A stretch of DNA of 64,000 nt, taken from the NCBI GenBank assembly GCA_903813345.2, contig CAIIXF020000001.1, positions 22,506,001-22,570,000 of the forward strand. Direction: 5' to 3'. Both the position numbers and the translations under genes were made by a program. The notes beneath the pieces are model-generated. The model searched no databases. It was given only the letters and a program-made list of their open reading frames with translations, and had not been told where the DNA came from. The first letter of the stretch is position 1, and the number at the start of each line of letters is the position of its first letter. Shown in pieces: positions 1 to 64,000 of this stretch. The DNA comes from Owenia fusiformis. Lineage: Eukaryota.

Positions 1-1023
1 CTGTACATGTCAGAATTTAAATGGTTTGATCAAAAAGATATTTAAAGTATTGAAATAGTTAAGTAAACTTGTCTTGTGAATGAAAATATATTGAACCAAA
101 TGACTATTTTACAAAATCACTTCACTACTTTTTAAGTTATTGCAAAATCATTTGAAAAATTTTTTGATTGGGTCAAGTCTTCAAGGATTTTACACTTCAC
201 CTTGCAATCATTGCAATTATAAAGGAAGGAAGATGTGTCTGGAAGGAAGAAATCCTTCAATGGGAAAATAATCTGTTTTGATTTGATAGAGAAAATGCAA
301 TCAGACATTACAGGATGTGTTTTAAATAATTAAGTCGATAATCATACAGTAACTTAAAAAACTCTGATCACAGTTAGACTCAGTCTATCTAGTTTGATTA
401 GAGTCTGCTTTGAAGGATGTGTCTAAAGAAACTTTATTAATCCATAAACAAAACAAAAATAATTCGGCAAGGCAAAACAAACCTTATTATATCAGTTTGA
501 TTAGAGTCTGCTATAAAGAAAGCATCCTATGTAATTTAAATTATTCCATACACAGAACTTGATAAATAATTTGCCAAAGAAAATCTCCCATATTTTCCTC
601 CAGATTTTTCCAAGTTTAGAGTTTTGAAAAATAAGCCCTGTTTTTGGTTTTTATTTTTTAATCATCAACACATATCATTTAGACTGAAAACACTTTTCAG
701 TACAAATGCTCTGCCCTAGTGAATAAAGTAAAACCATGGACTTTCAATCTATTGAATGTCTATGGTAAAACAAACTAAATAAAAATGAAATAAAAAATTC
801 TGAAAATATTATTTGCAGTTTCATATACTTGCTATTTGAGATTTCTCAGCACTTATTGAAGTAATTGAATAAAGAAATAAACCCTCAAAAATCTGAAAAC
901 ACTTTTTAAATTTTAACTCCCCCCCCCTCTGCATGAAATAGATAATTAAAATAAATATATAGTATAACACAAGATGAAAATAGATATAACAGAAACTAGG
1001 ACTATGAACCCTTTTTCTGGTCA

Positions 1024-1115
1024 AGCATTTTAATTAGCCGTTCAACCGTTTTAATTAGCTGTTCAACCGTTTTAATTAGCTGTTCAACCGTTTTAATTGG
1101 CTGTTCAAGCATTTT
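1024..1115. repeat. ~21-bp tandem repeat (TTTTAATTAGCTGTTCAACCG), ~4 copies
   Basis: Directly visible tandem units. Confidence 0.85.
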
Positions 1116-1242
1116 GATTTTCTTAAACCCATGAGAATATCAATATGTAGTAGGTATTGTTGTGTTGAGCATTGTTATAAAAAATATTTGCCAAGAAAGA
1201 ACATGGTAATTAAATCTGTTGTGAAAATGTGTTTCACACATA

Positions 1243-2297
1243 CAGGGTGTTCCAAAAGTAACAGGACTGGTGCTGGTATTTTGTCAATTTTGCACCGAGT
1301 GTTTTCAAATTTTTACAAATCGTACTTTGAAGTATTGCAACTAAAATTGTATAGTTTCAGAAAAAATGATGAAATGCGGCTAGAGTTGTGGTTACTATAG
1401 CAACATGACATCACAATACCCGGGGCAACTTTTTTCTGAAAATGTGATATCTAACATTTTTGTATTACTGAAGGAAGTATCCATTTCACCTATTATAATA
1501 CAACATTTCTTATTTATTTTATTAGTTGCTTTGTTGTAAAGGTGTTGCTATAAAACTCAGATTCAAGTCTAATTTCATTATAATAATATTTATTCAATTT
1601 CCTGGAATATCACTATGAATTACAGTCTGAACAATTTGTGGTTGAGTATTTGAAAAGACCCAATTTGAAGCCAGTCATCCACCTTGATAAGGCGCCTGCC
1701 CGCAGGTCACCATTAAAGACCATGCAGCTATAGAGAAGCTAGGTCTTGAGTTCTAAAAAAATGTACCATACTCTTCTGATCATGCAACATCCAATTTTTA
1801 CTTACATGGGAAATGGAATGCTAATCAGTGCTGTAAGATCTTTAAAGATGAGAATGACCTTCTCCAAGTTGTTCAATCGACCATGCGTGACATGTTCTCA
1901 AATGGGTTCACTCATGTGTCATGGATACAGAGTGTTACTCTTCTACTGACCAAATAGGAGCCTATTTTTCAAAGTACATAGGATACATAGGAATATCAAA
2001 TTATGTAAAACAAATGTAATTCCCACCAGTTGTTGCATTTTAACTTTGATATGGGATGTACAAAATGCTCAATGTCTCTTTCTGTCTTAATGTAACTTTC
2101 TGCGTGGAATGTTGCCCCGGGTATTGTGATGTTATGTTACCATAGCAACCATAACTCTACCCAAGTTACATAGTTTTTGTCGAAACTTTGCAGTTTTAGT
2201 AACGATACATGAAAATACATTATGTAAAATTTTGAAGACGATTGATGCATATTTAACAAAATGCCAGCACCAGTCTTGTTACTTATGGAACACCCTG
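1243..2297 (+). mobile_element. Degenerate Tc1/mariner element with transposase C-terminal relic
   Basis: TA-flanked TIRs (CAGGGTGTTCCAAAAGTAACAGGACTGGTGCTGG / CCAGCACCAGTCTTGTTACTTATGGAACACCCTG). 1660-1860 translates, with a frameshift and a stop, to PVIHLDKAPARRS...LGLEF*KNVPYSSDHATSNFYL, a decayed version of the mariner HDNAPAH and PYSPDLAPSDF motifs. Confidence 0.85.
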
Positions 2298-3465
2298 TAA
2301 TATACAGTCAATATCAAAATAGTCCTCTTGTTTGTATTTTTTAAATTTTAGTGAGTCATACTCTTGATATTTGGTGTTAACTACACATGGATACATTTGA
2401 AGACCCATTTTGCTGGGGGGGGTGACTACTGGCCTGTTCATTGTACATAAACTTTTGCGGGGGTCCTGAGCTAAACCCTCCGATATCAATATGTTCCCAA
2501 ACCAATCTATTTGTATATCATGGGTATAGCAATAATCCATCTACCTTCACAAAATTTTACTGAAATTATTAATTCAGATGTTTTCCATTGAAACTGTGAA
2601 AATTAAGTCTTTGGTGCATTATTACTATAAAAACATTTTCACTAAATAAAGCAATCAACTTGTGATTACATGTTTGTATTATTTTGTACATCATACCCTG
2701 CTTCTTTTGATCATACATGTATATCAGTCTAATCATGAACAAAAACAATGGTGTCTCATCTTGTGATTTTGTTTAAAAGAAATCTTAAGATTTTCCTTGG
2801 TCAATTTCTTAACCAAATTGGAATTTTGCTTAATTCTTTTCATAATTAACATTAAAAATACATTATTTTGGCAATATCAGATAACGGGAAATAAACACTA
2901 GATATGGTACTTTTAATTGTGTAAATAATGTTAATGACAGAGAACATAAATAATCATATGCCATTGAGTGGAAAACTAAATCTAAATCCGTACTGGAGAA
3001 AGAAACATATGAACATGAATTTAGTAATTTACTATAATAAACATGCATGTATGCTTGCAGAAAAAATATCCTAATATACTGTTGTTGAATAGAGGTAGAT
3101 TCAAATCCTTACTTAAAGATAATTTTAATTCAAGTAAAATGATTACTTTTTTGGAATGATACCAATCAGGATGGTTGCAGGGCTTGAACTATGTAATCAT
3201 TGAACAAAACGTATTGCAACCATTTACATTTCAATGTGAAATGGTTGCAGTTTACAATGGTTGCAGATTACAATGATTGTATAGAAATGGTTGCGCAGTC
3301 GTTGAAAAAGAGTTGACTTTGCTTGGTTGAATGCAATGGTTGCACAATGATTGCTTATCACCCTACAATGGTTTTTCCTTTGATCTTAGTAGTTGAAACA
3401 ATCAGTATTCAATGATTGATGGAAACGGTTTAAATTCGGACTTTCTAGGTTGAATTTTTTATAAG

Positions 3466-4580
3466 GGTGGTGCTTCAGCCATTATTTACATCAGTGGCTT
3501 AAAAAGCAATCCAATATGCCTGGAGGAACCAGTAGCCAGCCAAGGTAACAACTACACTGGAGAGGTCACTGCACTCAAGCTGGCAGTGGAATTTATTGTC
3601 GGAACCAGGACGTCTGATAAAATTACTATACTGTCTGACTGCCAACCAGCCATAACAACTGCATTTTTGAACACCAAACTCAAAAATATGATGCCTGAAA
3701 TCATCAGCATAAGAAAAGCCTGCAAAACACTTTCCATGCTAAAGAAAAACATAGAAATCTTTTGGGTACCTGGACATCTTGGAATTGAGGGCAATGAAGT
3801 AGCTGATAAAATAGCCAAAAAAGCTGCAAGTACAGCCACAACCCTCCCTCCCCCAAAAACAACAAAAACTATGGCTTATAAATCAATCAAAAATATGTCC
3901 ATTGATAAGTGGCAAACTAGGTATATCCACTCTGATAAAGTTAACTTGATTCAAAACCTTATACCACAAGTAAAAGTTAAATCACAATCATTAAAGTTGG
4001 GTAAAAGATACAGTCAGACAAAAGTCAATCAAATTATATCTGGGCACACTCGTCTCAATGGCCACTACTACAAAATCAACCCTGATCTTTCCTCTCCCAA
4101 CTGTGAACACTGTAATTCACCAGAAACTTTGCATCATTTCTTGTTTCAGTGCAGCAAATACAGTGCTCAGAGGGAGGTAATGCTAGCGGCTATAGACAAT
4201 GTACTACTAGGAGCCAACTACAACCCAACCATAGACTTACAAACCATCACAGGTCTTAATACAAACTTAGACCGGCATATCAACACAGAAATAGTAGAAC
4301 GACTACAACAGTTCATACTATCAACTAATAGAATTTAACAAATCAAACGAAACAGAGATAGTGACTCTTAAAGTCTCCAGTATAATTGAGATACTGACTC
4401 TTTTAGATAACAATGTCAAAATGCGCACTCTCAAAAGTCTATCAAAACAAGTATTAGTGAAAATTACAAGTGATATAATAGTACACAGTGAAACCAAAGT
4501 ATCTAGTGACCAAAGGCAGCATTAAAGTGCCATCGTGTTAAGTACACTAACACGTAAATTGGATAAAGAAGAAGAAGAAG
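3466..4580 (+). mobile_element. 3' part of an RNase H-bearing non-LTR retrotransposon (I/Nimb/Ingi-like group)
   Basis: Frame 3466-4338 has RNase H motifs (GASAII, NYTGEVTAL, ILSDCQ, WVPGHLGIEGNEVADKIAK) and a C-terminal CxxC...H...C knuckle (CEHCNSPETLHHFLFQC). 3' stem-loop CGTGTTA-N7-TAACACG near 4534-4554, then a (GAA)n tail at ~4567-4580. Confidence 0.88.
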
Positions 4581-4721
4581 TGCAACCGTCACATTTAATT
4601 AAATACAATAACGTCTTTGGGAAATAAAATACCAAAGAAATTGAAAACTGCCCATAAGAATCCATGTAAATAATAAAACCAGAAGGGAGGACAACACAGG
4701 ACTAACCTTACCCTCCTAAAC

Positions 4722-4765
<44 letters not shown>
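4722..4765. repeat. (ATG)n microsatellite
   Basis: About 14 perfect ATG units. Confidence 0.95.
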
Positions 4766-4767
<2 letters not shown>

Positions 4768-5679
4768 GGGCCAATGTGATTCTGATGAACGGGATTCGGA
4801 TTATTGTGGCGACCCCTCTTACACTAATCAAACTAATAGTTATGAAGCTTAGTTCTGGGCCTAGGGAGCCATCTGTGTTCAGTAAGCCTATGTAGCAATG
4901 GACAACGAATAGATGGCGCGTTTTCGCGGGAAATTTTATTCACTAAAAAATTGACCCCGCTTTTATATGCAATTTTGGTCGCTCATTTTAACTATGTTAA
5001 AAGTCGAATTGCTGTTATTTCTTTCTAAAATCTGTTTAATAATTGAATGAAGTCTTCGCGCATTCTTAAGAATAGAAGAAAATCGTTTTTGGCGAGGACG
5101 AACTTCACGAGGTAAAGTTTAAATCATTTAATTATACCCTCAATAATTTTTGGTCGCTTTGATTAAGCAGTTATTTGTAAAGTTTAAAGTCTTGAGATCG
5201 TAAAAAATTAAAACTTACACTGATATATATATGCGCAAATGTAGAAATTCAACTTTTAAAGTGGCTGGTGTAATCTTCCGATTCTCATGCAAGATGGCGG
5301 CCATATTTATCTTCCGGGGTCGCGTGTCTTGCGCAAAAATAAAATCGTTAATTTTGGTTAATCTGTGTTCAATTATGGTTGTTACTTCAAATAAATGTAT
5401 ATTTATGAAATCAAATATGCTATTGAAAACTTCTTCATACGATGTCCGTTGAATTTGGACTTATTAGACACAGATTAAAAGATTGTTATTGTCACGTGAT
5501 TAGTTTGTTGTTGTTCTCGCGATCAAGCACGTGGATCGATGTGGATAGGTTGGTATGATTATTTGACAATTACCAATGCATAATTCAGTAATTACAGGTG
5601 CCCCAATCTATTATCATCGGATAATCACTTTGACTACTTGCAGTCTCACCTCCCTTGATGCCCCATACTGTAAAAGTTT

Positions 5680-6150
5680 ATCATTGATGACCCATATTAA
5701 TGATCACTTGACGTCCCATACTATTGATCATTTGATACATGTATACCATACTATTGACCACTTGATGTCCCACACTATTGATCACTTGATGTCCCACACT
5801 GTTGATTCCTTTGATATACTATTGATCACTTGACGTCCCATACTGTTGATCACTTGATGTCCCATACTATTGATCATTTGATGTCCCATACTATTTAACA
5901 CTTACTACCCCATACCATTGATCACTTGATTTCCCACACTGTTAATTATTTTATTCCCTAATACTTATTAATTACTATTGATTATTGATTGTCCAAGACT
6001 GTTGATTACTTGATATCCAGTACTGTTGATCACTTGATGTTCCATACTGTTGATCACTTGATGTCCCATACCATTAATCACTTGATGCCCCATACTATTG
6101 GTTAGTTGATGTCCCATACCACTAATCACTTGATGTCTCATACCATTGAT
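5680..6150. repeat. ~24-bp minisatellite (TGATCACTTGATGTCCCATACTAT)
   Basis: Many degenerate tandem units; they account for the repetitive ORFs at 5576-5833 and 5968-6246. Confidence 0.9.
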
Positions 6151-6514
6151 TTCTAAATGCAGCATGCTTGTTTTAACGACTTGGAAAGTTTTATTTTGGT
6201 CTCTCTCAAGACTTTTTAAAACTATATTACATGTACATATGAACATATGTATATTTTATATTATGGTAAACAATTTAGTGATATACATGTAGTGTCAGCT
6301 TATAGATACACTATTTGTATACATGGAATTCAAGTAATAAAAAAATATTTGTACTATGTTCTCCATTGATCCAAATGAAAGAGACATAGAAAATTGTACA
6401 TTGCAAATGTTTATTTTAAAAAAAATACAAAAAACGCCCATGGGTGATACTCTGGGACTCTAATTTACGAAAATATGAACTTATATTAGACCTTCATTTT
6501 TTTTGTTTGGTTAA

Positions 6515-6928
6515 GGTCAGGGTGCATGATGGGAAATTTTCTGCATCCTTCAATTGAGTCACATGTTATTTTTCAAACAAGAATCACTCCTTCCCCACAT
6601 TGTCTACACCTTCCAAGTTTGCACAAAGAGTGCACTTATGTGCCTAGAAAAGACTTGTGAGAAGATTTGTTTTGTAAAATGTATAAAAAACGAGAAAATT
6701 CAGTGAAAAAAATTTCTGAAAATTTTCTGAATTTTTTCACTGAATTTTCTTGTTCTTTATACACTTTATCAAAACATTCTTCTCACAAGTCTTTTCTAGG
6801 CACATAAGTGCACTCTTTGTGCAAAAGTGAAAGATATAGACAATGTGGGGAAGGAGTGATTCTTGTTTGAAAAATAACATGTGACTCAATTGAGGGATAT
6901 AGAAAATTTCCCATCATGCACCCTGACC
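6515..6928. mobile_element. ~415-bp fold-back (palindromic) MITE flanked by TTAA, copy 1
   Basis: TTAA|GGTCAGGGTGCATGATGGGAAATTTT...AAATTTCCCATCATGCACCCTGACC|TTAA; almost entirely self-complementary. A second copy is at 55838-56251. Confidence 0.9.
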
Positions 6929-7442
6929 TTAAATAAAAGTTAGAGTTACAAGAAAATATAAGGTATGATAAGATAAACCTTATTGTTAATTTTTAATTAA
7001 ATTTCAAAGTTGGGGTCAGTTTTTAGCAAAAACGATTTTTGGACCCCCTGAGGGTGACCTACTTTAAATGGGTGCCACGGCCAGTATGCATTTTCTAAAA
7101 ATTTAGGTTATAGATTTTCTTTTTATTGAAACTCCAAGCTTTCAGAAAATATATAGTTTAATGGGGTTGGGTTAATTTAAAAAAATGGTTGTCCAATGCT
7201 ACTTAGATCTAGAGGTTAAAAAAGTTGAGAACAATTTCCTGTCCTGGCCTCAACTTTAGAATTCTATAGTTTACAATGTGGTACGTTATGTCAACCATAA
7301 GTGCGTTAAAATTTTTGTTCAATGGACAAACTAACAAAAATGAATTAAATTAGTACTTACGTTAATCATCTACAGGCTACAAATCCATAGGTTATCATGG
7401 ACAAATCTAGTAAACTTTCTCTTTTTCTAACCCAAATACCAG

Positions 7443-8683
7443 CACATGCTATCTATTGCAAGACTAACGCCTGGTGTAACCGTCACCATGTTATTCGGTG
7501 TTTTTTAAGTAGCGCAAGGATCCTGCCATGACCGTGGCAGTGTTATTTTGTAAGCCTGGTATAACCGTGACAACGCTGTATTATATTGCAAGGCCTGTCA
7601 TGACCGTGACAATGCTATATTATATTGCAAGGCCTGTCATGACCGTGGTAATGTTAAAGCCCCGTATGACCGTGACAATGGTTCCAAGGTCTGTCATGAC
7701 CGGGACAATGCTATATTATATTGCAAGGCCTGTCATGACCGTGGTAATGTTAAAGCCCCGTATGACCGTGACAATGGTTGCGAGGCCTGTCATGACCGGG
7801 ACAATGCTATATTATATTGCAAGGCCTGTAATGAATATGGTTGTAATGCCTGTCAAGACTGTGCTAATGCTGAAGCCTGATATGACCGTGACAATGCTTG
7901 CAAGGCCTATCATGACCGTGACAATGCTTGCAAGGTCTGTCATGACCGTGACAATGCTATATTATATTGCAAGGCCTGTCATGACCGTGACAATGCTTGT
8001 AAAGCCTGCCATGACCGTGACAATGTTATGTTATATTGCCGTATATATTATATGACCGTAATAAGGATTGAAAGGCCTGTCATGACCGTCAGAATGTTAA
8101 AGCCTGTCATGACCGTGGTAAGGTTAAAGCCTGTCATGACCGTGGTAAGGTTAAAGCCTGATATGACCGTGACAATAGTTGCAAGGCCTCTCATGACCGT
8201 GGTTGTATTTAAAGTAGCATGAGAACACCGTAATGACAATTTTTATTCGTGTTTAACTACCTTAAAGATGTAAATAAAGACTACGAAAAATGTGTATTAA
8301 TTTCACAACGAAAACCTAATTTTTACTCATAAATAATTTGCTAACAAACTATATCTCTACTCTCATTCAAGGAGCTTCGATTCGAAAGCATATACTTTCT
8401 ATAATGATCAATAAATAAGATTTATCCATAAAAAATACAAACAGCAACGGGCGAACATAAAGGTCATTAATGTCATATAAAGGTTACGGTCGCGACAGGC
8501 TTACACGATTACACTACCACGGTCATGGCAGGCATTTTAATATAATACAGCATTGTCGCGGTTATACCAGGCTTTCACGATAACATTACCACGGTCATGG
8601 CAGGATCCTTGCGCTACTTAAAAAACACTGAATAACATGGTGACGGTTACGCCAGGCGTTAGTCTTGCAACAGATAGGGTCTC
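7443..8683. mobile_element. hAT-like MITE with internal minisatellite, just upstream of NDUFB6
   Basis: 8-bp direct repeat AATACCAG at 7435-7442 and 8684-8691. ~90-bp TIRs (CTATCTATTGCAAGACTAACGCCTGG...). Internal GCCTGTCATGACCGTGACAATG repeats at 7525-8200. Confidence 0.85.
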
Positions 8684-8918
8684 AATACCAGTCCAGTGTC
8701 AAACTCGATTCTGAAACGAAAATGATAACTATAGGGACAGAATAATACTAATTACATGCATTTGATATAAAAAATATTTTTATAAAAATTTATTTAATTT
8801 ATACGTATTTTTGTGCATCATTATAGCTCACTTTTTATCATCAGTGCTGCTCAAATCGTTTATTTCAAACGCTCAAAGTTGAGGATTTAGTGAATTTACA
8901 TTGACCTTCCCAAACAAA

Positions 8919-9215
8919 ATGGCTGATCATTTTGAAAAGGTTTGGGAGAGACAACAACGTCTTCTCCGTCATAATGAGACAAGGGGAAGCAAGTTTCCAC
9001 CCTTTTCAATTGAGCCAGTTGCTCACGAAAGACAGAGATTGGCAGGAAAAGGCATGACGGCTGAAACTCGAGCCCTGAGAAAGCAATGGGTCCAGGATCA
9101 GATTCTCTCCCCAAATGAACCCAGAGTTGTACCAGAATTGGATGCTAGGAACCCCATCAGACGGGCTGGTAGTGCACCATGGAACTTTATATTTAAATTA
9201 GCCCAACCTTTTATG
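8919..9215 (+). CDS. NDUFB6: NDUFB6 exon 1
   Basis: ATG at 8919, 99 codons, donor ATG|GTAAGT at 9216. Confidence 0.92.
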
Positions 9216-12200
9216 GTAAGTAACTGAAAAATTGAATGTCTGCTCGATGTACTACTTTTATCAAGGCCTGACTTCGTCACTACAGTTGGGGACAAAAATA
9301 AATGACAGGTCGATTTTCGATCACCATTTCCTAATTATGGTGGTCTGAAAGCCCATAATTTCCAATATTGTCTAGATATATATCCCTTAAAATTTGTATA
9401 TTTTACATTTTGTATAATCTCATCCACTGATGTATGGCCTCTTGTAAATTCTCTTATTTTTAACATGGGAAATCCTCACTTCAGCAAATCCACCTGTCAT
9501 TTATTTATGTCCCCAACTGTAAGATGCTAAATATAAGAGTTACTACTTTTTTCAAGGCCTGACTGCGTCGCTAACATGCTAAATATAAGAGTTAGCTGAC
9601 GTTTGGGAGTCTGACTTACCTTCTAAAGGTCAGAACCCGAATCTTAATGAAACCATATCACCTTTGTTCCGTCAACCATGGAGCATTTGCCACAACATCC
9701 AAGAGATAAATCATGGATCGAGAAAATGAATGATTTCCTTGTAAGTTCCGGAAGTTTCAATACGAAAAATTACCGAACATATGTGAAAACCAAATATTTG
9801 TTCGTTGTTTTCACGATTTACAGGTTCGTTTGTTCTTCAATGTTTTGGTCTAAATTATAAAGCATCACCAACAGGTCTTATATTTAGCATGTTAGCGACG
9901 CAGTCAGGCCTTGAAAAAAGTAGTAGCTGACGTTTGGGAGTCTGACTTACCTTCTAAAGGTTAGAACCAGAATCTTAATGAAACCATATCACCTTTGTTG
10001 CGTCGATGATGATGCATAAACATAGCATTTGATAGAAATTAGTGTAAATGCTTTTCCGACTTTTTCATTTTTCATCAATGTTGACCTCCGGGAAGGCGTT
10101 GTAGTTATCACGAAATAACGCATTGACCCTTGAACTTTGCTTTGTTGACGTGTCAACCAAGCATCTGGTGTGAAAATTAAAAGAATATTAAGCAATGTTC
10201 TACATCCGCCAAGCTACGTGACGTAGTCAATATTTAAAATTACCAATTTCAAGTGAAGTATGCAACGAACGAAACTGCGTGATCTACACTCCCACTATTG
10301 GTCTGAATGAAATGCTACGCAGAAATATGAGCCGTCTGCTGTATTAAGTCGATTAATAGAGTAAGACCTGTTGGTGATGCTTTATAATTTAGACCAAAAC
10401 ATTGAAGAACAAACGAACCTGTAAATCGTGAAAACAACGAACAAATATTCGGTTTTCACATATGTTCGGTAATTTTTCGTATTGAAACTTCCGGAACTTA
10501 CAAGGAAATCATTCATTTTCTCGGTCCATGATTTACCTCTTGGATGTTGTGGCAAATGCTCCATGGTTGACGGAACAAAGGTGATATGGTTTCATTAAGA
10601 TTCGGGTTCTAACCTTTAGAAGGTAAGTCAGACTCCCAAACGTCAGCTAACTCTTATATTTAGCATCTTAGCGACGAAGTCAGGCCTTGAAAAAAGTAGT
10701 AGATTTGTTGGCTTGGTCCGAATCCCATTCCCAATCATTCAAATCCTGATTCATTGGTCTGAATCCCAATCATCCAAATCCCATTTGTCTGAATCCCAAT
10801 TATCCAAATTCCCATTCGTCTGAATTGCAATGGCAGGCCTGTCAACTGTCCCGCAATTTGCGTATTTGTCACGCATTTGCTGAAGAATTTTAAGTCACGC
10901 CAGTTATTTTTGAGTGACAAAAAATGTCACGCAAATACGCATTTTACATGGTAATTGTCAAGCAAAAATATATCTGTAGAAAAATTTCTAAAAAGTTCGT
11001 CTACACAGCAAAAATACGAACGCCGAAAAATACGTACGCATTTCGTTCGGACTTTTCACACGAATTACGTATATGTCACGCATTCCGTTCGAAATTTTTC
11101 CTACCAGATTTGGACCAAGATTTGACCAAGGTGTCCACATTTTGAGGGGAGGTGTTCAACATTTCCAAGTCACTCATGTTAGGTGTTCCCAAGTTGACAG
11201 GCCTGCAATGGTCTGATTTCCATTAATCCGATCCCTACCATCCAAATCCCAATTGTCCAAATCCCATTCGACATGACACATGTCAGCTTTCAAAATGCTG
11301 TTCCGCCATTTTGAAACCTGTCACAAGTAAATAACAGATGTTGCATTCTGGGAGTCAATCTACCTTGGATCACAAACATGGGGATCCATGAAAACATTTG
11401 TAGGAATTTATCCATCATTTGCATGTATGAAGTTGGATTCATTCATTGTTCTACTTAAAGTGAACAGGAATTATTTTTCTACCGCTTGGGAGAGTTTGAG
11501 ACATAAACTTAGAATTTAGCTCATTGTGACAACTTTTGATGGTTGAGGTTTATTAATGTCTCCCACTTTATCATGATATTTAAACTTAGATACACAAGCA
11601 AAAGTGAGGTAGGCTTCTTGAAAAGAATTGATGTAATGTCACTTCTGGTTTTCAAAACTTCGATATCTCTACTTTCATAATGATGCCCCTTATGAAACCT
11701 GCACCATTAAACTACCAAAACCAAAACTTACTTTTTCCACTAGTATTGAGATGACATGCCATCGGGAATCCTGATTGGTCCAAATCGGTAAACAAATATG
11801 GCTAGAGGTGTCACGGATACCCGATTTTGTTCCGATCCGCAGAATTATGCCCTCGGGATGGAACATGGAACACAAATTGAGAATTTCGGTTTGGTTCCGG
11901 AACAAGAACATTTTACCCTTTCACAATTTTTGGCCTTGAATCGCCACAAAACAGCATTTTTCTCTCAATATTTCACACCAAAAGAGGTTAATTTTTTTAC
12001 TCCTTCTCATGAGTTTTGAAGAGCTTTTCGCCACCAAATAGAACTAGATGATCAACTTATTTTAATCTTATACACGCAGTCACTCTGTTCGGAACCATTC
12101 CGAAATTGTTCCGTTCCGAAGCAAAATGTTCAGAACCGAACCGTTCCGATTTTCTTTTGTTCTGTGACATCTCTAAATGTGGCAGTTCAAAATTTTCACA

Positions 12201-14936
12201 TTTTCTAATAACGCTTCGAATAATTGTTATATTAATTGTTATTTTACATTAAGATAAAGAAAAATGTAAGGGATATATCCATTAAAACATCACAACGACA
12301 TGTTATATTCAAAAACTAACTGGTGAAAATTTGGGCAAATGAAGGTAGTACACAATAGACGCAATTCCCTTTAGCGCAGAGATTGATCTCGAGGGTTACA
12401 CTCTCCCGAGAAATTACGAGAGGCAGTATGAGAAGAACAACGCTAAAAATTTTTAATTTCTGCAACAATCTTCGATCACTTGACAATACTGCAAGCCTTT
12501 TGTGGTATGTTTTCATTGTTAACTAAAGCCTCGAACCCTTTTAATTGTAAATCTGTATTGATTAGTTACGTCTTGACTGTTTTATGATGTAATTTGCAAA
12601 TTATAAACCAAAAAAAAGCCTACCTCACTTTGAATATTTCTTTAGGAGGTATTTCCTAAGAAAAATTCTGCCATCTGTGCTTATATATCACATTGACAAT
12701 TGTTAATTTTCCAGTCATTGGGTTTCCGACAAATGGGATTCGGACCATTGGGATTCGGACCAATGGTATATCCTCGTACTCACAAGTATGAGTGTTGTCA
12801 TGCTTTAGATCTACACTAACCAAACCAGTTTTGCTGAGTTATCTACTTCCTGAATCTAAAATGTCATAGATCTCAACCAGACAATGTCCAATAGAAAAAC
12901 AGTTGTGTTTACTCCAGAAGAAACACACTGCATCAGTGGATTATGTGCTGAGAATTGGTGTTCACTAGACACAGGTGTTCAGGAGACATAGGTGTTCACT
13001 AGACACAGGTCACCTTCCTCTAAGGCTTTCACTGTGTTAACTGTTTAGGCCTTACATGAACCATAAATCCCTATATGTTTTATTCTGCCATATGTAAGTT
13101 ATGTCATGATCACAAAATTTGAAATCAAACCAGCCACCATTAATTCACTTCACAATTTGAATTTCAAAACACAAAAAGTGATGAATATTTTAATTTTAGT
13201 ACTTATTTTATCCTTGTCTCTGATCAAGGGTTGAGCTATCAACAAAGATTACATATCTAGTTCATGCAGTTCACTAACAAGATGACTTCATTCGCTACTT
13301 CCAGAGTGACAAAGCAGCCATGTATAGTAGGTTCTATGTGCCAAAGGCTGTCAGTATCGTAGCTGTCCTATGGTTTGGTGCTTACTGGCTAAAATACAAC
13401 CAAAATGTAAGTAAATACTGAAATGCGTGTGGAAGATTACCCACCAGGCATTTGGACAATTAGCGGATTGTCTAGTGCAGGTGGCATCTGTAATCTAATG
13501 TAACTAGTATTCATAAATTTGTAATTGTATTGTATAATGATTATTGCCTATATCATCCAATAATATCTCACCGAACCTTCTGATTAACCGCTTAACATAT
13601 TCATGAAAATATCTTGAGACTTGAAAATTCGCTTTGAATGTCACTCAAAATTGAAACTTTTGATAACCAAGCAAAAGCCAGAATTCAAATGTTTTTTTCT
13701 CAAAGTATCTCGTAAGTTGTAACATTTCTGCCCATAGAAATAAACTCCTCCTTTTTGCCCTTTTACGGAAAATGCTCTCGGTGATTGTTCTGAGCTAAGT
13801 GAGGTTTCACTCAGTATTCTTCTCTTAATTACTCAATAATTAATGGATATATTCGCACAATTCATTCGTCAAGGTAAAGATATGAACAGTAGACATGAAA
13901 CCAATGTGTTTATAAGTAGCCTACAGTATTATTTTGTTAAAAAGTAAATCTTCATTTTTACATGTGGCACAAGTAGGCTCGATAATTGACAATTTCCACA
14001 ATCTTCTTTTCCAGGATTGGACAAAAGGATATGGATGGCATTCATATACATCTAAGCCAACAGTTTTTTCCGGTAAGTTAAAGTAATAGTTGGGCCTATT
14101 GTAAGTTAATTGTAAGCCAGGTGTTACATTTTAACAAACTTTTAGGCTTCTCTGCATTTTTATGTCACCACCAAAAACTGGTGACATATTGTTATTTTTT
14201 TTTGAGACAGCGGTTGGTGTCTGTAAAAAATTGGTTAATGCCTTGTTCTGAAAAGTTGATCAGAATTTATGAGTTGAGCTTCAAGTAAAACAGTGGTAAA
14301 AGAGCACTCATGTAAAATAATGGAGATTTTTATAAAATTGGATGGTGCTTATGATCTAAAGTGAGTGATGCAGTTGATATCAGAGTGGTTGTATCACTAC
14401 TAAATATCGACTCATGGATAACACTGTTATAATTGGTATACATGTATAATTAAATTAAGATGACTATTTATTATGGACATTTTATCAGCACATGTATTTA
14501 AAGAGCTTATATAGTGGGACAGGGAGGAGATCTGGAATTATAACCTCTTTCTTGAATTGATAACATTCCATAAAGTGCAGCTGGATCTTTTCGTATGTTT
14601 TGGTTGAAATATCTCAATATTTCTATACTGTTTCTGAACCCTTTGAAGATACAAACAATTTTCAAGGTGATGGTAATTTTCAGTTTTCAACAAGGTGTTG
14701 CACCTAGTTGTAGCAATGCTAAAGGAAACACTGATAATACTGCCCCAAAGGCTCTGAACCATTTGGCCCAATTTACCCCATTATCCCACTTAAAATATTT
14801 CTATATTTTTCAGGGTGAGGCATCATGGCCAAAAGGTCCACAAGCAAAAGATGACGACTTTTTCGATAAAGGATTCAAATCTAGAGACACACATAAAGAT
14901 TTAACCTCTGCTTCTCCTCTCAATAGAACACAATAA
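8919..14936 (+). CDS. NDUFB6: NADH dehydrogenase (ubiquinone) 1 beta subcomplex subunit 6 (complex I B17), 4 coding exons
   Basis: Exons 8919-9215, 13305-13406, 14015-14072 and 14814-14936, all with GT-AG boundaries. Protein has ERQRL..MT.E.RALRKQWVQDQIL..EP..VP.L..RNPIRR, one TM helix ending AYWLKYNQN, DWTKGYGW and FFDKGF, matching invertebrate NDUFB6. The exon 3/4 junction is off by 1 nt (see findings). Confidence 0.92.
9250..10702. mobile_element. Long-TIR non-autonomous DNA element with internally duplicated ends (NDUFB6 intron 1)
   Basis: End motif TACTACTTTTTTCAAGGCCTGAC at 9250 and 9541, inverted at ~9900-9924 and ~10680-10701. 9541-9877 is an almost perfect reverse complement of 10365-10701. 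Confidence 0.8.
9283..9519. mobile_element. Tc1/mariner-type MITE nested in the terminus of the previous element
   Basis: TA|CAGTTGGGGACAAAAATAAATGACAGG...CCTGTCATTTATTTATGTCCCCAACTG|TA. Confidence 0.88.
10834..11205. mobile_element. hAT-like MITE
   Basis: TIR CAGGCCTGTCAACT / AGTTGACAGGCCTG with flanking direct repeat CAATGG. Confidence 0.75.
11603..12631. mobile_element. MITE with short TIRs (Kolobok-like ends)
   Basis: AAAGTGAGGTAGGCTT at ~11601 and AAGCCTACCTCACTTT at ~12616-12631. Confidence 0.55.
11803..12175. mobile_element. hAT-like MITE
   Basis: TIR TAGAGGTGTCAC / GTGACATCTCTA; 8-bp TSD AATATGGC / AATGTGGC. Confidence 0.8.
13305..13406 (+). CDS. NDUFB6: NDUFB6 exon 2 (transmembrane helix)
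   Basis: TTCCAG| SDKAAMYSRFYVPKAVSIVAVLWFGAYWLKYNQN |GTAAGT, phase 0-0. Confidence 0.92.
14015..14072 (+). CDS. NDUFB6: NDUFB6 exon 3
   Basis: TTTTCCAG| DWTKGYGWHSYTSKPTVF.. |GTAAGT. Confidence 0.9.
14814..14936 (+). CDS. NDUFB6: NDUFB6 exon 4
   Basis: TTTTTCAG| GEASWPKGPQAKDDDFFDKGFKSRDTHKDLTSASPLNRTQ*; AATAAA at ~15189. Confidence 0.88.
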   Translation, partial: GEASWPKGPQAKDDDFFDKGFKSRDTHKDLTSASPLNRTQ

Positions 14937-15965
14937 GAAAATGTTTATTAGGTAATTTATACGAACTGGACAGTGTCAACTCAAGGCCTTTTGGATTGTT
15001 TCTATTATAAAGTTGAGTGGGGAAATCGTAAAGTAGCGATTGTACAGCATTCATGTATAGTAGACTTGTGACAATAAGCGATCTTGTTTTATTGTGCTTA
15101 TAATTAAAAGACTCTAGATGTAATTGCTTAACTATATTGCATTTAGTGTATTTGCCAAATGGATGAATTACAAGCCTTTTAAGATGACAATAAATTGTTA
15201 AACCCATATATTCAATTTTAACTATTTTATGTGTTTTCCCTTGTCTCATGATTATAAACTCATCATAATTATCAACTGACCCTGATGTGCTGTCTTGAAA
15301 AGATGTATATTTACCTCATTCAGTCCATCTTATGTATTTAAGAAACATCATTTGAATTGAATACTTCAAAATATTTATAATGATACAAATAATAATGCAC
15401 ATATTCCTGGTGCAATGTATTCACAACCCATTTACACATTATATAAATTGTCAATAACAAGTATTTTTGTGATCCTATGTTTTAAGGTTATATGAATCTC
15501 CGTAAATCAAATGCCTTTCAAGAAGGGAACACTCAAGATCCCAAAGGTGTTCCACTTTTGCAGTTCATCTCTTTTTGTCAAAAGTACTGCTGTTGTGCAT
15601 GTTATTTACTGCAGATTTCTACAGTCTTAGACTTTCCTCTCTGATTTTTCTTTTAAAAGTCTACAAGGAACAGAGGACTTAACCAGATGTTCGATGGTAT
15701 ACATACCCTTGGTCAATACAATTTGTGAAAATTATTTTGTCATTAGTCATACAATATGTTCCCAATTTCCCATGAAGAACTCCAGTATTCCCATAGAGAA
15801 AACAAAATCATTGAATAGAAGTTTGTTTGATTTAAAAAATATAAGTATAGAATGACTGGGGGCTGTCAAGATGCATCTGTTTTGATTTGAAGAATCAGTG
15901 AATGAGCATCAAGCATACTTTTCTTAACTTTAAATAAACTCACTTTGGTAACTTTAACAGTTATT

Positions 15966-16094
15966 GGGGAGTTTAAGTTTGCATATAAAATGGAAACGCC
16001 AACCTATACGCATGACCAATTGCCCATACAAATGCATTAAATATTTTCTGTTCATGTTTAGGTTGTGAAAAACATTGCAAGCTTAAACTCCCTA
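15966..16094. mobile_element. Small MITE
   Basis: Inverted ends GGGAGTTTAAG / CTTAAACTCCC about 130 bp apart. Confidence 0.55.
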
Positions 16095-16362
16095 TTAACT
16101 TATTAAAGCCCCAAAGATGGACTCAAATGTTAAAAATGGGTTGTATCGTGTTTTATTCATTTATTGATTTAGTTTTTAGCTCATTTACATTTTGTAATTT
16201 TTGCAATAGTACAACACAATTAATCAAGTCAAAACTATTTACAGAAAACATGTTCATATAACTTTTCTATAATTATCTCAGGTTACCCGTGTAAGCTCAC
16301 ATAAGATGAGCTCTTAATGCTTATCTGTAGCTTTCCATAAAGTCCTATATGTGCTAGCTGGA

Positions 16363-16509
16363 TCAGTACATGAATATGAAAGTGACCCCCATCACCGTCA
16401 ACATAACTGTAGAGAGCATATATAGCATTAGACAGCCTCTCTCAGCCACACTCATTCTCCTCTCTGCTCTCTTCTCCACCTCCTTGGAGCTCACATTAAC
16501 ACTGATTGT
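16363..16509 (-). CDS. FRRS1: FRRS1 terminal exon (last TM helix)
   Basis: CTACAG| TISVNVSSKEVEKRAERRMSVAERGCLMLYMLSTVMLTVMGVTFIFMY*; minus-strand AATAAA near 16151-16165. Confidence 0.75.
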   Translation of the reverse strand, partial: TISVNVSSKEVEKRAERRMSVAERGCLMLYMLSTVMLTVMGVTFIFMY

Positions 16510-19500
16510 CTGTAGGTTATATGAGGAACACTTGTCTGAAACAAATGCAAGTTTAGGTTATATGAGGAACACTTGTCTGAAACAAATGCAAGTGTAGGTT
16601 ATATGAGGAACACTTGCTTGAAACAAATGCAAGTGTAGGTTATAGGCGGAATGCTTGCCTGAAACAAATGCAAGTGTAGGTTATAGGAGGAACACTTGTC
16701 TGAAACAAATGCAAGTGTAGGTTATAGGAGGAATACTTGCCTGAAACAAATGCAAGTGTAGGTTATAGGAGGAATACTTGCCTGAAACAAATGCAAGTGT
16801 AGGTTATAGGAGGAACACTTGTCTGAAACAAATGCAAGTGTAGGTTATAGGCGGAATGCTTGCCTGAAACAAATGCAAGTGTAGGTTATATGAGGAACAC
16901 TTGTCTGAAACAAATGCAAGTGTAGGTTATAGGAGGAACACTTGTCTGAAACAAATGCAAGTGTAGGTTATAGGCGGAATGCTTGCCTGAAACAAATGCA
17001 AGTGTAGGTTATGTAGGTTATAGGAGGAACACTTGTCTGAAACAAATGCAAGTGTAGGTTATAGGAGGAACACTTGCCTGAAACAAATGCAAGTGTAGGT
17101 TCTTGGAGGAACACTTGCCTGAAACAAATGCAAGTGTAAGTTATAGGCGAAATGCTTGCCTGAAACAAATGTAAGTGTAGGTTCTAGGAGGAACACTTGT
17201 CTGAAACAAATGCAAGTGTAGGTTATAGGAGGAAGACATTGCCTGAATCAAATGCAAGTGTAGGTTCTAGGAGGAACGCTTGCCTGAAACAAATGCAAGT
17301 ATAGGTTATAAGAGGAATGCTTGCCTGAAACAAATGCAAGTGTAAGTTATAGGAGGAACACTTGTCTGAAACAAATGCAAGTGTAGTTTATAGGAGGAAC
17401 ACTTGCCTGAAACAAATGCAAGTGTAGGTTATAGGAGGAACATGTGCCTGAAACCATTGCAAGTGTAGTTTATGGGAGGAACACTTGCCTATTACAATTG
17501 CAAGTGCAGGTTCTAGGAGGAACACTTGCCTGAAACAAATGCAAGTGTAGGTTATAGGAGGAACACTTGCTTGAGTTTGAATAGGACATGACTATTGCAT
17601 ATTTTGAGGAAAGCGAAATTTTCAGATCAGAAGATTCTAATTCTTGGTAGTTTAATGAACAGATGAATGAAAGATAAAATGAATGACGAGAGACACCGAC
17701 TTACCTTCAGACCCTTCTTTGTCTTTTTTGTACTTATTTATAGCAAATCCAATATCCCACAAGACTTGAAGACCAACAGCGACACTGATAACTATGAGGT
17801 TGACAAACTTCAAGTTGCCTGGCAGAATACTAATATTTGTGAAGGCATTGATCATTGTGGACGCTGAAATAAAAGAATATGAATATATATGTCATCTTGA
17901 GGAGTTTTTAAGGCATCATATTCAAGGTCACATATAACTGATATAGTCATTTTAGAGTGTTTCCGCATCTAAAATGTGAAGGCCTAGGCAGTCTAACGAC
18001 TAACGAGTGCCACCAGTAAAAGCTTATAAATTAACAAAGTTTGGCAGGGACATTTAATTGTGAAGCCATCCTCTCTCTCAGATTTTCAGTTAAAACTGTC
18101 CATGATTCATTTAAACTTCATAAAACTAGCAGTGTTTGTACCTGCAAGTGCCCAGCAAAGCCCTCCATTGATGCTATGTACTGTGTTGAAGGCTGGCCGG
18201 AACTTTGAATCTGGTCCTGGTCTTAGTGTTCCCATGACAACCTGTAGCAACACCAGTGTCTGGACTGCGATTCCGAGACCTGCATGGATCTGAGTTCTAC
18301 CATCCTGAAAATAAGTGAATTCTTATTTTTATTTTATTCTCTTAATATTGATTTTATTTGGTTTAAAGGGACCTGCTCAGAATGGAACTTGATTGTTTGA
18401 TTTATAAAGTACTGAATTTTGATTGATTAGTTGGTTTGAGAGGATTTTTTCTAGATATGTTGAGGGGATCTCTACTATGATAAACACTTTAAAAGATTTT
18501 TAATTGTTCAAGGGTCTTACTTGTTCAAATGGTCTGGTTGAGACACCATATTATATCATACGTCTTGTATATAATAAAATAATACCTACTTACCTTCACA
18601 AATTCTTTCTTATATACAAATATTATCACAAACGCCCCAACAGTCAACAGGAATGCAAGAACAGCTAATATTCTATGCAGCTGGAAGTAAAATAATAAAA
18701 TAGTACTAAACATAGTTATAAAATATTTCAATTCATGCATGAGTTCATTGTATGCAGCCATGAATATGTGTCGAATGTACACTTTGACTCAATTTGTATT
18801 GAGAATAAATGGTTTTTATTAATTTATAAGAACAATTTTACTTACTTGGAACCAAAGTTTTGCGCCACAATACATTTTGTCATCTCCTAAATTTTTGAAG
18901 CTACGTGCGAAAATAATAGATACCCCAGCACAAAGGACCCACGCTATTATCATCATGGCACCTGAGGAAGAACAGAAAAATGGATGAGTTCTTCAAGGTA
19001 TTCAAAAGGTTGACATGGAAAATAATGAAAAATTAACAATTATTGTTATCATTGCCTTTTGAAATTGGTGAAGATGAGAGAGGTAAATACAAATTTGAAA
19101 TCCTCCATACACTGCATATTATATATTTCTAGAGGATTAGCCACGATCTAGAAATAGGCGAGCTTACCTCTTTCAAAGACTGCTTACTGAGTCTTTGAAA
19201 GAGGTAAGGTGAAGCAAACTTAAATAGGTGAGGCCAAAAATAATTATTTAAAGCAATTTTATACCATCAGTCATTAGACTTAATTCTTACCATTTATTTT
19301 GAAAAAATGTCTGAATTAATAAAAAATCTGCAAATTTTGGTGAGGCGCCTCTCACCTGTTTCATGCCTGGCTACGCTTTATTATATCTTTGTAGTAGTAT
19401 CTTTGTACTTTTTGATTTGCCATTGACTTACCATGGGCTTGCACTTCTCTTGGAAGGGAGTAAGCATAAACCAATGTTTTCTGCTGAAGGTCCACCTTGT

Positions 19501-22500
19501 CATGTGTAATGAGAGGAAGAGGGCCATGTTTGTGGCCAACATCTGTGCCTGAAAATTGACAATGGAAGGGTGATATAAGTTGTTTTGTCACATGGCCCGA
19601 ATTGCTGGTAATGAAAAAAGATTCAAAGTTGATTAGTTATTTTTTCATAAAAATAGACTGTTTTAGAAATTGTTGTATTAGGGCGTTTTAGTATTCAAAT
19701 ATTTGAACTCCCAACCATTTCAGCAATTTTAAGAATTATATATTGGCAAAGTTTTTGAAACTTTCCATGAGGCCTTTAACTTTCCCAAGCATCTATGTTC
19801 ACTCTTTGTTGAATCGAATACTAATGGGAGTTCCTCACCATCGTAGGCATCCCCATATGCAATGAAGAGATGCCAGGTGTCACTGAGGAGGTCAAAGGTC
19901 ACCTCTGTGGTGGTAGCAGGGGTCGTCTTATCGTTACTTATCCATGTGACATTCATACTACGGGGTCTCCTGAATCTACATGTCACATGATCTCTTTGCT
20001 TTTCTGCCTCAGCATTTGTGATTCCAGTCTGAAATATTGTAGTTTGATATTGCAACCTATCGTGTACCAGATCTGCTGTATGTAATATTTGTCAATACTT
20101 TGACTTACTTATAAGTTTTATGGTTTTCAGAGGTTTTGTTGTCTGCTGATGGGTCAATAAATCACGTTTTCTACATTTATCAGGGGTGGGTTCAAGAACT
20201 CCTAATCCCATATAATCCAACATTGAAAAGACGGGGTCCGCGCATTTTACCGAAACCCATTATAGTGATAAAGGAATTGACAAATATTTGAAAATTACCT
20301 CCTGTTCAAGTTCCAATCATTTTTATAGATTATATTGATAGATTTAATGTCACTGAATATGGTATTGCTTGTTGAGGATCACACAACATTACCGTTTATC
20401 ATTTATTTGAGATTTAAGCAGGGGTCCATTTTTTAAAGAAATAATCGTTTTAAAAGATTTCTTGTGAATAGATAATAAATAAGTACAAAAAGTATGAATT
20501 ATTATATATCAAGAGCATAATGTAAAATTTCAACTGAAAAATTAGATCAAAATGGAATCCATGTTCATAGTGGGGGGTATAACTCATCAAACACTGGATA
20601 ATTTTTTTAAAGCTAATTGTTACAGCCTAATGTTTTTAATTTGCTTTTTTAAGTTAGGATTATAGCATTGACCATTTATGAATTTTTGAGCACCATACAA
20701 AGTTACAGAACTTCATTTATGAACGATTTCAGCAGGGGTGTATTTTACAAATATTAAATATTTTTCCGGATAGTTCTTAGATGAAAAGCTAGTACATTGT
20801 TACAATTAAATTACATCATTGAGGTGTATAAATCATGAAAACAGGTTTCATCCTGATGTCTTCAACCTAATTCGTATAACGCCATGTCACAAATGGGGGG
20901 AGGGGACATTTACCTCCACTTGGGGATCTTTATTACTTTTATGACTTCAATATTACAGTTATGTCGGTATCATTATAAACAGGCATTAAATAAGTGTAGA
21001 CTATTATAAATGGGTTGACAGCAAGAAGATTTATACAATTTAAACTGGAAAATGAGATAACAATGGGCTCTAAAATCACAATGATTGGTGTAACTAATCA
21101 CATTTTTAATTTATAAGCTTAGTATCATGTCCTAACAATTTAAATTAATCTTAAATAGTTATCCCATTGAACGAAGTTCGGAGGGATATAGGGAACGGGC
21201 CTCAGTCCGTCCGTCCGTCCATTCGGGCAATAACTCAAATACCGTTGGCCCGATTTTGACCATATTTTTACACATATACCCTATGGGGGTAGAAGTTCTC
21301 CTCGAAAGCCGATTTTCAAAATGGCTGCTCATTTAAAAATAGCGGCCATTTTAGTGCCGATTTTACAGTAATTTAGATGCAATATGTAAAACTGTAATAG
21401 CAATATCTTTTAAATGAAAAAAAATATATAGGACATTAATAAAGCTAATGTAGATATTAAAGAAGCACATGGCAGCCATCTTGAAAAATGATGGCCTTTA
21501 CTTGTTATTTTACGATTTTTGCTGTAACTCGAAAAGTAGTGGAGTAATTTCGTTCATATTTGGTATATGAATACTATAAGCATGGCACACTGTCTAGTGA
21601 TACTTTTGGTAGAAGGCGGCCATTTTAAACATAGCCGCCATTTTAACGTATTTTACTATAACTCGAAAAGTTGTGGAGCGATTTTGATCATTTCTGGTAT
21701 GTGAATACTGTTAGGCGGTAAACACGATACAAAAATATGCCATATTCCTCAATGAATATGGCATATTCACTTGCGGTGTATGACAGATTCACCTGCGGTA
21801 TATGTAATACACACTAACCAATGAGTATGTGATACGGAAGTACGCAATTGTCAATTGCATCAATTGAACGAACAGGTAAAACTTTATAAATTATTATAAT
21901 GATTACTGAATCAACAGTACAGTTCATCCAATATATCAACGTATGCAGAAGTATCACTCACCAATCTCACGTCATAAACTTACCCAATCAATCCAGGATT
22001 CATATATTAGTACTCGACGCACTAACAATATTGGTAATCCAGCGTAGTTTTACATTTAGAGTCGATTCTCGCAACCAATCAAACCGAGTCTTTCTGTATC
22101 ACGTTTTCACCTGCGGAATATGTCATATTCACCTGCTGTATATGGCATATTCTGCAAGTGAGTATGACAAATTCTGCAGGTGAGTATCGGGTATTCACTG
22201 AAACCAATATATCGCATATTCACTGCAGAATATCGCATACTCACCTGCGGAATATGTCATATACCGCAGGTGAGTATGGCATATTCACCCGTATCACAAA
22301 TACCGCGCAACCATGAATGTATGCCATATTCCGCGTAAAAAATACCATAAACATGGCACACTGAATTTTTTGAATATCTTAAAGTGGTTCAGATTTTCAT
22401 TTATTGAAGATTTAATTCAAGACTAATTCAAAAAGATGAATATTTTTGTGGATGGTTCTCGGATCAATTACTATTATTACCACCTTGCGGGGCATGTTTT

Positions 22501-25500
22501 AGGGGTATTAGTGCTAGTTTAGGTGGCATTTATGTTACTATATCGACCTGAGCAATAATTCTTATAACGTCATTTCTGCGAGCAATATTAAACAAAAACT
22601 GGATGATCAGTAGCTGGATATGGCAGAATACCCATTCGAGAAAAAAATATTGGGCGAGACGGTATTAATTAATTTCAATAGAAAGTTTGGGTTCTAGCAT
22701 TGCGTCATGGGACAGTCTATTTTCTACTAAATAAAATAATCAAGGTAAACGCTTTTCTATTACTAAAGTTATTTGCTTGTAGAGATGCTTGTAGAGCCCG
22801 TATCGCAAAAATCATATATCCTTTTACCCCACACCATATCATATGCTTTATTGATGTTAAAATCCATTTTTATAAATAGTGGGAATAAATTCCTAACTCA
22901 TCTTAGATTATGATTTAAATGCAATATTATATGCGATCAAATGCTTTTTCCAAGGTTTTAAAATGTAAACAGTGCTCAGTTTCAGTGCTCAACGGGTGAA
23001 AACGTATGTAGGAATATAGGCAGAAACAATTTGCAGATCAACGAAAACAAGATTGCGTTCAAAGAAAGTGAACTAAATAGAACCATTATTTTTAATCATG
23101 TTGAAAGCAAAATATAGTCAGACAGAAGATATTATTTTCAATTAAACAGATAAAATCAATATATCATGCTAATGACCTTTCCAAAAGCAGATTCATAAGT
23201 GGAAAATTCGTTGTTAACTTCAAAAGTATCAATATCTAATATTTTTCATTGGACCTCTGTTAAACCCCTCAATGATAAGTAAACGGTAATGTTGACAGGT
23301 CCTCAACGGGTGAAAAGGTATGTAGGAATTTATGTTTTATTATTTGAACATATCATTTAACAATTGGCAGATCAACGAAAAACAAGATGATGTTAAAAGA
23401 AAGTGAACTAAATGAAACCATTATTTTTTATCATTTTGAATGCAAAATATAGTCAAACAGACTATCTAAGTTTCAATTAAACAGATAAAATCAATATGGC
23501 ATACTAATATTAATAACCTTTCAAAAAAGACTTCAAAAATATCAAAATCTAATATCTTTTATATTTTTCTGTGAATCCCTGTTAACCCCACAATTATTAA
23601 TAAATAAGTTTATTGGTAACATCTAATGTGCATCGAGATAAAATCAACATGTCATACTAGTAAACTTTCTAAAAGCCGATTAATGACTAGATAATCTGTT
23701 GTAAACTTCAAAACTATCAAAATCTAATATTTTTTGTTGACCCCTCCCTGTTAAACCCCTCAATGATAAATAAACGGTAAAGTCCTCAACAGGTGAAAAT
23801 GTATCATTTACACATATCATATCAATTGGCGGATCAACAAAAACAAGATGATGTTAAAAGAAAGTGAACAAAAGGGAACAATTATTTCTCATCATTTTGA
23901 ATGCAAAATATAATCAGACAGTCGATCTTATTTTCAATTAAACAGATAAAATCAAGATAAAATCAATAGGTTATGCTTATAACCTTGTCAAAAACCGATT
24001 CATGAGTAGATAATCCTTTGTAAACTTCAAAAGTACCAAAATCTAATATTTTATTTTTTGTGGACCCCGGTCAAACCCCTCAATAATAAGTAAATGGTAA
24101 TGTTGACAAGTGCTCAACATGTGAAAACGTATGTAGGAATATATGTCTTATCATTTAAACATATCAAAACAATAGGCGGATCAACAAAAAACAAGATGAT
24201 GTTAAAAGAAAGTGAACTAAATGGAACAATTAATTTTAATCATTTTAAATGCAAAATATAGCCAGACATGTGATCTTATTTTCAATTAAACAGATAAAAT
24301 CAATATGTCATGCTAATAACCTTCCCAAAAACCAATTCATAAGTAGATAATCTGTTGTAAACTTCAAAAATATCAAAGTCTAATATTTTTTATTTTTTGT
24401 GGACCCTTGTTAAACCCCTCAATAATAAGTAAATGGTAATGTTGACAAGTGCTCAACAAGTGAAAATGTATGCAGGAATATGTGTTTTATCATTTAAACT
24501 CATCAAAACGATTGGAGGATGAACAGGAGGAAACAGCTTAATTAAGGCTTATCTGAGAAATTCCATTATCACTATTATACCGACGCGCATTGTACCGAAA
24601 GGCGTTATACATTACTGAATGCCATAATCACTGTTCCACAACTAGTTACTTCCTGAAAGAATGTGGTACGGCCCTGCTCAACGCATTCCCAAAAAAGTCT
24701 GATTCTGTAGAATTAACCCTTTCCAAATGGAAAAACAGATGGCATGGTATCATGGGTATAGGTAGGGCTAAATAACATGACAAGAGTCATTTAATTTATT
24801 AATTTAATAAGTAATTCCATTTGAATCAACTTAAAACATATAAGAATGTAACTATATGATATTATTGACATATGGATTGTGATTTCACATTAAAATTGTG
24901 ATCCTTGTAAAAGAAAATGGACTTTTGAAGGTTTTCCAACATTGTGTCAATGGGGATTTAGCCTGACCATTTTTAGAAAACTTGAAAATCTCTAGAATTT
25001 GAATAAAGGTAAATAACAGTGCAAAAACTAAGTTGTATTGATAGAAAATTACGTACAGAATTCAAATAGAAGAAAATGTTAGTCTTTAGTGGTTAAAAAT
25101 GCAGATCTCCTAAAATTTCATTAAAACGAGACCTTAACGAGATTAAGCTATATGGAAAAGCCACTATTAGATAGATGCCTTCACTAGGCTATTCTCTGTA
25201 CTTGTGTCCATGCCTCATTTTGAGTAGCGAGTGTAAATTCTTTTCGGAAACATGATTATGTTTTCCCTGTAATATGAATTGGAGATATCTGACAAAATAT
25301 GGATAGCCTAAAATATAAATTTTGTGTTTTTTAACATGCGGAAATATCTTGAACACTTTGAAACTGAAGTACAGTTCCTTAATAGGACGTTCAGTTTTCT
25401 TGTTTTTGTTCTACACAACACTTGTGTTTAATAGCCACGCGTAATTATTAATAAGCGTAATCAGATTATTTCAAGCGTCGAAATAGCTTATTTTCCTCGA

Positions 25501-28500
25501 CGTATCCACAAACCTATTCACTTACCGTTATATTGAGCGATCTAGATGCGTCAATAATAATTGTTTTTACTCATCGGCTTTAGTGGCCCGCAATACCTTT
25601 TATTTCATTCTTACTCACTTACTCATCGGCTTTAGTGGCCCGCGATACCTTTTATTTCATTCATTTGTGAGACGCAATTGATATATTGGCAACAAATCAA
25701 ATGTTCTAAATGATTCTTCTTCATTTTGGAGTGTTTTCCTACCCGATATTCTTAAATATGTGTCTTAAATATTATACTTTACATTGATCACGATTCTTGT
25801 ACTTTCTGTCTTTACGACTCTCGTTCACGTTTGCACGAGTTGTTGATTGAATTGCCTTGATCGTTGGTCGAACTTTAATTCCAACTAAATCCGATTAATC
25901 AATTAAGAAATGTAATATCATGTTCATCCAAGCAAATAATTGTAACAACTACATTATTTTTTAGCAGTTTTGACACCTAAGCAGGGTAGTCTAGTGGCGT
26001 AGACTGAGGCTACTATGCGGTTGAACGTCGTGGGATACGGAGGTCCCGCGTTCGAGCCCCAGGTACGGAGTTGTTGATCATTGTCACTACGGACACCCGG
26101 TCCGAAGGTCCAACCGTTTACCGGCCCTTGGCATGGGTTGGTTCTCTGGCCGCTCTTGCCTAAGACAGATTGTGAGACTGTGGTTGGTTCCTCCACTAAC
26201 GTGCTTTAGTAAACTCCGGGAGTCATATAGTATGGTAGCGGGCCCCCACCAAGGGCAGTAGTGGAACGACGCGAATCGGTCCCAGTATGGTTGCCTTGCA
26301 ACTGAAGAGACTCGAGGAAATCATGCCATTCGCAATGACCCAGAAAAGACTTTTGCTTCTTGATTTGACGTTTAATTCATGTATTTACATACTTTATTCA
26401 TATTACTTTCCAGGCATATGTTGGTTTTCGGCACAATGCGCGTCGGTATAATGGGTTTCGGTTTAATACGCGTCGGTATATTGAGGTGATCCCGAAAACA
26501 CAATAATTTTCAATTGAATAATGCTTGCTACATTTCTAAAAGATGTTGGTTATTTATATTTATTAGAAATATGGTCCATTCTGTATATAAAATAAGAAAA
26601 CCACTTACTATTCTGTGTTTGTCATTTGTCTTGGGATTGGGTGGATTGTACCCAAGCTGTACTGTTGATAGCCAAGGTGCAGTTAGACAGGTCAGAGTGG
26701 AGTCGTTACCCTAGAAACACAAATAGTAAACAGTAAAGGTTAACTCTGGAAACTTGTTCAACTAAATAAGTTGGAGTCGTTACAGAAGAAACACAATCAG
26801 TAAAGGATAACTCTGTAAACATGTTCAACTAAATAAGTTGAAGTTGTTACCCTGGAAGCACAATCAGTAAAGGATAACTATGTAAACATGTTCAACTAAA
26901 TAAGTTGAAGTTGTTATCCTGGAAGCACAATCAGTAAAGGTTAACTATGTAAACATGTTCAACTAAATAAGTTGAAATTGTTACCCTGGAAACACAATCA
27001 GTAAAGGTTAACTCTATAAATACGATCTACTAGGCCAAGTAAGGTCGTAAGTAGGTTACCCTAGAAACACAATGAGTAAAGGAAACTCTGGAAACGTGTT
27101 CACTCGATAGAGATTAAGCAGTTGACCTAGATACATAAAGAGTAACAGTAAAGGTTCACAGGGTAACTCAAGTAAAAATTTAGAGGTTGTTTTAACAAAA
27201 AGAAAACTTTACATGTGAAGATGTTTCTTATATACAGGCTTTAATATGTGGTCCAAAAAGGGACTTGCAGTTACATTATTTCAATTTGCTTTAACCTACC
27301 ATTCTAACATCATCACTAAAGGCCAATGACATGAAATGATCAGCTTTTCCTTTCATTTCAAAATCAATGAAGTCTCCGTCAACTTTGTAAGTGACCAAAA
27401 AGTCACAATCGTAGAAGCAATAACGAGGTGACATTAAACAGCCTTTCGTTTCGCCACAACCATCTGCTGTGATTACTGCACTCAAATTAGGTTTCACCTA
27501 AAACATCAAAATTAGCATAATAATTGTCAAATTCAAAATAAAAAGGAAAACATTTAAAAAAATATAGGGAATGTGTACTTTCAGAAGAAGTTTTTTCCAT
27601 GAAGAATTATATTTTATATTAATAACAAATGTTAGAAAGACAAGCTATTACCTCTCCCAGAAACTCCGCAGAGGCATCTGGTACCATTGCCTTGACAACA
27701 GAACTCTTGACATCATACCAGAAGACAGCATATGATTGGATGAATGTTGCACTGAAAAAATGGCCTGATAAAGCAAATGACTGAAACACATGCATGCATT
27801 AAAATTAGAAATCCCATCGGCTTTATATTATGGAGTGTCCCCAAATATCTGTTCATTGGTATAATATTGCTAGTCTGGCCCATACCCAAGAGTGGATGGG
27901 TGACTCCTCTGTAAAAGAAATGGATGTTGTGTAAAATCTGATGAGAAACGTCTGAGATTTCTCCTTACCTGAAATGGATATCTCCAACAGATGTAGCAGG
28001 TGCTTTCCAGGTGAATGTTAGGTTATATTTTGGTTCATTGTTCATATGGGTTAGGCAGTTCTGAAAATATGAAGTAGGCTCTGTCATCTTACTCAAATCT
28101 ACATGTCATAGGCACAAATATTCAGATCGATACTAGGCATTTTTGACTCTTATCCACAAACCGAGATGGATGTACACTCCCATCCATAAGTGTGCCAACC
28201 ACCCAACTATTGTAATAAGGATAAACATTGAGATTCATTATTAACTTTTCAGTTGTTCAACTTATGGAGGGGAGTGTGATTTCATAGTATTGCGTTATGA
28301 TTTAATTTTGCATCACTTTGCTCCATATCAGATACTCATATTTTCCTACTCACTGTAACTCTTCACATATGTAAGTAATAATGAGCCATTTAGATTAAAT
28401 AAAAAGCAATTGGTTGAGTCTTAAATAAAGATTGGTGGAACTCTTTCTTGGCCTTAAGACAAACAAAGGAATAGATACAGAAAAAACAATGAATAGACAA

Positions 28501-31500
28501 TGAATCAAATAGAAAAAAACAAATGAATAGACAACCAAACAGAAATCAATCAGAAAAAAACAAATGAATAGACAATCAAACAGAAATCAATCAGAAAAAA
28601 CAAACGAAGAGACAATCAAACAGCGAAAAAAACAAATGAAACAGCAAATGAATAGACAAACAAACAGAAAAACAAATGAATAGACAATCAAACAGAAAAA
28701 GCAAATGAATAGCTAAACAGAAAAAACAGATGTATATAGTCGCACAAACGAATAGACAAACAAATTAATGGCTAGATAAATAAATAGAAGACAACTGAAT
28801 TGACAAAACAAAGGAAGGAAGACATATGAATGAATACACAAATAGACGAATATGTTAGGGATATGTTGTGTAGAATCCCGAAAGTATTATATAATATTTC
28901 ACAGCGCTGAAAGCCCAGATTTTATCCTGTGTTCATTTATATTCATAAACAGATAAACAATGTTCCCAATTTCAGTGGATCAACAAGCATCTTCTGCGAT
29001 CAATTATTAGGCAAGCGTAAAGGCAAGTGCTGCGCAACTCATGCAAAATTTGGAAAGCAACACCTTCAAGGAATGGTTATTCCACATAAGTCCAGGGCTT
29101 AAATCCTGAAATCGAATTAATGTCTACCTTGTTATCTCCTTTGGGATACCATGTCTGCGGTTTAACATCATTTGGGAAGTTCGTGAACCCTCCAACAATC
29201 TCCTCTTTATCCCCATTCACTCTCTGACTTCTGATCTGAAACCCACGGAAGGCTAGTGCATCTTTCGACCACATCGTCACTAAATATACGAGAGAATAAG
29301 GTATGGAAATTAATAACGTAAAATGGACCAAACATTTGGATCCACTATCACCAACAAATACCGGGTCAAATGTGATTTTTGCAGCCGAGGAAGCCAAAGT
29401 AACATTTATAACTTGTATTGTGGGAGATATATGACGGTTTGGGCAGAAGAAGTATACGTGTATGTAGACTGTATTGTTCGTACCAATATTCATTTGAGAC
29501 TGTGACTAGGTATAGAACATTAGTTTAACTCTGGTACCTGTGAGATCTTGGCCAGGGCTATATGACGTAGGAGACACAGTGATGGTGTATGGAGCATCGG
29601 TAGTCTGTCTCTCGGCACCTTTGTGCTTCGGGAAGATGATAGCGCATGATTTGAAAGGTGCGCCAAAAGGGAAAGCCCCACCTAGAAGGAAAATAAATGG
29701 TATAACGAATGGTTTTGATAAAATCTTGAGGAACAATAGACTAAAGATAATAAGTTATTACAATATTTATGCTAATGGACACCCTTCACAAATCAAATGA
29801 CATTTCTGCATCTTGGATATTCAACTACTTAGTATTTATTAATCAGTATGACTTAATCATATTTCAGAAATTAAAATTAGAATTGCAAGGGAAATATCAT
29901 CCTCCGTACGCAGGGCTCCAAAATCCAGAATACCTTCTTTCTTTTCACCGGGGGGGGGGGGGGTACGGATTCTGGACACCTGCTTAGGATGATGGGAAAC
30001 ATCGGCTTCTGGCTTTTGAAAAGATGGTTTCCAACATTTGATGGCATTGTGGGAATCACAGTCTATACTATCCATAAGTTTTAAATAAAGTATTGACCTT
30101 TCCAATGAATGTCCAAGTAAAGGTGTAAGTAACATTTCTTAATGTGAAAACTCTTAGGATCAAACTTTTTGAGGTACATGCACAATACCTATAAATAATG
30201 TACACCTTTACTAAATTATAGCATCTATAAGAACACCACAAATGATTTCTCTTCAAAATTACAGTGTCAATCCGATTACTTATTTCAAGATATCATATAT
30301 TGTATATGTATTAATATTGCAGATACATGGTGTTCGGGAAGCGATGGGAAATGCTGACATTAAATTTACAAAACAATGCTGAGAAGTATGAAACCAAATT
30401 AAAATCTCTGTGATTTATTTATGGTCTTACAAAGGGCCATTATCTCCGGAATGTTTCATTAAAATATTTCACTTTACTTCTCCGGAAGATTTTACCAAAA
30501 TGTGGGAATGTCCAATATAAATCGTTTGTATTACTTCATGAACACCCTGTATAGTATACCCTTCACTGTATCAATGTACTCTTGTATTACTTATCTTTTA
30601 GCGGCATGCTTGTCAATATTAACCATATCTAAGATGAGATAGCAAAATCACACATTTTGTGGACTCTCAGAAATTAGTACAAATAACGATTCATATTTAA
30701 GTTGTAGCACTAACTGACAAAGCAGGAAGAGTCAAATTTGCAAAATTGGTACATTAAATGGAAATAAAATCACATTGTTAGATTTCCTTTTTGGTTTAAA
30801 AATCACCATAAGAAGAGAATTTTAAAATATTCCACACCTTTTGACATGTACAAAATAGAGATTTCAAATCTGTTTACACTGTGTTGGTAAGCTGATAAAG
30901 TATGAATATGAATAAAAATCTCTGATTGTTGCCCTGAAACTATATTTCCATTTTCTGACATCGACATATTGAGGTTAAAATAGGATAATTGGTTTTCGGA
31001 TAATAATCCATTATGAAAGTTATCATGGCCTCTTATTAGTTCCGTTCTAGCTAGAAACAGAAAGTTACAATGAATACCAGAATGATAATTAGAAACATTT
31101 TAAGCAATATTAATATTGTTCTTGTCATATAACTATAGTAAAACCTGTATGTTTTGAACATTTTTTTGCCGAGAAAAACGTTTACTGTTGGTAGGTGTTC
31201 ACTACAGAGAGGTTAATCTATATGGATGTCAATAGAGTATGTGGGGACGAAGGGTGTCCACTAGAGTCTAAGAGAGGTGCTCACTGAGACAGGATTTACT
31301 GTAATCTGCCATAGTGATGTATCGGCAGAATATTGAGACGACTCCATGTACAATTATTAGAAACTTGATGTTAGAATTTGAACCAGTGTTTCAGTTTATT
31401 ATTGTAAAAGTAAAATGCTGACTCATGTTAGAACTACTATACGAGGGGTGATTACAAAGTTGCTTCCTTGATTCCAAGCCCTGAAGTGGCTATGGCAACC

Positions 31501-31929
31501 AATATTTCTTATGGAATATTTCTGTTATACTTAATGTTTTTCTGTCTTAATACGACATGCTGCACATCCTGTAAGAATTTTATTAGAATATTTTGAAAAA
31601 TAAAGAAATGGAGAGATATATTATGAGAACATAACTCGTATTGTTGGGCTGGTGGTTTATATAAACCTGTTTTGTTAACTGTGTATACAAATCTCACTTT
31701 CAAAACTACATCCTAGTTTCCACAGAGATGGATGATGAGGATACTGCAACCTGCTGACATAAATTGTTGTATACAGTAATGTCAAAATCAACTTATTGAA
31801 AAACATTCCACGGCAAAAATGTAAAAAATTAGATCACAAATATCTGTCGGACTAGAATCCATTTTGTTACGAAAGTGCCTTACGTGACTGAGGGTCCCCA
31901 CTGAGAGTAGTGCCCATAAAATGACACAT
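16363..31929 (-). CDS. FRRS1: Ferric-chelate reductase 1 homolog (reeler + DOMON + cytochrome b561), multi-exon
   Basis: Phase-compatible GT-AG exons on -: 31929-31884 (uncertain), 29681-29538, 29279-29128, 28060-27969, 27751-27652, 27497-27300, 26710-26609, 20028-19839, 19548-19432, 18961-18846, 18680-18594, 18304-18142, 17863-17705, a probable short exon near 17642-17592, and 16509-16363. Reeler motifs (FPFGAP..C, FRGFQI, LTH, TWKAP, FSATF...FW), DOMON motifs (GCGETKGC, LAFSDDVRMGND, TCRFRR) and four b561 heme histidines (QAHG, WFQLHR, QIHAG, TVHS). Confidence 0.92.
16511..17572. repeat. ~41-bp minisatellite, ~25 copies, in the last FRRS1 intron
   Basis: Unit GTGTAGGTTATAGGAGGAACACTTG(C/T)CTGAAACAAATGCAA. 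Confidence 0.97.
17705..17863 (-). CDS. FRRS1: FRRS1 exon (transmembrane)
   Basis: STMINAFTNISILPGNLKFVNLIVISVAVGLQVLWDIGFAINKYKKDKEGSE; phase 1-1. Confidence 0.88.
18142..18304 (-). CDS. FRRS1: FRRS1 exon (cytochrome b561)
   Basis: DGRTQIHAGLGI...LRPGPDSKFRPAFNTVHSINGGLCWALA; phase 0-1. Confidence 0.92.
18594..18680 (-). CDS. FRRS1: FRRS1 exon (cytochrome b561)
   Basis: LHRILAVLAFLLTVGAFVIIFVYKKEFVK; phase 0-0. Confidence 0.92.
18846..18961 (-). CDS. FRRS1: FRRS1 exon (cytochrome b561)
   Basis: GAMMIIAWVLCAGVSIIFARSFK...CGAKLWFQ; phase 1-0. Confidence 0.92.
19432..19548 (-). CDS. FRRS1: FRRS1 exon (DOMON end / b561 start)
   Basis: TDVGHKHGPLPLITHDKVDL...EVQAH; phase 1-1. Confidence 0.9.
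19839..20028 (-). CDS. FRRS1: FRRS1 exon (DOMON)
   Basis: TGITNAEAEKQRDHVTCRFRRP...FDLLSDTWHLFIAYGDAYD; phase 0-1. Confidence 0.9.
21159..24975 (+). mobile_element. Helentron-associated (HINE/DINE-1/pearl-like) element with central tandem repeats
   Basis: 5' TTATCCCATTGAACGAAGTTCGGAGGGATATAGG hairpin followed by a (GTCC)n microsatellite. Inverted sub-TIR TCAATGGGGAT at 24947-24957. Internal ~320-340-bp tandem repeats at 22970-24510. Confidence 0.7.
22970..24510. repeat. ~330-bp tandem repeat array (4-5 degenerate copies)
   Basis: Recurring CTCAAC.GGTGAAAA.GTATG at ~22988, 23302, 23785, 24113 and 24452, plus a recurring TTTCAATTAAACAGATAAAATCAA block. Confidence 0.85.
25981..26410 (+). mobile_element. 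tRNA-derived SINE
   Basis: GC-rich island with Pol III A-box-like TAGTCTAGTGG (~25987), B-box GTTCGAGCC (~26050), a ~350-bp body and a simple-sequence (TTTAC/TTCAT) tail at ~26370-26410. Confidence 0.75.
26609..26710 (-). CDS. FRRS1: FRRS1 exon (DOMON)
   Basis: GNDSTLTCLTAPWLSTVQLGYNPPNPKTNDKHRI; phase 0-0. Confidence 0.87.
26700..27130. repeat. ~68-bp minisatellite that includes the FRRS1 3' splice site
   Basis: Units GTTACCCT(A/G)GAA(A/G)CACAATCAGTAAAGG(T/A)TAACT...TTCAACTAAATAAGTTG, about 6 copies. Confidence 0.9.
27300..27497 (-). CDS. FRRS1: FRRS1 exon (DOMON start)
   Basis: VKPNLSAVITADGCGETKGCLMSP...LAFSDDVRM; phase 0-0. Confidence 0.9.
27652..27751 (-). CDS. FRRS1: FRRS1 exon (reeler C-terminus)
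   Basis: ATFIQSYAVFWYDVKSSVVKAMVPDASAEFLGE; phase 2-0. Confidence 0.88.
27969..28060 (-). CDS. FRRS1: FRRS1 exon (reeler)
   Basis: NCLTHMNNEPKYNLTFTWKAPATSVGDIHF; phase 0-2. Confidence 0.9.
28470..28860. repeat. Low-complexity A-rich degenerate repeat (AAACAGA/AATAGAC)
   Basis: Directly visible. Confidence 0.75.
29128..29279 (-). CDS. FRRS1: FRRS1 exon (reeler)
   Basis: VTMWSKDALAFRGFQIRSQRV...PKGDNK; phase 1-0. Confidence 0.9.
29538..29681 (-). CDS. FRRS1: FRRS1 exon (reeler N-terminus)
   Basis: GAFPFGAPFKSCAIIFPKHKGAERQTTDAPYTITVSPTSYSPGQDLT; phase 1-1. Confidence 0.9.
31136..31302. mobile_element. Short Tc1/pogo-type MITE
   Basis: TAGTAAAACCTGT ... ACAGGATTTACTG|TA with internal AGAGAGGT repeats. 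Confidence 0.5.
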
Positions 31930-33810
31930 TATTTCAACAGAGAGAATTGAAAGTCATATCTATAATTACTGTACAGCATCTATTTATTTCACCTTATTAC
32001 TGTAAAGCTTTACTCATGATCATGCCTACAGACCCCCCCCCCCAGAATAACCTTGCACTCTGACCCCAGTGTATCCGAATTCATATTTGATTTGCACGAA
32101 ACACTAGATAATCAAATTAACGTTGCATCCCACAAATCATGATCCCAGTGTACATATATTTAATTTGCATAAGATACCAGAAGCTGTCAAAGTAGCTATT
32201 GTCGGTGAGACAACCACGAGTTTCAAATTCTGAATATGACAAAATTATGCTTGTATGAAAAATGTCCTTTTGTTAATATTGATAACGTGCTTATATTAGT
32301 CTCTCAAAAATCAAGAGAGCAAGCCATAAGATTACAAAAGCCCACCAACCTTGAATGAACAATCCAGAGATGAAACACAGAACATGTAGTAAATTCCTCA
32401 TGGCTGTTCAGATGTATAGTGAAGCTCAAAGTATTCGGCACAGCAAAACTTACTTAACTTTCATGATAAACAGGGACTCTCTCAAGGTTGTTTATATCTG
32501 TTTCAGGGATAGAAGTCCATTGCTGAATAGACTGACCTTATCCGTGGGCTGAGATACCATCCAGTTGTCCGAATCTCTCCTAAATGTGTGTGAACCATCT
32601 TGGAAATCGATGATGTTGGTATACTAACTCGGGAATAATAAGTTAAAGAATAATATATGGCAGAAAATATCCCTTGTGTAAATTATATAATAATGAGACA
32701 GTGCTCAAACATGAAGAAATTCAACAAGCATGTCATAAGAAGCTAAGTCAAACGATTAATACACTGTCCCCGATTACTCAAATCTCAGATGTTATTTAAG
32801 TATCAATATTTGACATGGTCCCCTAATCTTAGACAGTATTTGCCAAATGCGAAGGTACAAAAGTGATAAGTGGATAAATTCTAGAGTCTCTAGGAATTTA
32901 TTTTAAGTAGTCTTATATCGTCCTTTCTCACCCACTCTTTATTTTCCGAGATAAAGCGCTCGAGATTCGTAAGATGCATTTGCAGAGTACAATCGATCAA
33001 TCATAGATAGGATGGGTGAGGGTCGTGTACATTTTCTTGTCAAGAAGACCAAAGGGCAACATTAAAAACAACAACAACAAGAAAACTGATTCTAGAACTT
33101 TTGAGACATAGGTAAATATTATGGTATCGTTGTTTGGGTTAGATCTATATGTAGTGTACATAGTCCTGCTAGTAGTTTTCCCTGGACAATGTGTTTCCCT
33201 GACCCTGGCGTTTCACCAAGTCCCTCACTGATGTTTTCCCTGGTCCCTTGTGTTTTCCCTTGCTTAAATCGTTACCGCAGTTAATCCCCATGCCCCTGGT
33301 GCTGAAGATGTTACAAAGAGCAATACATAAATACAAACATATACATATGTATAGCCGAATCTTATGATCGGACAAACGTATTGTCTTAATACACTTTGAG
33401 GACATGGCACATAAATGAAATGATTTACATTCCCAAGATTTTGACGTGGGGATGTTCGATGTGTAGATTAAGAGAAGAAACTAAAAACTCAGTCATAAGC
33501 CTACCAACGAGAACTAACTGAATTGATACATTTTATAAATAAACTTTTCAATCAACGTCGGGAGCTACTTGAAAAAGGAATAAACTAGTTTGTAAGATCG
33601 TTATATTTAAATATTTTTCTTAACAATGCATTTAACTGTATAACTGTATAATTATGTCTTGTAATTGATTTTGTGAGGAAGTCAATTGTTTTGGCTTGAA
33701 ACACAATACAATTTTGAATCTTATATCGATAGAAAGATGGCAGTTTGATTCATATATTCACACATATCTTTATTCTTCAGCATGTCCTGTTTAAATGATT
33801 ACAGCATGAT

Positions 33811-34048
33811 CATAGGCGTAGCCAGGGGGTGCAATCACACCCCCCCCCCTATAACCAATAAATATATAACCATGAGATAGAAGAAAATAGCTTTAAAATG
33901 CTTTTTATTTGCAGCTTCTAGCTTAATTTTGAAGGAAGTTGCATCTGTAAAATTCAAGATAAATCTTAACCCCCTGACTGAAAACCGATTTTTTGGGGCG
34001 ATCGCAACACCCCCCCCCTCCCCTGACTGAAAGCTGGGTACGCCCCTG
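33811..34048. mobile_element. Short hAT-like MITE with poly-C/G tracts
   Basis: Inverted ends (CAT)AGGCGTAGCCAG / CTGGGTACGCCCCTG, with ATGATC on both flanks. Confidence 0.55.
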
Positions 34049-35158
34049 ATGATCCTGATGATGATGTCCCGATTGTGATAATAGAACTTGAATGGTGGAG
34101 GAGTGGTATTAGACACTGTTTCTTTTAACGTTTGACCATGGTTTGGGATACTTGGGGTTTGTTTTCCTTGTAAATGGGGTACTCTACAGATGTTTCATTT
34201 TTCTTGCTGTGTTCTGTAACAATGCTTGGTCCTTTCTCATCTGGAACTTGTGCACATCACGGTGGGAAACAAAGGTATGAAGTTGACAATCAAACTGGTA
34301 AGCGAGTATGACTTGTATGCATACATATTCGTAAAATGGAAAATATTTTAGAGGATTTTTTATGACGTGAACCACAAACGTAAACATTTACGGGTCCCGT
34401 TTACGTACTATGAACTAAGGTGCCTTAAACTGAGCACTTCCGACGTAACGTAAACGTTTTTCTTTTTCTTAGCAGCCTTCGTTTTATGTTCTACTTTAAA
34501 AGTATAAACAATATTACTTTATTGACAAATTGATGAAAGACGTACAGTGAGAGTCAATTAAACATTTGCTTAAAACGTTGAAATTGAATTTATGTTTTAT
34601 CCACCTCATGAATTTGCATTTACTAAATTAGATTTTTAAAATTGCTTGATCATACCCAGGTAAATCCAGGTGAGTTGCAAATCATTAGGACCTAAACAAG
34701 CCATGATCTATATTAATGTATACATTCATACCTCAATATATTTGTCCACGTAATAACGAAACAAACAATTCTATTACGTTATAACCTTCCAATATAAATG
34801 CCGCAGTAAGTAATGGCCATTGATCTGTCTTTAAACCAACTGAAACATTGATTGCCTTTATCAAATTTCAATAAACGGGACATCCTACGTATTAGTAACA
34901 GGTAACATGTAACGTAAATCAGATGGCGAATTAAAATTGGAACTTTTCGCAGAGATCCATGGCAACATTATAGAATACACAAACGATGAATGAATTCATG
35001 TGTGAAACAACATTTTTGATTAAGTTGTATAAGTAAACAATTTAATTTTGCTTCACATATTTTAAAATATTTATACCAGCAAACTATTATAGTGATAATT
35101 TATTTGATTTAATGGCTAGCCCAAATGCATTTTGTTAGAGTGACAATATCAGCGAGAC

Positions 35159-36331
35159 ATGAAACGTTGGAAGACAGTCACGGCGCCAAAGAACTCCGAC
35201 ACCATCAACATATTCCTGGGAGGAAATGTCATGATCGGACGCGGGATCGATCAAATATTCCCTGAATCTTCCGATCCGTACATATTTGAAAAGAATACAC
35301 AAGATGCCAGAGACTATGTGAAACTAGCGATTAAGAAAAATGGAAAATTCTATCTGGAGCACGAAAAGCAAGCGATTGAGTACATCTGGGGATACGCAAT
35401 GAAAACATGGGAAAAGTACAAACCAGATGTTAAACTAATCAACTTGGAGACAACACTAACGACAAGTGACACTATGTGGCCGATGAGACCAACGCAGTTA
35501 AGAGCGCACCCAACAAATGTCAAATCTCTGAAAATTGCGGGGATTGACTGCTGTGGAATAGCGAACGACCATGCTTTAGATTATGGCTATCAGGGTTTAG
35601 ATGAGACTGTCAAGGTACTCAAAGAAGCAGGAATAAAATACACGGGAGCTGGTCGTTGCACAACAGAAGCAAAAGAACCTTGTATATTTGACATAGCAGA
35701 TAAGGGTCGAGTTATTATATTTTCTTTATGTACACACTCTAGTGGTGTACCAAACTATTGGGCAGCTACTACTAGTGGCACCACTGGTTTTGGAGTTAAC
35801 ACTATCAATATTGACATCAACACGACTGACTTCATTAATCTCAAAACACAAATTAAAGAAGTGAAGAAACCCAGGGATGTGATCATTTTGTCTCTTCATT
35901 GGGGAGAAGAATGGAACGCGCAAATTCACCAATCCCTAAGGGAATTTGCACACAGGGCAATAGACGAGGCCGAGGTTGATGCTATTCACGGTCACAGCAC
36001 TCATTTTCCACTAGGGATAGAGGTTTACAGAGAAAAACTGATCCTCTATGGGACCGGGGACCTGATTAATGACACAGAAGGAATGCCGGGTAAATACGAG
36101 GACAGCCAATGTGATTTAGGATTCATGTACTTTGCCAAAGTGAACCTCGACACTGGAAATCTGATCGAGTTGAGGTTGGTTCCATTTAGGATCAAACAAT
36201 TCAGATTGTGTACCCCGAACCCCAGAGATGTTAATCTAGCTGTGAACCCACTTAGAAGGAGATGTAAAGAGTTTGACACTGATGTTATACCAGCCATGGA
36301 TGGGCATGGTTTCTGGTTAGCCTTTAAATAA
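35159..36331 (+). CDS. capA: CapA / PGA_cap family (poly-gamma-glutamate capsule synthesis protein-like) calcineurin-like metallophosphatase, 390 aa, intronless
   Basis: Motifs G(N)VMIGRGIDQI, INLET, ANDHALDYG..GL..T...L..AGI..TGAG, LSLHWG, DAIHGHSTH, IEVY..KLILYGTGD in PGA_cap order. Uninterrupted ORF. An in-frame TGA at 35141 supports ATG 35159 as the start. Confidence 0.93.
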   Translation: MKRWKTVTAPKNSDTINIFLGGNVMIGRGIDQIFPESSDPYIFEKNTQDARDYVKLAIKKNGKFYLEHEKQAIEYIWGYAMKTWEKYKPDVKLINLETTLTTSDTMWPMRPTQLRAHPTNVKSLKIAGIDCCGIANDHALDYGYQGLDETVKVLKEAGIKYTGAGRCTTEAKEPCIFDIADKGRVIIFSLCTHSSGVPNYWAATTSGTTGFGVNTINIDINTTDFINLKTQIKEVKKPRDVIILSLHWGEEWNAQIHQSLREFAHRAIDEAEVDAIHGHSTHFPLGIEVYREKLILYGTGDLINDTEGMPGKYEDSQCDLGFMYFAKVNLDTGNLIELRLVPFRIKQFRLCTPNPRDVNLAVNPLRRRCKEFDTDVIPAMDGHGFWLAFK

Positions 36332-36644
36332 CAAAAAGGTCAATACATCTACTAGTGTAGGAATCCTGTATTGACCTGTTTATTACTTAAAGGCTAACCA
36401 GAAACTTCAAGAAGACGTATTTTTGCAAAAAATGAACGTCTTCTTGAAGTTTTCAAAAATATTTTGAAACATTTTAACTTAAAAAAATCATTAAAAAACA
36501 ATGTATTTTACTTTCAAGAAAAATGAGCCCAAATCGTACGAAACTTTCAAATTACTCGTTGGTTGTTTTGCCGATGGACAATTTTGACATTTTGATCAAT
36601 TTTGATTCGCAACATGCTACTCGGACTCTCCGAACATCAGCAAC

Positions 36645-37082
36645 ATGGTCACGGCGCGGTATCCAAACTGCGTGCATACTATGCACGCTGTTTGAAACAC
36701 TGACAAACTGCGCGCATATCAACATTGCATCATACAAGTTGGAGGCTGTGTTTTCAAATGTCATTTTAAGACATTTATTCTGCATTGTTTTAGAGTGTCA
36801 TACGTCCATTCGGTGGCGATTACTTGATTCTACCATGTAATAGCGAAAGTTATGTCAAGATGAATGTAGGAAAAATCTGAGTGTTGCTTGTAAAATTAGT
36901 CTATCTCCACATTATGGTAGGCCTACTGTCTGATAAAAAAAACTAACCTTGTATTTCCAGTACTTTTCATCCTTTTTGGGAATCGTGTCCTCCTCGTCTG
37001 CCATTTTTAAATAGGCGCGCAGTTTGTCAGTGTTTCAAACAGCGTGCATATTACGCACGCAGTTTGGATATCGCACCGTGAT
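36645..37082. mobile_element. MITE-like element with ~70-bp inverted repeats
   Basis: 36649-36716 (TCACGGCGCGGTATCCAAACTGCGTGC...CAAACTGCGCGC) is the inverse of 37015-37081. Confidence 0.6.
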
Positions 37083-37352
37083 GGTTAGGTTGCGATTTTC
37101 TATTCGATGAAAGTGCAGTTTAAAGTATAATTACTGTAAGGAATAAATGTGACAATAGATGTGGATATCCATACTCACACAACAATGCGTGAACAAGACA
37201 ATATTTCAGAACCATTTTGAAGGTTAAAAATGCAACATGTGTTACAGACGCCGAATCCCAAAATGCACCAAAATGCCAACTCTTAATAACTTGATAAGAC
37301 AACTTAAACAAATCTTCATAACTCTGTTATCCAGTATGTGTTTGGAATCATA

Positions 37353-38418
37353 CGAGGGTTGTCCCATGAGTCTTGAAATTTTTATTCTAATTCATAGAAT
37401 ATTTGAGATACAATGATAAAAATTTAGATTTATTTCTACTATCTCTGTAAGTTTCATAGCATAATAAGATCATTTGGCAATGTTACAGATGATTTAAAAT
37501 GTAATGTTGGGGGTACCCGGGGCAAAAAACAGGATTTAAAATACAAATATGACGTAAAAATTAAGGATTTGGGAACCCCTGGCTCAGCTCAACACGTTGC
37601 CTTTTCTGCTCCTCTGTCAAAATATGTGGAACGAATCTAGAGGCTACCTTTGACATCCCAAGGTCTTTCTTCATCACTATGTGAGCAGTACTCTTACTAA
37701 TATCAAAGTCTAGAGCGATCTTCCTACACTGAGTATAGTTCTCCTTTCTGCACTTATAAGTGTACTCTGCAATATGTGGTATGAGATCGTCACTGGATTT
37801 TGATCTTCCTCTTCTAGGACTGATCATCCTCCAGGCTGGTATCTGTAGTTTTTAACTTCTTCTGCCACCTCCATATTGGAGGTGCACTCGGAGTATACTA
37901 GTACTGTCTATATACTTTTTCCATGGCTGTTCTTGTTTGTGTAGGTGTATGCCCTTAAGAGACGTGGTATTGCACAACTGCACACAAAGATTTAACATCT
38001 GGTGACAAAATCCCTGCCATTTTGATTTTCAAAATGCTGTGGCTTTGTACCAAATTTGAGCAATTGTGCTAGTTTATTATGACATCACAGAGGTATTTCA
38101 TAAGATTTTACCAAGAATACAGTGTTTTTGTCAATCTTGACAGGTAATTCACAATTTAAGATGCATACCATCCTTTAAAATTCTTAATACTCCCATGGCT
38201 GCATTTTACATTTTTACTATATTTCATTACTGCCCCACCCCCTGACTCCCCCGGTTACCATAGCAACCATAATAGTTACTCGAGTTCATAATTTTGTTAT
38301 GAAACTATCACATGTTGAAGGTAATTGATTAATCTTGATACATACCAATTTTCAGCCAAATACATTAAAATCTTTTTGAATTAGAATAAAAATTTCAAGA
38401 CTTATGGGACAACCCTCG
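37353..38418 (-). mobile_element. Internally deleted mariner element (N-terminal HTH relic)
   Basis: TA|CGAGGGTTGTCCCATGAGTCTTGAAATTTTTATTCTAAT...ATTAGAATAAAAATTTCAAGACTTATGGGACAACCCTCG|TA. ORF 37561-37827 contains RRGRS..., KIALDFDISKSTAHIVMKKDLGMSKVASRFVPHILTEEQKRQRV (WVPHEL-type motif). Confidence 0.92.
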
Positions 38419-39879
38419 TATTTGACACATTTGCATCTTGTTCAGTGTTCTTCCATTGAAACAGGTTTCATTTGTCTATTCCAAATGGTCACCATTTTTG
38501 GCAATTCACAAAACATGCTTAAAATGTCGGTCTTGTATTTGGAGGTAAACTTAAACGCACCGGACGTTTTCTGACTATACGCTCTCAGATATCTTATGTA
38601 TCTTATGTAATGGCTCCCATTTCCCTCCATATCTCTTGTTTCAACTCTCTGGTGCTTCTGCAGTTGTTAATATACACATTTTCTACGAAATAGCCCTAAA
38701 GATAAATTCCGGGTGTTCATATTGGGTGATATTGATATGTTTTGGCATTTGGAGCATGTTTTGTGAAATTACGATAAAATCGTGACTATTGGAAATAGAC
38801 CAATGAAACTTTATAAAATGAGAGAATATAAAAAAAGTTCAATTGTACCAAATATGACTTAATAAGAGAGAATCAGAGATAGCGAGCAGGCTAAACAAAA
38901 AATTGTTCCAATTTTAGAATATTTTTGGTTCATCTTTTTGGCTCGCGTCCTTCCTTGTCATGTTTATTTTCTAAAAATCACAAAAGTACATACTTTATTA
39001 CAGGAAAACTAAAGATTTTTACAATAATAATTTTCTATAAGAATGGTTACCATTCTTATTATTTGGGAGAATTTAAACATTTTTCACCCACTTTTGCACT
39101 TTGAATCATTAATAATTACTTCACCAATTTATTACATATTGTGAATCTTTTTGGAGATATTGTATTTGACATTGTAAGGAATGGATTGGTAGGTCAATAA
39201 GACAAGTTGCTTGTAATTTTGTCACCCCCTATAGATCTGATTCTGCCTTTAAATCCCCTTACTGGATAATTAAGTGATTAAGATATGTTTGGGTTACCTT
39301 TTTTGGCTCATCCTGTAGTTTGAAGTATTTGTCATGCATCATGCCCTTCATCTTCCGGATATCGTCGATGTGCAAGATGAACAAACTCACACCGGCCTTA
39401 TAAATTATACATTTGTTACTGGGAACTATCAGAGTTTTTAGTTAATAAATCCACCAGAAGCTTATCAGGCTATGGGTGTTTATTTGACAAAATATTTTAC
39501 TTAAAATTACCATTTGTATTCGTTCAACTTCGCTTCTTAAAAGAGAGCCTCGTCTTCATGTAGTTTCATTATCTGTAAAGAAAAACAACAAAATTTTGGC
39601 TTGAAATATAAATTGACATTGCACTTCCAATACCTTCGATTTTTCTAATCTTTTTTCAAGGTCGGAAATTGATGACAAATCTGAAGAATTTATGAAAATA
39701 GTCGTTCCCACGTAAAACAATGGGAAATGGTTCTCGCAAAAATACAAGTAAAGTAGACAACTGAATTTACTAATTTTATTTTAGGGAAAATTGATATTTT
39801 TCTTCAGGTTCAACAAAGTTATTGGTGTCCAAAGTCAAAATTATTTATCAAGAAACCTGTGGAGGTTTAGGAAATAAAG

Positions 39880-40610
39880 TTTTTTTTTTATTTTATTTAT
39901 TTATATATTTCTACAAAGAATACATTAAACAAGTGCACATGTGCTTGTGGCTGGGCATCAGCATTATCAGCCACGTTATATGATAAAAACTCAATTAACA
40001 GAATTCAATCAGACATTAAAAAGGGGTTGTATTTGTGGAGGGTTACAGTGATGGGGATGACCTAGACATTTTTACATCGTTCAAAAAAGATGGCACTACA
40101 TTTGAGGATATTTAAGTTTACAGCTTTAGGTAGTCTTTTATCACCATTTAGGGTAAGGGAGAGTTTGTCTCGTTGTGATCTGTATTTAGAAGAATATTCT
40201 ATGTTCATATATTTTAATTCATTTTCAAATTCTGCCCAAAATGTTGATCTTAGATTGCAGTGGAAAATTACGTGATTGGTTGTTTCACCATCCATTCCAC
40301 ACTGGCAAATAGGGGAGTTTACATTAGTGAAATTATGAGCATAGAGGTGAGCCTTAAAAATGAGATCACATCGCACTCTATTGAAAATTATTTCTTGTTT
40401 TCTTGAAACGGAGAGTTCTGATGAATTTGTAACATCGTCATTGAATAGAACTATTTTAAGTCTGGATTTGAATATACTAAGGGTAGGTGAATTTCTTATT
40501 TCAGGTGAGAGCTTATTCCATTCAGTAAGTGTTTTTGATATGCAAGATCTATTAGAAAATGAGGATTTATTTGGAATTGTGTAGCTCAGTTGATTTCTTA
40601 GACCATAAAT
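39880..40610 (-). mobile_element. 5'-truncated LINE (CR1/L2-group 3' end)
   Basis: Minus frame EWNKLSPEIRNSPTLSIFKSRLK...CQCGMDGETTNHVIFHC; A-rich tail (forward TTTTTTTTTATTTTATTT at ~39880-39900). Confidence 0.8.
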
Positions 40611-40705
40611 AAATAAAGTTAGTTCACTTACATCTCCACCTTTTATCACAAGTATTTCCAATGCAAATTATTCATATAAAAATTAAAACAATGTTTAGAA
40701 AAATG

Positions 40706-40880
40706 CAGGCCCGTTGACAGGGGGGGGGGGGTCGATTGGTTCGAACGAACCCCCCCCCCCTGGCCAAAAATTCTTTATGCAGTTTTCACCATTCTGAGCA
40801 CTTTTTAAGTGATTTTGGCCATATTTGGAAAAAAAATTGTCAAAAGTGAATCCCCTTGGCAAATCCTGGCTATGGGCCTG
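40706..40880. mobile_element. Short hAT-like MITE with G/C tracts
   Basis: CAGGCCCGT...ATGGGCCTG inverted ends. Confidence 0.5.
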
Positions 40881-41375
40881 ATATGTGTTAGCAAGATTCA
40901 GAAATTTGATTTTCGCTGAATGTAGAATGTAGTCACAAAATATTTTGGGTCAAGTGTCAATGTCAAATTACAATGCATAATAAAACTTTGCTTCTTGACG
41001 TTTCAACTTATCTTGAAGTAGAAACGTAATTTTTTTATTGATACTTTAAAAGATTTATATGTCGTGTGTGCGTTTTGAAGTCAGTTTAACTTTTGCCCCA
41101 CTTCTCAAGTGGTATCGTCATCATACTTTATTGATCATTTGATTGGTTGGTCAATAGTCGCACATGCCCAAATATGGTTCGAGTATCGTGTGTCTGGGCC
41201 TCAGAATGCGCTAAGAGCGTCGGTGCGGGTTTATGAAGTCAAACGCATTCCGGCAATCAATGAACAAAGTATCTTAAGAAAACAATTTAGTGTAAATTAC
41301 AAACTGGACAAAAGTAAAATAATCGAACCTATCTAATATACGCTCTCGAATAGCCTAATAGGAACAATATCAAAA

Positions 41376-41565
41376 ATGGGGAACAGTTTGAATCAATGGA
41401 GAGCCACTATCGGAAAGTTTGAAGGCGGCAAGCCCAGACATATTTTGATATGTACTAAAGGCTCGGAAAGGTCAGAACATACTAGCACCGTGTTAGTCAT
41501 CCTCATGATGCTGTTGGTCATCGGCGGAATTGAGATGAATCCTGGACCAAATCCATCGAAGTCAG
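41376..41565 (+). CDS. Putative first coding exon ending in a 2A-like (StopGo) peptide; downstream exons not identified
   Basis: MGNSLNQWRATIGKF...TVLVILMMLLVIGGIEMNPG|PNPSKS, then a canonical donor TCAG|GTATGT at 41565/41566. CpG-rich region with an ATTGG (CCAAT) box at 41140-41260 upstream. Confidence 0.6.
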
Positions 41566-41810
41566 GTATGTTGACATTTTCATCTCATGCAACGCGCAAA
41601 GGTAACACTGGAAGATCACATCATAGCCATAGCATAGTACATGTATTTTTATTTGAATAAAGAAACTTATATAAATGTATTAATAGAAGATACCGCAGTA
41701 AAAATTCTAAATGTAAGTGAACTGTGAATTGTTCAATAACATAAGTTTCGCTGTAAAGCCTGAACGTCAGAAAGCAGATTGATCCAATAAAATGTCCCCT
41801 CTCCCTCTTT

Positions 41811-44492
41811 ACACCCCAGTCACATTTGTCGCACGGCGGCCGCAAGTCGACCGCAGATCAATTAAATCGGTGAATTTCTGCGGTGAGCGTAGAAAAACTA
41901 CGCTCGCCTTGCGGCCTCCGTACGGCGTATGCAGATTTTTACAGGCCGCAGGGAAGGCGTAGAAATTATAACTCGGAGTTATAATTTTTGTTCATTTCTG
42001 AGGTCGCCGTAGAAATCAACCGGCTCAACAAGATTAAATCATTATTTGTCAATGTTTCACGATCACTTCTCATTTGATATTACATCCTAGCACTATGAAT
42101 AACATTTATAAGTTGTCCCGATGTAAATAAAATGAAAAAAGTATTATTTATCAACAGAAATTTAAAATTCACCGTGCGGCTGCCGTGGGAAATGTGACTG
42201 CAAAAGTATGAGAGCGCAGAAATTCCAAGGCGAGCATAGAAATGTTACTGGCCGCAGAAATGATAGACCGCAAGGTCGCCGTAGGAAATGTGACTGGGTT
42301 GTTAGGTATATCTAAATTATTACTGACTATTATATTGATCCTAATAGATTTAATAATATATAATACCATTGGAATAAATATTCTGTTTCCAACACAAAGA
42401 TAATAAGCAAATATTTCATTCTATGGAGTGCAATACTTAAGTTCATCTTTCAATGATTTTTGCAGTATGTATTGCCCGCAGCCCGTAGGGCGAGGGAACA
42501 TAGAATGAAATATTTGTTTTATTATATCATTGCTAGACATTCTTTAAGATCACTTTGCATTTCAAAGAAATATAGAATATTTGTTTAATTAACCCGTAAA
42601 CATATACCTTAATCAATAAATATGTCATAAACCTATCAGTTAACATAATTATGTACAATTATCATTGTATCGTACACTTTTATTATACGTTTTTATAATC
42701 CAATAATTGAGGGAGCTGTGAAATAAGCTTTGGAATTTTTGATCTCATGGTACCAAATCAGCCAATCAGAGCACACGATTTCTAGCAATGATATAATAAT
42801 ACTATTAATTACACTGGCGCTAACACCCCAGTCACATTTGTCGTACGGAGGCCGTGCGTCGACCGCAGATCAATTACAGTAAATCAGTGTTTTTCTGCGG
42901 CGAGCGTAGGAAAACTACGCTCGCCTTGCGGCCTCCGTACGGCGTATCCATTTTTTTACAGGCCGCAGGGTCGCCGTAGAAATGATAACTTTGAGTTATA
43001 ATATTTGTTCATTTCTGAGGTCCCCGTAGAAATCAACTGGCTCAACAAGATTGAATCATTGTTTCACGATCACTTTTCATTTGATATTACATCCTAGCAC
43101 TATGAATAACATTTATAAATTGTCCCGATGTAAATAAAATGAAAAAAGTATTATTTATCAACAGAAATTTAAAATTCACCGTGCCGTACCGCTGCCGTGG
43201 GAAATGTGACTGCAAAAGTATTAGAGCGCAGAAATTCCACGGCGAGCGTAGAAATGTTACTGGCCGCAGAAATGATAGACCGCAAGGTCGTCGCCGTAGG
43301 AAATGTGACTGAAGTGTAACACCCCTGTCACATTTGTCGTACGGAGGCCGTGCGTCGACCGCAGATCAATTAAATCAGTGTATTTTCAGCGTAGGAAAAC
43401 TACGCTCGCCTTGCGGCCTCCGTACGGCGTAGCCTATCCAGTTCTTTACAGGCCGCAGGGTCGCCGTAGAAATTATAACTCGGAGTTGTTCATTTCTGAG
43501 GTCCCCGTAGAAATCAACTGGCTCAACAAGATGGAATCATTATTTGTCAATGTTTCACGATCACTTTTCATTTGATATTACATCCTAGCACTATGAATAA
43601 CATTTATAAATTGTCCGATGTAAATAAAATGAAAAAAGTATTATTTACACCCCAGTAACATTTGTCGCACGGCAGTCGCAAGTCGGCCGCAGATCAATTA
43701 AATCGGTGAATTTCTGCGGCGAGTGTAGAAAAACTACGCTCGCCCTGCGGCCTCAGTACGGCGTATCCAGATTTTTACAGGCCGCAGGGCCGCCGTAGAA
43801 ATTATAACTCGGAGTTATAATATTTGTTCATTTCTGAGGTCTCCGTAGAAATCAACTTGCTCAACAAGATTGAATCATTATTTGTCAATGTTTCACGATC
43901 ACTTTTCATTTGATATTACATCCTAGCACTATGAATAACATTTAAAAATTGTCCTGATGTAAATAAAATGAAAAAAAAGTATTATTCATCAACAGAAATT
44001 TAAAAATCACCGTGCGGCTGCCGTGGGAATTGTGACTGCAAAAGTATGAGAGCCCAGAAATTCTGCGGCGAGCGTAGAAAAGCAACTGGCCGCAGAAATG
44101 ATAGACTGCACGGCGGCCGCAGGAAATGTGACTGGGGTGTAACACCCCAGTCGCATTTGTCGTACGGAGGCCTTGCGTCGACCGCAGATCAATTAAATCA
44201 GTGTATTTCTGCGGCGAGCGTAGGAAAACTACGCTCGCCTTGCGGCCTCCGTACGGCGTATCCAGTTTCTTACAGGCCGCAGGGTCGCCGTAGAAATTAT
44301 AACTCGAAGTTATAATATTTGTCCATTTCTGAGGTCCTCGTAGAAATCAACTGGCTCAACAAGATTAAATCATTATTTGTTAATGTTTCACGATCACTTT
44401 TCATTTCAAATTACATCCTAGCACTATGAATAACATTTATAAATTGTCCTGATGTAAATAAAATGAAAAAAAAGTATTGTTTATCAACAGAA
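41811..44492. repeat. Head-to-tail array of a ~490-bp PIF/Harbinger-like MITE (left part)
   Basis: Units begin (A)CACCCCAGTCACATTT and end AAATGTGACTGGGGTG(T); junctions read GGGTG-TAA-CACCCC. Copies start at ~41811, 42823, 43319, 43647 and 44142. Confidence 0.85.
42355..42800. mobile_element. Crypton-like non-autonomous element
   Basis: AT-rich ends, internal TTATATCATTGCTAGA (~42522) inverted at the end as TCTAGCAATGATATAA (~42781-42796), and a GCCC..GGGCGAGGG hairpin. Confidence 0.45.
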
Positions 44493-47400
44493 AGGAGGAG
44501 GGAAGTTAGCGCAACAGATTTTGGACAGTCATATGTTTGATTTTGGCCATTTCCTGGGGATTAAACAGGTGCAAATGTTATAGACCTCTGCAAAAGGTCT
44601 CTCTGTAAAATGTGGTAGGCGTTTAGTGTTAAAAGTGTTCTGACAAGTGTTTCTTATGTAACTTTTTATGCTGAATCCAAAAGACCATGTTGGCAAGCTG
44701 AAATATGATTATTTAACCCTTAAAATACCATGTTAGTCCCCCCACCCCCAAAATTCACCCCTATCAGGGGGAAAAAATTCTCCAACCTAAAATAACTTTG
44801 ATTTTATGGTTTTTGTAAGTGAAATACATGGACATTGTATAAAATAAACATTTGAAGTATGAATGATACAGATTACCCTTAAGAAATTTGAATAAAAGCA
44901 AAAAGTATGTACCCCAGGGGGCAAATTTATGACCCATTTTTTTACTTTTTGTATCATAACTTTTTTATTAGACAATGATGGATGTTAAAAAAAATCATGT
45001 AAAAGGCTCAATACCTGGTCTACTAATGCTGCAAGAATCAAAGTAATACCTTTGATAATTGCCTTGAAAAAAATTAGTGAATTTAAGAAAAAATGACATT
45101 TTAGCTGGGACTGATTTTATGTGTGACTATAACTGACCCCTATTGCTTTAACATTTATCCCTCTGTGTTCATATATTTGGCATTTTAGAATAAATATAAA
45201 ATATAAAACTTATTTTAGCTAATTTTTAGGAAGATTTAAGCTTTTTAGCATGTTCAAATATTAAAAATTCATGAAATATGATGTCTAAAATTGATAAGTC
45301 ATAGGTATACTCTTGGAAGACCCCTATAATTTCTTATTTATGAACATATCTGTACCAATATTAGTTTTCTAGCTTAGAGAAACGATGTATGATATATCCT
45401 GGCTTGGCTTTCTGGTGGTTTGAACAATCTTTTAAGTGTTATTATTGAAAATTCATTCTTAAATCATAGGTCTGCAATCGATTAAATTCAAGTATACCAT
45501 TAGTATCATTTTACTGGTATGAGCATAATTGAACTAGCTATGATTTCATAGATTATTTGTTTGATGTATGACATATTCCGAGCTGACTTTCTGGTGATTT
45601 TAACCATCTAAGAGGCTTAATCATTGAAAACCATTACAAATAAAGGCTTAAACGGACAGTATTAAGGTACACTATTAGAATACCCTTATTATTTCCAGAC
45701 TTAGAGTTTATTGGTACCTACTACTGTTTCATAGCTCGGAGGTTTAATATATGATATATTCTGGCTAGTTTTTCTGCAGATTTGGACCACCTAACAGGTC
45801 TAATCATTGAATATACTTAATATACTAGGTCTAAAATTGAAGTATTCAATAGAACCCTCTATGGAAAAATTCAAAAAAGATTCAGAATGACATTAACCTC
45901 AACATTAGATCTGAATAATGATTAAAATCCTTCATAGAGCTGAACAAGGAAGACAAGGCTAATTTCATTCTAAGCAGCCTGACAATTGCATGACGTGAGA
46001 GCAAAAGTACCAATAATTCATACAAATCTTCATTTTATGGAGTTTTCTCCCCTGAACATTGTTTAGTCATATTAAAAAATCCCCCCCCCCGGTCCCCATT
46101 AAACATTCTGTATTACTCTTGGAGTTAAGGCAGAAATTCTTGACAAATGGCATATACTCACTATGACAACATTTTGAATTAGTGGGATGTTTCAGTTAAT
46201 GAGAGTTTTTGCAGAGTAGCAATTTTTTGCAATTTAAATCCATTAGGACCTTATATGGGTAATTAAAAAAAGATTCAGAATGACATTAACCACAACATTG
46301 GATCTGGAAATCAAATAAAGCAACTGATTGATGTGATCTCGGATGCCTCTTGTAAATCAGAATTACAATCCTTCATAGAGCTGAACAAGGAAGACAAGGA
46401 TTACTTTTCATTCTGGTAGTAATACATGGACATGGTCCAAATCTTGCTACGCTTCACCATAGCCTAAAGAAAGGGAAATTGGGAGCTTCATCCCAATATA
46501 TTTCAATGCATGATTCCCCTTTTCATGAGATATGACCACCAAAAGTATGCAAGATGGGGCACAGTTCACTTCACTGCTGAAGTTTTGCTTCCTTGAAGAC
46601 TGTCGCCAAATCCTCAGATGTAGATGCAATTGATGCTAATTTGTAAGAAGGATCATATATCGGAAATATTGCGGTTGGCATTTCAATACCATTTGTTAAA
46701 CAGTTAAACAGAAGAGTACATTTGAGTTGGCTTGAATATTTCATTCGTCAATGAGAGGGCTATTGGAAAAGACATCAGCTCATGTCTCATGATTTCATTG
46801 ATGCCCACAGGTCTGTGGTTAGCTTCATATGCAGTGATAAGATTCCGCAAAACATTCCTGTCTGCCCTAACAACTTTCTGCTCGTTTATATTGGGATTAG
46901 GCATATGTTTAAAAAATTTTGGTGCTTGCTCAGTAGATCAAGAAATGTTGTGTCTTTCATTTGACTCTGTTGGTATCAACCTCTAAGACGCAAAGACATC
47001 CAGTTGTTGTTGGCCAAACTGTTGAGCGCCTATGATTGTTTCTGTGAGTACATCTTTTGTACATACATAGATATAGGATTTTATTAGTACTGATGCCCTT
47101 TTAGGGCCAAACGTACATCCGATATACAATTTTCAATAACAGTAAATATAGCAATAAAGTAAAGAAAATAGGATTACATTCTTCAAATGACATATATAAA
47201 ATGTTACTTTGATATAAGAATCCTGTCTCTACCAATCATTAGATACTTTATCATGTCAGCAGCTTCTTTTAATATGATCCCCTCACTCGTCAATAGAAAA
47301 ATTGTCTTTTCGTGATCATTCATGTTTTTAAAATTACTACACAGGTTTTCAAGTTTTTCAATATGGGATTTTCTGATAAACTCCAATTTTTTACATTTGA

Positions 47401-47842
47401 ATAAAAAGTGTGTTTCATCCTCTATAACCGAGTCCTTACATATTTTACAAAATCGACTATTAAGATCAGTAATTGGTTTTGTATATCGGCCTCTCTCTAT
47501 CTCTAGATTGTGGGCGCTTATACGTAATCTAGTTAAATGTTTAGCGTTTGAAAGTGTCGTTTCTGAAAGGTAGTGTTCAAACCCAAAGTGCGATTTTAGT
47601 TGTTTAAATAATCTAAGTTTCCCCCCGTTCCCACTTATCAGATTCTTCCAATATACTTGGTATCTCTCTATTAATTTCTTTTTGACTTTAATAGCAAGCC
47701 TATTTGTGCTCTTCTCTATGTTTTCCTTATCTTCAAGATTCAATTCATCAGACATTTTTATTTTAATATGGCACAGTATATTTTTGAGTTGTTTGTGCCA
47801 TGTAAATGTGTTATTTGTTGAAACAAATGTTTTACTCATAAT

Positions 47843-48392
47843 ACTCCTATTCGCGATAAGAGTTCAGGTGGTAATTTACATAAATATCTCCCATGATGCA
47901 TCGCTTTGGAAGGGACAAATTTTAATTGGCCCGCGAACGAGTCTATACTCTGAACGTTTCTCAGCTTCTGACCTTCCATCAGCCCTCAAGCATAGTTATA
48001 TGATCCAATCTATTGAATAATCAGATAGATAATCGGAGATTCGAAGTAACATTATTGATATTCTTTCGATCTTCGATGAAGTCTGAGCAATTTGGGAAAT
48101 CAGTGACGTCACTGAAATTGGACGGCATTTTCAACTACAGATTTCTTCGGATTTGGGGATTACAGTTCAAAAAGCCTTGTTATATATCTTAATTACATAC
48201 ATACCTATCACTTCTGCAAATGCAACTCTACATAAATGTTTAATAAAGTCTCAGTGCGGCATTGAAAATAGCACCCCTGTGTAATCCAATGGGAAAGAAC
48301 CCGGATGTAGACGATGTTGTACCGTACACGAGAGCTCTTCAAACGAGAGTTAACTAAACTGAACGAAAACTAAACGTTATCGCGTATTGGTA
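47843..48392. mobile_element. TA-flanked MITE inserted in LINE ORF2
   Basis: Imperfect TIR TACTCCTATTCGCGATAA / TTATCGCGTATTGGTA; the ORF2 frame is interrupted exactly here. Confidence 0.75.
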
Positions 48393-49832
48393 TATTAATG
48401 AATCGTTTAGTAAACTCCCATTTGAACTCAACTCTAAATGACCGAGGTATTTGATTTGTATTTTTATAATATCGACTACCAAAGGTATTCTTCCCAATTC
48501 TCCTCTTACTGCCATGTTTGTGGCTTTTCTATGAACTCCGAGAACATATTTTTGGAACCGAATATGATTGTTTTCAATTAAAGTACTTTCGTATTTATGT
48601 TCAATATCTCGATTAGTTAGGCAGTCACGCTTGGTATATATATCATTACACCATATTTCCGACCCGTATAAAGCGACGGGTTTGATAAGTTGATCATACA
48701 ATTTCATTTTCAGTGAAGACTTCATCTCTGTGCCGCTTGTCAATTGATAAACTTTAAACATGGCTTTATTTGCTTTTTCCTTTATGTTTTGCTGGGCCGG
48801 TTTAAAAGATCCCGAAGCACTTAAGATAATTCCCAAATATGTATACCTTTGAACATTTTGTATAATTTTACCATTTATTTGAAATCGTTCTTGACAAACT
48901 TTGCCACATTTCCAGAATTTCATAATTTTTGTTTTGTCAATGTTAATTTCAAGTTTCCAGTCATCACAGAAGGATTCAAGAGTGTTTAGTTTTAGCTGCA
49001 TTCCTTCTTTACTAGTATCAAATATGACTAAATCGTCTGCGAATAGCAAACTGCTAACATGCTGAGTTTCAAGGAATGGAGATTTCCCAACATTATCAAA
49101 CTTTTTTATAATATCATTTATATATATGTTAAATAATAATGGACTGAGCGAGTCTCCTTGTTTTACACCCCTAGCACATGAAAACGATTCCGTATAAGTT
49201 GAGTGATTAAGTTTTACACACGCCGTGGCATTTTCATACATGGTTTTAATGATTTTGTAGAAGTGCCCTTTAATTCCTGACTTTTGTAACTTATACATAA
49301 GGCCTGTGTGCCATATCGAATCAAATGCCTTCTTTAGGTCCACAAAGCAGGCATAAAAATTACATTTATTTTGATGAACATGTTTGTCAATAAGAGACCG
49401 AATTATAAATATATGGTCGGTCGTCCTTGCTTTCTTCATAAAACCTGCAAGGTTTTGTGAAATAATATTATTTGATTTGACAAATGCATAAAGGCGATTA
49501 TATAGCACATTGGAGAAAATTTTCGATAAGCATTCCGAAATAAATATGCCACGATAGTTACCTGGTACTCGAGGGTCATTTTTCTTGTAAATTGGTACAA
49601 TATAGGATTCATTCCACGATACTGGGTATTGGTTATTAGATAATATTTCATTGAATATCTTGCAAATGCGAGGAATTAAAATTTGCCTTCCTGTCTTTAC
49701 CCATTCATTAGATATTCCACTTTTACCCGCAGCTTTTTTATTTTTTATTTGGTTTACTACCGTATTGATCTCTTCATATGTTATCTTGTAATTAAGTTCG
49801 TCAAAATTAGGCTCGTTTTCTAGTTTTTTCAA
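48393..49832 (-). pseudogene. LINE ORF2 reverse transcriptase domain
   Basis: RT motifs NYRGI, GF...TTDHIF, FVDLKKAFDSI, GVKQG, FADD, YTYLG; flanked by frameshifts and insertions. Confidence 0.92.
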
Positions 49833-50429
49833 TCTAATTAGAATATCGTTGTCATCATTACTGTTATTTGAAAATAATTCAGAAAAATGATTTTTCGAAA
49901 GTCTTCAAGTTTCAAAATTAGACTGTTTTTGAATCGTTTATTGCTTGACTTACATAATTTTCTATATTGTTTGAGTACATGGAAATAGGATTTTCGAGTT
50001 ATTCGTTGTTCGGTGATTTCACCAGTTGTAAACCCAATCGTCTAACGCGCTTATTCAAAACGGAACAAGAAACGTTATACCATGCTTTGTTATTCCTTTT
50101 ATTAGGTTGCGACTTTTTTCTTTTCTTTAGAGATAATGTTGCTGCTGTAATAAGTAAATCATTTAATTTATTCATACTTTCATTTACCCTGTTTTGTGGA
50201 CAGTGCTCAATAAGCTCATCCAATGAGTTTAATTTAGCTGCGATCGGCGCTGTTTGAAGAGTTTCACGAAAGACAGTTGGGGATAAGTTACCCCATTTGA
50301 ATGAATTCGCCTTCGAACTTACATGATTTTTTTTGGTGCAGATAGGATTCTTATAACGATTTTCTACTTTAAGTAACATGGAAATCATGCAATGATCTGA
50401 TAAAGAGCTTAAACTATCATGAACCTTAA

Positions 50430-51424
50430 AGTGTGCGCCCGACCCGGCTACGTATAGCACAGAGTTTATACTGGCGGATTAGACTAGTTCATTTTTTATA
50501 TGTGTGTGAAAGCTTTCTCTTATTTGCGTTTTTTCGTTTAGTACGGTTCTGTTATAATTGCAAAGGTCATATAACCGGGATAAAACAATGATTATCGTTG
50601 ACTGCCCACACACAAAACATACGTTGAGTGAACAGTACTAGTGTTATTACAAACAACAGGCTTTAGAATACAAAGCGTAGTGTGATAATAAGCTGTACAC
50701 TACCACTGCTGCATGTACATATTACTAATTTACTAGGGCTCCCAAAGAGTGGATAGGGAGGTTGTGTTTGTCACTTTTAAATTTTACATTTCAAAATTGT
50801 CATTTTACATGTCATAATTTGTTGGTTTCATTCGTTTAGCCAATCAAAACATTGTAAAACAATAAATTGTCTGTTACGTACAATCAATTTTGTTCAGTTT
50901 TGATTAGTTGTCAGAATAAAGTTACGTTCATCTGAATCCATGTATCAAAACAAAAATCCTATTTTCACTTCAAAATACTTCAGTGAGATGAAGGCTCGGA
51001 ATTGTCACATGCAATAACTTATTGTCGTATTCGTTATTTTATCTTCTCGATAGTAGCATTTAGTCGCACATTTGATGCCAGGTCACCTTGTCGCGTACCT
51101 CTTGGGGAACCCCACATTTATGTTTGTACTCATGGAAGTAAATTCCCCGGTGTAGAGAGCCACAAACTTTTCAACAGGTTCGAAATGACCAAATTCTCTC
51201 ATATATACTCTAAATATTTTATTGTTTAGCACCTACAAAGTATTGCTAATAACCATATGTAATTTCAATAAGGAAACTTATCTGGCTACATGTAAATTCA
51301 ATATCAACACTAACTGTTCTCTCAACACGTCCTGGCTTACCTTGTGGTGACAAACCCTGGATTTTCGCTATTTATAGTTTATCAACACCTGGACGCATGC
51401 GCATTTTATAGTTTATCGGGCACT
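50430..51424. mobile_element. TTAA-flanked (Kolobok-like) insertion in the LINE endonuclease
   Basis: TTAA|AGTGTGCGCCCGA...TCGGGCACT|TTAA; removing it restores RIRLFK-VHDSLSSLSDH. Confidence 0.85.
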
Positions 51425-52200
51425 TTAAATAATCTTATTCTATTCATGATTGACTGTTTTGCAAGGCAATAGTCAACAGTACTACTACCATTGTATTTAT
51501 GGCATGTGAACGAACCAAATGTGTCGCCAAAAATACGACCGTTCAATATTCTCATGTTTGTAGATTTGCATATATCAAGCAATTTGTAGCCACATTCGTT
51601 CACTTTTGAATCTTTGTTCAAACGTGAAGTTGGTACTGAGTCAATTATGTAATCATCATAAAGTGGAATTGTACTATCTCCATCACATTCAATATAATCA
51701 TTTAGAACACCGGTTCTTGCATTGAAATCTCCCATCATTATTTTGTCCCCAAGACTTGATATTTTTGATAATTCAGCTAAAAGCGTGTCAAAGGGGTCAA
51801 CCGTGTCCATGGTCTTTTTAACATAATTTGACGGGGATATGTAATTAAATCCCAGGTAGATATCATTGTTCAAACCGAAGAAAATCCTTTTCATTTTAAC
51901 CCACATTAAATCGGGCGTTGTTGATTGAATTATCTGAATTCCAGGAGTTAAATGCTTTTGTATAAATACTGCAACACCACCATGTCTTTTATTGCCGGTT
52001 TTTGAACGGTTTGAGCAAAATGACGTATACCCTTCTAGGGAGAACGAACTGCCCTTATCACCATGTGTTTCAGTCATACCTATAATGTGATGCTTTTTGA
52101 TTTCTTTCGTAAAATCAGCGTTTTCAAGCTTATTGAACATATTGTTTTTAATTCCTTGTACATTCCAACATGCAACAGATAAGTGTGATCCATTATTCAT
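51425..52200 (-). pseudogene. LINE ORF2 apurinic-like endonuclease domain
   Basis: WNVQG, GMTETH, GGVAV, YISP, GDFNAR, GSSTVDY; the frame resumes (KVHDSLSSLSDH) after the 50430-51424 insertion. Confidence 0.92.
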
Positions 52201-52743
52201 GCTACAACGTGTTTTACAAAGTCTGTCAACGATTTAGTGATATTTAATGAGTTATAACAATGTATAAAGTTCACCATATAATATTTAAAATGATATGTGA
52301 TACTTACAATACAACACGTATATACTACAATACTCTAAGACATTTTATACTATATTATCGTTATGTACTTGTACTAAGACTTAATATAAATGGTATTTCA
52401 TACCCAACACTACATGTACTTTTCAGTAATTAACAAATGGTGTGTTTAGATGGTTAGTTTCACCATCTATCAAACCACTTTCTCTGGCCTTGAAATGGTC
52501 TCTTAGGACCAAACCTTTGTGGGGGAGTGATGTTACATAGTTTCCTAATGCAATCGAGGATGTTTTTACATAAAACTGATGTACCCCTTTCGTTTGGGTG
52601 AACTCCGTCTCTGTATAAAGATGTGTTTGGGGTTCCATTTCTTCCAAGGTTGCTGTTTAGAGAGCATGTAACCTGTCGATCATCGTGATATTTGGCTTGT
52701 AGCTGGGCTGATATGGATGCTGATCTAATGTTCCATAATTCAT

Positions 52744-54288
52744 CACGGGGTACCATCGAATAATTTTGGCAACGTACCGGAGAACGACATTTTACTAAGA
52801 AATGGCAATAATTTAGCACAATATATTTTTTAACTAGAGTTCTATTTTGATTTTGACAAAAGTAAGTATTCCATGCAATAACTATTTCATTCATAAGTTT
52901 GTAGGAATTCTGTTGGAACCCAGTTCTGATCAAGTACGAAGTTATTGAAATCGGCGCAGACGGACTTTACTCCGAAAGATGGTTTTTCGATTATAACTTT
53001 TCACAACATTTAAGTATAGACTTTTGAAAAAAGTACAGAATAGTCCTTATACTTTTGAATAATTCTGTTATTTCTGATTCACACGACTCTGATTTGTTTA
53101 ATTAAAAAAAAGTTTTAAAAATATTACTTAGGAACGTAACCGGAGCTGGGAACGTAACCGGAGCAGATCAGTTGAATTATTTAATCAAAAAATTAAAATA
53201 TATGATTTAAAGCACATATACTAATTTAAAAACATACGGGATTGTTCGAATGCGTATTTATTACATTTTATTTAAAGAAAAAAAATTATCCATTGTGAAA
53301 AATTAAATTTGGTATTTACCATGCATAAGTGCAATTACCTTAGAAAGGCTATCAAACATAGAACAATCATTGTATGGAGAATGAAGTGATTAAATGTAGT
53401 AAGCAAATAATTCCATTTGATTTCACCCATTGTATTTGTTCAGCGAACTATTAGAACCCACTCTGTTATACTAATTTCGTATATATATACTGTTTATACA
53501 TACATGTAGTATACTTCTAAGACAACTTCTCTTTTTCAGGGGAAATAAAAGCATTTAAATGCTAGTACTTGTCATGTGCTCGACCAAATCGAATCAACAT
53601 ATGCTTTCTGAAATTCTTCACCTAACCCCCCCCCCCACTGCATATAAACGTAAGATGTTTGAGTGAGTGCCCGTTTATTGTTTTATGCAAAACCAGTTGT
53701 TATCCATCTTTGTTTCGATAAACCTAGGCGTGGGTCATTAAGCAAGTAAGAAAGTGAATGCTTTTTTCTAGTTAAACTACAGAACATTGCTTTTCAGTCG
53801 TTAATAGACAGTGTTCTATAATTCTATCACACCAAGTAAGCTGACATATGTGTTTGTAAATAATATATATGCTTTAAATCATATATTTTATTTTTTTAAA
53901 TTATATAATTCAACTGATCTGCTCCGGTTACGTTCCCAGCTCCGGTTACGTTCCTAAGTAATATTTTTAAAACTTTCTTTTTAATTAAACAAATCAGAGT
54001 CGTGTGAATCAGAAATTACAGAATTATTCAATAGTATAAGGACTATTCTGTACTTTTCGGAGTAAAGTCCGTCTGCGCCGATTTCAATAACTTCGTACTT
54101 GATCAGAACTGGGTTCCAACAGAATTCCTACAAACTCATGAATGAAATAGTTATTGCATGGAATACTTACTTTTGTCAAAATCAAAATAGAACTCTAGTT
54201 AAAAAATATATTGTGCTAAATTATTGCCATTTCTTAGTAAAATGTCGTTCTCCGGTACGTTGCCAAAATTATTCGATGGTACCCCGTG
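52744..54288. mobile_element. Long-TIR MITE with CAC ends and a 5-bp TSD (Transib-like)
   Basis: TTCAT|CACGGGGTACCATCGAATAATTTTGG...CCAAAATTATTCGATGGTACCCCGTG|TTCAT; TIRs ~420-480 bp; removing it restores ORF1 PPPRSDNE-LWNIRS. Confidence 0.88.
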
Positions 54289-55837
54289 TTCATTGTCGCT
54301 TCTTGGTGGTGGTAAAGATAGAACGATCTTCGTATTTCCAAGTTTCCTCTTAGTCTCATTTACCAGAGTATGCATCTCGTCGATTATGCCAGAGTCCGTT
54401 TTTTGACTATCTTTGATATCATTCTGATAACCTGGTATACTACAACATCTGGTTTCTTTAAACTTTCCAGAGATTTTCTGGCTTGTGGTATGGTGTATGC
54501 ATGTTCTAAGTAGGCGTCCATATCATGCATACGACTTGTTTTCACCAAGCTCAAAATCGAAGAACCGATAAGGGCTACTGATGGCTTCGACTTCTCGATA
54601 GAATCGATTGGCACCTCTGTTGGTTTAGGCTTACTTTGGACAGTTTTAAAGGGTTGGGTATCAGAATTATCAGCAAGAACCTTACATTGTATCTTTAGAT
54701 CACTGATCTCTTCCTGGGCCTTTGCTAGTTTCACATTATTTGACGTGATTTGTTCTGTGATTTCTTCTATTTCTCGGTTCTTACTATTAAGCTTATTTTC
54801 TATTATGTCAAGTTCTCTAGCTTTGATTTTTAGCGATCTGTTTTCCGTCTCCAGTGCAAACCTTTTTTCGTTCGAAATGTTTATCATTTTATGAAGATCT
54901 TCAATCTCTTGGTTTTTAGATTGTAGAATAGCTCTCTGGTGGTTAAGCTCACTTTGTAGCGTGCTCAGTTGTTTCGACTTGTCTAGACTTTCATTCATTG
55001 CTAGTTATTTCTCCCTCATTAGTTGTTTTATTGAATTGTCATTTTCTTTGATTACCGAATCTGCTCCTTTGTCAACCACTACTTTATCCATTAAATCAGC
55101 AAATGTTTTTTCGAGATTTTCAAGTTTAAGTAGGCGTTCAAGTATCTCCTCGTGGTTGTTTTGCATTTTGTATTCAATGTCTTCAACTTTTGTTCTCAAA
55201 CGAATGTTGTCTAAGAAACTAGATGGATCTCGCGGAGATATTGGCGTATCATGACTATCATTGATTAATTGAGAAACTGTTGCTGTAGTGTTCATTTCGT
55301 CCGTGAGGTTATTATCTGCAATTCTTATGGCATCTATCAAACCCAATTCATTTTCAGAGTCTGGATCAATGTCCGATTCGTCGAAAATATCTGATACTTC
55401 ATTGGTTTTAGTTCTCAGGTTATATCTCTTTGCCATTTTAATATCATAAACAATTCTTTACACTGGACGAAGAGTTTATAGCAGGATGACGCAACGTCAC
55501 AAGGTTTTCACATTAATTTCGAACAATTTACACTGAACGAAAAGAGTTTATAGTAAGATGACGCAACGTCACAATATTTTCTCAATATTTTTTGGGCGAT
55601 AATAGGGATATATATCAAATTTATCAAATATCTTTAAAAAACGATCTGTTTAGATTACTGTTTGTCACAAAACCCACGTGATATCATTCCTAGGAACTTT
55701 AAGTGTCTCTCAATGGTATATCTAGTCCGTTTCACTCATTATATATCACCAAAATGTTGAATTAGAACCAGTACCGCATTTTACGTCTTGCAGTTATGCC
55801 GGATTACGCTTTGGAAGTCATATACTTTGGAGATTAA

Positions 55838-56251
55838 GGACAGGGTGCATGTTGGGAAATTTTCTGCATTCCTCAATTGAGTCACATGTTATTTTTCAAA
55901 CATGAATAACTCCTTCCCCACATTGTCTACATCTTCCAAGTTTGCACAAAGAGTGCACCTTTGTGCCTAAAAAAGCCTTGTGAGAAGGTTTGTTTTGTAA
56001 AATGTATAAAAAATGAGAAAATTCAGTGAAAAAAAATTCTGAAAATTTTCTGATTTTTTTCACTGAATTTTCTTGTTTTTTATACACTTTATCAAAACAT
56101 TCTTCTCACAAGTCTTTTCTAGGCACATAAGTGCACTCTTTGTGCAAAACTGGAAGATAAAGACAATGAAGAGAAGGAGTGATTCTTGTTTGAAAAATAA
56201 CATGTGACTCAATTGAGGAATGCAGAAAATTTCCCATCATGCACCCTGACC
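55838..56251. mobile_element. Fold-back TTAA-flanked MITE, copy 2
   Basis: Highly similar to 6515-6928, with TTAA on both sides. Confidence 0.9.
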
Positions 56252-57217
56252 TTAAGTAATGGATCTTCTGAAAACATGCCAAACTTCAGCAGCATGTCAC
56301 ATATTTTATCTTCTTCCATAGATTCATGTTTTGATTTGTAAATTACCACCCCCCCCTCTATGGAATCTCGAAATGCAAGTCCAAACATCATTCTTGTTTG
56401 GACTACCCATGTGTGACCTAAGATTATACCCCGGTGCCCATCTATTCAATGCAGATATTGTCTTTGTGTTATGCCTAAACTTCTGCCACCCTTCTAACCA
56501 ATAGCATACTGGCATAGGGGTCAATCAACTTGGTTGATTGAATTTGTAGAGCCTTTTACCACATAGTTTCAATGCAAGAATCCTCGCTCAACTGCAGCAG
56601 GTACTAGTAGTTAGTGCATTTCCTCTAAGTTTACTGTGCCCCACCTTCCATAATTGTGGTGGTCATGAAATAAGGGATCATGCATTGAAATGGATCGAGA
56701 TGAAGCTCCTTATTTCCCTTTCTTTGGGCTTGGGTGAAGTATAGCAAGATTTGGACCATGTCCATGTATCACCACCAGAATGAATTTAGCCTTGTCTTCC
56801 TTGTTCAGCTCTATGAAGGATTTTAATCATTATTCAGATCTAATGTTGAGGTTAATGTCATTCTGAATCTTTTTTGAATTTCTCAAAGAGGGTTCTATTG
56901 AATACTTCAATTTTAGACCTAGTATATTAAGTATATTCAATGATTAGACCTGTTAGGTGGTTCAAATCTGCAGAAAAACTAGTCAGAATATATCATATAT
57001 TAAACCTCCGAGCTATGAAACAGTAGTAGGTACCAATGAACTCTAAGCCTGGAAATAATAAGGGTATTCTAATAGTGTACCTTAATACTGTCTGTTTAAA
57101 CCTTTATTTGTAATGATTTTCAATGATTAAGCCTCTTAGATGGTTTAAATAAACAGAGAGTCAGCTCGGAATATGTCATACATCAAACTAATCTATGAAA
57201 TCATAGCTTGTTCAATT

Positions 57218-57637
57218 TTATTATTTTGGTCAATCTTGCATATTTTGCTTTAATATTTCAGAATTATTTACTTCATTTAATGTGAATTTTGTTGTGAACG
57301 TTTAATGATAATCTGAAATTTTACAACACATGCCCCATGTGGCCACCACTCCGGCCAACGAAGCTGTTGATGACTCTCGTACACATACCATCATGGATTG
57401 CAAGCTTCTAATGAAGCTATCCACTTAAAATTGAAGAACATCTGAGAATTTGTCTGACACTAGTTTTTGGACATATGTTGTAAAGTGCTGTAGTTTTTGA
57501 CTCCATCGGCAGATTATCATGAAACTTTCACAACAAAATTCACATTGATTGAACTAAATAATTGAGAAGTTTTGAGGAAATGCAGGATTGACAAAGTTAA
57601 TTAAATTTTCTTCGGACCTGTTTTTTTGGACACCCTG
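57218..57637. mobile_element. Truncated Tc1/mariner-type insertion in the right Academ-like arm
   Basis: Absent from the left arm; ends TTTTTTGGACACCCTG|TA. Confidence 0.65.
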
Positions 57638-58989
57638 TACCAGTAGAATGAAACTAATGGTATACTTGAATTTAAGCGATTGCAGATCTATGATTTAAGA
57701 ATGAATTTTCAATGATAACACCTAAAATTGTTCAAACCACCAGAAGGCGAAGCCAGGATATATCATACATTATTTCTCTAAGCTAGAAAATTAATATTGG
57801 TACAAATATGTTCATAAATAAGAAATTATAGGGGTCTTCCGAGGGTAAACCTATAACTTATCAATTTTAGACATCATATTTCATGAATTTTTAATATTTG
57901 AACATGCTAGAAAGCTTAAATCTTCCTAAAACTCAGCTAAAATAAGTTTTATATTTTAGATTTATTCTAAAATGCCAAATATATGAACACAGAGGGATAA
58001 ATGTTAAAGCAATAGGGGTCAGTTATAGTCACAAATAAAATCAGTCCCAGCTAAAATGTCATTTTTTCTTAAATTAACTAATTTTTTTCAAGGCAATTAT
58101 CAAAGGAATTACTTTGATTCTTGCAGCATTAGTAGACCAGGTATTGAGCATTTTTCATGATTTTTTTAGCATCCATCATTGTCTAATAAAAAAGTTATGA
58201 CACGAAAAGTAAAAAATTGGTCATAAATTTGCCCCCTGGGGTACATACTTTTTGCTTTTATTCAAATTTCTTAAGGGTAATCCATATCATTCATACTTCA
58301 AATGTTTATTTTATACAATGTCCATGTATTTCACTTACAAAAACCATAAAATCAAAGTTATTTTAGGTTGGAGAATTTTTTCCCCCTGATAGGGGTGAAT
58401 TTTGGGGGTGGAGGGACTAACATGGTATTTTAAGGGTTAAATAATCATATTTCAGCTTGCCAACATGGTTTTTTGGATTCAGCATAAAAAGTTACATAAG
58501 AAACACTTGTCAGAACACTTTTAACACTAAACGCCTACCACATTTCCTCTAGATGAAAATGCGCCTTGTCTATTAGGCGAATTCATGAAAATCACTTCTA
58601 GAGATGATAAAATAATTTCGACTTTGAGACAGGGTAGATGCAAACAACCCACCCACATGTTTTTTCCGAAATGTTTTCCTGATTTTCAACCCCTTCCAAC
58701 CTTGCTTTTTTAATTTTTCTTGCATCAATATGTTGCGTTTTGACATACAGTTAATCCCTTAAAAGGAATAAATGATTCCTTTTAGATAAAGTGGAAAACA
58801 ATATTTCCCATGTTATTTTCCCATAGGAAAAATCATTGCTTTCAGCTAAGTTTGGTCACCCATAATGGGTATCTTTAAAACTGGAGGTAATGCATTGGCC
58901 TAACATATGCAATTGTTTAAATCCTCTGAAAATGGCCAAAATCAAACATATGACTGTCCAAAATCTGTTACGCTAATTTCCCTCCTCCT

Positions 58990-59760
58990 TTAAAATTCAC
59001 CGTGTTGCTGCCGTGGGAAATATGACTGCAAAAGTATGAGAGCGCAGAAATTTCACGGCGAGCGTAGAAATGTTACTGGCCGCAGAAATGATAGACCGCA
59101 AGGTCGCCGTAGGAAATGTGACTGGGATGTTATCAACAGAAATTTAAAATTCACCGTGCGGCTGCCGTGGGAAATGTGATTGCAAAAGTATGAGAGCGCA
59201 GAAATTCCACGGCGAGCGTAGAAATGTTACTAGCCGTAGAAATGATAGACCGCAAGGTCGCCGTAGGAAATGTGACTGGGGTGTAACACCCCAGTCACAT
59301 TTGTCGTACGGAGGCCATGCGTCGACCGCAGATCAATTTAATCAGTGTATTTCTGCGGCGAGCGTAGGAAAACTACGCTCGCCTTGCGGCCTCCGTGCGG
59401 CGTATTCAGTTTTTTACAGGCCGCAGGGTCGCCGTAGAAATTATAACTCGGAGTTATAATATTTGTTCATTTCTGAGGTCAACTGGCTCAACAAGATTGA
59501 ATCATTCTTTGTCAATGTTTCACGATCACTTCATTTGATATTACATCCTAGCACTATGAATAACATTTATAAATTGTCCCGATGTAAATAAAATGAAAAA
59601 AGTATTATTTATCAACAGAAATTTAAAATTCACCGTGCGGCTGCCGTGGGAAATGTGACTGCAAAAGTATTAGAGCGCAGAAATTCCACGGCGAGCGTAG
59701 AAATGTTACTGGCCGCAGAAATGATAGACCGCAAGGTCGCCGTAGGAAATGTGACTGCGG
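58990..59760. repeat. Harbinger-like MITE array (right part)
   Basis: Resumes TTAAAATTCACCGTG exactly where 44492 stopped; junction GGGTG-TAA-CACCCC at ~59283. Confidence 0.85.
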
Positions 59761-59883
59761 TTCCACTTTATTTTCAACAAGGGTGTATTTGCTAATATCA
59801 AAATAATGTTACAATTTGTATTAACTGCTGTATTCAACCATAATTTGAATGCTGTGGAATTTGTCATCTAACTTCCCTTCCTA

Positions 59884-61098
59884 CTATTATCACGGTGTTA
59901 TAGCATGACGGTTACGACACCTCTGAAAACAAGATCAGACGACTGCGATCACTGATTTATCCAATAAAATGGCCGCGATGGAACAGAAAACTAAGGTTGG
60001 TGCAGTATTTTCTTCTACTGTGTATCAATGAAAGGATGAACGATTTTTGTAGACATCGCATTCGGTGATGCATTTAGTAATGTATATTTTGAACGTATTC
60101 TTTGCAAATTGATGCCCGGGGCTAACAATGAAATAAGCGAAAAACTGTTGAGTTTGAAATTCAAAACTACACAAAATTTAGTAATTTGTTTATTTTTGTC
60201 GAAAGCCAATTGAGCATTGGAAACCACCTAATATGTTCTACTTAAGCCATAATATTGTATTTTTGATTTGCAGTTACGCCAAAAATTGATTGACGGTTGC
60301 GCGAACCTTGTTCAAATATGTATCCCAGATTCATTGTTATTAATTTTGTCATATTCATCAGTACTTGATGCTAATTCTTCTTTTGCCTCTTCATTGCTAT
60401 CTTTTTGACTTAAATTGGTTTCATTAATAAAGCAAGATTCAATTTTTACCTTGCCCTATAGAGGCTCAAACAAGAGCGTCCCTTACGAGTCCTGAAAACA
60501 AATATAAGCAATTCCATATTCCATTTCTTACCCATTATAACAATTACATGGAAAGAGGCTATCAGAACTAGCAACTTTAACTTGAAAGATGTACATGCAC
60601 GTAACCGTCCGCTAAATATCTAATGCACATCTAATACAATACGTTACCATCCATAGAATTCATACGTAGTCGTCTAACGACATTGCGTTTGAAACCTTAT
60701 TATTTACAATATGACCACGTTCCTGTTCTGGATTTGTCATTCTATGGCTTGTTTATACACAGTTTACTTAGTGTTAATAGTTTGAGTGGCTCCGAGGCAC
60801 ATATACTGAGAAATCACTAAAAAATATGAACTTGGACATTTCAGTCGGTAAGTTTACAGCTTATATTCCTCTTCTAGCAAACTACATGTACCTGGCAGAT
60901 TTGACCCAGTCTTTATAACCATCCATATATACGTCACCGAATGGAACTAGTTAAAAAGGAAATCTTATCTGTGAATCTTGCCTACAGGCGAGAAAGAGGA
61001 CATGCTGTCTTTCCCATCCGCCACTTTTTGCTATCGTTACCGCAAAATTGTGAAAATCGCTTTGTCGTAACCGTCATGCTATAACACCGTGATTATAG
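59884..61098. mobile_element. TA-flanked MITE with ~36-bp TIRs
   Basis: CTATTATCACGGTGTTATAGCATGACGGTTACGACA / TGTCGTAACCGTCATGCTATAACACCGTGATTATAG. Confidence 0.8.
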
Positions 61099-64000
61099 TA
61101 CTATTATTGTTTGACTGGCTTGAACTTCATTCAAACCCACTTTATAGTATACTATCTTTGTCTTACTTCCATTACTCCCCCCGACTGTTACTGTCAAGTC
61201 ATCCAGGGATGCTCTAATGAACGGCCGCCAATTACCTAAACATGTTCTGCTTTCTATTTGAAGAATTTTTCGCTTATTAAAGGCCCCGTGTAAAATGCAC
61301 TGGCTTATAATAGAAATAAAATTAGTACATTTTGTAACCCTATACCATCACAATTGTATTTATAAATCTATGAAATCTAATATGCATACAAATGAATGAT
61401 TGAAATAGTCTAACCTGAGAGATATAATAAATATATGTCTCTGGTTTAACTCACAAATTAGTACAATTTATAGTGTTGTATTTGATGATATATATGTAAA
61501 ACCTTTGCTACTTATAAAATGGTGGGAAATGAAATATTTGAGAATTAAGAAACCAACACATTTTTAAAGATAATTTTTTTAGAATAATGCCTCAAACAAT
61601 TTTTTCATGACATTATACCAAGCCTTCCTTTAAAGTATCATACTAGGGATGTTTTGGTATTGGATACTAGTATTATATTTGGGACTTTTTTGTTTTTATA
61701 TAAATCTTGTTTTTATATGAATCGTTTCCCTATTATTTGACTAAAATGATATACAGGATCAAAATTGTTTTTGAAATGACTGTTAAAATTGATAGAATAA
61801 TCTTGATTTTTCAGAAATAAATCAATTATTTAATGGAGCAAACATCAGCTTTTTGTCAACTACAATTGAATTTTAAAAATTTGCAGTTTTGTGTTTTTGC
61901 CACAACAAACCAATTCTGTAATACTTTCATAAACATTATTTTCTCATACCCCACATACAAGTTCTAGGATTTAGAGAAACAAATAATTTTATCTCTCAAA
62001 TGTTTGGATTAGCAAAAATAGGTCTGGGATATTCGGTTATTTTATTGATAACAGCTAGATTTGGACTTTTGAGTCACCAGTCCTGACAGATATAACAGTC
62101 AAGCCAAGTAAGTAAGTCAACATTCGAAAATAAAAATCTCAAAAATCGTACATCTTTGATTTCCAAAATAATTTGTGAGGTGGTTATTTAGATGATAATA
62201 CACATTTTAACGCACTAATTTTGAGTACATCTCGAATCCATTCTCAACAAAGCGTTCTCGAAATAAGTATTCGAAATGTTTGAGTTCGGGATGATAAAAG
62301 TACGTTAAGATATACCGCTCCTTAACAAACTCCTCTAGGAACAAGATATAGAATCAAATGCATATTCTTCCTATTTATTCCCTGACACATGCCAATGAAT
62401 GTTGCATAAGTAAATATCTCCGTTTTAAAAAATTTTGAAAACGTTGTTCTCTGCGGGTGCCATTTTTTATAATTGAAAAACAAAATTGAACAATTTGCAT
62501 TTCTAAATTGATAAGTTTCTTGGAATACAACTTAACTGTAAACGATTTAAGTCATTATTAATATTTCCCTTAGTGAACCCATGCTGAATAGACAGTAACT
62601 GGGTCAATGTTTTGTGTTCAACCTTGTTTTCATGACTTTTAAACATGAGTCGACGATTATGTAGGAAATTTCATTTTCAAATGGAAGCGTGTCAACTCCT
62701 GTTTTTGCACAATATTTAGCCCTTTATAATGATAGATCGCCAAAATATGTATGTACCTCTCAATTAGGCGATATGTTTTTCAATTTATAGATGTAAACTA
62801 TAAACTCAAACAAAAATTCAAACCACCCGCTCTATTATTTTGATTACACAAGACGAAATTTCCACTCCCGGGGAGCACTTTGGTATCACTTTGAAGGAGG
62901 ATTCTTGAAAAATCGTTCGAATTTTCACAAAAGGTTTCACGTAATTTTATTGCTATGTTTAAGCCTCGACTTATATTATACTCAAATCCGATGCCATAAT
63001 TATGAATCAAAATGAAACATTCAATTCACCAGGTTAAATAATAAACCGTTTTGAGAATTGATGATTTGAGTTAATTGTGGATATTTATATAAATGTAAGT
63101 TGGCATGTATTCGACAGTTAATGTACACACATGATGTATGCATCAACGTGTGACTTTTAATATCAATTCGTGACTATCACATTTGGCTTCAAAAAATTAA
63201 GTTGGAAATTACAGTGGTAGGAGATTAACGAAAACGTCAATCACATCCAAATATACGTACGACGTCAAGTATTAACAAAACACTTTTCGTGCATCTCGAA
63301 CATGGCAAGGTTCCGTTATCCAGGAATGTGCATTTTGAAAGAAAAAATTCACAAATAACAAAAAATTTCATTGAGTAGGATATTACTTTCGAAATCACAA
63401 CTTTCGAATTATTTTTTTTAACCAAGAATTGTAAGAACTTGAAACATGTTGTGAGTTTTTCAAACGGCATATCCTCATTCACGTTCTTTGACAAGGATGA
63501 ATCCATTTGAAAACATGGATTTTCTTGATTATTCTTCAAAACTACCCTTGAGATATAAGTATGTAGGATATTACAGTGTAAATTGACACGCATTTGTTTG
63601 CTCGATATCCTGAACAAATAAATGCAGTACCGTCTTGCAATATTTGAAAACCGAAAGTTCATTCTGTGTGTTAACAAGAAAAAATACATTTATGGTTGGT
63701 TCATAATGAAAAATGACGAATAACGTATATCTTTTGAAGTAGGGGTATACAGGGACACAGTGGAAAATCAGAAATTTAGGTCATATCCCAAAGATTGCTT
63801 CACCAATATGTAACAGAACATCAAAATTATCATTTACACGTTTGCTGATAGGTTTACTGAAAATAATTAACCAGAGGTTTACTTCAATTGTGGCACCATT
63901 CTTAGTAAATATTGATGAACATACGAATATCGAATGTTGACTAAGTTACTTGTCTTGACCGATAAGCTGAAGTACATTTGTACATGATCTTGGGAATTTT

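Follow-up and report, generated by a model that had tools for sequence, protein, structure and literature searches.

How an uninterrupted reading frame of bacterial type came to lie in an animal chromosome, whether by a recent capture from bacteria or as part of an older animal inventory, is the question raised by a CapA-like gene of the annelid Owenia fusiformis. We considered it within a window of 64,000 nt, the whole stretch of DNA that was analysed. An initial annotation of this DNA had put the gene forward as a horizontal-transfer candidate and had referred to a transfer of the related pgsAA into cnidarians. Excerpts of PMC5375639 and PMC3189188 indeed cite the cnidarian transfer as such, and in them PGA_cap/PgsAA appears as a textbook bacterial acquisition by cnidarians that loads the stinging capsules with poly-gamma-glutamate.

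The reading frame and its protein

The ORF listing confirmed an ATG-started frame of 390 aa without interruption, as the initial annotation had described. With an in-frame stop 15 nt 5' of the ATG, the stop-to-stop frame extends over 35144..36331 and is the second longest of the 33 such frames of at least 100 aa in the window, the longest being a LINE reverse transcriptase. The features of the gene itself are as follows.

35159..36331, plus strand: single-exon coding sequence of a PGA_cap/CapA-family protein (P0001) with a calcineurin-like fold, from the ORF listing, Pfam and the AlphaFold2 model
36309..36405, plus strand: long hairpin with 39-nt arms (92% complementary, inverted repeat I3) and a 19-nt loop, which takes in the stop codon and the 7 codons before it
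36490..36495, plus strand: ATTAAA, located by a motif scan 159 nt 3' of the stop, a candidate polyadenylation signal

The hairpin folds as RNA with -51.9 kcal/mol (z -9.66; none of 200 shuffles was as good), and within the window its arm is present at its two places only. Expression of the gene, and with it any use of the ATTAAA motif, is inferred.

The protein P0001 matched the Pfam family PGA_cap (PF09587) with an E value of 1.4e-65 and 221.8 bits (cutoff 27), which is far beyond chance, and the match joins residues 18-305 to positions 2-254 of the 255 in the profile. The assignment to a bacterial-type CapA/PGA_cap family thus stands, and the subfamily motif strings that had been quoted are present at residues 27-78 and 302-325. 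The AlphaFold2 model is confident (mean pLDDT 93.4, pTM 0.92), and a Foldseek search of the PDB with this model retrieved MslH (8gqb, E 3.3e-19) as the top match, followed by YmdB-type phosphatases, 5'-nucleotidases and Mre11. As modelled, P0001 has a calcineurin-like (metallophosphoesterase) fold. Its sequence showed no signal-like or transmembrane segment, the highest 19-residue Kyte-Doolittle mean being 1.03, in agreement with the earlier statement that a signal peptide is lacking; P0001 is a soluble protein of about 44 kDa. The same 390-aa protein is recorded, identical, in NCBI, UniRef and nr. The idea of an upstream coding exon adding a signal peptide was dropped because this annotated protein has the same 390 aa; extension is stopped by an in-frame TGA (35141-35143), after which comes no more than a weak acceptor-like 'cag' at 35150-35152.

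Chromosomal setting

The CapA-like ORF sits in a chromosome-scale contig of 62.2 Mb, and no N letters occur in the 64,000-nt window. Its surroundings comprise the following features.

18107..29754, minus strand: spliced FRRS1-like gene with Reeler, DOMON and cytochrome b561 exon pieces (Pfam)
33403..34203, no strand assigned: high-copy host repeat about 950 nt 5' of the start codon (word depth)
36649..37081, no strand assigned: MITE-like small element bounded by 71-nt terminal inverted repeats (I1, 93% complementary), about 320 nt 3' of the stop
37350..38421, no strand assigned: element of about 1.07 kb bounded by 84-nt terminal inverted repeats (I2)
48354-49904, 51406-52233 and 3454-4338: LINE parts, respectively reverse transcriptase, endonuclease and RNase H (Pfam)

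The Reeler (29506-29754, E 5.7e-4), DOMON (27291-27497, E 1.4e-4) and Cytochrom_B561 (18107-18322, E 1e-3) matches are single-exon fragments below the Pfam whole-protein cutoffs; their order on the minus strand is that of FRRS1. The 5' end of this FRRS1-like gene points toward the CapA-like gene across a gap of about 5.4 kb. Also in the window, an NDUFB6 exon (8916-9176) is 100% identical to the Owenia fusiformis protein. The LINE is split over several reading frames; the initial annotation had described an intact frame amid decayed transposon ORFs. Over the repeat at 33403..34203, the summed word depth of run X1 reached 2,836 to 66,016, compared with about 50-85 in most low-depth neighbour bins, and the remaining three runs likewise peaked there. 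Word depth was also high in bins 36607-37140, over the MITE-like element. Within the element at 37350..38421, contigs were joined on opposite strands at 37393/38391; a short frame in it presumably resembles the N-terminus of a mariner-type transposase, and a Pfam search with the frame at 37561-37827 returned no families. Rfam gave no matches between positions 30 kb and 40 kb of the window.

We further considered whether bacterial contaminant reads could have been joined into the chromosome during assembly. The runs consist of short contigs, no single long read was seen to reach from FRRS1 to the ORF, and among the pieces listed none spans the whole 8 kb, as such an artefact would allow. However, contigs from four of four runs, belonging to four studies, cover the ORF and carry polymorphism at the host level; in X1 the word depths of the ORF contigs (41.9-58.9) resemble those of the unique flanks (38.9-70.4), and X1 record 5 spans the start codon (35026-35234). 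Runs taken as probable RNA extend over intergenic stretches as well, with similar depth, and therefore behave as DNA. Host high-copy repeats lie 320-950 nt away on either side, and the window is free of N. The GC, GC3 and CpG values of the ORF are in line with the host (GC3 0.43 versus 0.37 pooled over neighbouring exon pieces; surrounding DNA 35% GC), and the closest bacterial sequence is only 48% identical. An assembly artefact is thus hardly credible and close to refuted. The CapA-like gene is part of the Owenia fusiformis chromosome and not a contaminant, as the spliced neighbour had initially been taken to indicate.

Selective constraint and the metal site

Among the CDS variants listed, 9 of 16 were synonymous and 7 of 16 non-synonymous, giving a pN/pS of about 0.21 (binomial p 0.002); these variants are the 'best supported' subset, and 109 further ones exist over 8 kb. 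One listed CDS indel, seen in runs X2 and X3, removes 3 nt and leaves the frame intact. Since the listed polymorphisms are mostly synonymous, it is reasonable to call the CapA-like gene 'maintained'. The gene is genuine and taken to be maintained by selection.

The protein departs markedly from its family at conserved positions. Of 80 columns with a conservation of 90% or more, P0001 mismatches 13, compared with a median of 1 and a 95th percentile of 12 over 303 other rows; the paralogue P0327 of Owenia has one mismatch, and the range for Acropora, Lingula-1 and P0327 is 0-2. Around the core the exchanges are D23N, N137D, N251E, H283F, Y306T, K110R and Y114L, while E97, H138, D141, H247 and H282 are retained. 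None of the 303 other rows has N23, F283 or T306, and D137 and E251 are each found in one row. The full near-invariant site of the soluble subfamily (D23, E97, N137, H138, D141, H247, N251, H282 and H283) is therefore incomplete in P0001, with five residues kept and four changed. In the alignment of MslH with P0001, D11 falls on N23, N87 on D137, H88 on H138, D91 on D141, H259 on H247 and H295 on H282, and an excerpt of PMC10406935 gives the MslH variants D11A and N87A as inactive.

These departures around the metal and catalytic site, with the core kept, suggest on sequence grounds that the activity of P0001 is changed. By analogy with MslH, E97, H138/D141, H247 and H282 would be the counterparts of its metal ligands and His/Asp acid-base pair. 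With this core retained and the neighbouring residues exchanged at positions 23, 137, 251, 283, 306, 110 and 114, P0001 is predicted still to bind a divalent metal, and probably a carboxylate-bearing (glutamyl or peptidyl) substrate, with chemistry or specificity that is probably altered relative to the canonical copy. This mechanism is modelled on the family and on MslH as its solved relative.

The same changes could mark a relic on its way to loss, in which the frame has stayed intact while catalysis is gone, leaving a pseudoenzyme or a non-functional protein whose altered invariant sites reflect relaxed constraint. Such a reading would draw on the 13 altered near-invariant columns, which include the counterparts of the two MslH residues with inactive alanine variants, and on the finding that similarity and cluster searches returned no orthologue in other species. 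It is nevertheless improbable. A frame of 390 codons has stayed open in DNA of 35% GC while nearby transposon frames are broken, and both the pN/pS and the in-frame indel speak for constraint. The invariant core is retained and the model folds confidently. The three substitutions closest to the metal site, moreover, exchange charges (D to N, N to D and N to E) instead of just deleting side chains, which would fit remodelling better than decay.

Origin of the gene and comparison with known systems

In database searches, the closest relative of P0001 was at most 48% identical. The top-scoring matches come from metagenomes or bacteria and are 46-48% identical across 93-96% of the length; Pontibacter, Cyclobacteriaceae and Bacteroidales are among the bacteria named, and animal rows reach at most 45%. 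PGA_cap homologues occur in corals (Acropora and Porites), Lingula (two genes), protists, one fungus and Globodera. The named animal homologues are Lingula P0123 and P0329, Acropora P0314, a Porites protein in the cluster of P0307, and P0327, the canonical paralogue of Owenia itself. P0327 lies on another chromosome (a contig of 34,910,993 bp) and shares 151 of 371 residues (41%) with P0001. The 90% cluster of P0001 has a single member.

Two features initially read as signs of transfer do not serve as such. The lack of introns does not discriminate, because the coral relatives are likewise called as full-length single ORFs, in Mb-scale contigs. A rough alien index, proposed as a check, came to about 5.5 (best metagenome match 1.2e-94, Lingula 3.0e-92). 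The thresholds usually applied are 30 or more, well above this value. The bacterial look of a gene and its lack of introns in an animal chromosome thus do not suffice for calling a new transfer.

A careful IQ-TREE analysis (LG+C20 PMSF) of 63 rows placed P0001 as sister to a 23-row animal clade with a support of 72/69, the clade itself having 99/84; most rows of this 'animal' clade are Logan or ENA contigs, and its label rests on the named members. When protists were left out, a second careful tree, with 51 rows, again had P0001 beside the animal clade (80/79). In both trees P0001 is outside the clade as its sister and not nested within, and none of the starred clades includes it. FastTree with 304 rows placed P0001 within a 66-leaf clade (support 0.974), all named members of which are eukaryotes. 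The branch of P0001 is long (1.38-1.64 versus a median of 0.39-0.47) and may have been drawn to the base of a clade or to further long branches of eukaryotes. The initial annotation had held that grouping with a broad, vertically inherited metazoan clade would refute transfer; P0001 does fall beside the animal clade in both careful trees, but with weak support, and trees with a bacterial sister were not rejected. Constraining P0001 to 8 Bacteroidota-like rows in set 1 cost 10.9 log-likelihood units (AU p 0.269), and constraining it to 7 such rows in set 2 gave a likelihood 2.87 units higher than that of the free-search tree (AU p 0.553). The animal-side placement is not secure. A constraint to the paralogue P0327 was 13.0 units worse and likewise not rejected (AU p 0.296).

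Taken together, we propose that P0001 is the soluble PGA_cap/CapA product of a chromosomal, selectively maintained Owenia gene, with an altered site, and likely a fast-evolving second copy in or just outside the animal PGA_cap clade, a reading to which we give about even confidence. The clade would comprise reef corals, the brachiopod Lingula and the canonical Owenia paralogue, with P0001 inside it or branching just outside. The ultimate source of the family would be bacterial, in keeping with the PgsAA transfer described for cnidarians, and the CapA-like gene would belong to an old animal inventory and not be a recent private import. The main rival is an independent capture, in the Owenia lineage, of a soluble CapA gene from a marine bacterium, the Bacteroidota-like ones being closest, followed by host-like composition and fast divergence, which would leave Owenia with two PGA_cap genes of separate origin. 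We consider this a serious possibility, although a doubtful one. The bacterial and metagenome proteins at the top of the match list favour it, as do a quick PMSF tree of the first data set, in which P0001 joins Bacteroidota-like bacteria (SH-aLRT 89), the likelihoods of the constrained trees and the singleton status of P0001. Its nearest ESM Atlas clusters are also bacterial CapA families, which would fit a capture and is in itself no evidence on origin. Against capture stand the two careful free searches and the loop between G62 and W77, which is 16 residues long in P0001. Of 14 animal representatives, 11 (P0327 among them) have a loop of 15 residues, and 236 of the 254 rows presumed to be bacterial have one of 13; all 8 Bacteroidota-like rows are without the long form. 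P0001 also carries 6 of 27 animal-diagnostic residues, a number reached by 10 of 237 presumed bacterial rows (median 2). A source for duplication, P0327, is already in the genome, and the bacterial relatives at no more than 48% identity, together with the host-like GC, GC3 and CpG, imply that any transfer was ancient.

Other measures were uninformative on origin. The share of Bacteroidota-clade-diagnostic residues in P0001 (2/9) equals the animal share, the residue signatures are balanced at 7 versus 7, and the animal profile scored 438.6 bits, where ten bacterial profiles of 14 sequences each averaged 442.0 (435.2-448.2). P0001 is neither strongly nested in a bacterial clade nor far closer to a bacterial relative, as a recent transfer would have it. 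The proposal of horizontal transfer thus stands in so far as the family is bacterial in type and the gene is integrated in the host, and is weakened by the second Owenia gene P0327 and by the coral and Lingula relatives.

A bolder reading, which we regard as rather unlikely, would give the two Owenia genes separate histories, the canonical one shared by inheritance with corals and brachiopods and dating from before the cnidarian-bilaterian split and the window gene either captured independently from marine Bacteroidota-like bacteria or anciently duplicated, its metal site rebuilt by charge swap (D23N, N137D and N251E) into an activity undescribed in animals. If the canonical copy was indeed inherited from before the split, the 'nematocyst' PgsAA gene was not acquired by cnidarians only. 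PGA_cap genes in a brachiopod and an annelid, the latter with two copies of which one shows a rebuilt catalytic centre and signs of purifying selection, suggest that the history of the family in animals is wider and older than the cnidarian story. The sequences further suggest that the family was re-used for something other than nematocysts. Our search found no literature on annelid or brachiopod PGA_cap genes; supplementary tables of genome papers lay outside it, so this is not proof of novelty.

The bacterial soluble CapA proteins, including those of Pontibacter oryzae (P0025) and Cyclobacteriaceae (P0390) and the metagenome proteins, are the best-scoring relatives and agree with P0001 in domain and length. 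They retain D23, N137, N251, H283 and Y306, whereas P0001 is changed at all five. Many bacterial members have an N-terminal hydrophobic segment (P0002, P0121) and some, such as P0126 and P0128, are fused to Mur-ligase/cyanophycin-synthetase-like enzymes; P0001 has neither. The name-giving member, PgsA/CapA of the Bacillus poly-gamma-glutamate synthase PgsBCA, belongs to the same Pfam family; it has a membrane anchor, and its gene neighbours pgsB and pgsC. In contrast to this protein, which is compared here by its known properties, P0001 has no transmembrane segment. P0001 does not fit a Bacillus-type PgsA subunit of PgsBCA, given the missing anchor and a Pfam scan of 18 window frames that returned no Mur-ligase family.

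The only solved relative is MslH, a lasso-peptide C-terminal Trp epimerase (PDB 8GQ9), with Foldseek E values of 3.3e-19 to 1.3e-18, a TM score of about 0.65 and 17-19% identity over the fold. Its His88/Asp91, His259 and His295 are matched by H138/D141, H247 and H282 of P0001, and in both proteins a Phe follows the second catalytic His ('GHGPHF' in MslH, 'GHSTHF' in P0001), whereas the counterparts of D11 and N87 are N and D. Nor does P0001 qualify as an MslH-type peptide epimerase: the MslH equivalog NF038314 was the sole match of P0001 in an NCBIfam search and scored 68.3 bits against a cutoff of 700.

Another animal PGA_cap gene is the nematode 'PolS' (Globodera pallida P0127; G. rostochiensis GROS_g07961), listed in an excerpt of PMC4901422 as a horizontally acquired candidate. 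Globodera P0127 has a C-terminal metallo-beta-lactamase domain and branches in the careful trees among presumed bacterial rows, away from P0001. The animal genes P0314, P0123, P0329 and P0327 form a further group for comparison, and we infer the coral sequences to be the 'PgsAA' of Denker et al. 2008. Like P0001, these proteins are soluble and single-domain, of the same Pfam family and about 370-400 aa long, and are encoded by single ORFs in genomic contigs. At 41-45% identity, P0001 stands outside their clade, with its 13 mismatches at conserved columns against their 0-2 (Acropora, Lingula-1 and P0327), and shares with it the longer G62-W77 loop and C369.

The CapA-like gene and its chromosomal setting

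The CapA-like gene is preceded by an in-frame stop 15 nt upstream of its ATG, and its frame is second only to the LINE reverse transcriptase in length among the 33 stop-to-stop frames of at least 100 aa in the 64-kb window. The product, P0001, matches PGA_cap (PF09587) across the full domain (Pfam; E 1.4e-65, 221.8 bits against a cutoff of 27), confirming the intact 390-aa PGA_cap ORF proposed in the initial annotation, and an identical 390-aa protein is present in NCBI, UniRef and nr. An NCBIfam scan of P0001 returned only the MslH epimerase model, far below threshold (68.3 versus 700). The suggested lack of a signal peptide was borne out as well, since P0001 contains no hydrophobic segment (top 19-residue Kyte-Doolittle mean 1.03).

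Features at and around the CapA-like gene
8883-9227 (about 8.9 kb): NDUFB6 exon
18107-18322, minus strand: FRRS1-like exon, cytochrome b561; weak Pfam match, exon-sized frame
27291-27497, minus strand: FRRS1-like exon, DOMON; weak Pfam match, exon-sized frame
29506-29754, minus strand: FRRS1-like exon, Reeler; weak Pfam match, exon-sized frame
35159-36331, plus strand: CapA-like CDS (P0001); ATG-started frame, 390 codons, uninterrupted
36309-36405: hairpin; 39-nt arms, 19-nt loop, 92% complementary
36649-37081: element with terminal inverted repeats, downstream of the CapA-like ORF
37350-38421: element with terminal inverted repeats, downstream of the CapA-like ORF

The Reeler, DOMON and cytochrome b561 pieces follow the order of FRRS1, in agreement with the spliced FRRS1 neighbour noted earlier; their weak scores are expected because each is a single exon. 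The 5' end of this gene faces the CapA-like ORF, about 5.4 kb away. A LINE elsewhere in the window is fragmented into RT, endonuclease and RNase H. Tandem-repeat-like long frames ('...RPVMTVTML...', 'CHDRDNA...' units; 7513-8222, plus strand) lie just upstream of the NDUFB6 exon, and two similar frames of ~103 aa at 43942-44346 and 59148-59459 ('SPCGCRG.CDCKSMRAQKF...'), 15 kb apart, suggest a dispersed repeat or duplicated element. The GC content of the CapA-like ORF is 42.5% versus 35-36% in its flanks, GC3 is 0.43 versus 0.37 pooled (0.29-0.42) in neighbouring exon pieces, and CpG o/e is 0.69 for the ORF and 0.70 for the window.

It is very unlikely that the ORF stems from a contaminant or a chimeric assembly join; the initial annotation had likewise judged a contaminant contig unlikely. 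We compared contigs over 8 kb in four runs from four studies, out of 14 runs with part of the stretch, and contigs on the ORF were present in all four. In sequencing run X1, word depths of the ORF contigs (41.9-58.9) resembled those of unique-flank contigs (38.9-70.4), and the start codon was bridged by X1 record 5. Word depth reached thousands to 160,000 in the bins at 33.4-34.2 kb, 36.6-37.1 kb and 37.4-39 kb, which are host repeats enclosing the gene on both sides. The full 8 kb was spanned by no piece among those listed for the four runs.

The hairpin takes in the last seven CDS codons, the stop codon and the beginning of the 3' flank, and its RNA fold has an energy of -51.9 kcal/mol (z -9.66). 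In two runs there are contigs that terminate at its left arm or close by, and no repeat family in the window includes it. It may represent a structure at the 3' end, a small foldback element or what is left of a palindromic duplication.

Relatives and phylogenetic placement of P0001

Across 5.8 billion proteins, a word-seeded search gave 796 matches to P0001, the best 120 of them at 41-47% identity, and an exhaustive HMMER search of 1.84 billion representatives gave 17,940 at E <=1e-3 and 291 at <=1e-30, the closest non-self match being 46% identical. P0001 is the sole member of its 90% cluster, and no close donor or orthologue was found in any species sampled by either search. The named eukaryotic relatives comprise the brachiopod Lingula anatina (two genes), Acropora palmata, Porites harrisoni (in a sister cluster), the fungus Calcarisporiella, the nematode Globodera pallida and the protists Willaertia, Nonionella, Vitrella and Petalomonas. 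Owenia fusiformis itself encodes a second PGA_cap protein, P0327 (489 aa), which shares 151 of 371 residues (41%) with P0001; its contig measures 34,910,993 bp and is therefore another chromosome. Two proteins from bacterial metagenomes, P0126 (1295 aa) and P0128 (760 aa), carry a PGA_cap domain of 39-41% identity behind Mur_ligase_M/C domains, P0126 with an additional Cyanophycin_syn N-terminal domain; these fusions tie the soluble CapA subfamily to amide-bond ligases that build amino-acid polymers. The G. pallida protein (P0127, 589 aa) bears a metallo-beta-lactamase domain at its C-terminal end (Pfam E 1.5e-11) and lies among presumed bacterial rows in the careful trees, away from other animal genes. 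The second Lingula protein (P0329, 461 aa) has diverged too, differing at 10 of the 80 conserved columns, and its C-terminal hydrophobic tail resembles, by eye, a membrane anchor.

A FastTree of 304 rows put P0001 next to the animal clade, within a group of 66 leaves (support 0.974) in which every named member is a eukaryote. A careful search of 63 rows (set 1, LG+C20 PMSF) placed it as sister to a 23-row animal clade (72/69; the clade itself 99/84). A careful tree of set 2, which has 51 rows, no protists and a different choice of bacteria, again set it beside the animal clade (80/79). These free trees speak against a separate bacterial capture of the gene, a possible reading that we regard with some doubt. 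In its favour, the quick tree of set 1 united P0001 with Bacteroidota-like bacteria (SH-aLRT 89). The careful search of set 1 had a better likelihood than this quick tree (lnL -27249.1 versus -27296.5). Holding P0001 with the Bacteroidota-like rows was not rejected in set 1, where it cost 10.9 lnL units (AU p 0.269); in set 2 the constrained tree exceeded the free tree by 2.87 lnL units (AU p 0.553). Grouping with the paralogue P0327 was not rejected either (delta lnL 13.0, AU p 0.296), and the P0001 branch is 3-4 times the median length.

Outside the trees, the loop from G62 to W77 counts 16 residues in P0001. Of 14 animal representatives, 11 have a loop of 15; of 254 presumed bacterial rows, 236 have one of 13, and all eight Bacteroidota-like rows are among these. 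P0001 carries 6 of 27 animal-diagnostic residues, against a bacterial median of 2, and at least six occur in 10 of 237 presumed bacterial rows. These two features mildly favour an animal placement. Profile scores (animal 438.6, bacterial ~442), two-way residue signatures (7 versus 7) and Bacteroidota-diagnostic residues (2 of 9) are neutral on origin. Taken together, we see about an even chance that P0001 is old and fast-evolving and belongs to the animal PGA_cap clade or is its sister. The horizontal-transfer reading of the initial annotation is partly supported: the gene is of a bacterial-type family and integrated in the host. The existence of animal relatives and, weakly, the careful trees count against a new bacterial import.

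The predicted active site and signs of constraint

The AlphaFold2 model of P0001 (80-sequence alignment; mean pLDDT 93.4, pTM 0.92) predicts a calcineurin-like fold. Foldseek ranked four MslH entries closest among solved structures (E 3.3e-19 to 1.3e-18); YmdB-type phosphatases, 5'-nucleotidases and Mre11 came next. MslH is the one solved relative. To our knowledge, no eukaryotic PGA_cap member has a known activity. In MslH, as the consulted portion of PMC10406935 describes it, a single Ca(II) is held by Glu44, Asn87, His259 and His261, and there are two His/Asp pairs, His88/Asp91 and His295/Asp11; epimerase activity is absent in D11A, E44A, N87A, H88A, D91A and H295N and diminished in H259A and H261A.

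Correspondence of MslH and P0001 residues in HMMER alignments
MslH D11: P0001 N23
MslH N87: P0001 D137
MslH H88: P0001 H138
MslH D91: P0001 D141
MslH H259: P0001 H247
MslH H295: P0001 H282

MslH E44 probably corresponds to E97 of P0001, judging from the invariant NLET motif. The 303 other rows show no variation at E97, H138 and D141 and almost none at H247 and H282, and P0001 retains all five. It mismatches 13 of the 80 columns with conservation of 90% or more, against a median of 1 and a 95th percentile of 12 in those rows (P0327 1, Acropora 0, Lingula-1 2). The changes include D23N, K110R, Y114L, N137D, N251E, H283F and Y306T; N23, F283 and T306 occur in P0001 alone among the 304 rows.

The three changes closest to the metal swap charge and do not delete the side chain, and phenylalanine at the H283 position is common to MslH and P0001. 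Among the listed variants inside the CDS, 9 of 16 are synonymous and 7 non-synonymous, giving a pN/pS of 0.21 (binomial p 0.002; 249 synonymous and 921 non-synonymous sites). This synonymous excess is indicative of constraint, not final evidence, because the list is the best-supported subset, with 109 more variants across the 8 kb. The presumed RNA runs extend over intergenic DNA as well and served here for polymorphism, not for expression. The sole listed CDS indel is an in-frame 3-nt deletion at 35766 (runs X2 and X3), which takes one codon out of a stretch of Thr codons, in a loop where P0001 exceeds its aligned relatives by three residues. Given the charge swaps, the phenylalanine shared with MslH and the synonymous excess, the active site looks rebuilt rather than decaying.

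Comparison with known PGA_cap genes

The original paper on cnidarian PgsAA is reportedly that of Denker et al. 2008. The consulted parts of three sources (PMC5375639; PMC3189188; bioRxiv 10.64898/2026.08.23.746573) describe this protein as being of bacterial origin and supplying nematocyst poly-gamma-glutamate, and the first two state the transfer that the initial annotation had mentioned. A PGA_cap gene of Globodera rostochiensis is among the transfer candidates listed in the portion of PMC4901422 consulted. We found no literature on PGA_cap genes in annelids or brachiopods, lists of which may be contained in supplementary files. We file the P0001 gene with the animal PGA_cap genes, whose type is ultimately bacterial; it stands out as a second, highly divergent copy within one annelid and for its apparently remodelled catalytic centre.

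Follow-up and report, generated by a model that had tools for sequence, protein, structure and literature searches.

N-terminal 2A-like sequences have been described for ORF2 of non-LTR retrotransposons (Odon et al. 2013, PMC3708506), and a 2026 preprint (PMC13405545) describes 2A-like peptides ahead of the coiled coil in ORF1p-like proteins. Among host genes, 2A-like leaders have been described in only a handful of families, namely sea-urchin NLRs (Roulston et al. 2016, PMC4981915) and the RapGEF, ankyrin-like and death-domain proteins of the 2026 preprint. In the sea-urchin work, the origin of such sequences was called beyond reach because they are so short (PMC4981915). The published expanded 2A core reads (D/G/C/N)(V/I)ExNPGP, and GxExNPGP is a recognised non-canonical core (PMC13405545).

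We analysed a 64-kb stretch of the Owenia fusiformis genome, hereafter the window, which is AT-rich (31–38% G+C). A sequence-only reading of the window had proposed that a retroelement-derived 2A leader, followed by a splice donor, was exapted as exon 1 of a spliced host gene. Positions 41376–41549 of the plus strand encode MGNSL...LLVIGGIEMNPG|P; NPSKS comes next, and then a G|GTATGT donor at 41565|41566. The full frame from the ATG at 41376, which lies in a Kozak-like context (AAAATGG), translates as MGNSLNQWRATIGKFEGGKPRHILICTKGSERSEHTSTVLVILMMLLVIGGIEMNPGPNPSKS. The last complete codon before the consensus-like GTATGT is S63, ending at 41564, and G41565 opens a split codon. The features of the segment are as follows.

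40932 to 41375, plus strand: upstream region and probable 5′ UTR, common with the paralogue(s) according to contig colinearity; inverted CCAAT at 41142
41376 to 41565, plus strand: leader coding exon, 63 codons and the first base of a split codon (phase 1), from reading of the sequence and tblastn
41376 to 41420, plus strand: N-terminal box MGNSLNQWRATIGKF, conserved as MG..(Q)WR..IG.(F/W) in a 25-leader alignment and by hhalign
41490 to 41531, plus strand: hydrophobic stretch VLVILMMLLVIGGI running into the 2A core, from hydropathy and the P0017 model
41523 to 41549, plus strand: 2A-like core GGIEMNPG|P, with the predicted StopGo site between 41546 and 41547
41566 to 41571, plus strand: splice donor GTATGT, the exon ending ...TCAG at 41565, from reading of the sequence and the P0023 and P0004 alignments
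41566 to 41584, plus strand: first 19 nt of the intron, still shared by read-through contigs (contig alignment)
41566 to 41660, plus strand: frame tail if unspliced, 32 codons, with a TAA at 41658–41660 that overlaps AATAAA at 41656–41661

The residues G-I-E-M-N-P-G-P at 41526–41549 match the expanded core. Directly before the core stands VLVILMMLLV, in the place of the leucine-rich hydrophobic helix of 2A peptides (about −19 to −10). The 15-residue Kyte–Doolittle mean peaks at 2.91 over residues 38–52 of the leader, and the matching stretch is helical, with low confidence, in the model of a related protein (P0017, below). The hydrophobic run begins at residue 39, behind a polar N-terminal part of 38 residues; up to the skip site, the leader comprises 57 residues. 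Translated in six frames, the 64 kb contain a single NPGP, whereas 200 block shuffles gave an expectation of 0.175; the extended motif (D, G, C or N, then V or I, then ExNPGP) occurred in 0 of 200 shuffles. A Pfam search of the leader ORF matched no family.

We then searched for relatives of the leader using its 65-residue peptide against 1.84 billion representative proteins (E ≤ 1e-3). The search returned 21 proteins, of which 19 aligned over the leader, all 19 with NPGP. P0002 and P0005, which are internally repetitive and were matched in 26 and 7 stretches, respectively, were treated as spurious. Named matches came from a word-indexed search of longer proteins: P0023 (1369 aa) and P0004 (1215 aa), each an "unnamed protein product [Owenia fusiformis]". 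This search returned two of eight candidates, and its blanks carry little weight because it missed family members found by another route. A protein search at similar size (35–114 aa) gave no candidate, and a search of the ESM Atlas gave no usable match.

In tblastn, residues 1–63 of P0023 were identical to 41376–41564 of the window at 61 of 63 positions (97%; E 3.3e-33); the leader of P0004 was 59% identical to that of the window. Both alignments stop at S63, directly before the window donor, and the next residue in both proteins is E, which is obtainable from G + AA/AG and fits the split codon at G41565. The switch from leader to body in P0023 and P0004 coincides exactly with the donor. The two proteins are 65% identical across 1206 residues, and after ...NP(S/Q)SKS both read E-I-T-(E/Q)-K-M-Y-D-L-G, with E(I/V)T in relatives. 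The leader frame, the NPSKS tail and the canonical donor of the sequence-only reading are thus confirmed by their coordinates, by the shuffles and by the 19 NPGP-bearing relatives. A chance ORF with a fortuitous NPGP has short length in its favour and nothing else; it was ruled out by the homology search, the P0023 match, the shuffles and the profile comparison given below, and we assign it next to no probability.

A search with the body of P0023 (residues 60–660) yielded 35 proteins at E ≤ 1e-5, 17 of them named Owenia fusiformis. According to Pfam, all family members scanned contain TPR arrays. DUF294, a putative nucleotidyltransferase of the PII-uridylyltransferase N-terminal type, exceeded the Pfam cut-off in P0027, P0036 and P0032, and the same three proteins contain an OTU domain. 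The family architecture is the leader where present, OTU in some members, the DUF294-type nucleotidyltransferase and the TPR array. An (N/D)PGP leader heads 8 of the 17 Owenia members (P0023, P0004, P0028 with MDPGP, P0029, P0030, P0032, P0036 and P0027), and an NPGP leader was found in 0 of the 18 non-Owenia body relatives. Since leaders head Owenia members and no non-Owenia relative, we consider the leader to be an exon-1 module of the DUF294-TPR family in Owenia. P0035 begins with another N-terminal part, whose junction with the body lies at the same point. The models of P0026, P0031 and P0033 begin at the Met of MY(D/E/A)LG, just inside exon 2, that of P0026 starting MYDLGCKIK.

An alignment of 25 leaders revealed a common architecture: the MG..(Q)WR..IG.(F/W) box, a variable spacer and LLVIGG(V/I)E.NPGP. 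The natural core variants in the family are GGIEMNPGP, AGVEENPGP, AGVEQNPGP, GGVHLNPGP, GGIELNPGP, GGVEVNPGP and GGIEMDPGP. By sequence, these comparisons show the window segment to be an intact copy of the leader exon, with upstream region, start codon, 63 codons and phase-1 donor, of a family expanded in Owenia. A Met-Gly start is, as a rule of thumb, a sign of N-myristoylation. For this leader, such a modification is speculation only, because the favoured small residue at position 6 is absent in most family members.

The bodies of the family have relatives of another kind (P0050 and P0054), whose names point to a Holosporaceae bacterium and a gammaproteobacterial MAG, and P0032 has a weak match to SidM_N, the N-terminal domain of a Legionella effector. 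The sequences hint at an exchange of the DUF294-TPR body with intracellular bacteria.

To address the origin of the leader, we compared it with that of a second group of proteins (P0017/P0025, P0020, P0024 and P0018), in which the leader stands ahead of a coiled coil and a C-terminal domain. In a profile–profile comparison (hhalign), six host leaders matched four leaders of coiled-coil proteins with a probability of 99.7 (E 2.7e-25, 63 columns). When the last 22 residues, containing the 2A part, were removed, the probability was 98.2 (E 4.5e-14, 20 columns). The homology thus extends beyond the short 2A motif. P0017 was modelled with AlphaFold2; the model, modest in quality (mean pLDDT 59, C-terminal blocks up to 85), comprises a long helix, a beta-alpha-beta-beta-alpha unit and one further domain. 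In a Foldseek search of the PDB with this model, the best ten matches were all human LINE-1 ORF1p (10/10; E 2.9e-7 to 1.5e-4). Pfam and PDB sequence searches of the leader-bearing coiled-coil proteins gave generic coiled-coil matches only, so the link to ORF1p depends on the fold search with its modest model. The ORF1p-like proteins are 40–47% identical to the window leader, versus 97% and 59% for the N-termini of the host genes.

Homology of the leader to the N-termini of LINE-1 ORF1p-like proteins, even without the 2A part, supports a retroelement origin. More specifically, the sequence and model comparisons support a leader that is either derived from the N-terminus of LINE-1 ORF1p-like proteins or related to it by common ancestry. 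This homology agrees with the 2A-like peptides described ahead of the coiled coil in ORF1p-like proteins (PMC13405545) and at the N-terminus of ORF2 (PMC3708506). With 58–63 residues and a conserved N-terminal box, the leader is long enough for retroelement homology to be traced. At the level of the family, the proposed exaptation of a retroelement-derived 2A leader as a spliced host exon 1 is upheld by the homology to ORF1p and by the coincidence of the leader/body switch with the donor. Two further proteins carry the leader: P0003 has two leader-type 2A units in tandem, and in P0016 a Ulp1-type protease domain (Peptidase_C48, E 4.4e-7) comes after a pair of 2A units. Genes of other types, probably mobile ones, therefore carry this leader as well.

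We next compared positions 38500–41780 of the window, at 90% likeness, with contigs from four sequencing runs of two studies; runs X3 and X7–X11, which share few words with the region, were left aside. The four runs are guessed to be RNA, no run being on record as RNA for 41100–41800; their contigs drop rare variants and show presence, not absence. Cover extended over approximately 41140–41584 at a depth of 4–54, versus hundreds to ∼100,000 on the flanking repeats, and contigs of runs X2 and X5 start near 41140. The promoter-like DNA that the sequence-only reading had placed upstream finds weak support: the CpG observed/expected ratio is 1.36 for 41100–41349 versus 0.70 window-wide (top 8.5% of 250-nt windows), and the CCAAT evidence is the single inverted box.

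The DNA 3′ of the leader consists, in order, of ∼200 nt of unique sequence, a ∼300-nt repeat array, and inverted repeats flanking a LINE on the minus strand. The repeat arrays at 41782–44478 and 58898–59757 have units of ∼300–500 nt in 5–6 copies, 60–98% alike and MITE-like in look; the first starts 200 nt 3′ of the leader and the second lies past the foldback. The long inverted repeats (44491–46528 and 56663–58991), with arms of up to 444 nt that are 92–99% complementary, form a foldback-like structure of ∼14 kb with the LINE inside. The LINE, at 47204–55457 on the minus strand, is a near-complete non-LTR retrotransposon with no 2A-like motif, and its parts are as follows.

54384 to 55457, minus strand: LINE ORF1, coiled-coil, with its own start
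51406 to 52233, minus strand: LINE endonuclease domain (Exo_endo_phos)
48354 to 49904, minus strand: LINE reverse transcriptase domain (RVT_1)
47204 to 47863, minus strand: LINE C-terminal part

An inverted duplication (52744–52977 and 54055–54288, 234-nt arms, 100% complementary) lies between ORF1 and the endonuclease. This LINE was rejected as a partner of the leader: it runs antisense to the leader, its ORF1 has a start of its own, and it contains no NPGP. On the 5′ side of the leader, 40062–40667 (minus strand) is a C-terminal piece of another LINE ORF2 (weak zf-RVT match, E 0.0098), oriented away from the leader, and 38830–39600 and 40700–40919 are very high-copy repeats with a summed contig depth of ∼100,000 across the four runs. 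Further upstream, the plus-strand ORF at 35144–36331 (protein 35159–36328) is an intronless PGA_cap gene encoding 390 aa (Pfam E 1.4e-65). Its domain is full and bacterial-type (poly-gamma-glutamate capsule synthesis, CapA-like), and the exact protein is present in public collections; an old horizontal acquisition into the animal genome is possible. Open frames at 7513–8222 (plus strand) encode a tandem peptide-like repeat (…MTVTMLYYIARPV…), probably a minisatellite.

These surroundings bear on whether the segment is simply what is left of the 5′ end of a non-LTR retrotransposon with a 2A, cut short or disrupted right after that 2A, a possibility that the sequence-only reading itself had raised. 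The region is TE-rich, the same leader family heads ORF1p-like proteins, and a weak similarity to P0018 extends a few codons beyond the donor. We nevertheless judge this origin very improbable. The N-termini of host genes are by far the nearest relatives of the leader, no second copy of it was found within the 64-kb window, and the contig depth on it is low compared with that on the flanking repeats. Moreover, the upstream homology is to the promoter region of a paralogous gene. The observation that no LINE body follows the leader proved correct: no coiled coil, RRM, APE or RT was found on the plus strand after it in the window, the sole APE/RT being that at 48354–52233 on the minus strand.

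Contigs covering positions 41447, 41458, 41484 and 41540 all carried a letter other than that of the window, in four of the four runs. The contig letters at 41458 and 41484, where the window has A, yield K28T and S37G, which are the residues of P0023; the differences at 41447, at 41540 and, in some of the contigs, at 41435 leave the protein unchanged. The window thus differs from the P0023-type coding sequence by three synonymous and two non-synonymous changes. An exact match to the window copy was absent from the contigs of the four runs (guessed to be RNA). A further leader type in the contigs differed from the window at 14 of 151–159 positions (∼91% identical). Record 16 of run X4 (772 nt) was colinear with 40932–41584, with 24 mismatches over 653 nt and 41 gap letters. 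Mismatch amounted to ∼4% in the exon (6/151) and likewise over 40932–41584, most of which is upstream DNA.

The 3′ ends of the contigs are of two kinds. Record 32 of run X6 (268 nt) follows the window to 41565 and has three letters more, which is what a spliced form would show. By contrast, the fit of X4 record 16 and X5 record 24 stops at 41584, 19 nt into the intron, and is followed by 37 and 63 further unlike letters, respectively, at which the contigs end; the stop is therefore either a homology break or maybe a mere indel. An alternative donor at 41584 was rejected for these read-through contigs, as no GT follows 41584 and the frame would shift. Cover was ∼1 over 41585–41689, from the tails of contigs whose fit ends at 41584, and 0 over 41690–41780 in three runs; neither stretch was given any weight. 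Judged from their letters, close paralogues of the leader are probably present in the four runs as RNA.

Tentatively, we favour the reading that the window copy is a detached, recent duplicate of the 5′ end of the P0023 gene, which falls just short of being probable on the sequence comparisons. The bodies of P0023 and P0026 (residues 60–660) are 87% identical at the protein level, a divergence of 13%. Set against this, the ∼4% nucleotide divergence of the window copy makes it look younger than the P0023/P0026 gene pair, and the contrast favours a P0023 5′ end that was duplicated recently over an exon 1 that diverged alongside P0026. A tblastn search of the 64 kb with P0023 beyond the leader gave nothing better than E 6. 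Similarly, when an HMM of 13 family proteins was run against all six frames of the window, the leader ORF was the sole match (E 1.4e-4), the next best scoring E 3.5. The paralogue letters in every contig at 41447, 41458, 41484 and 41540 also count for detachment, and the ∼91% leader type could serve P0026. An orphan module of promoter and exon 1 would produce at most a short transcript for the leader and a 38-residue tail.

Counting against detachment, nothing in the start codon, frame, 2A core or donor is disrupted, and the ratio of three synonymous to two non-synonymous differences leans weakly towards constraint (about 1 in 10 under neutrality). The copy may instead be a working first exon, spliced from 41565 over an intron of more than 22.4 kb to a DUF294-TPR exon 2 beyond the window, which we regard as possible but doubtful. 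The best candidate for the body is the P0026 gene, and the intron would span the MITE-like array, the foldback and the antisense LINE. The contig bearing the window's PGA_cap protein and that bearing P0026 and P0023 both have 62,201,769 bases, so the window most likely lies on the chromosome that carries the P0023/P0026 pair; the accessions of P0026 and P0023 are consecutive. P0026 is modelled from the exon-2 Met without a leader and could therefore own the window exon across a long intron. The models of P0031 and P0033 are cut at the same point, so annotators often miss exon 1. The intact ORF, Kozak-like context, 2A core and strong donor, together with the synonymous excess among the coding differences, are likewise as a working exon would have them. 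However, none of the four runs contained a contig with the window letters, though two other leader types were present; the copy differs from the P0023 5′ end by 4% whereas the bodies differ by 13%, a discrepancy that would require gene conversion; and there is no family body within 22.4 kb. For the window copy itself, therefore, the proposed use as a host exon 1 was not supported: the window contains neither exon 2 nor body, and the copy's own letters are missing from the contigs of the four runs.

The same contig data could also reflect an artefact of assembly, in which the other haplotype of the P0023 5′ region stayed in the scaffold and mimics a local duplication. Alleles of very heterozygous marine invertebrates can show a mismatch of ∼4%; the window copy shows such a mismatch, together with many small indels, relative to the expressed P0023-type sequence, and its letters are absent from the contigs of the four runs. 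We consider an artefact unlikely. The PGA_cap gene, 5 kb upstream, forms a cluster with no other member and was seen on one contig, so any duplicated block is small, and TE-rich sequence without a body continues for the next 22 kb. In addition, one DNA-type run contains 68% of the words of the stretch, although this run may be the assembly's own source. A detached duplicate of the P0023 5′ end thus remains the reading that we prefer.

The leader resembles the 2A elements of retrotransposons (PMC3708506, PMC13405545) in that the core lies 40–80 residues from the N-terminus, after a hydrophobic leucine-rich helix. In the ORF1p-like cases, the 2A precedes the coiled coil (PMC13405545), and the window leader is homologous to such leaders. 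It differs from retrotransposon 2As in being a separate exon, with a donor six codons past the site and no retroelement ORF after it, and in that its closest relatives head host DUF294-TPR proteins. The available text of PMC3708506 and PMC13405545 contains no mention of the MG..QWR..IG box.

The window core has Gly in place of Asp at its head, and the sequence-only reading had cautioned that this variant may skip only partially. In published work, the D-to-A substitution at the corresponding position kills the FMDV 2A, and among substitutions of the corresponding Asp in two viral 2As, none reached an activity of 0.6. The 2A1 of DHAV-1 shares the Gly-for-Asp change and is reported to skip (PMC6249498); it is a linker in a viral polyprotein, whereas the window element is an N-terminal leader. 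The concern is softened, by analogy, by the recognised GxExNPGP core (PMC13405545). The nearest tested peptide in the available text of this preprint is LLLVLLVLLVIGGVEMNPGP, which is identical to the window peptide VLVILMMLLVIGGIEMNPGP at 14 of 20 positions, including LLVIGG.EMNPGP. It was assigned to the "falloff" class, producing the upstream product only in a human-cell (HEK293T) reporter (PMC13405545); it was assayed as a 20-mer inside a fluorescent reporter, unlike the N-terminal leader context of the window.

By analogy with these systems, the nascent ...IGGIEMNPG in the exit tunnel would block formation of the Gly-Pro bond and the 57-residue leader peptide would be released. Translation may then resume at Pro58 to yield a leaderless cytosolic body, or may stop ("falloff"), in which case body synthesis would be throttled. 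Without skipping, the body would stay fused to a hydrophobic N-terminal segment. On the strength of published 2A work, including the falloff peptide with 14 of 20 identities, release of the 57-residue peptide with reduced or partial synthesis of the body is to be expected. Reduced body synthesis would fit the down-regulating role proposed for retroelement 2As (PMC3708506).

As in the sea-urchin NLRs (PMC4981915), the leader is an N-terminal 2A-like element in an expanded, repeat-bearing host family, and two protein forms might likewise arise from one mRNA. The sea-urchin element, however, is 26 aa long and is itself the signal peptide, with ER-signal activity both predicted and demonstrated (PMC4981915), whereas the window site lies at residue 57/58. 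The sea-urchin body is NACHT-LRR and the Owenia body is nucleotidyltransferase and TPR. The leader is not an extreme N-terminal element of ∼26 aa of the SpNLR type, its hydrophobic run starting at residue 39 of 57. The sea-urchin signal-peptide model therefore fits imperfectly, the run starting 38 residues in; dual targeting in the sea-urchin style by the window leader is possible by analogy.

In the literature, we found no 2A-like host genes from Owenia or annelids, although the supplementary tables of PMC13405545 (4,218 peptides) may list them; its main text does not contain "Owenia", "annelid" or "tetratricopeptide". Nor did we find an annelid DUF294-TPR family with an exon-encoded, two-part leader homologous to ORF1p.

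The homology between host-gene leaders and ORF1p N-termini is statistically solid, and the leader lies on its own exon. The Owenia family thus provides a concrete case of an annelid host family that reuses a retroelement recoding signal. The core variants that occur naturally in the family (GGIEMNPGP, GGIEMDPGP, AGVEENPGP and GGVHLNPGP) also lend themselves to assays. For annotation, any model in this family that begins at the exon-2 Met is probably missing its real first exon. More speculatively, an ORF1p-derived promoter and bipartite 2A leader could constitute a portable first exon, kept on or grafted onto many genes of an expanding annelid OTU/nucleotidyltransferase/TPR family (possible sensors) and gating their translation; the window would then contain a recent duplicate of the cassette, either in search of a body or supplying one more than 22 kb away. 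We consider this unlikely as a whole. If true, the cassette would release a 57-residue peptide that starts with Met-Gly and is hydrophobic at its C-terminus, followed by a leaderless cytosolic enzyme or by nothing.
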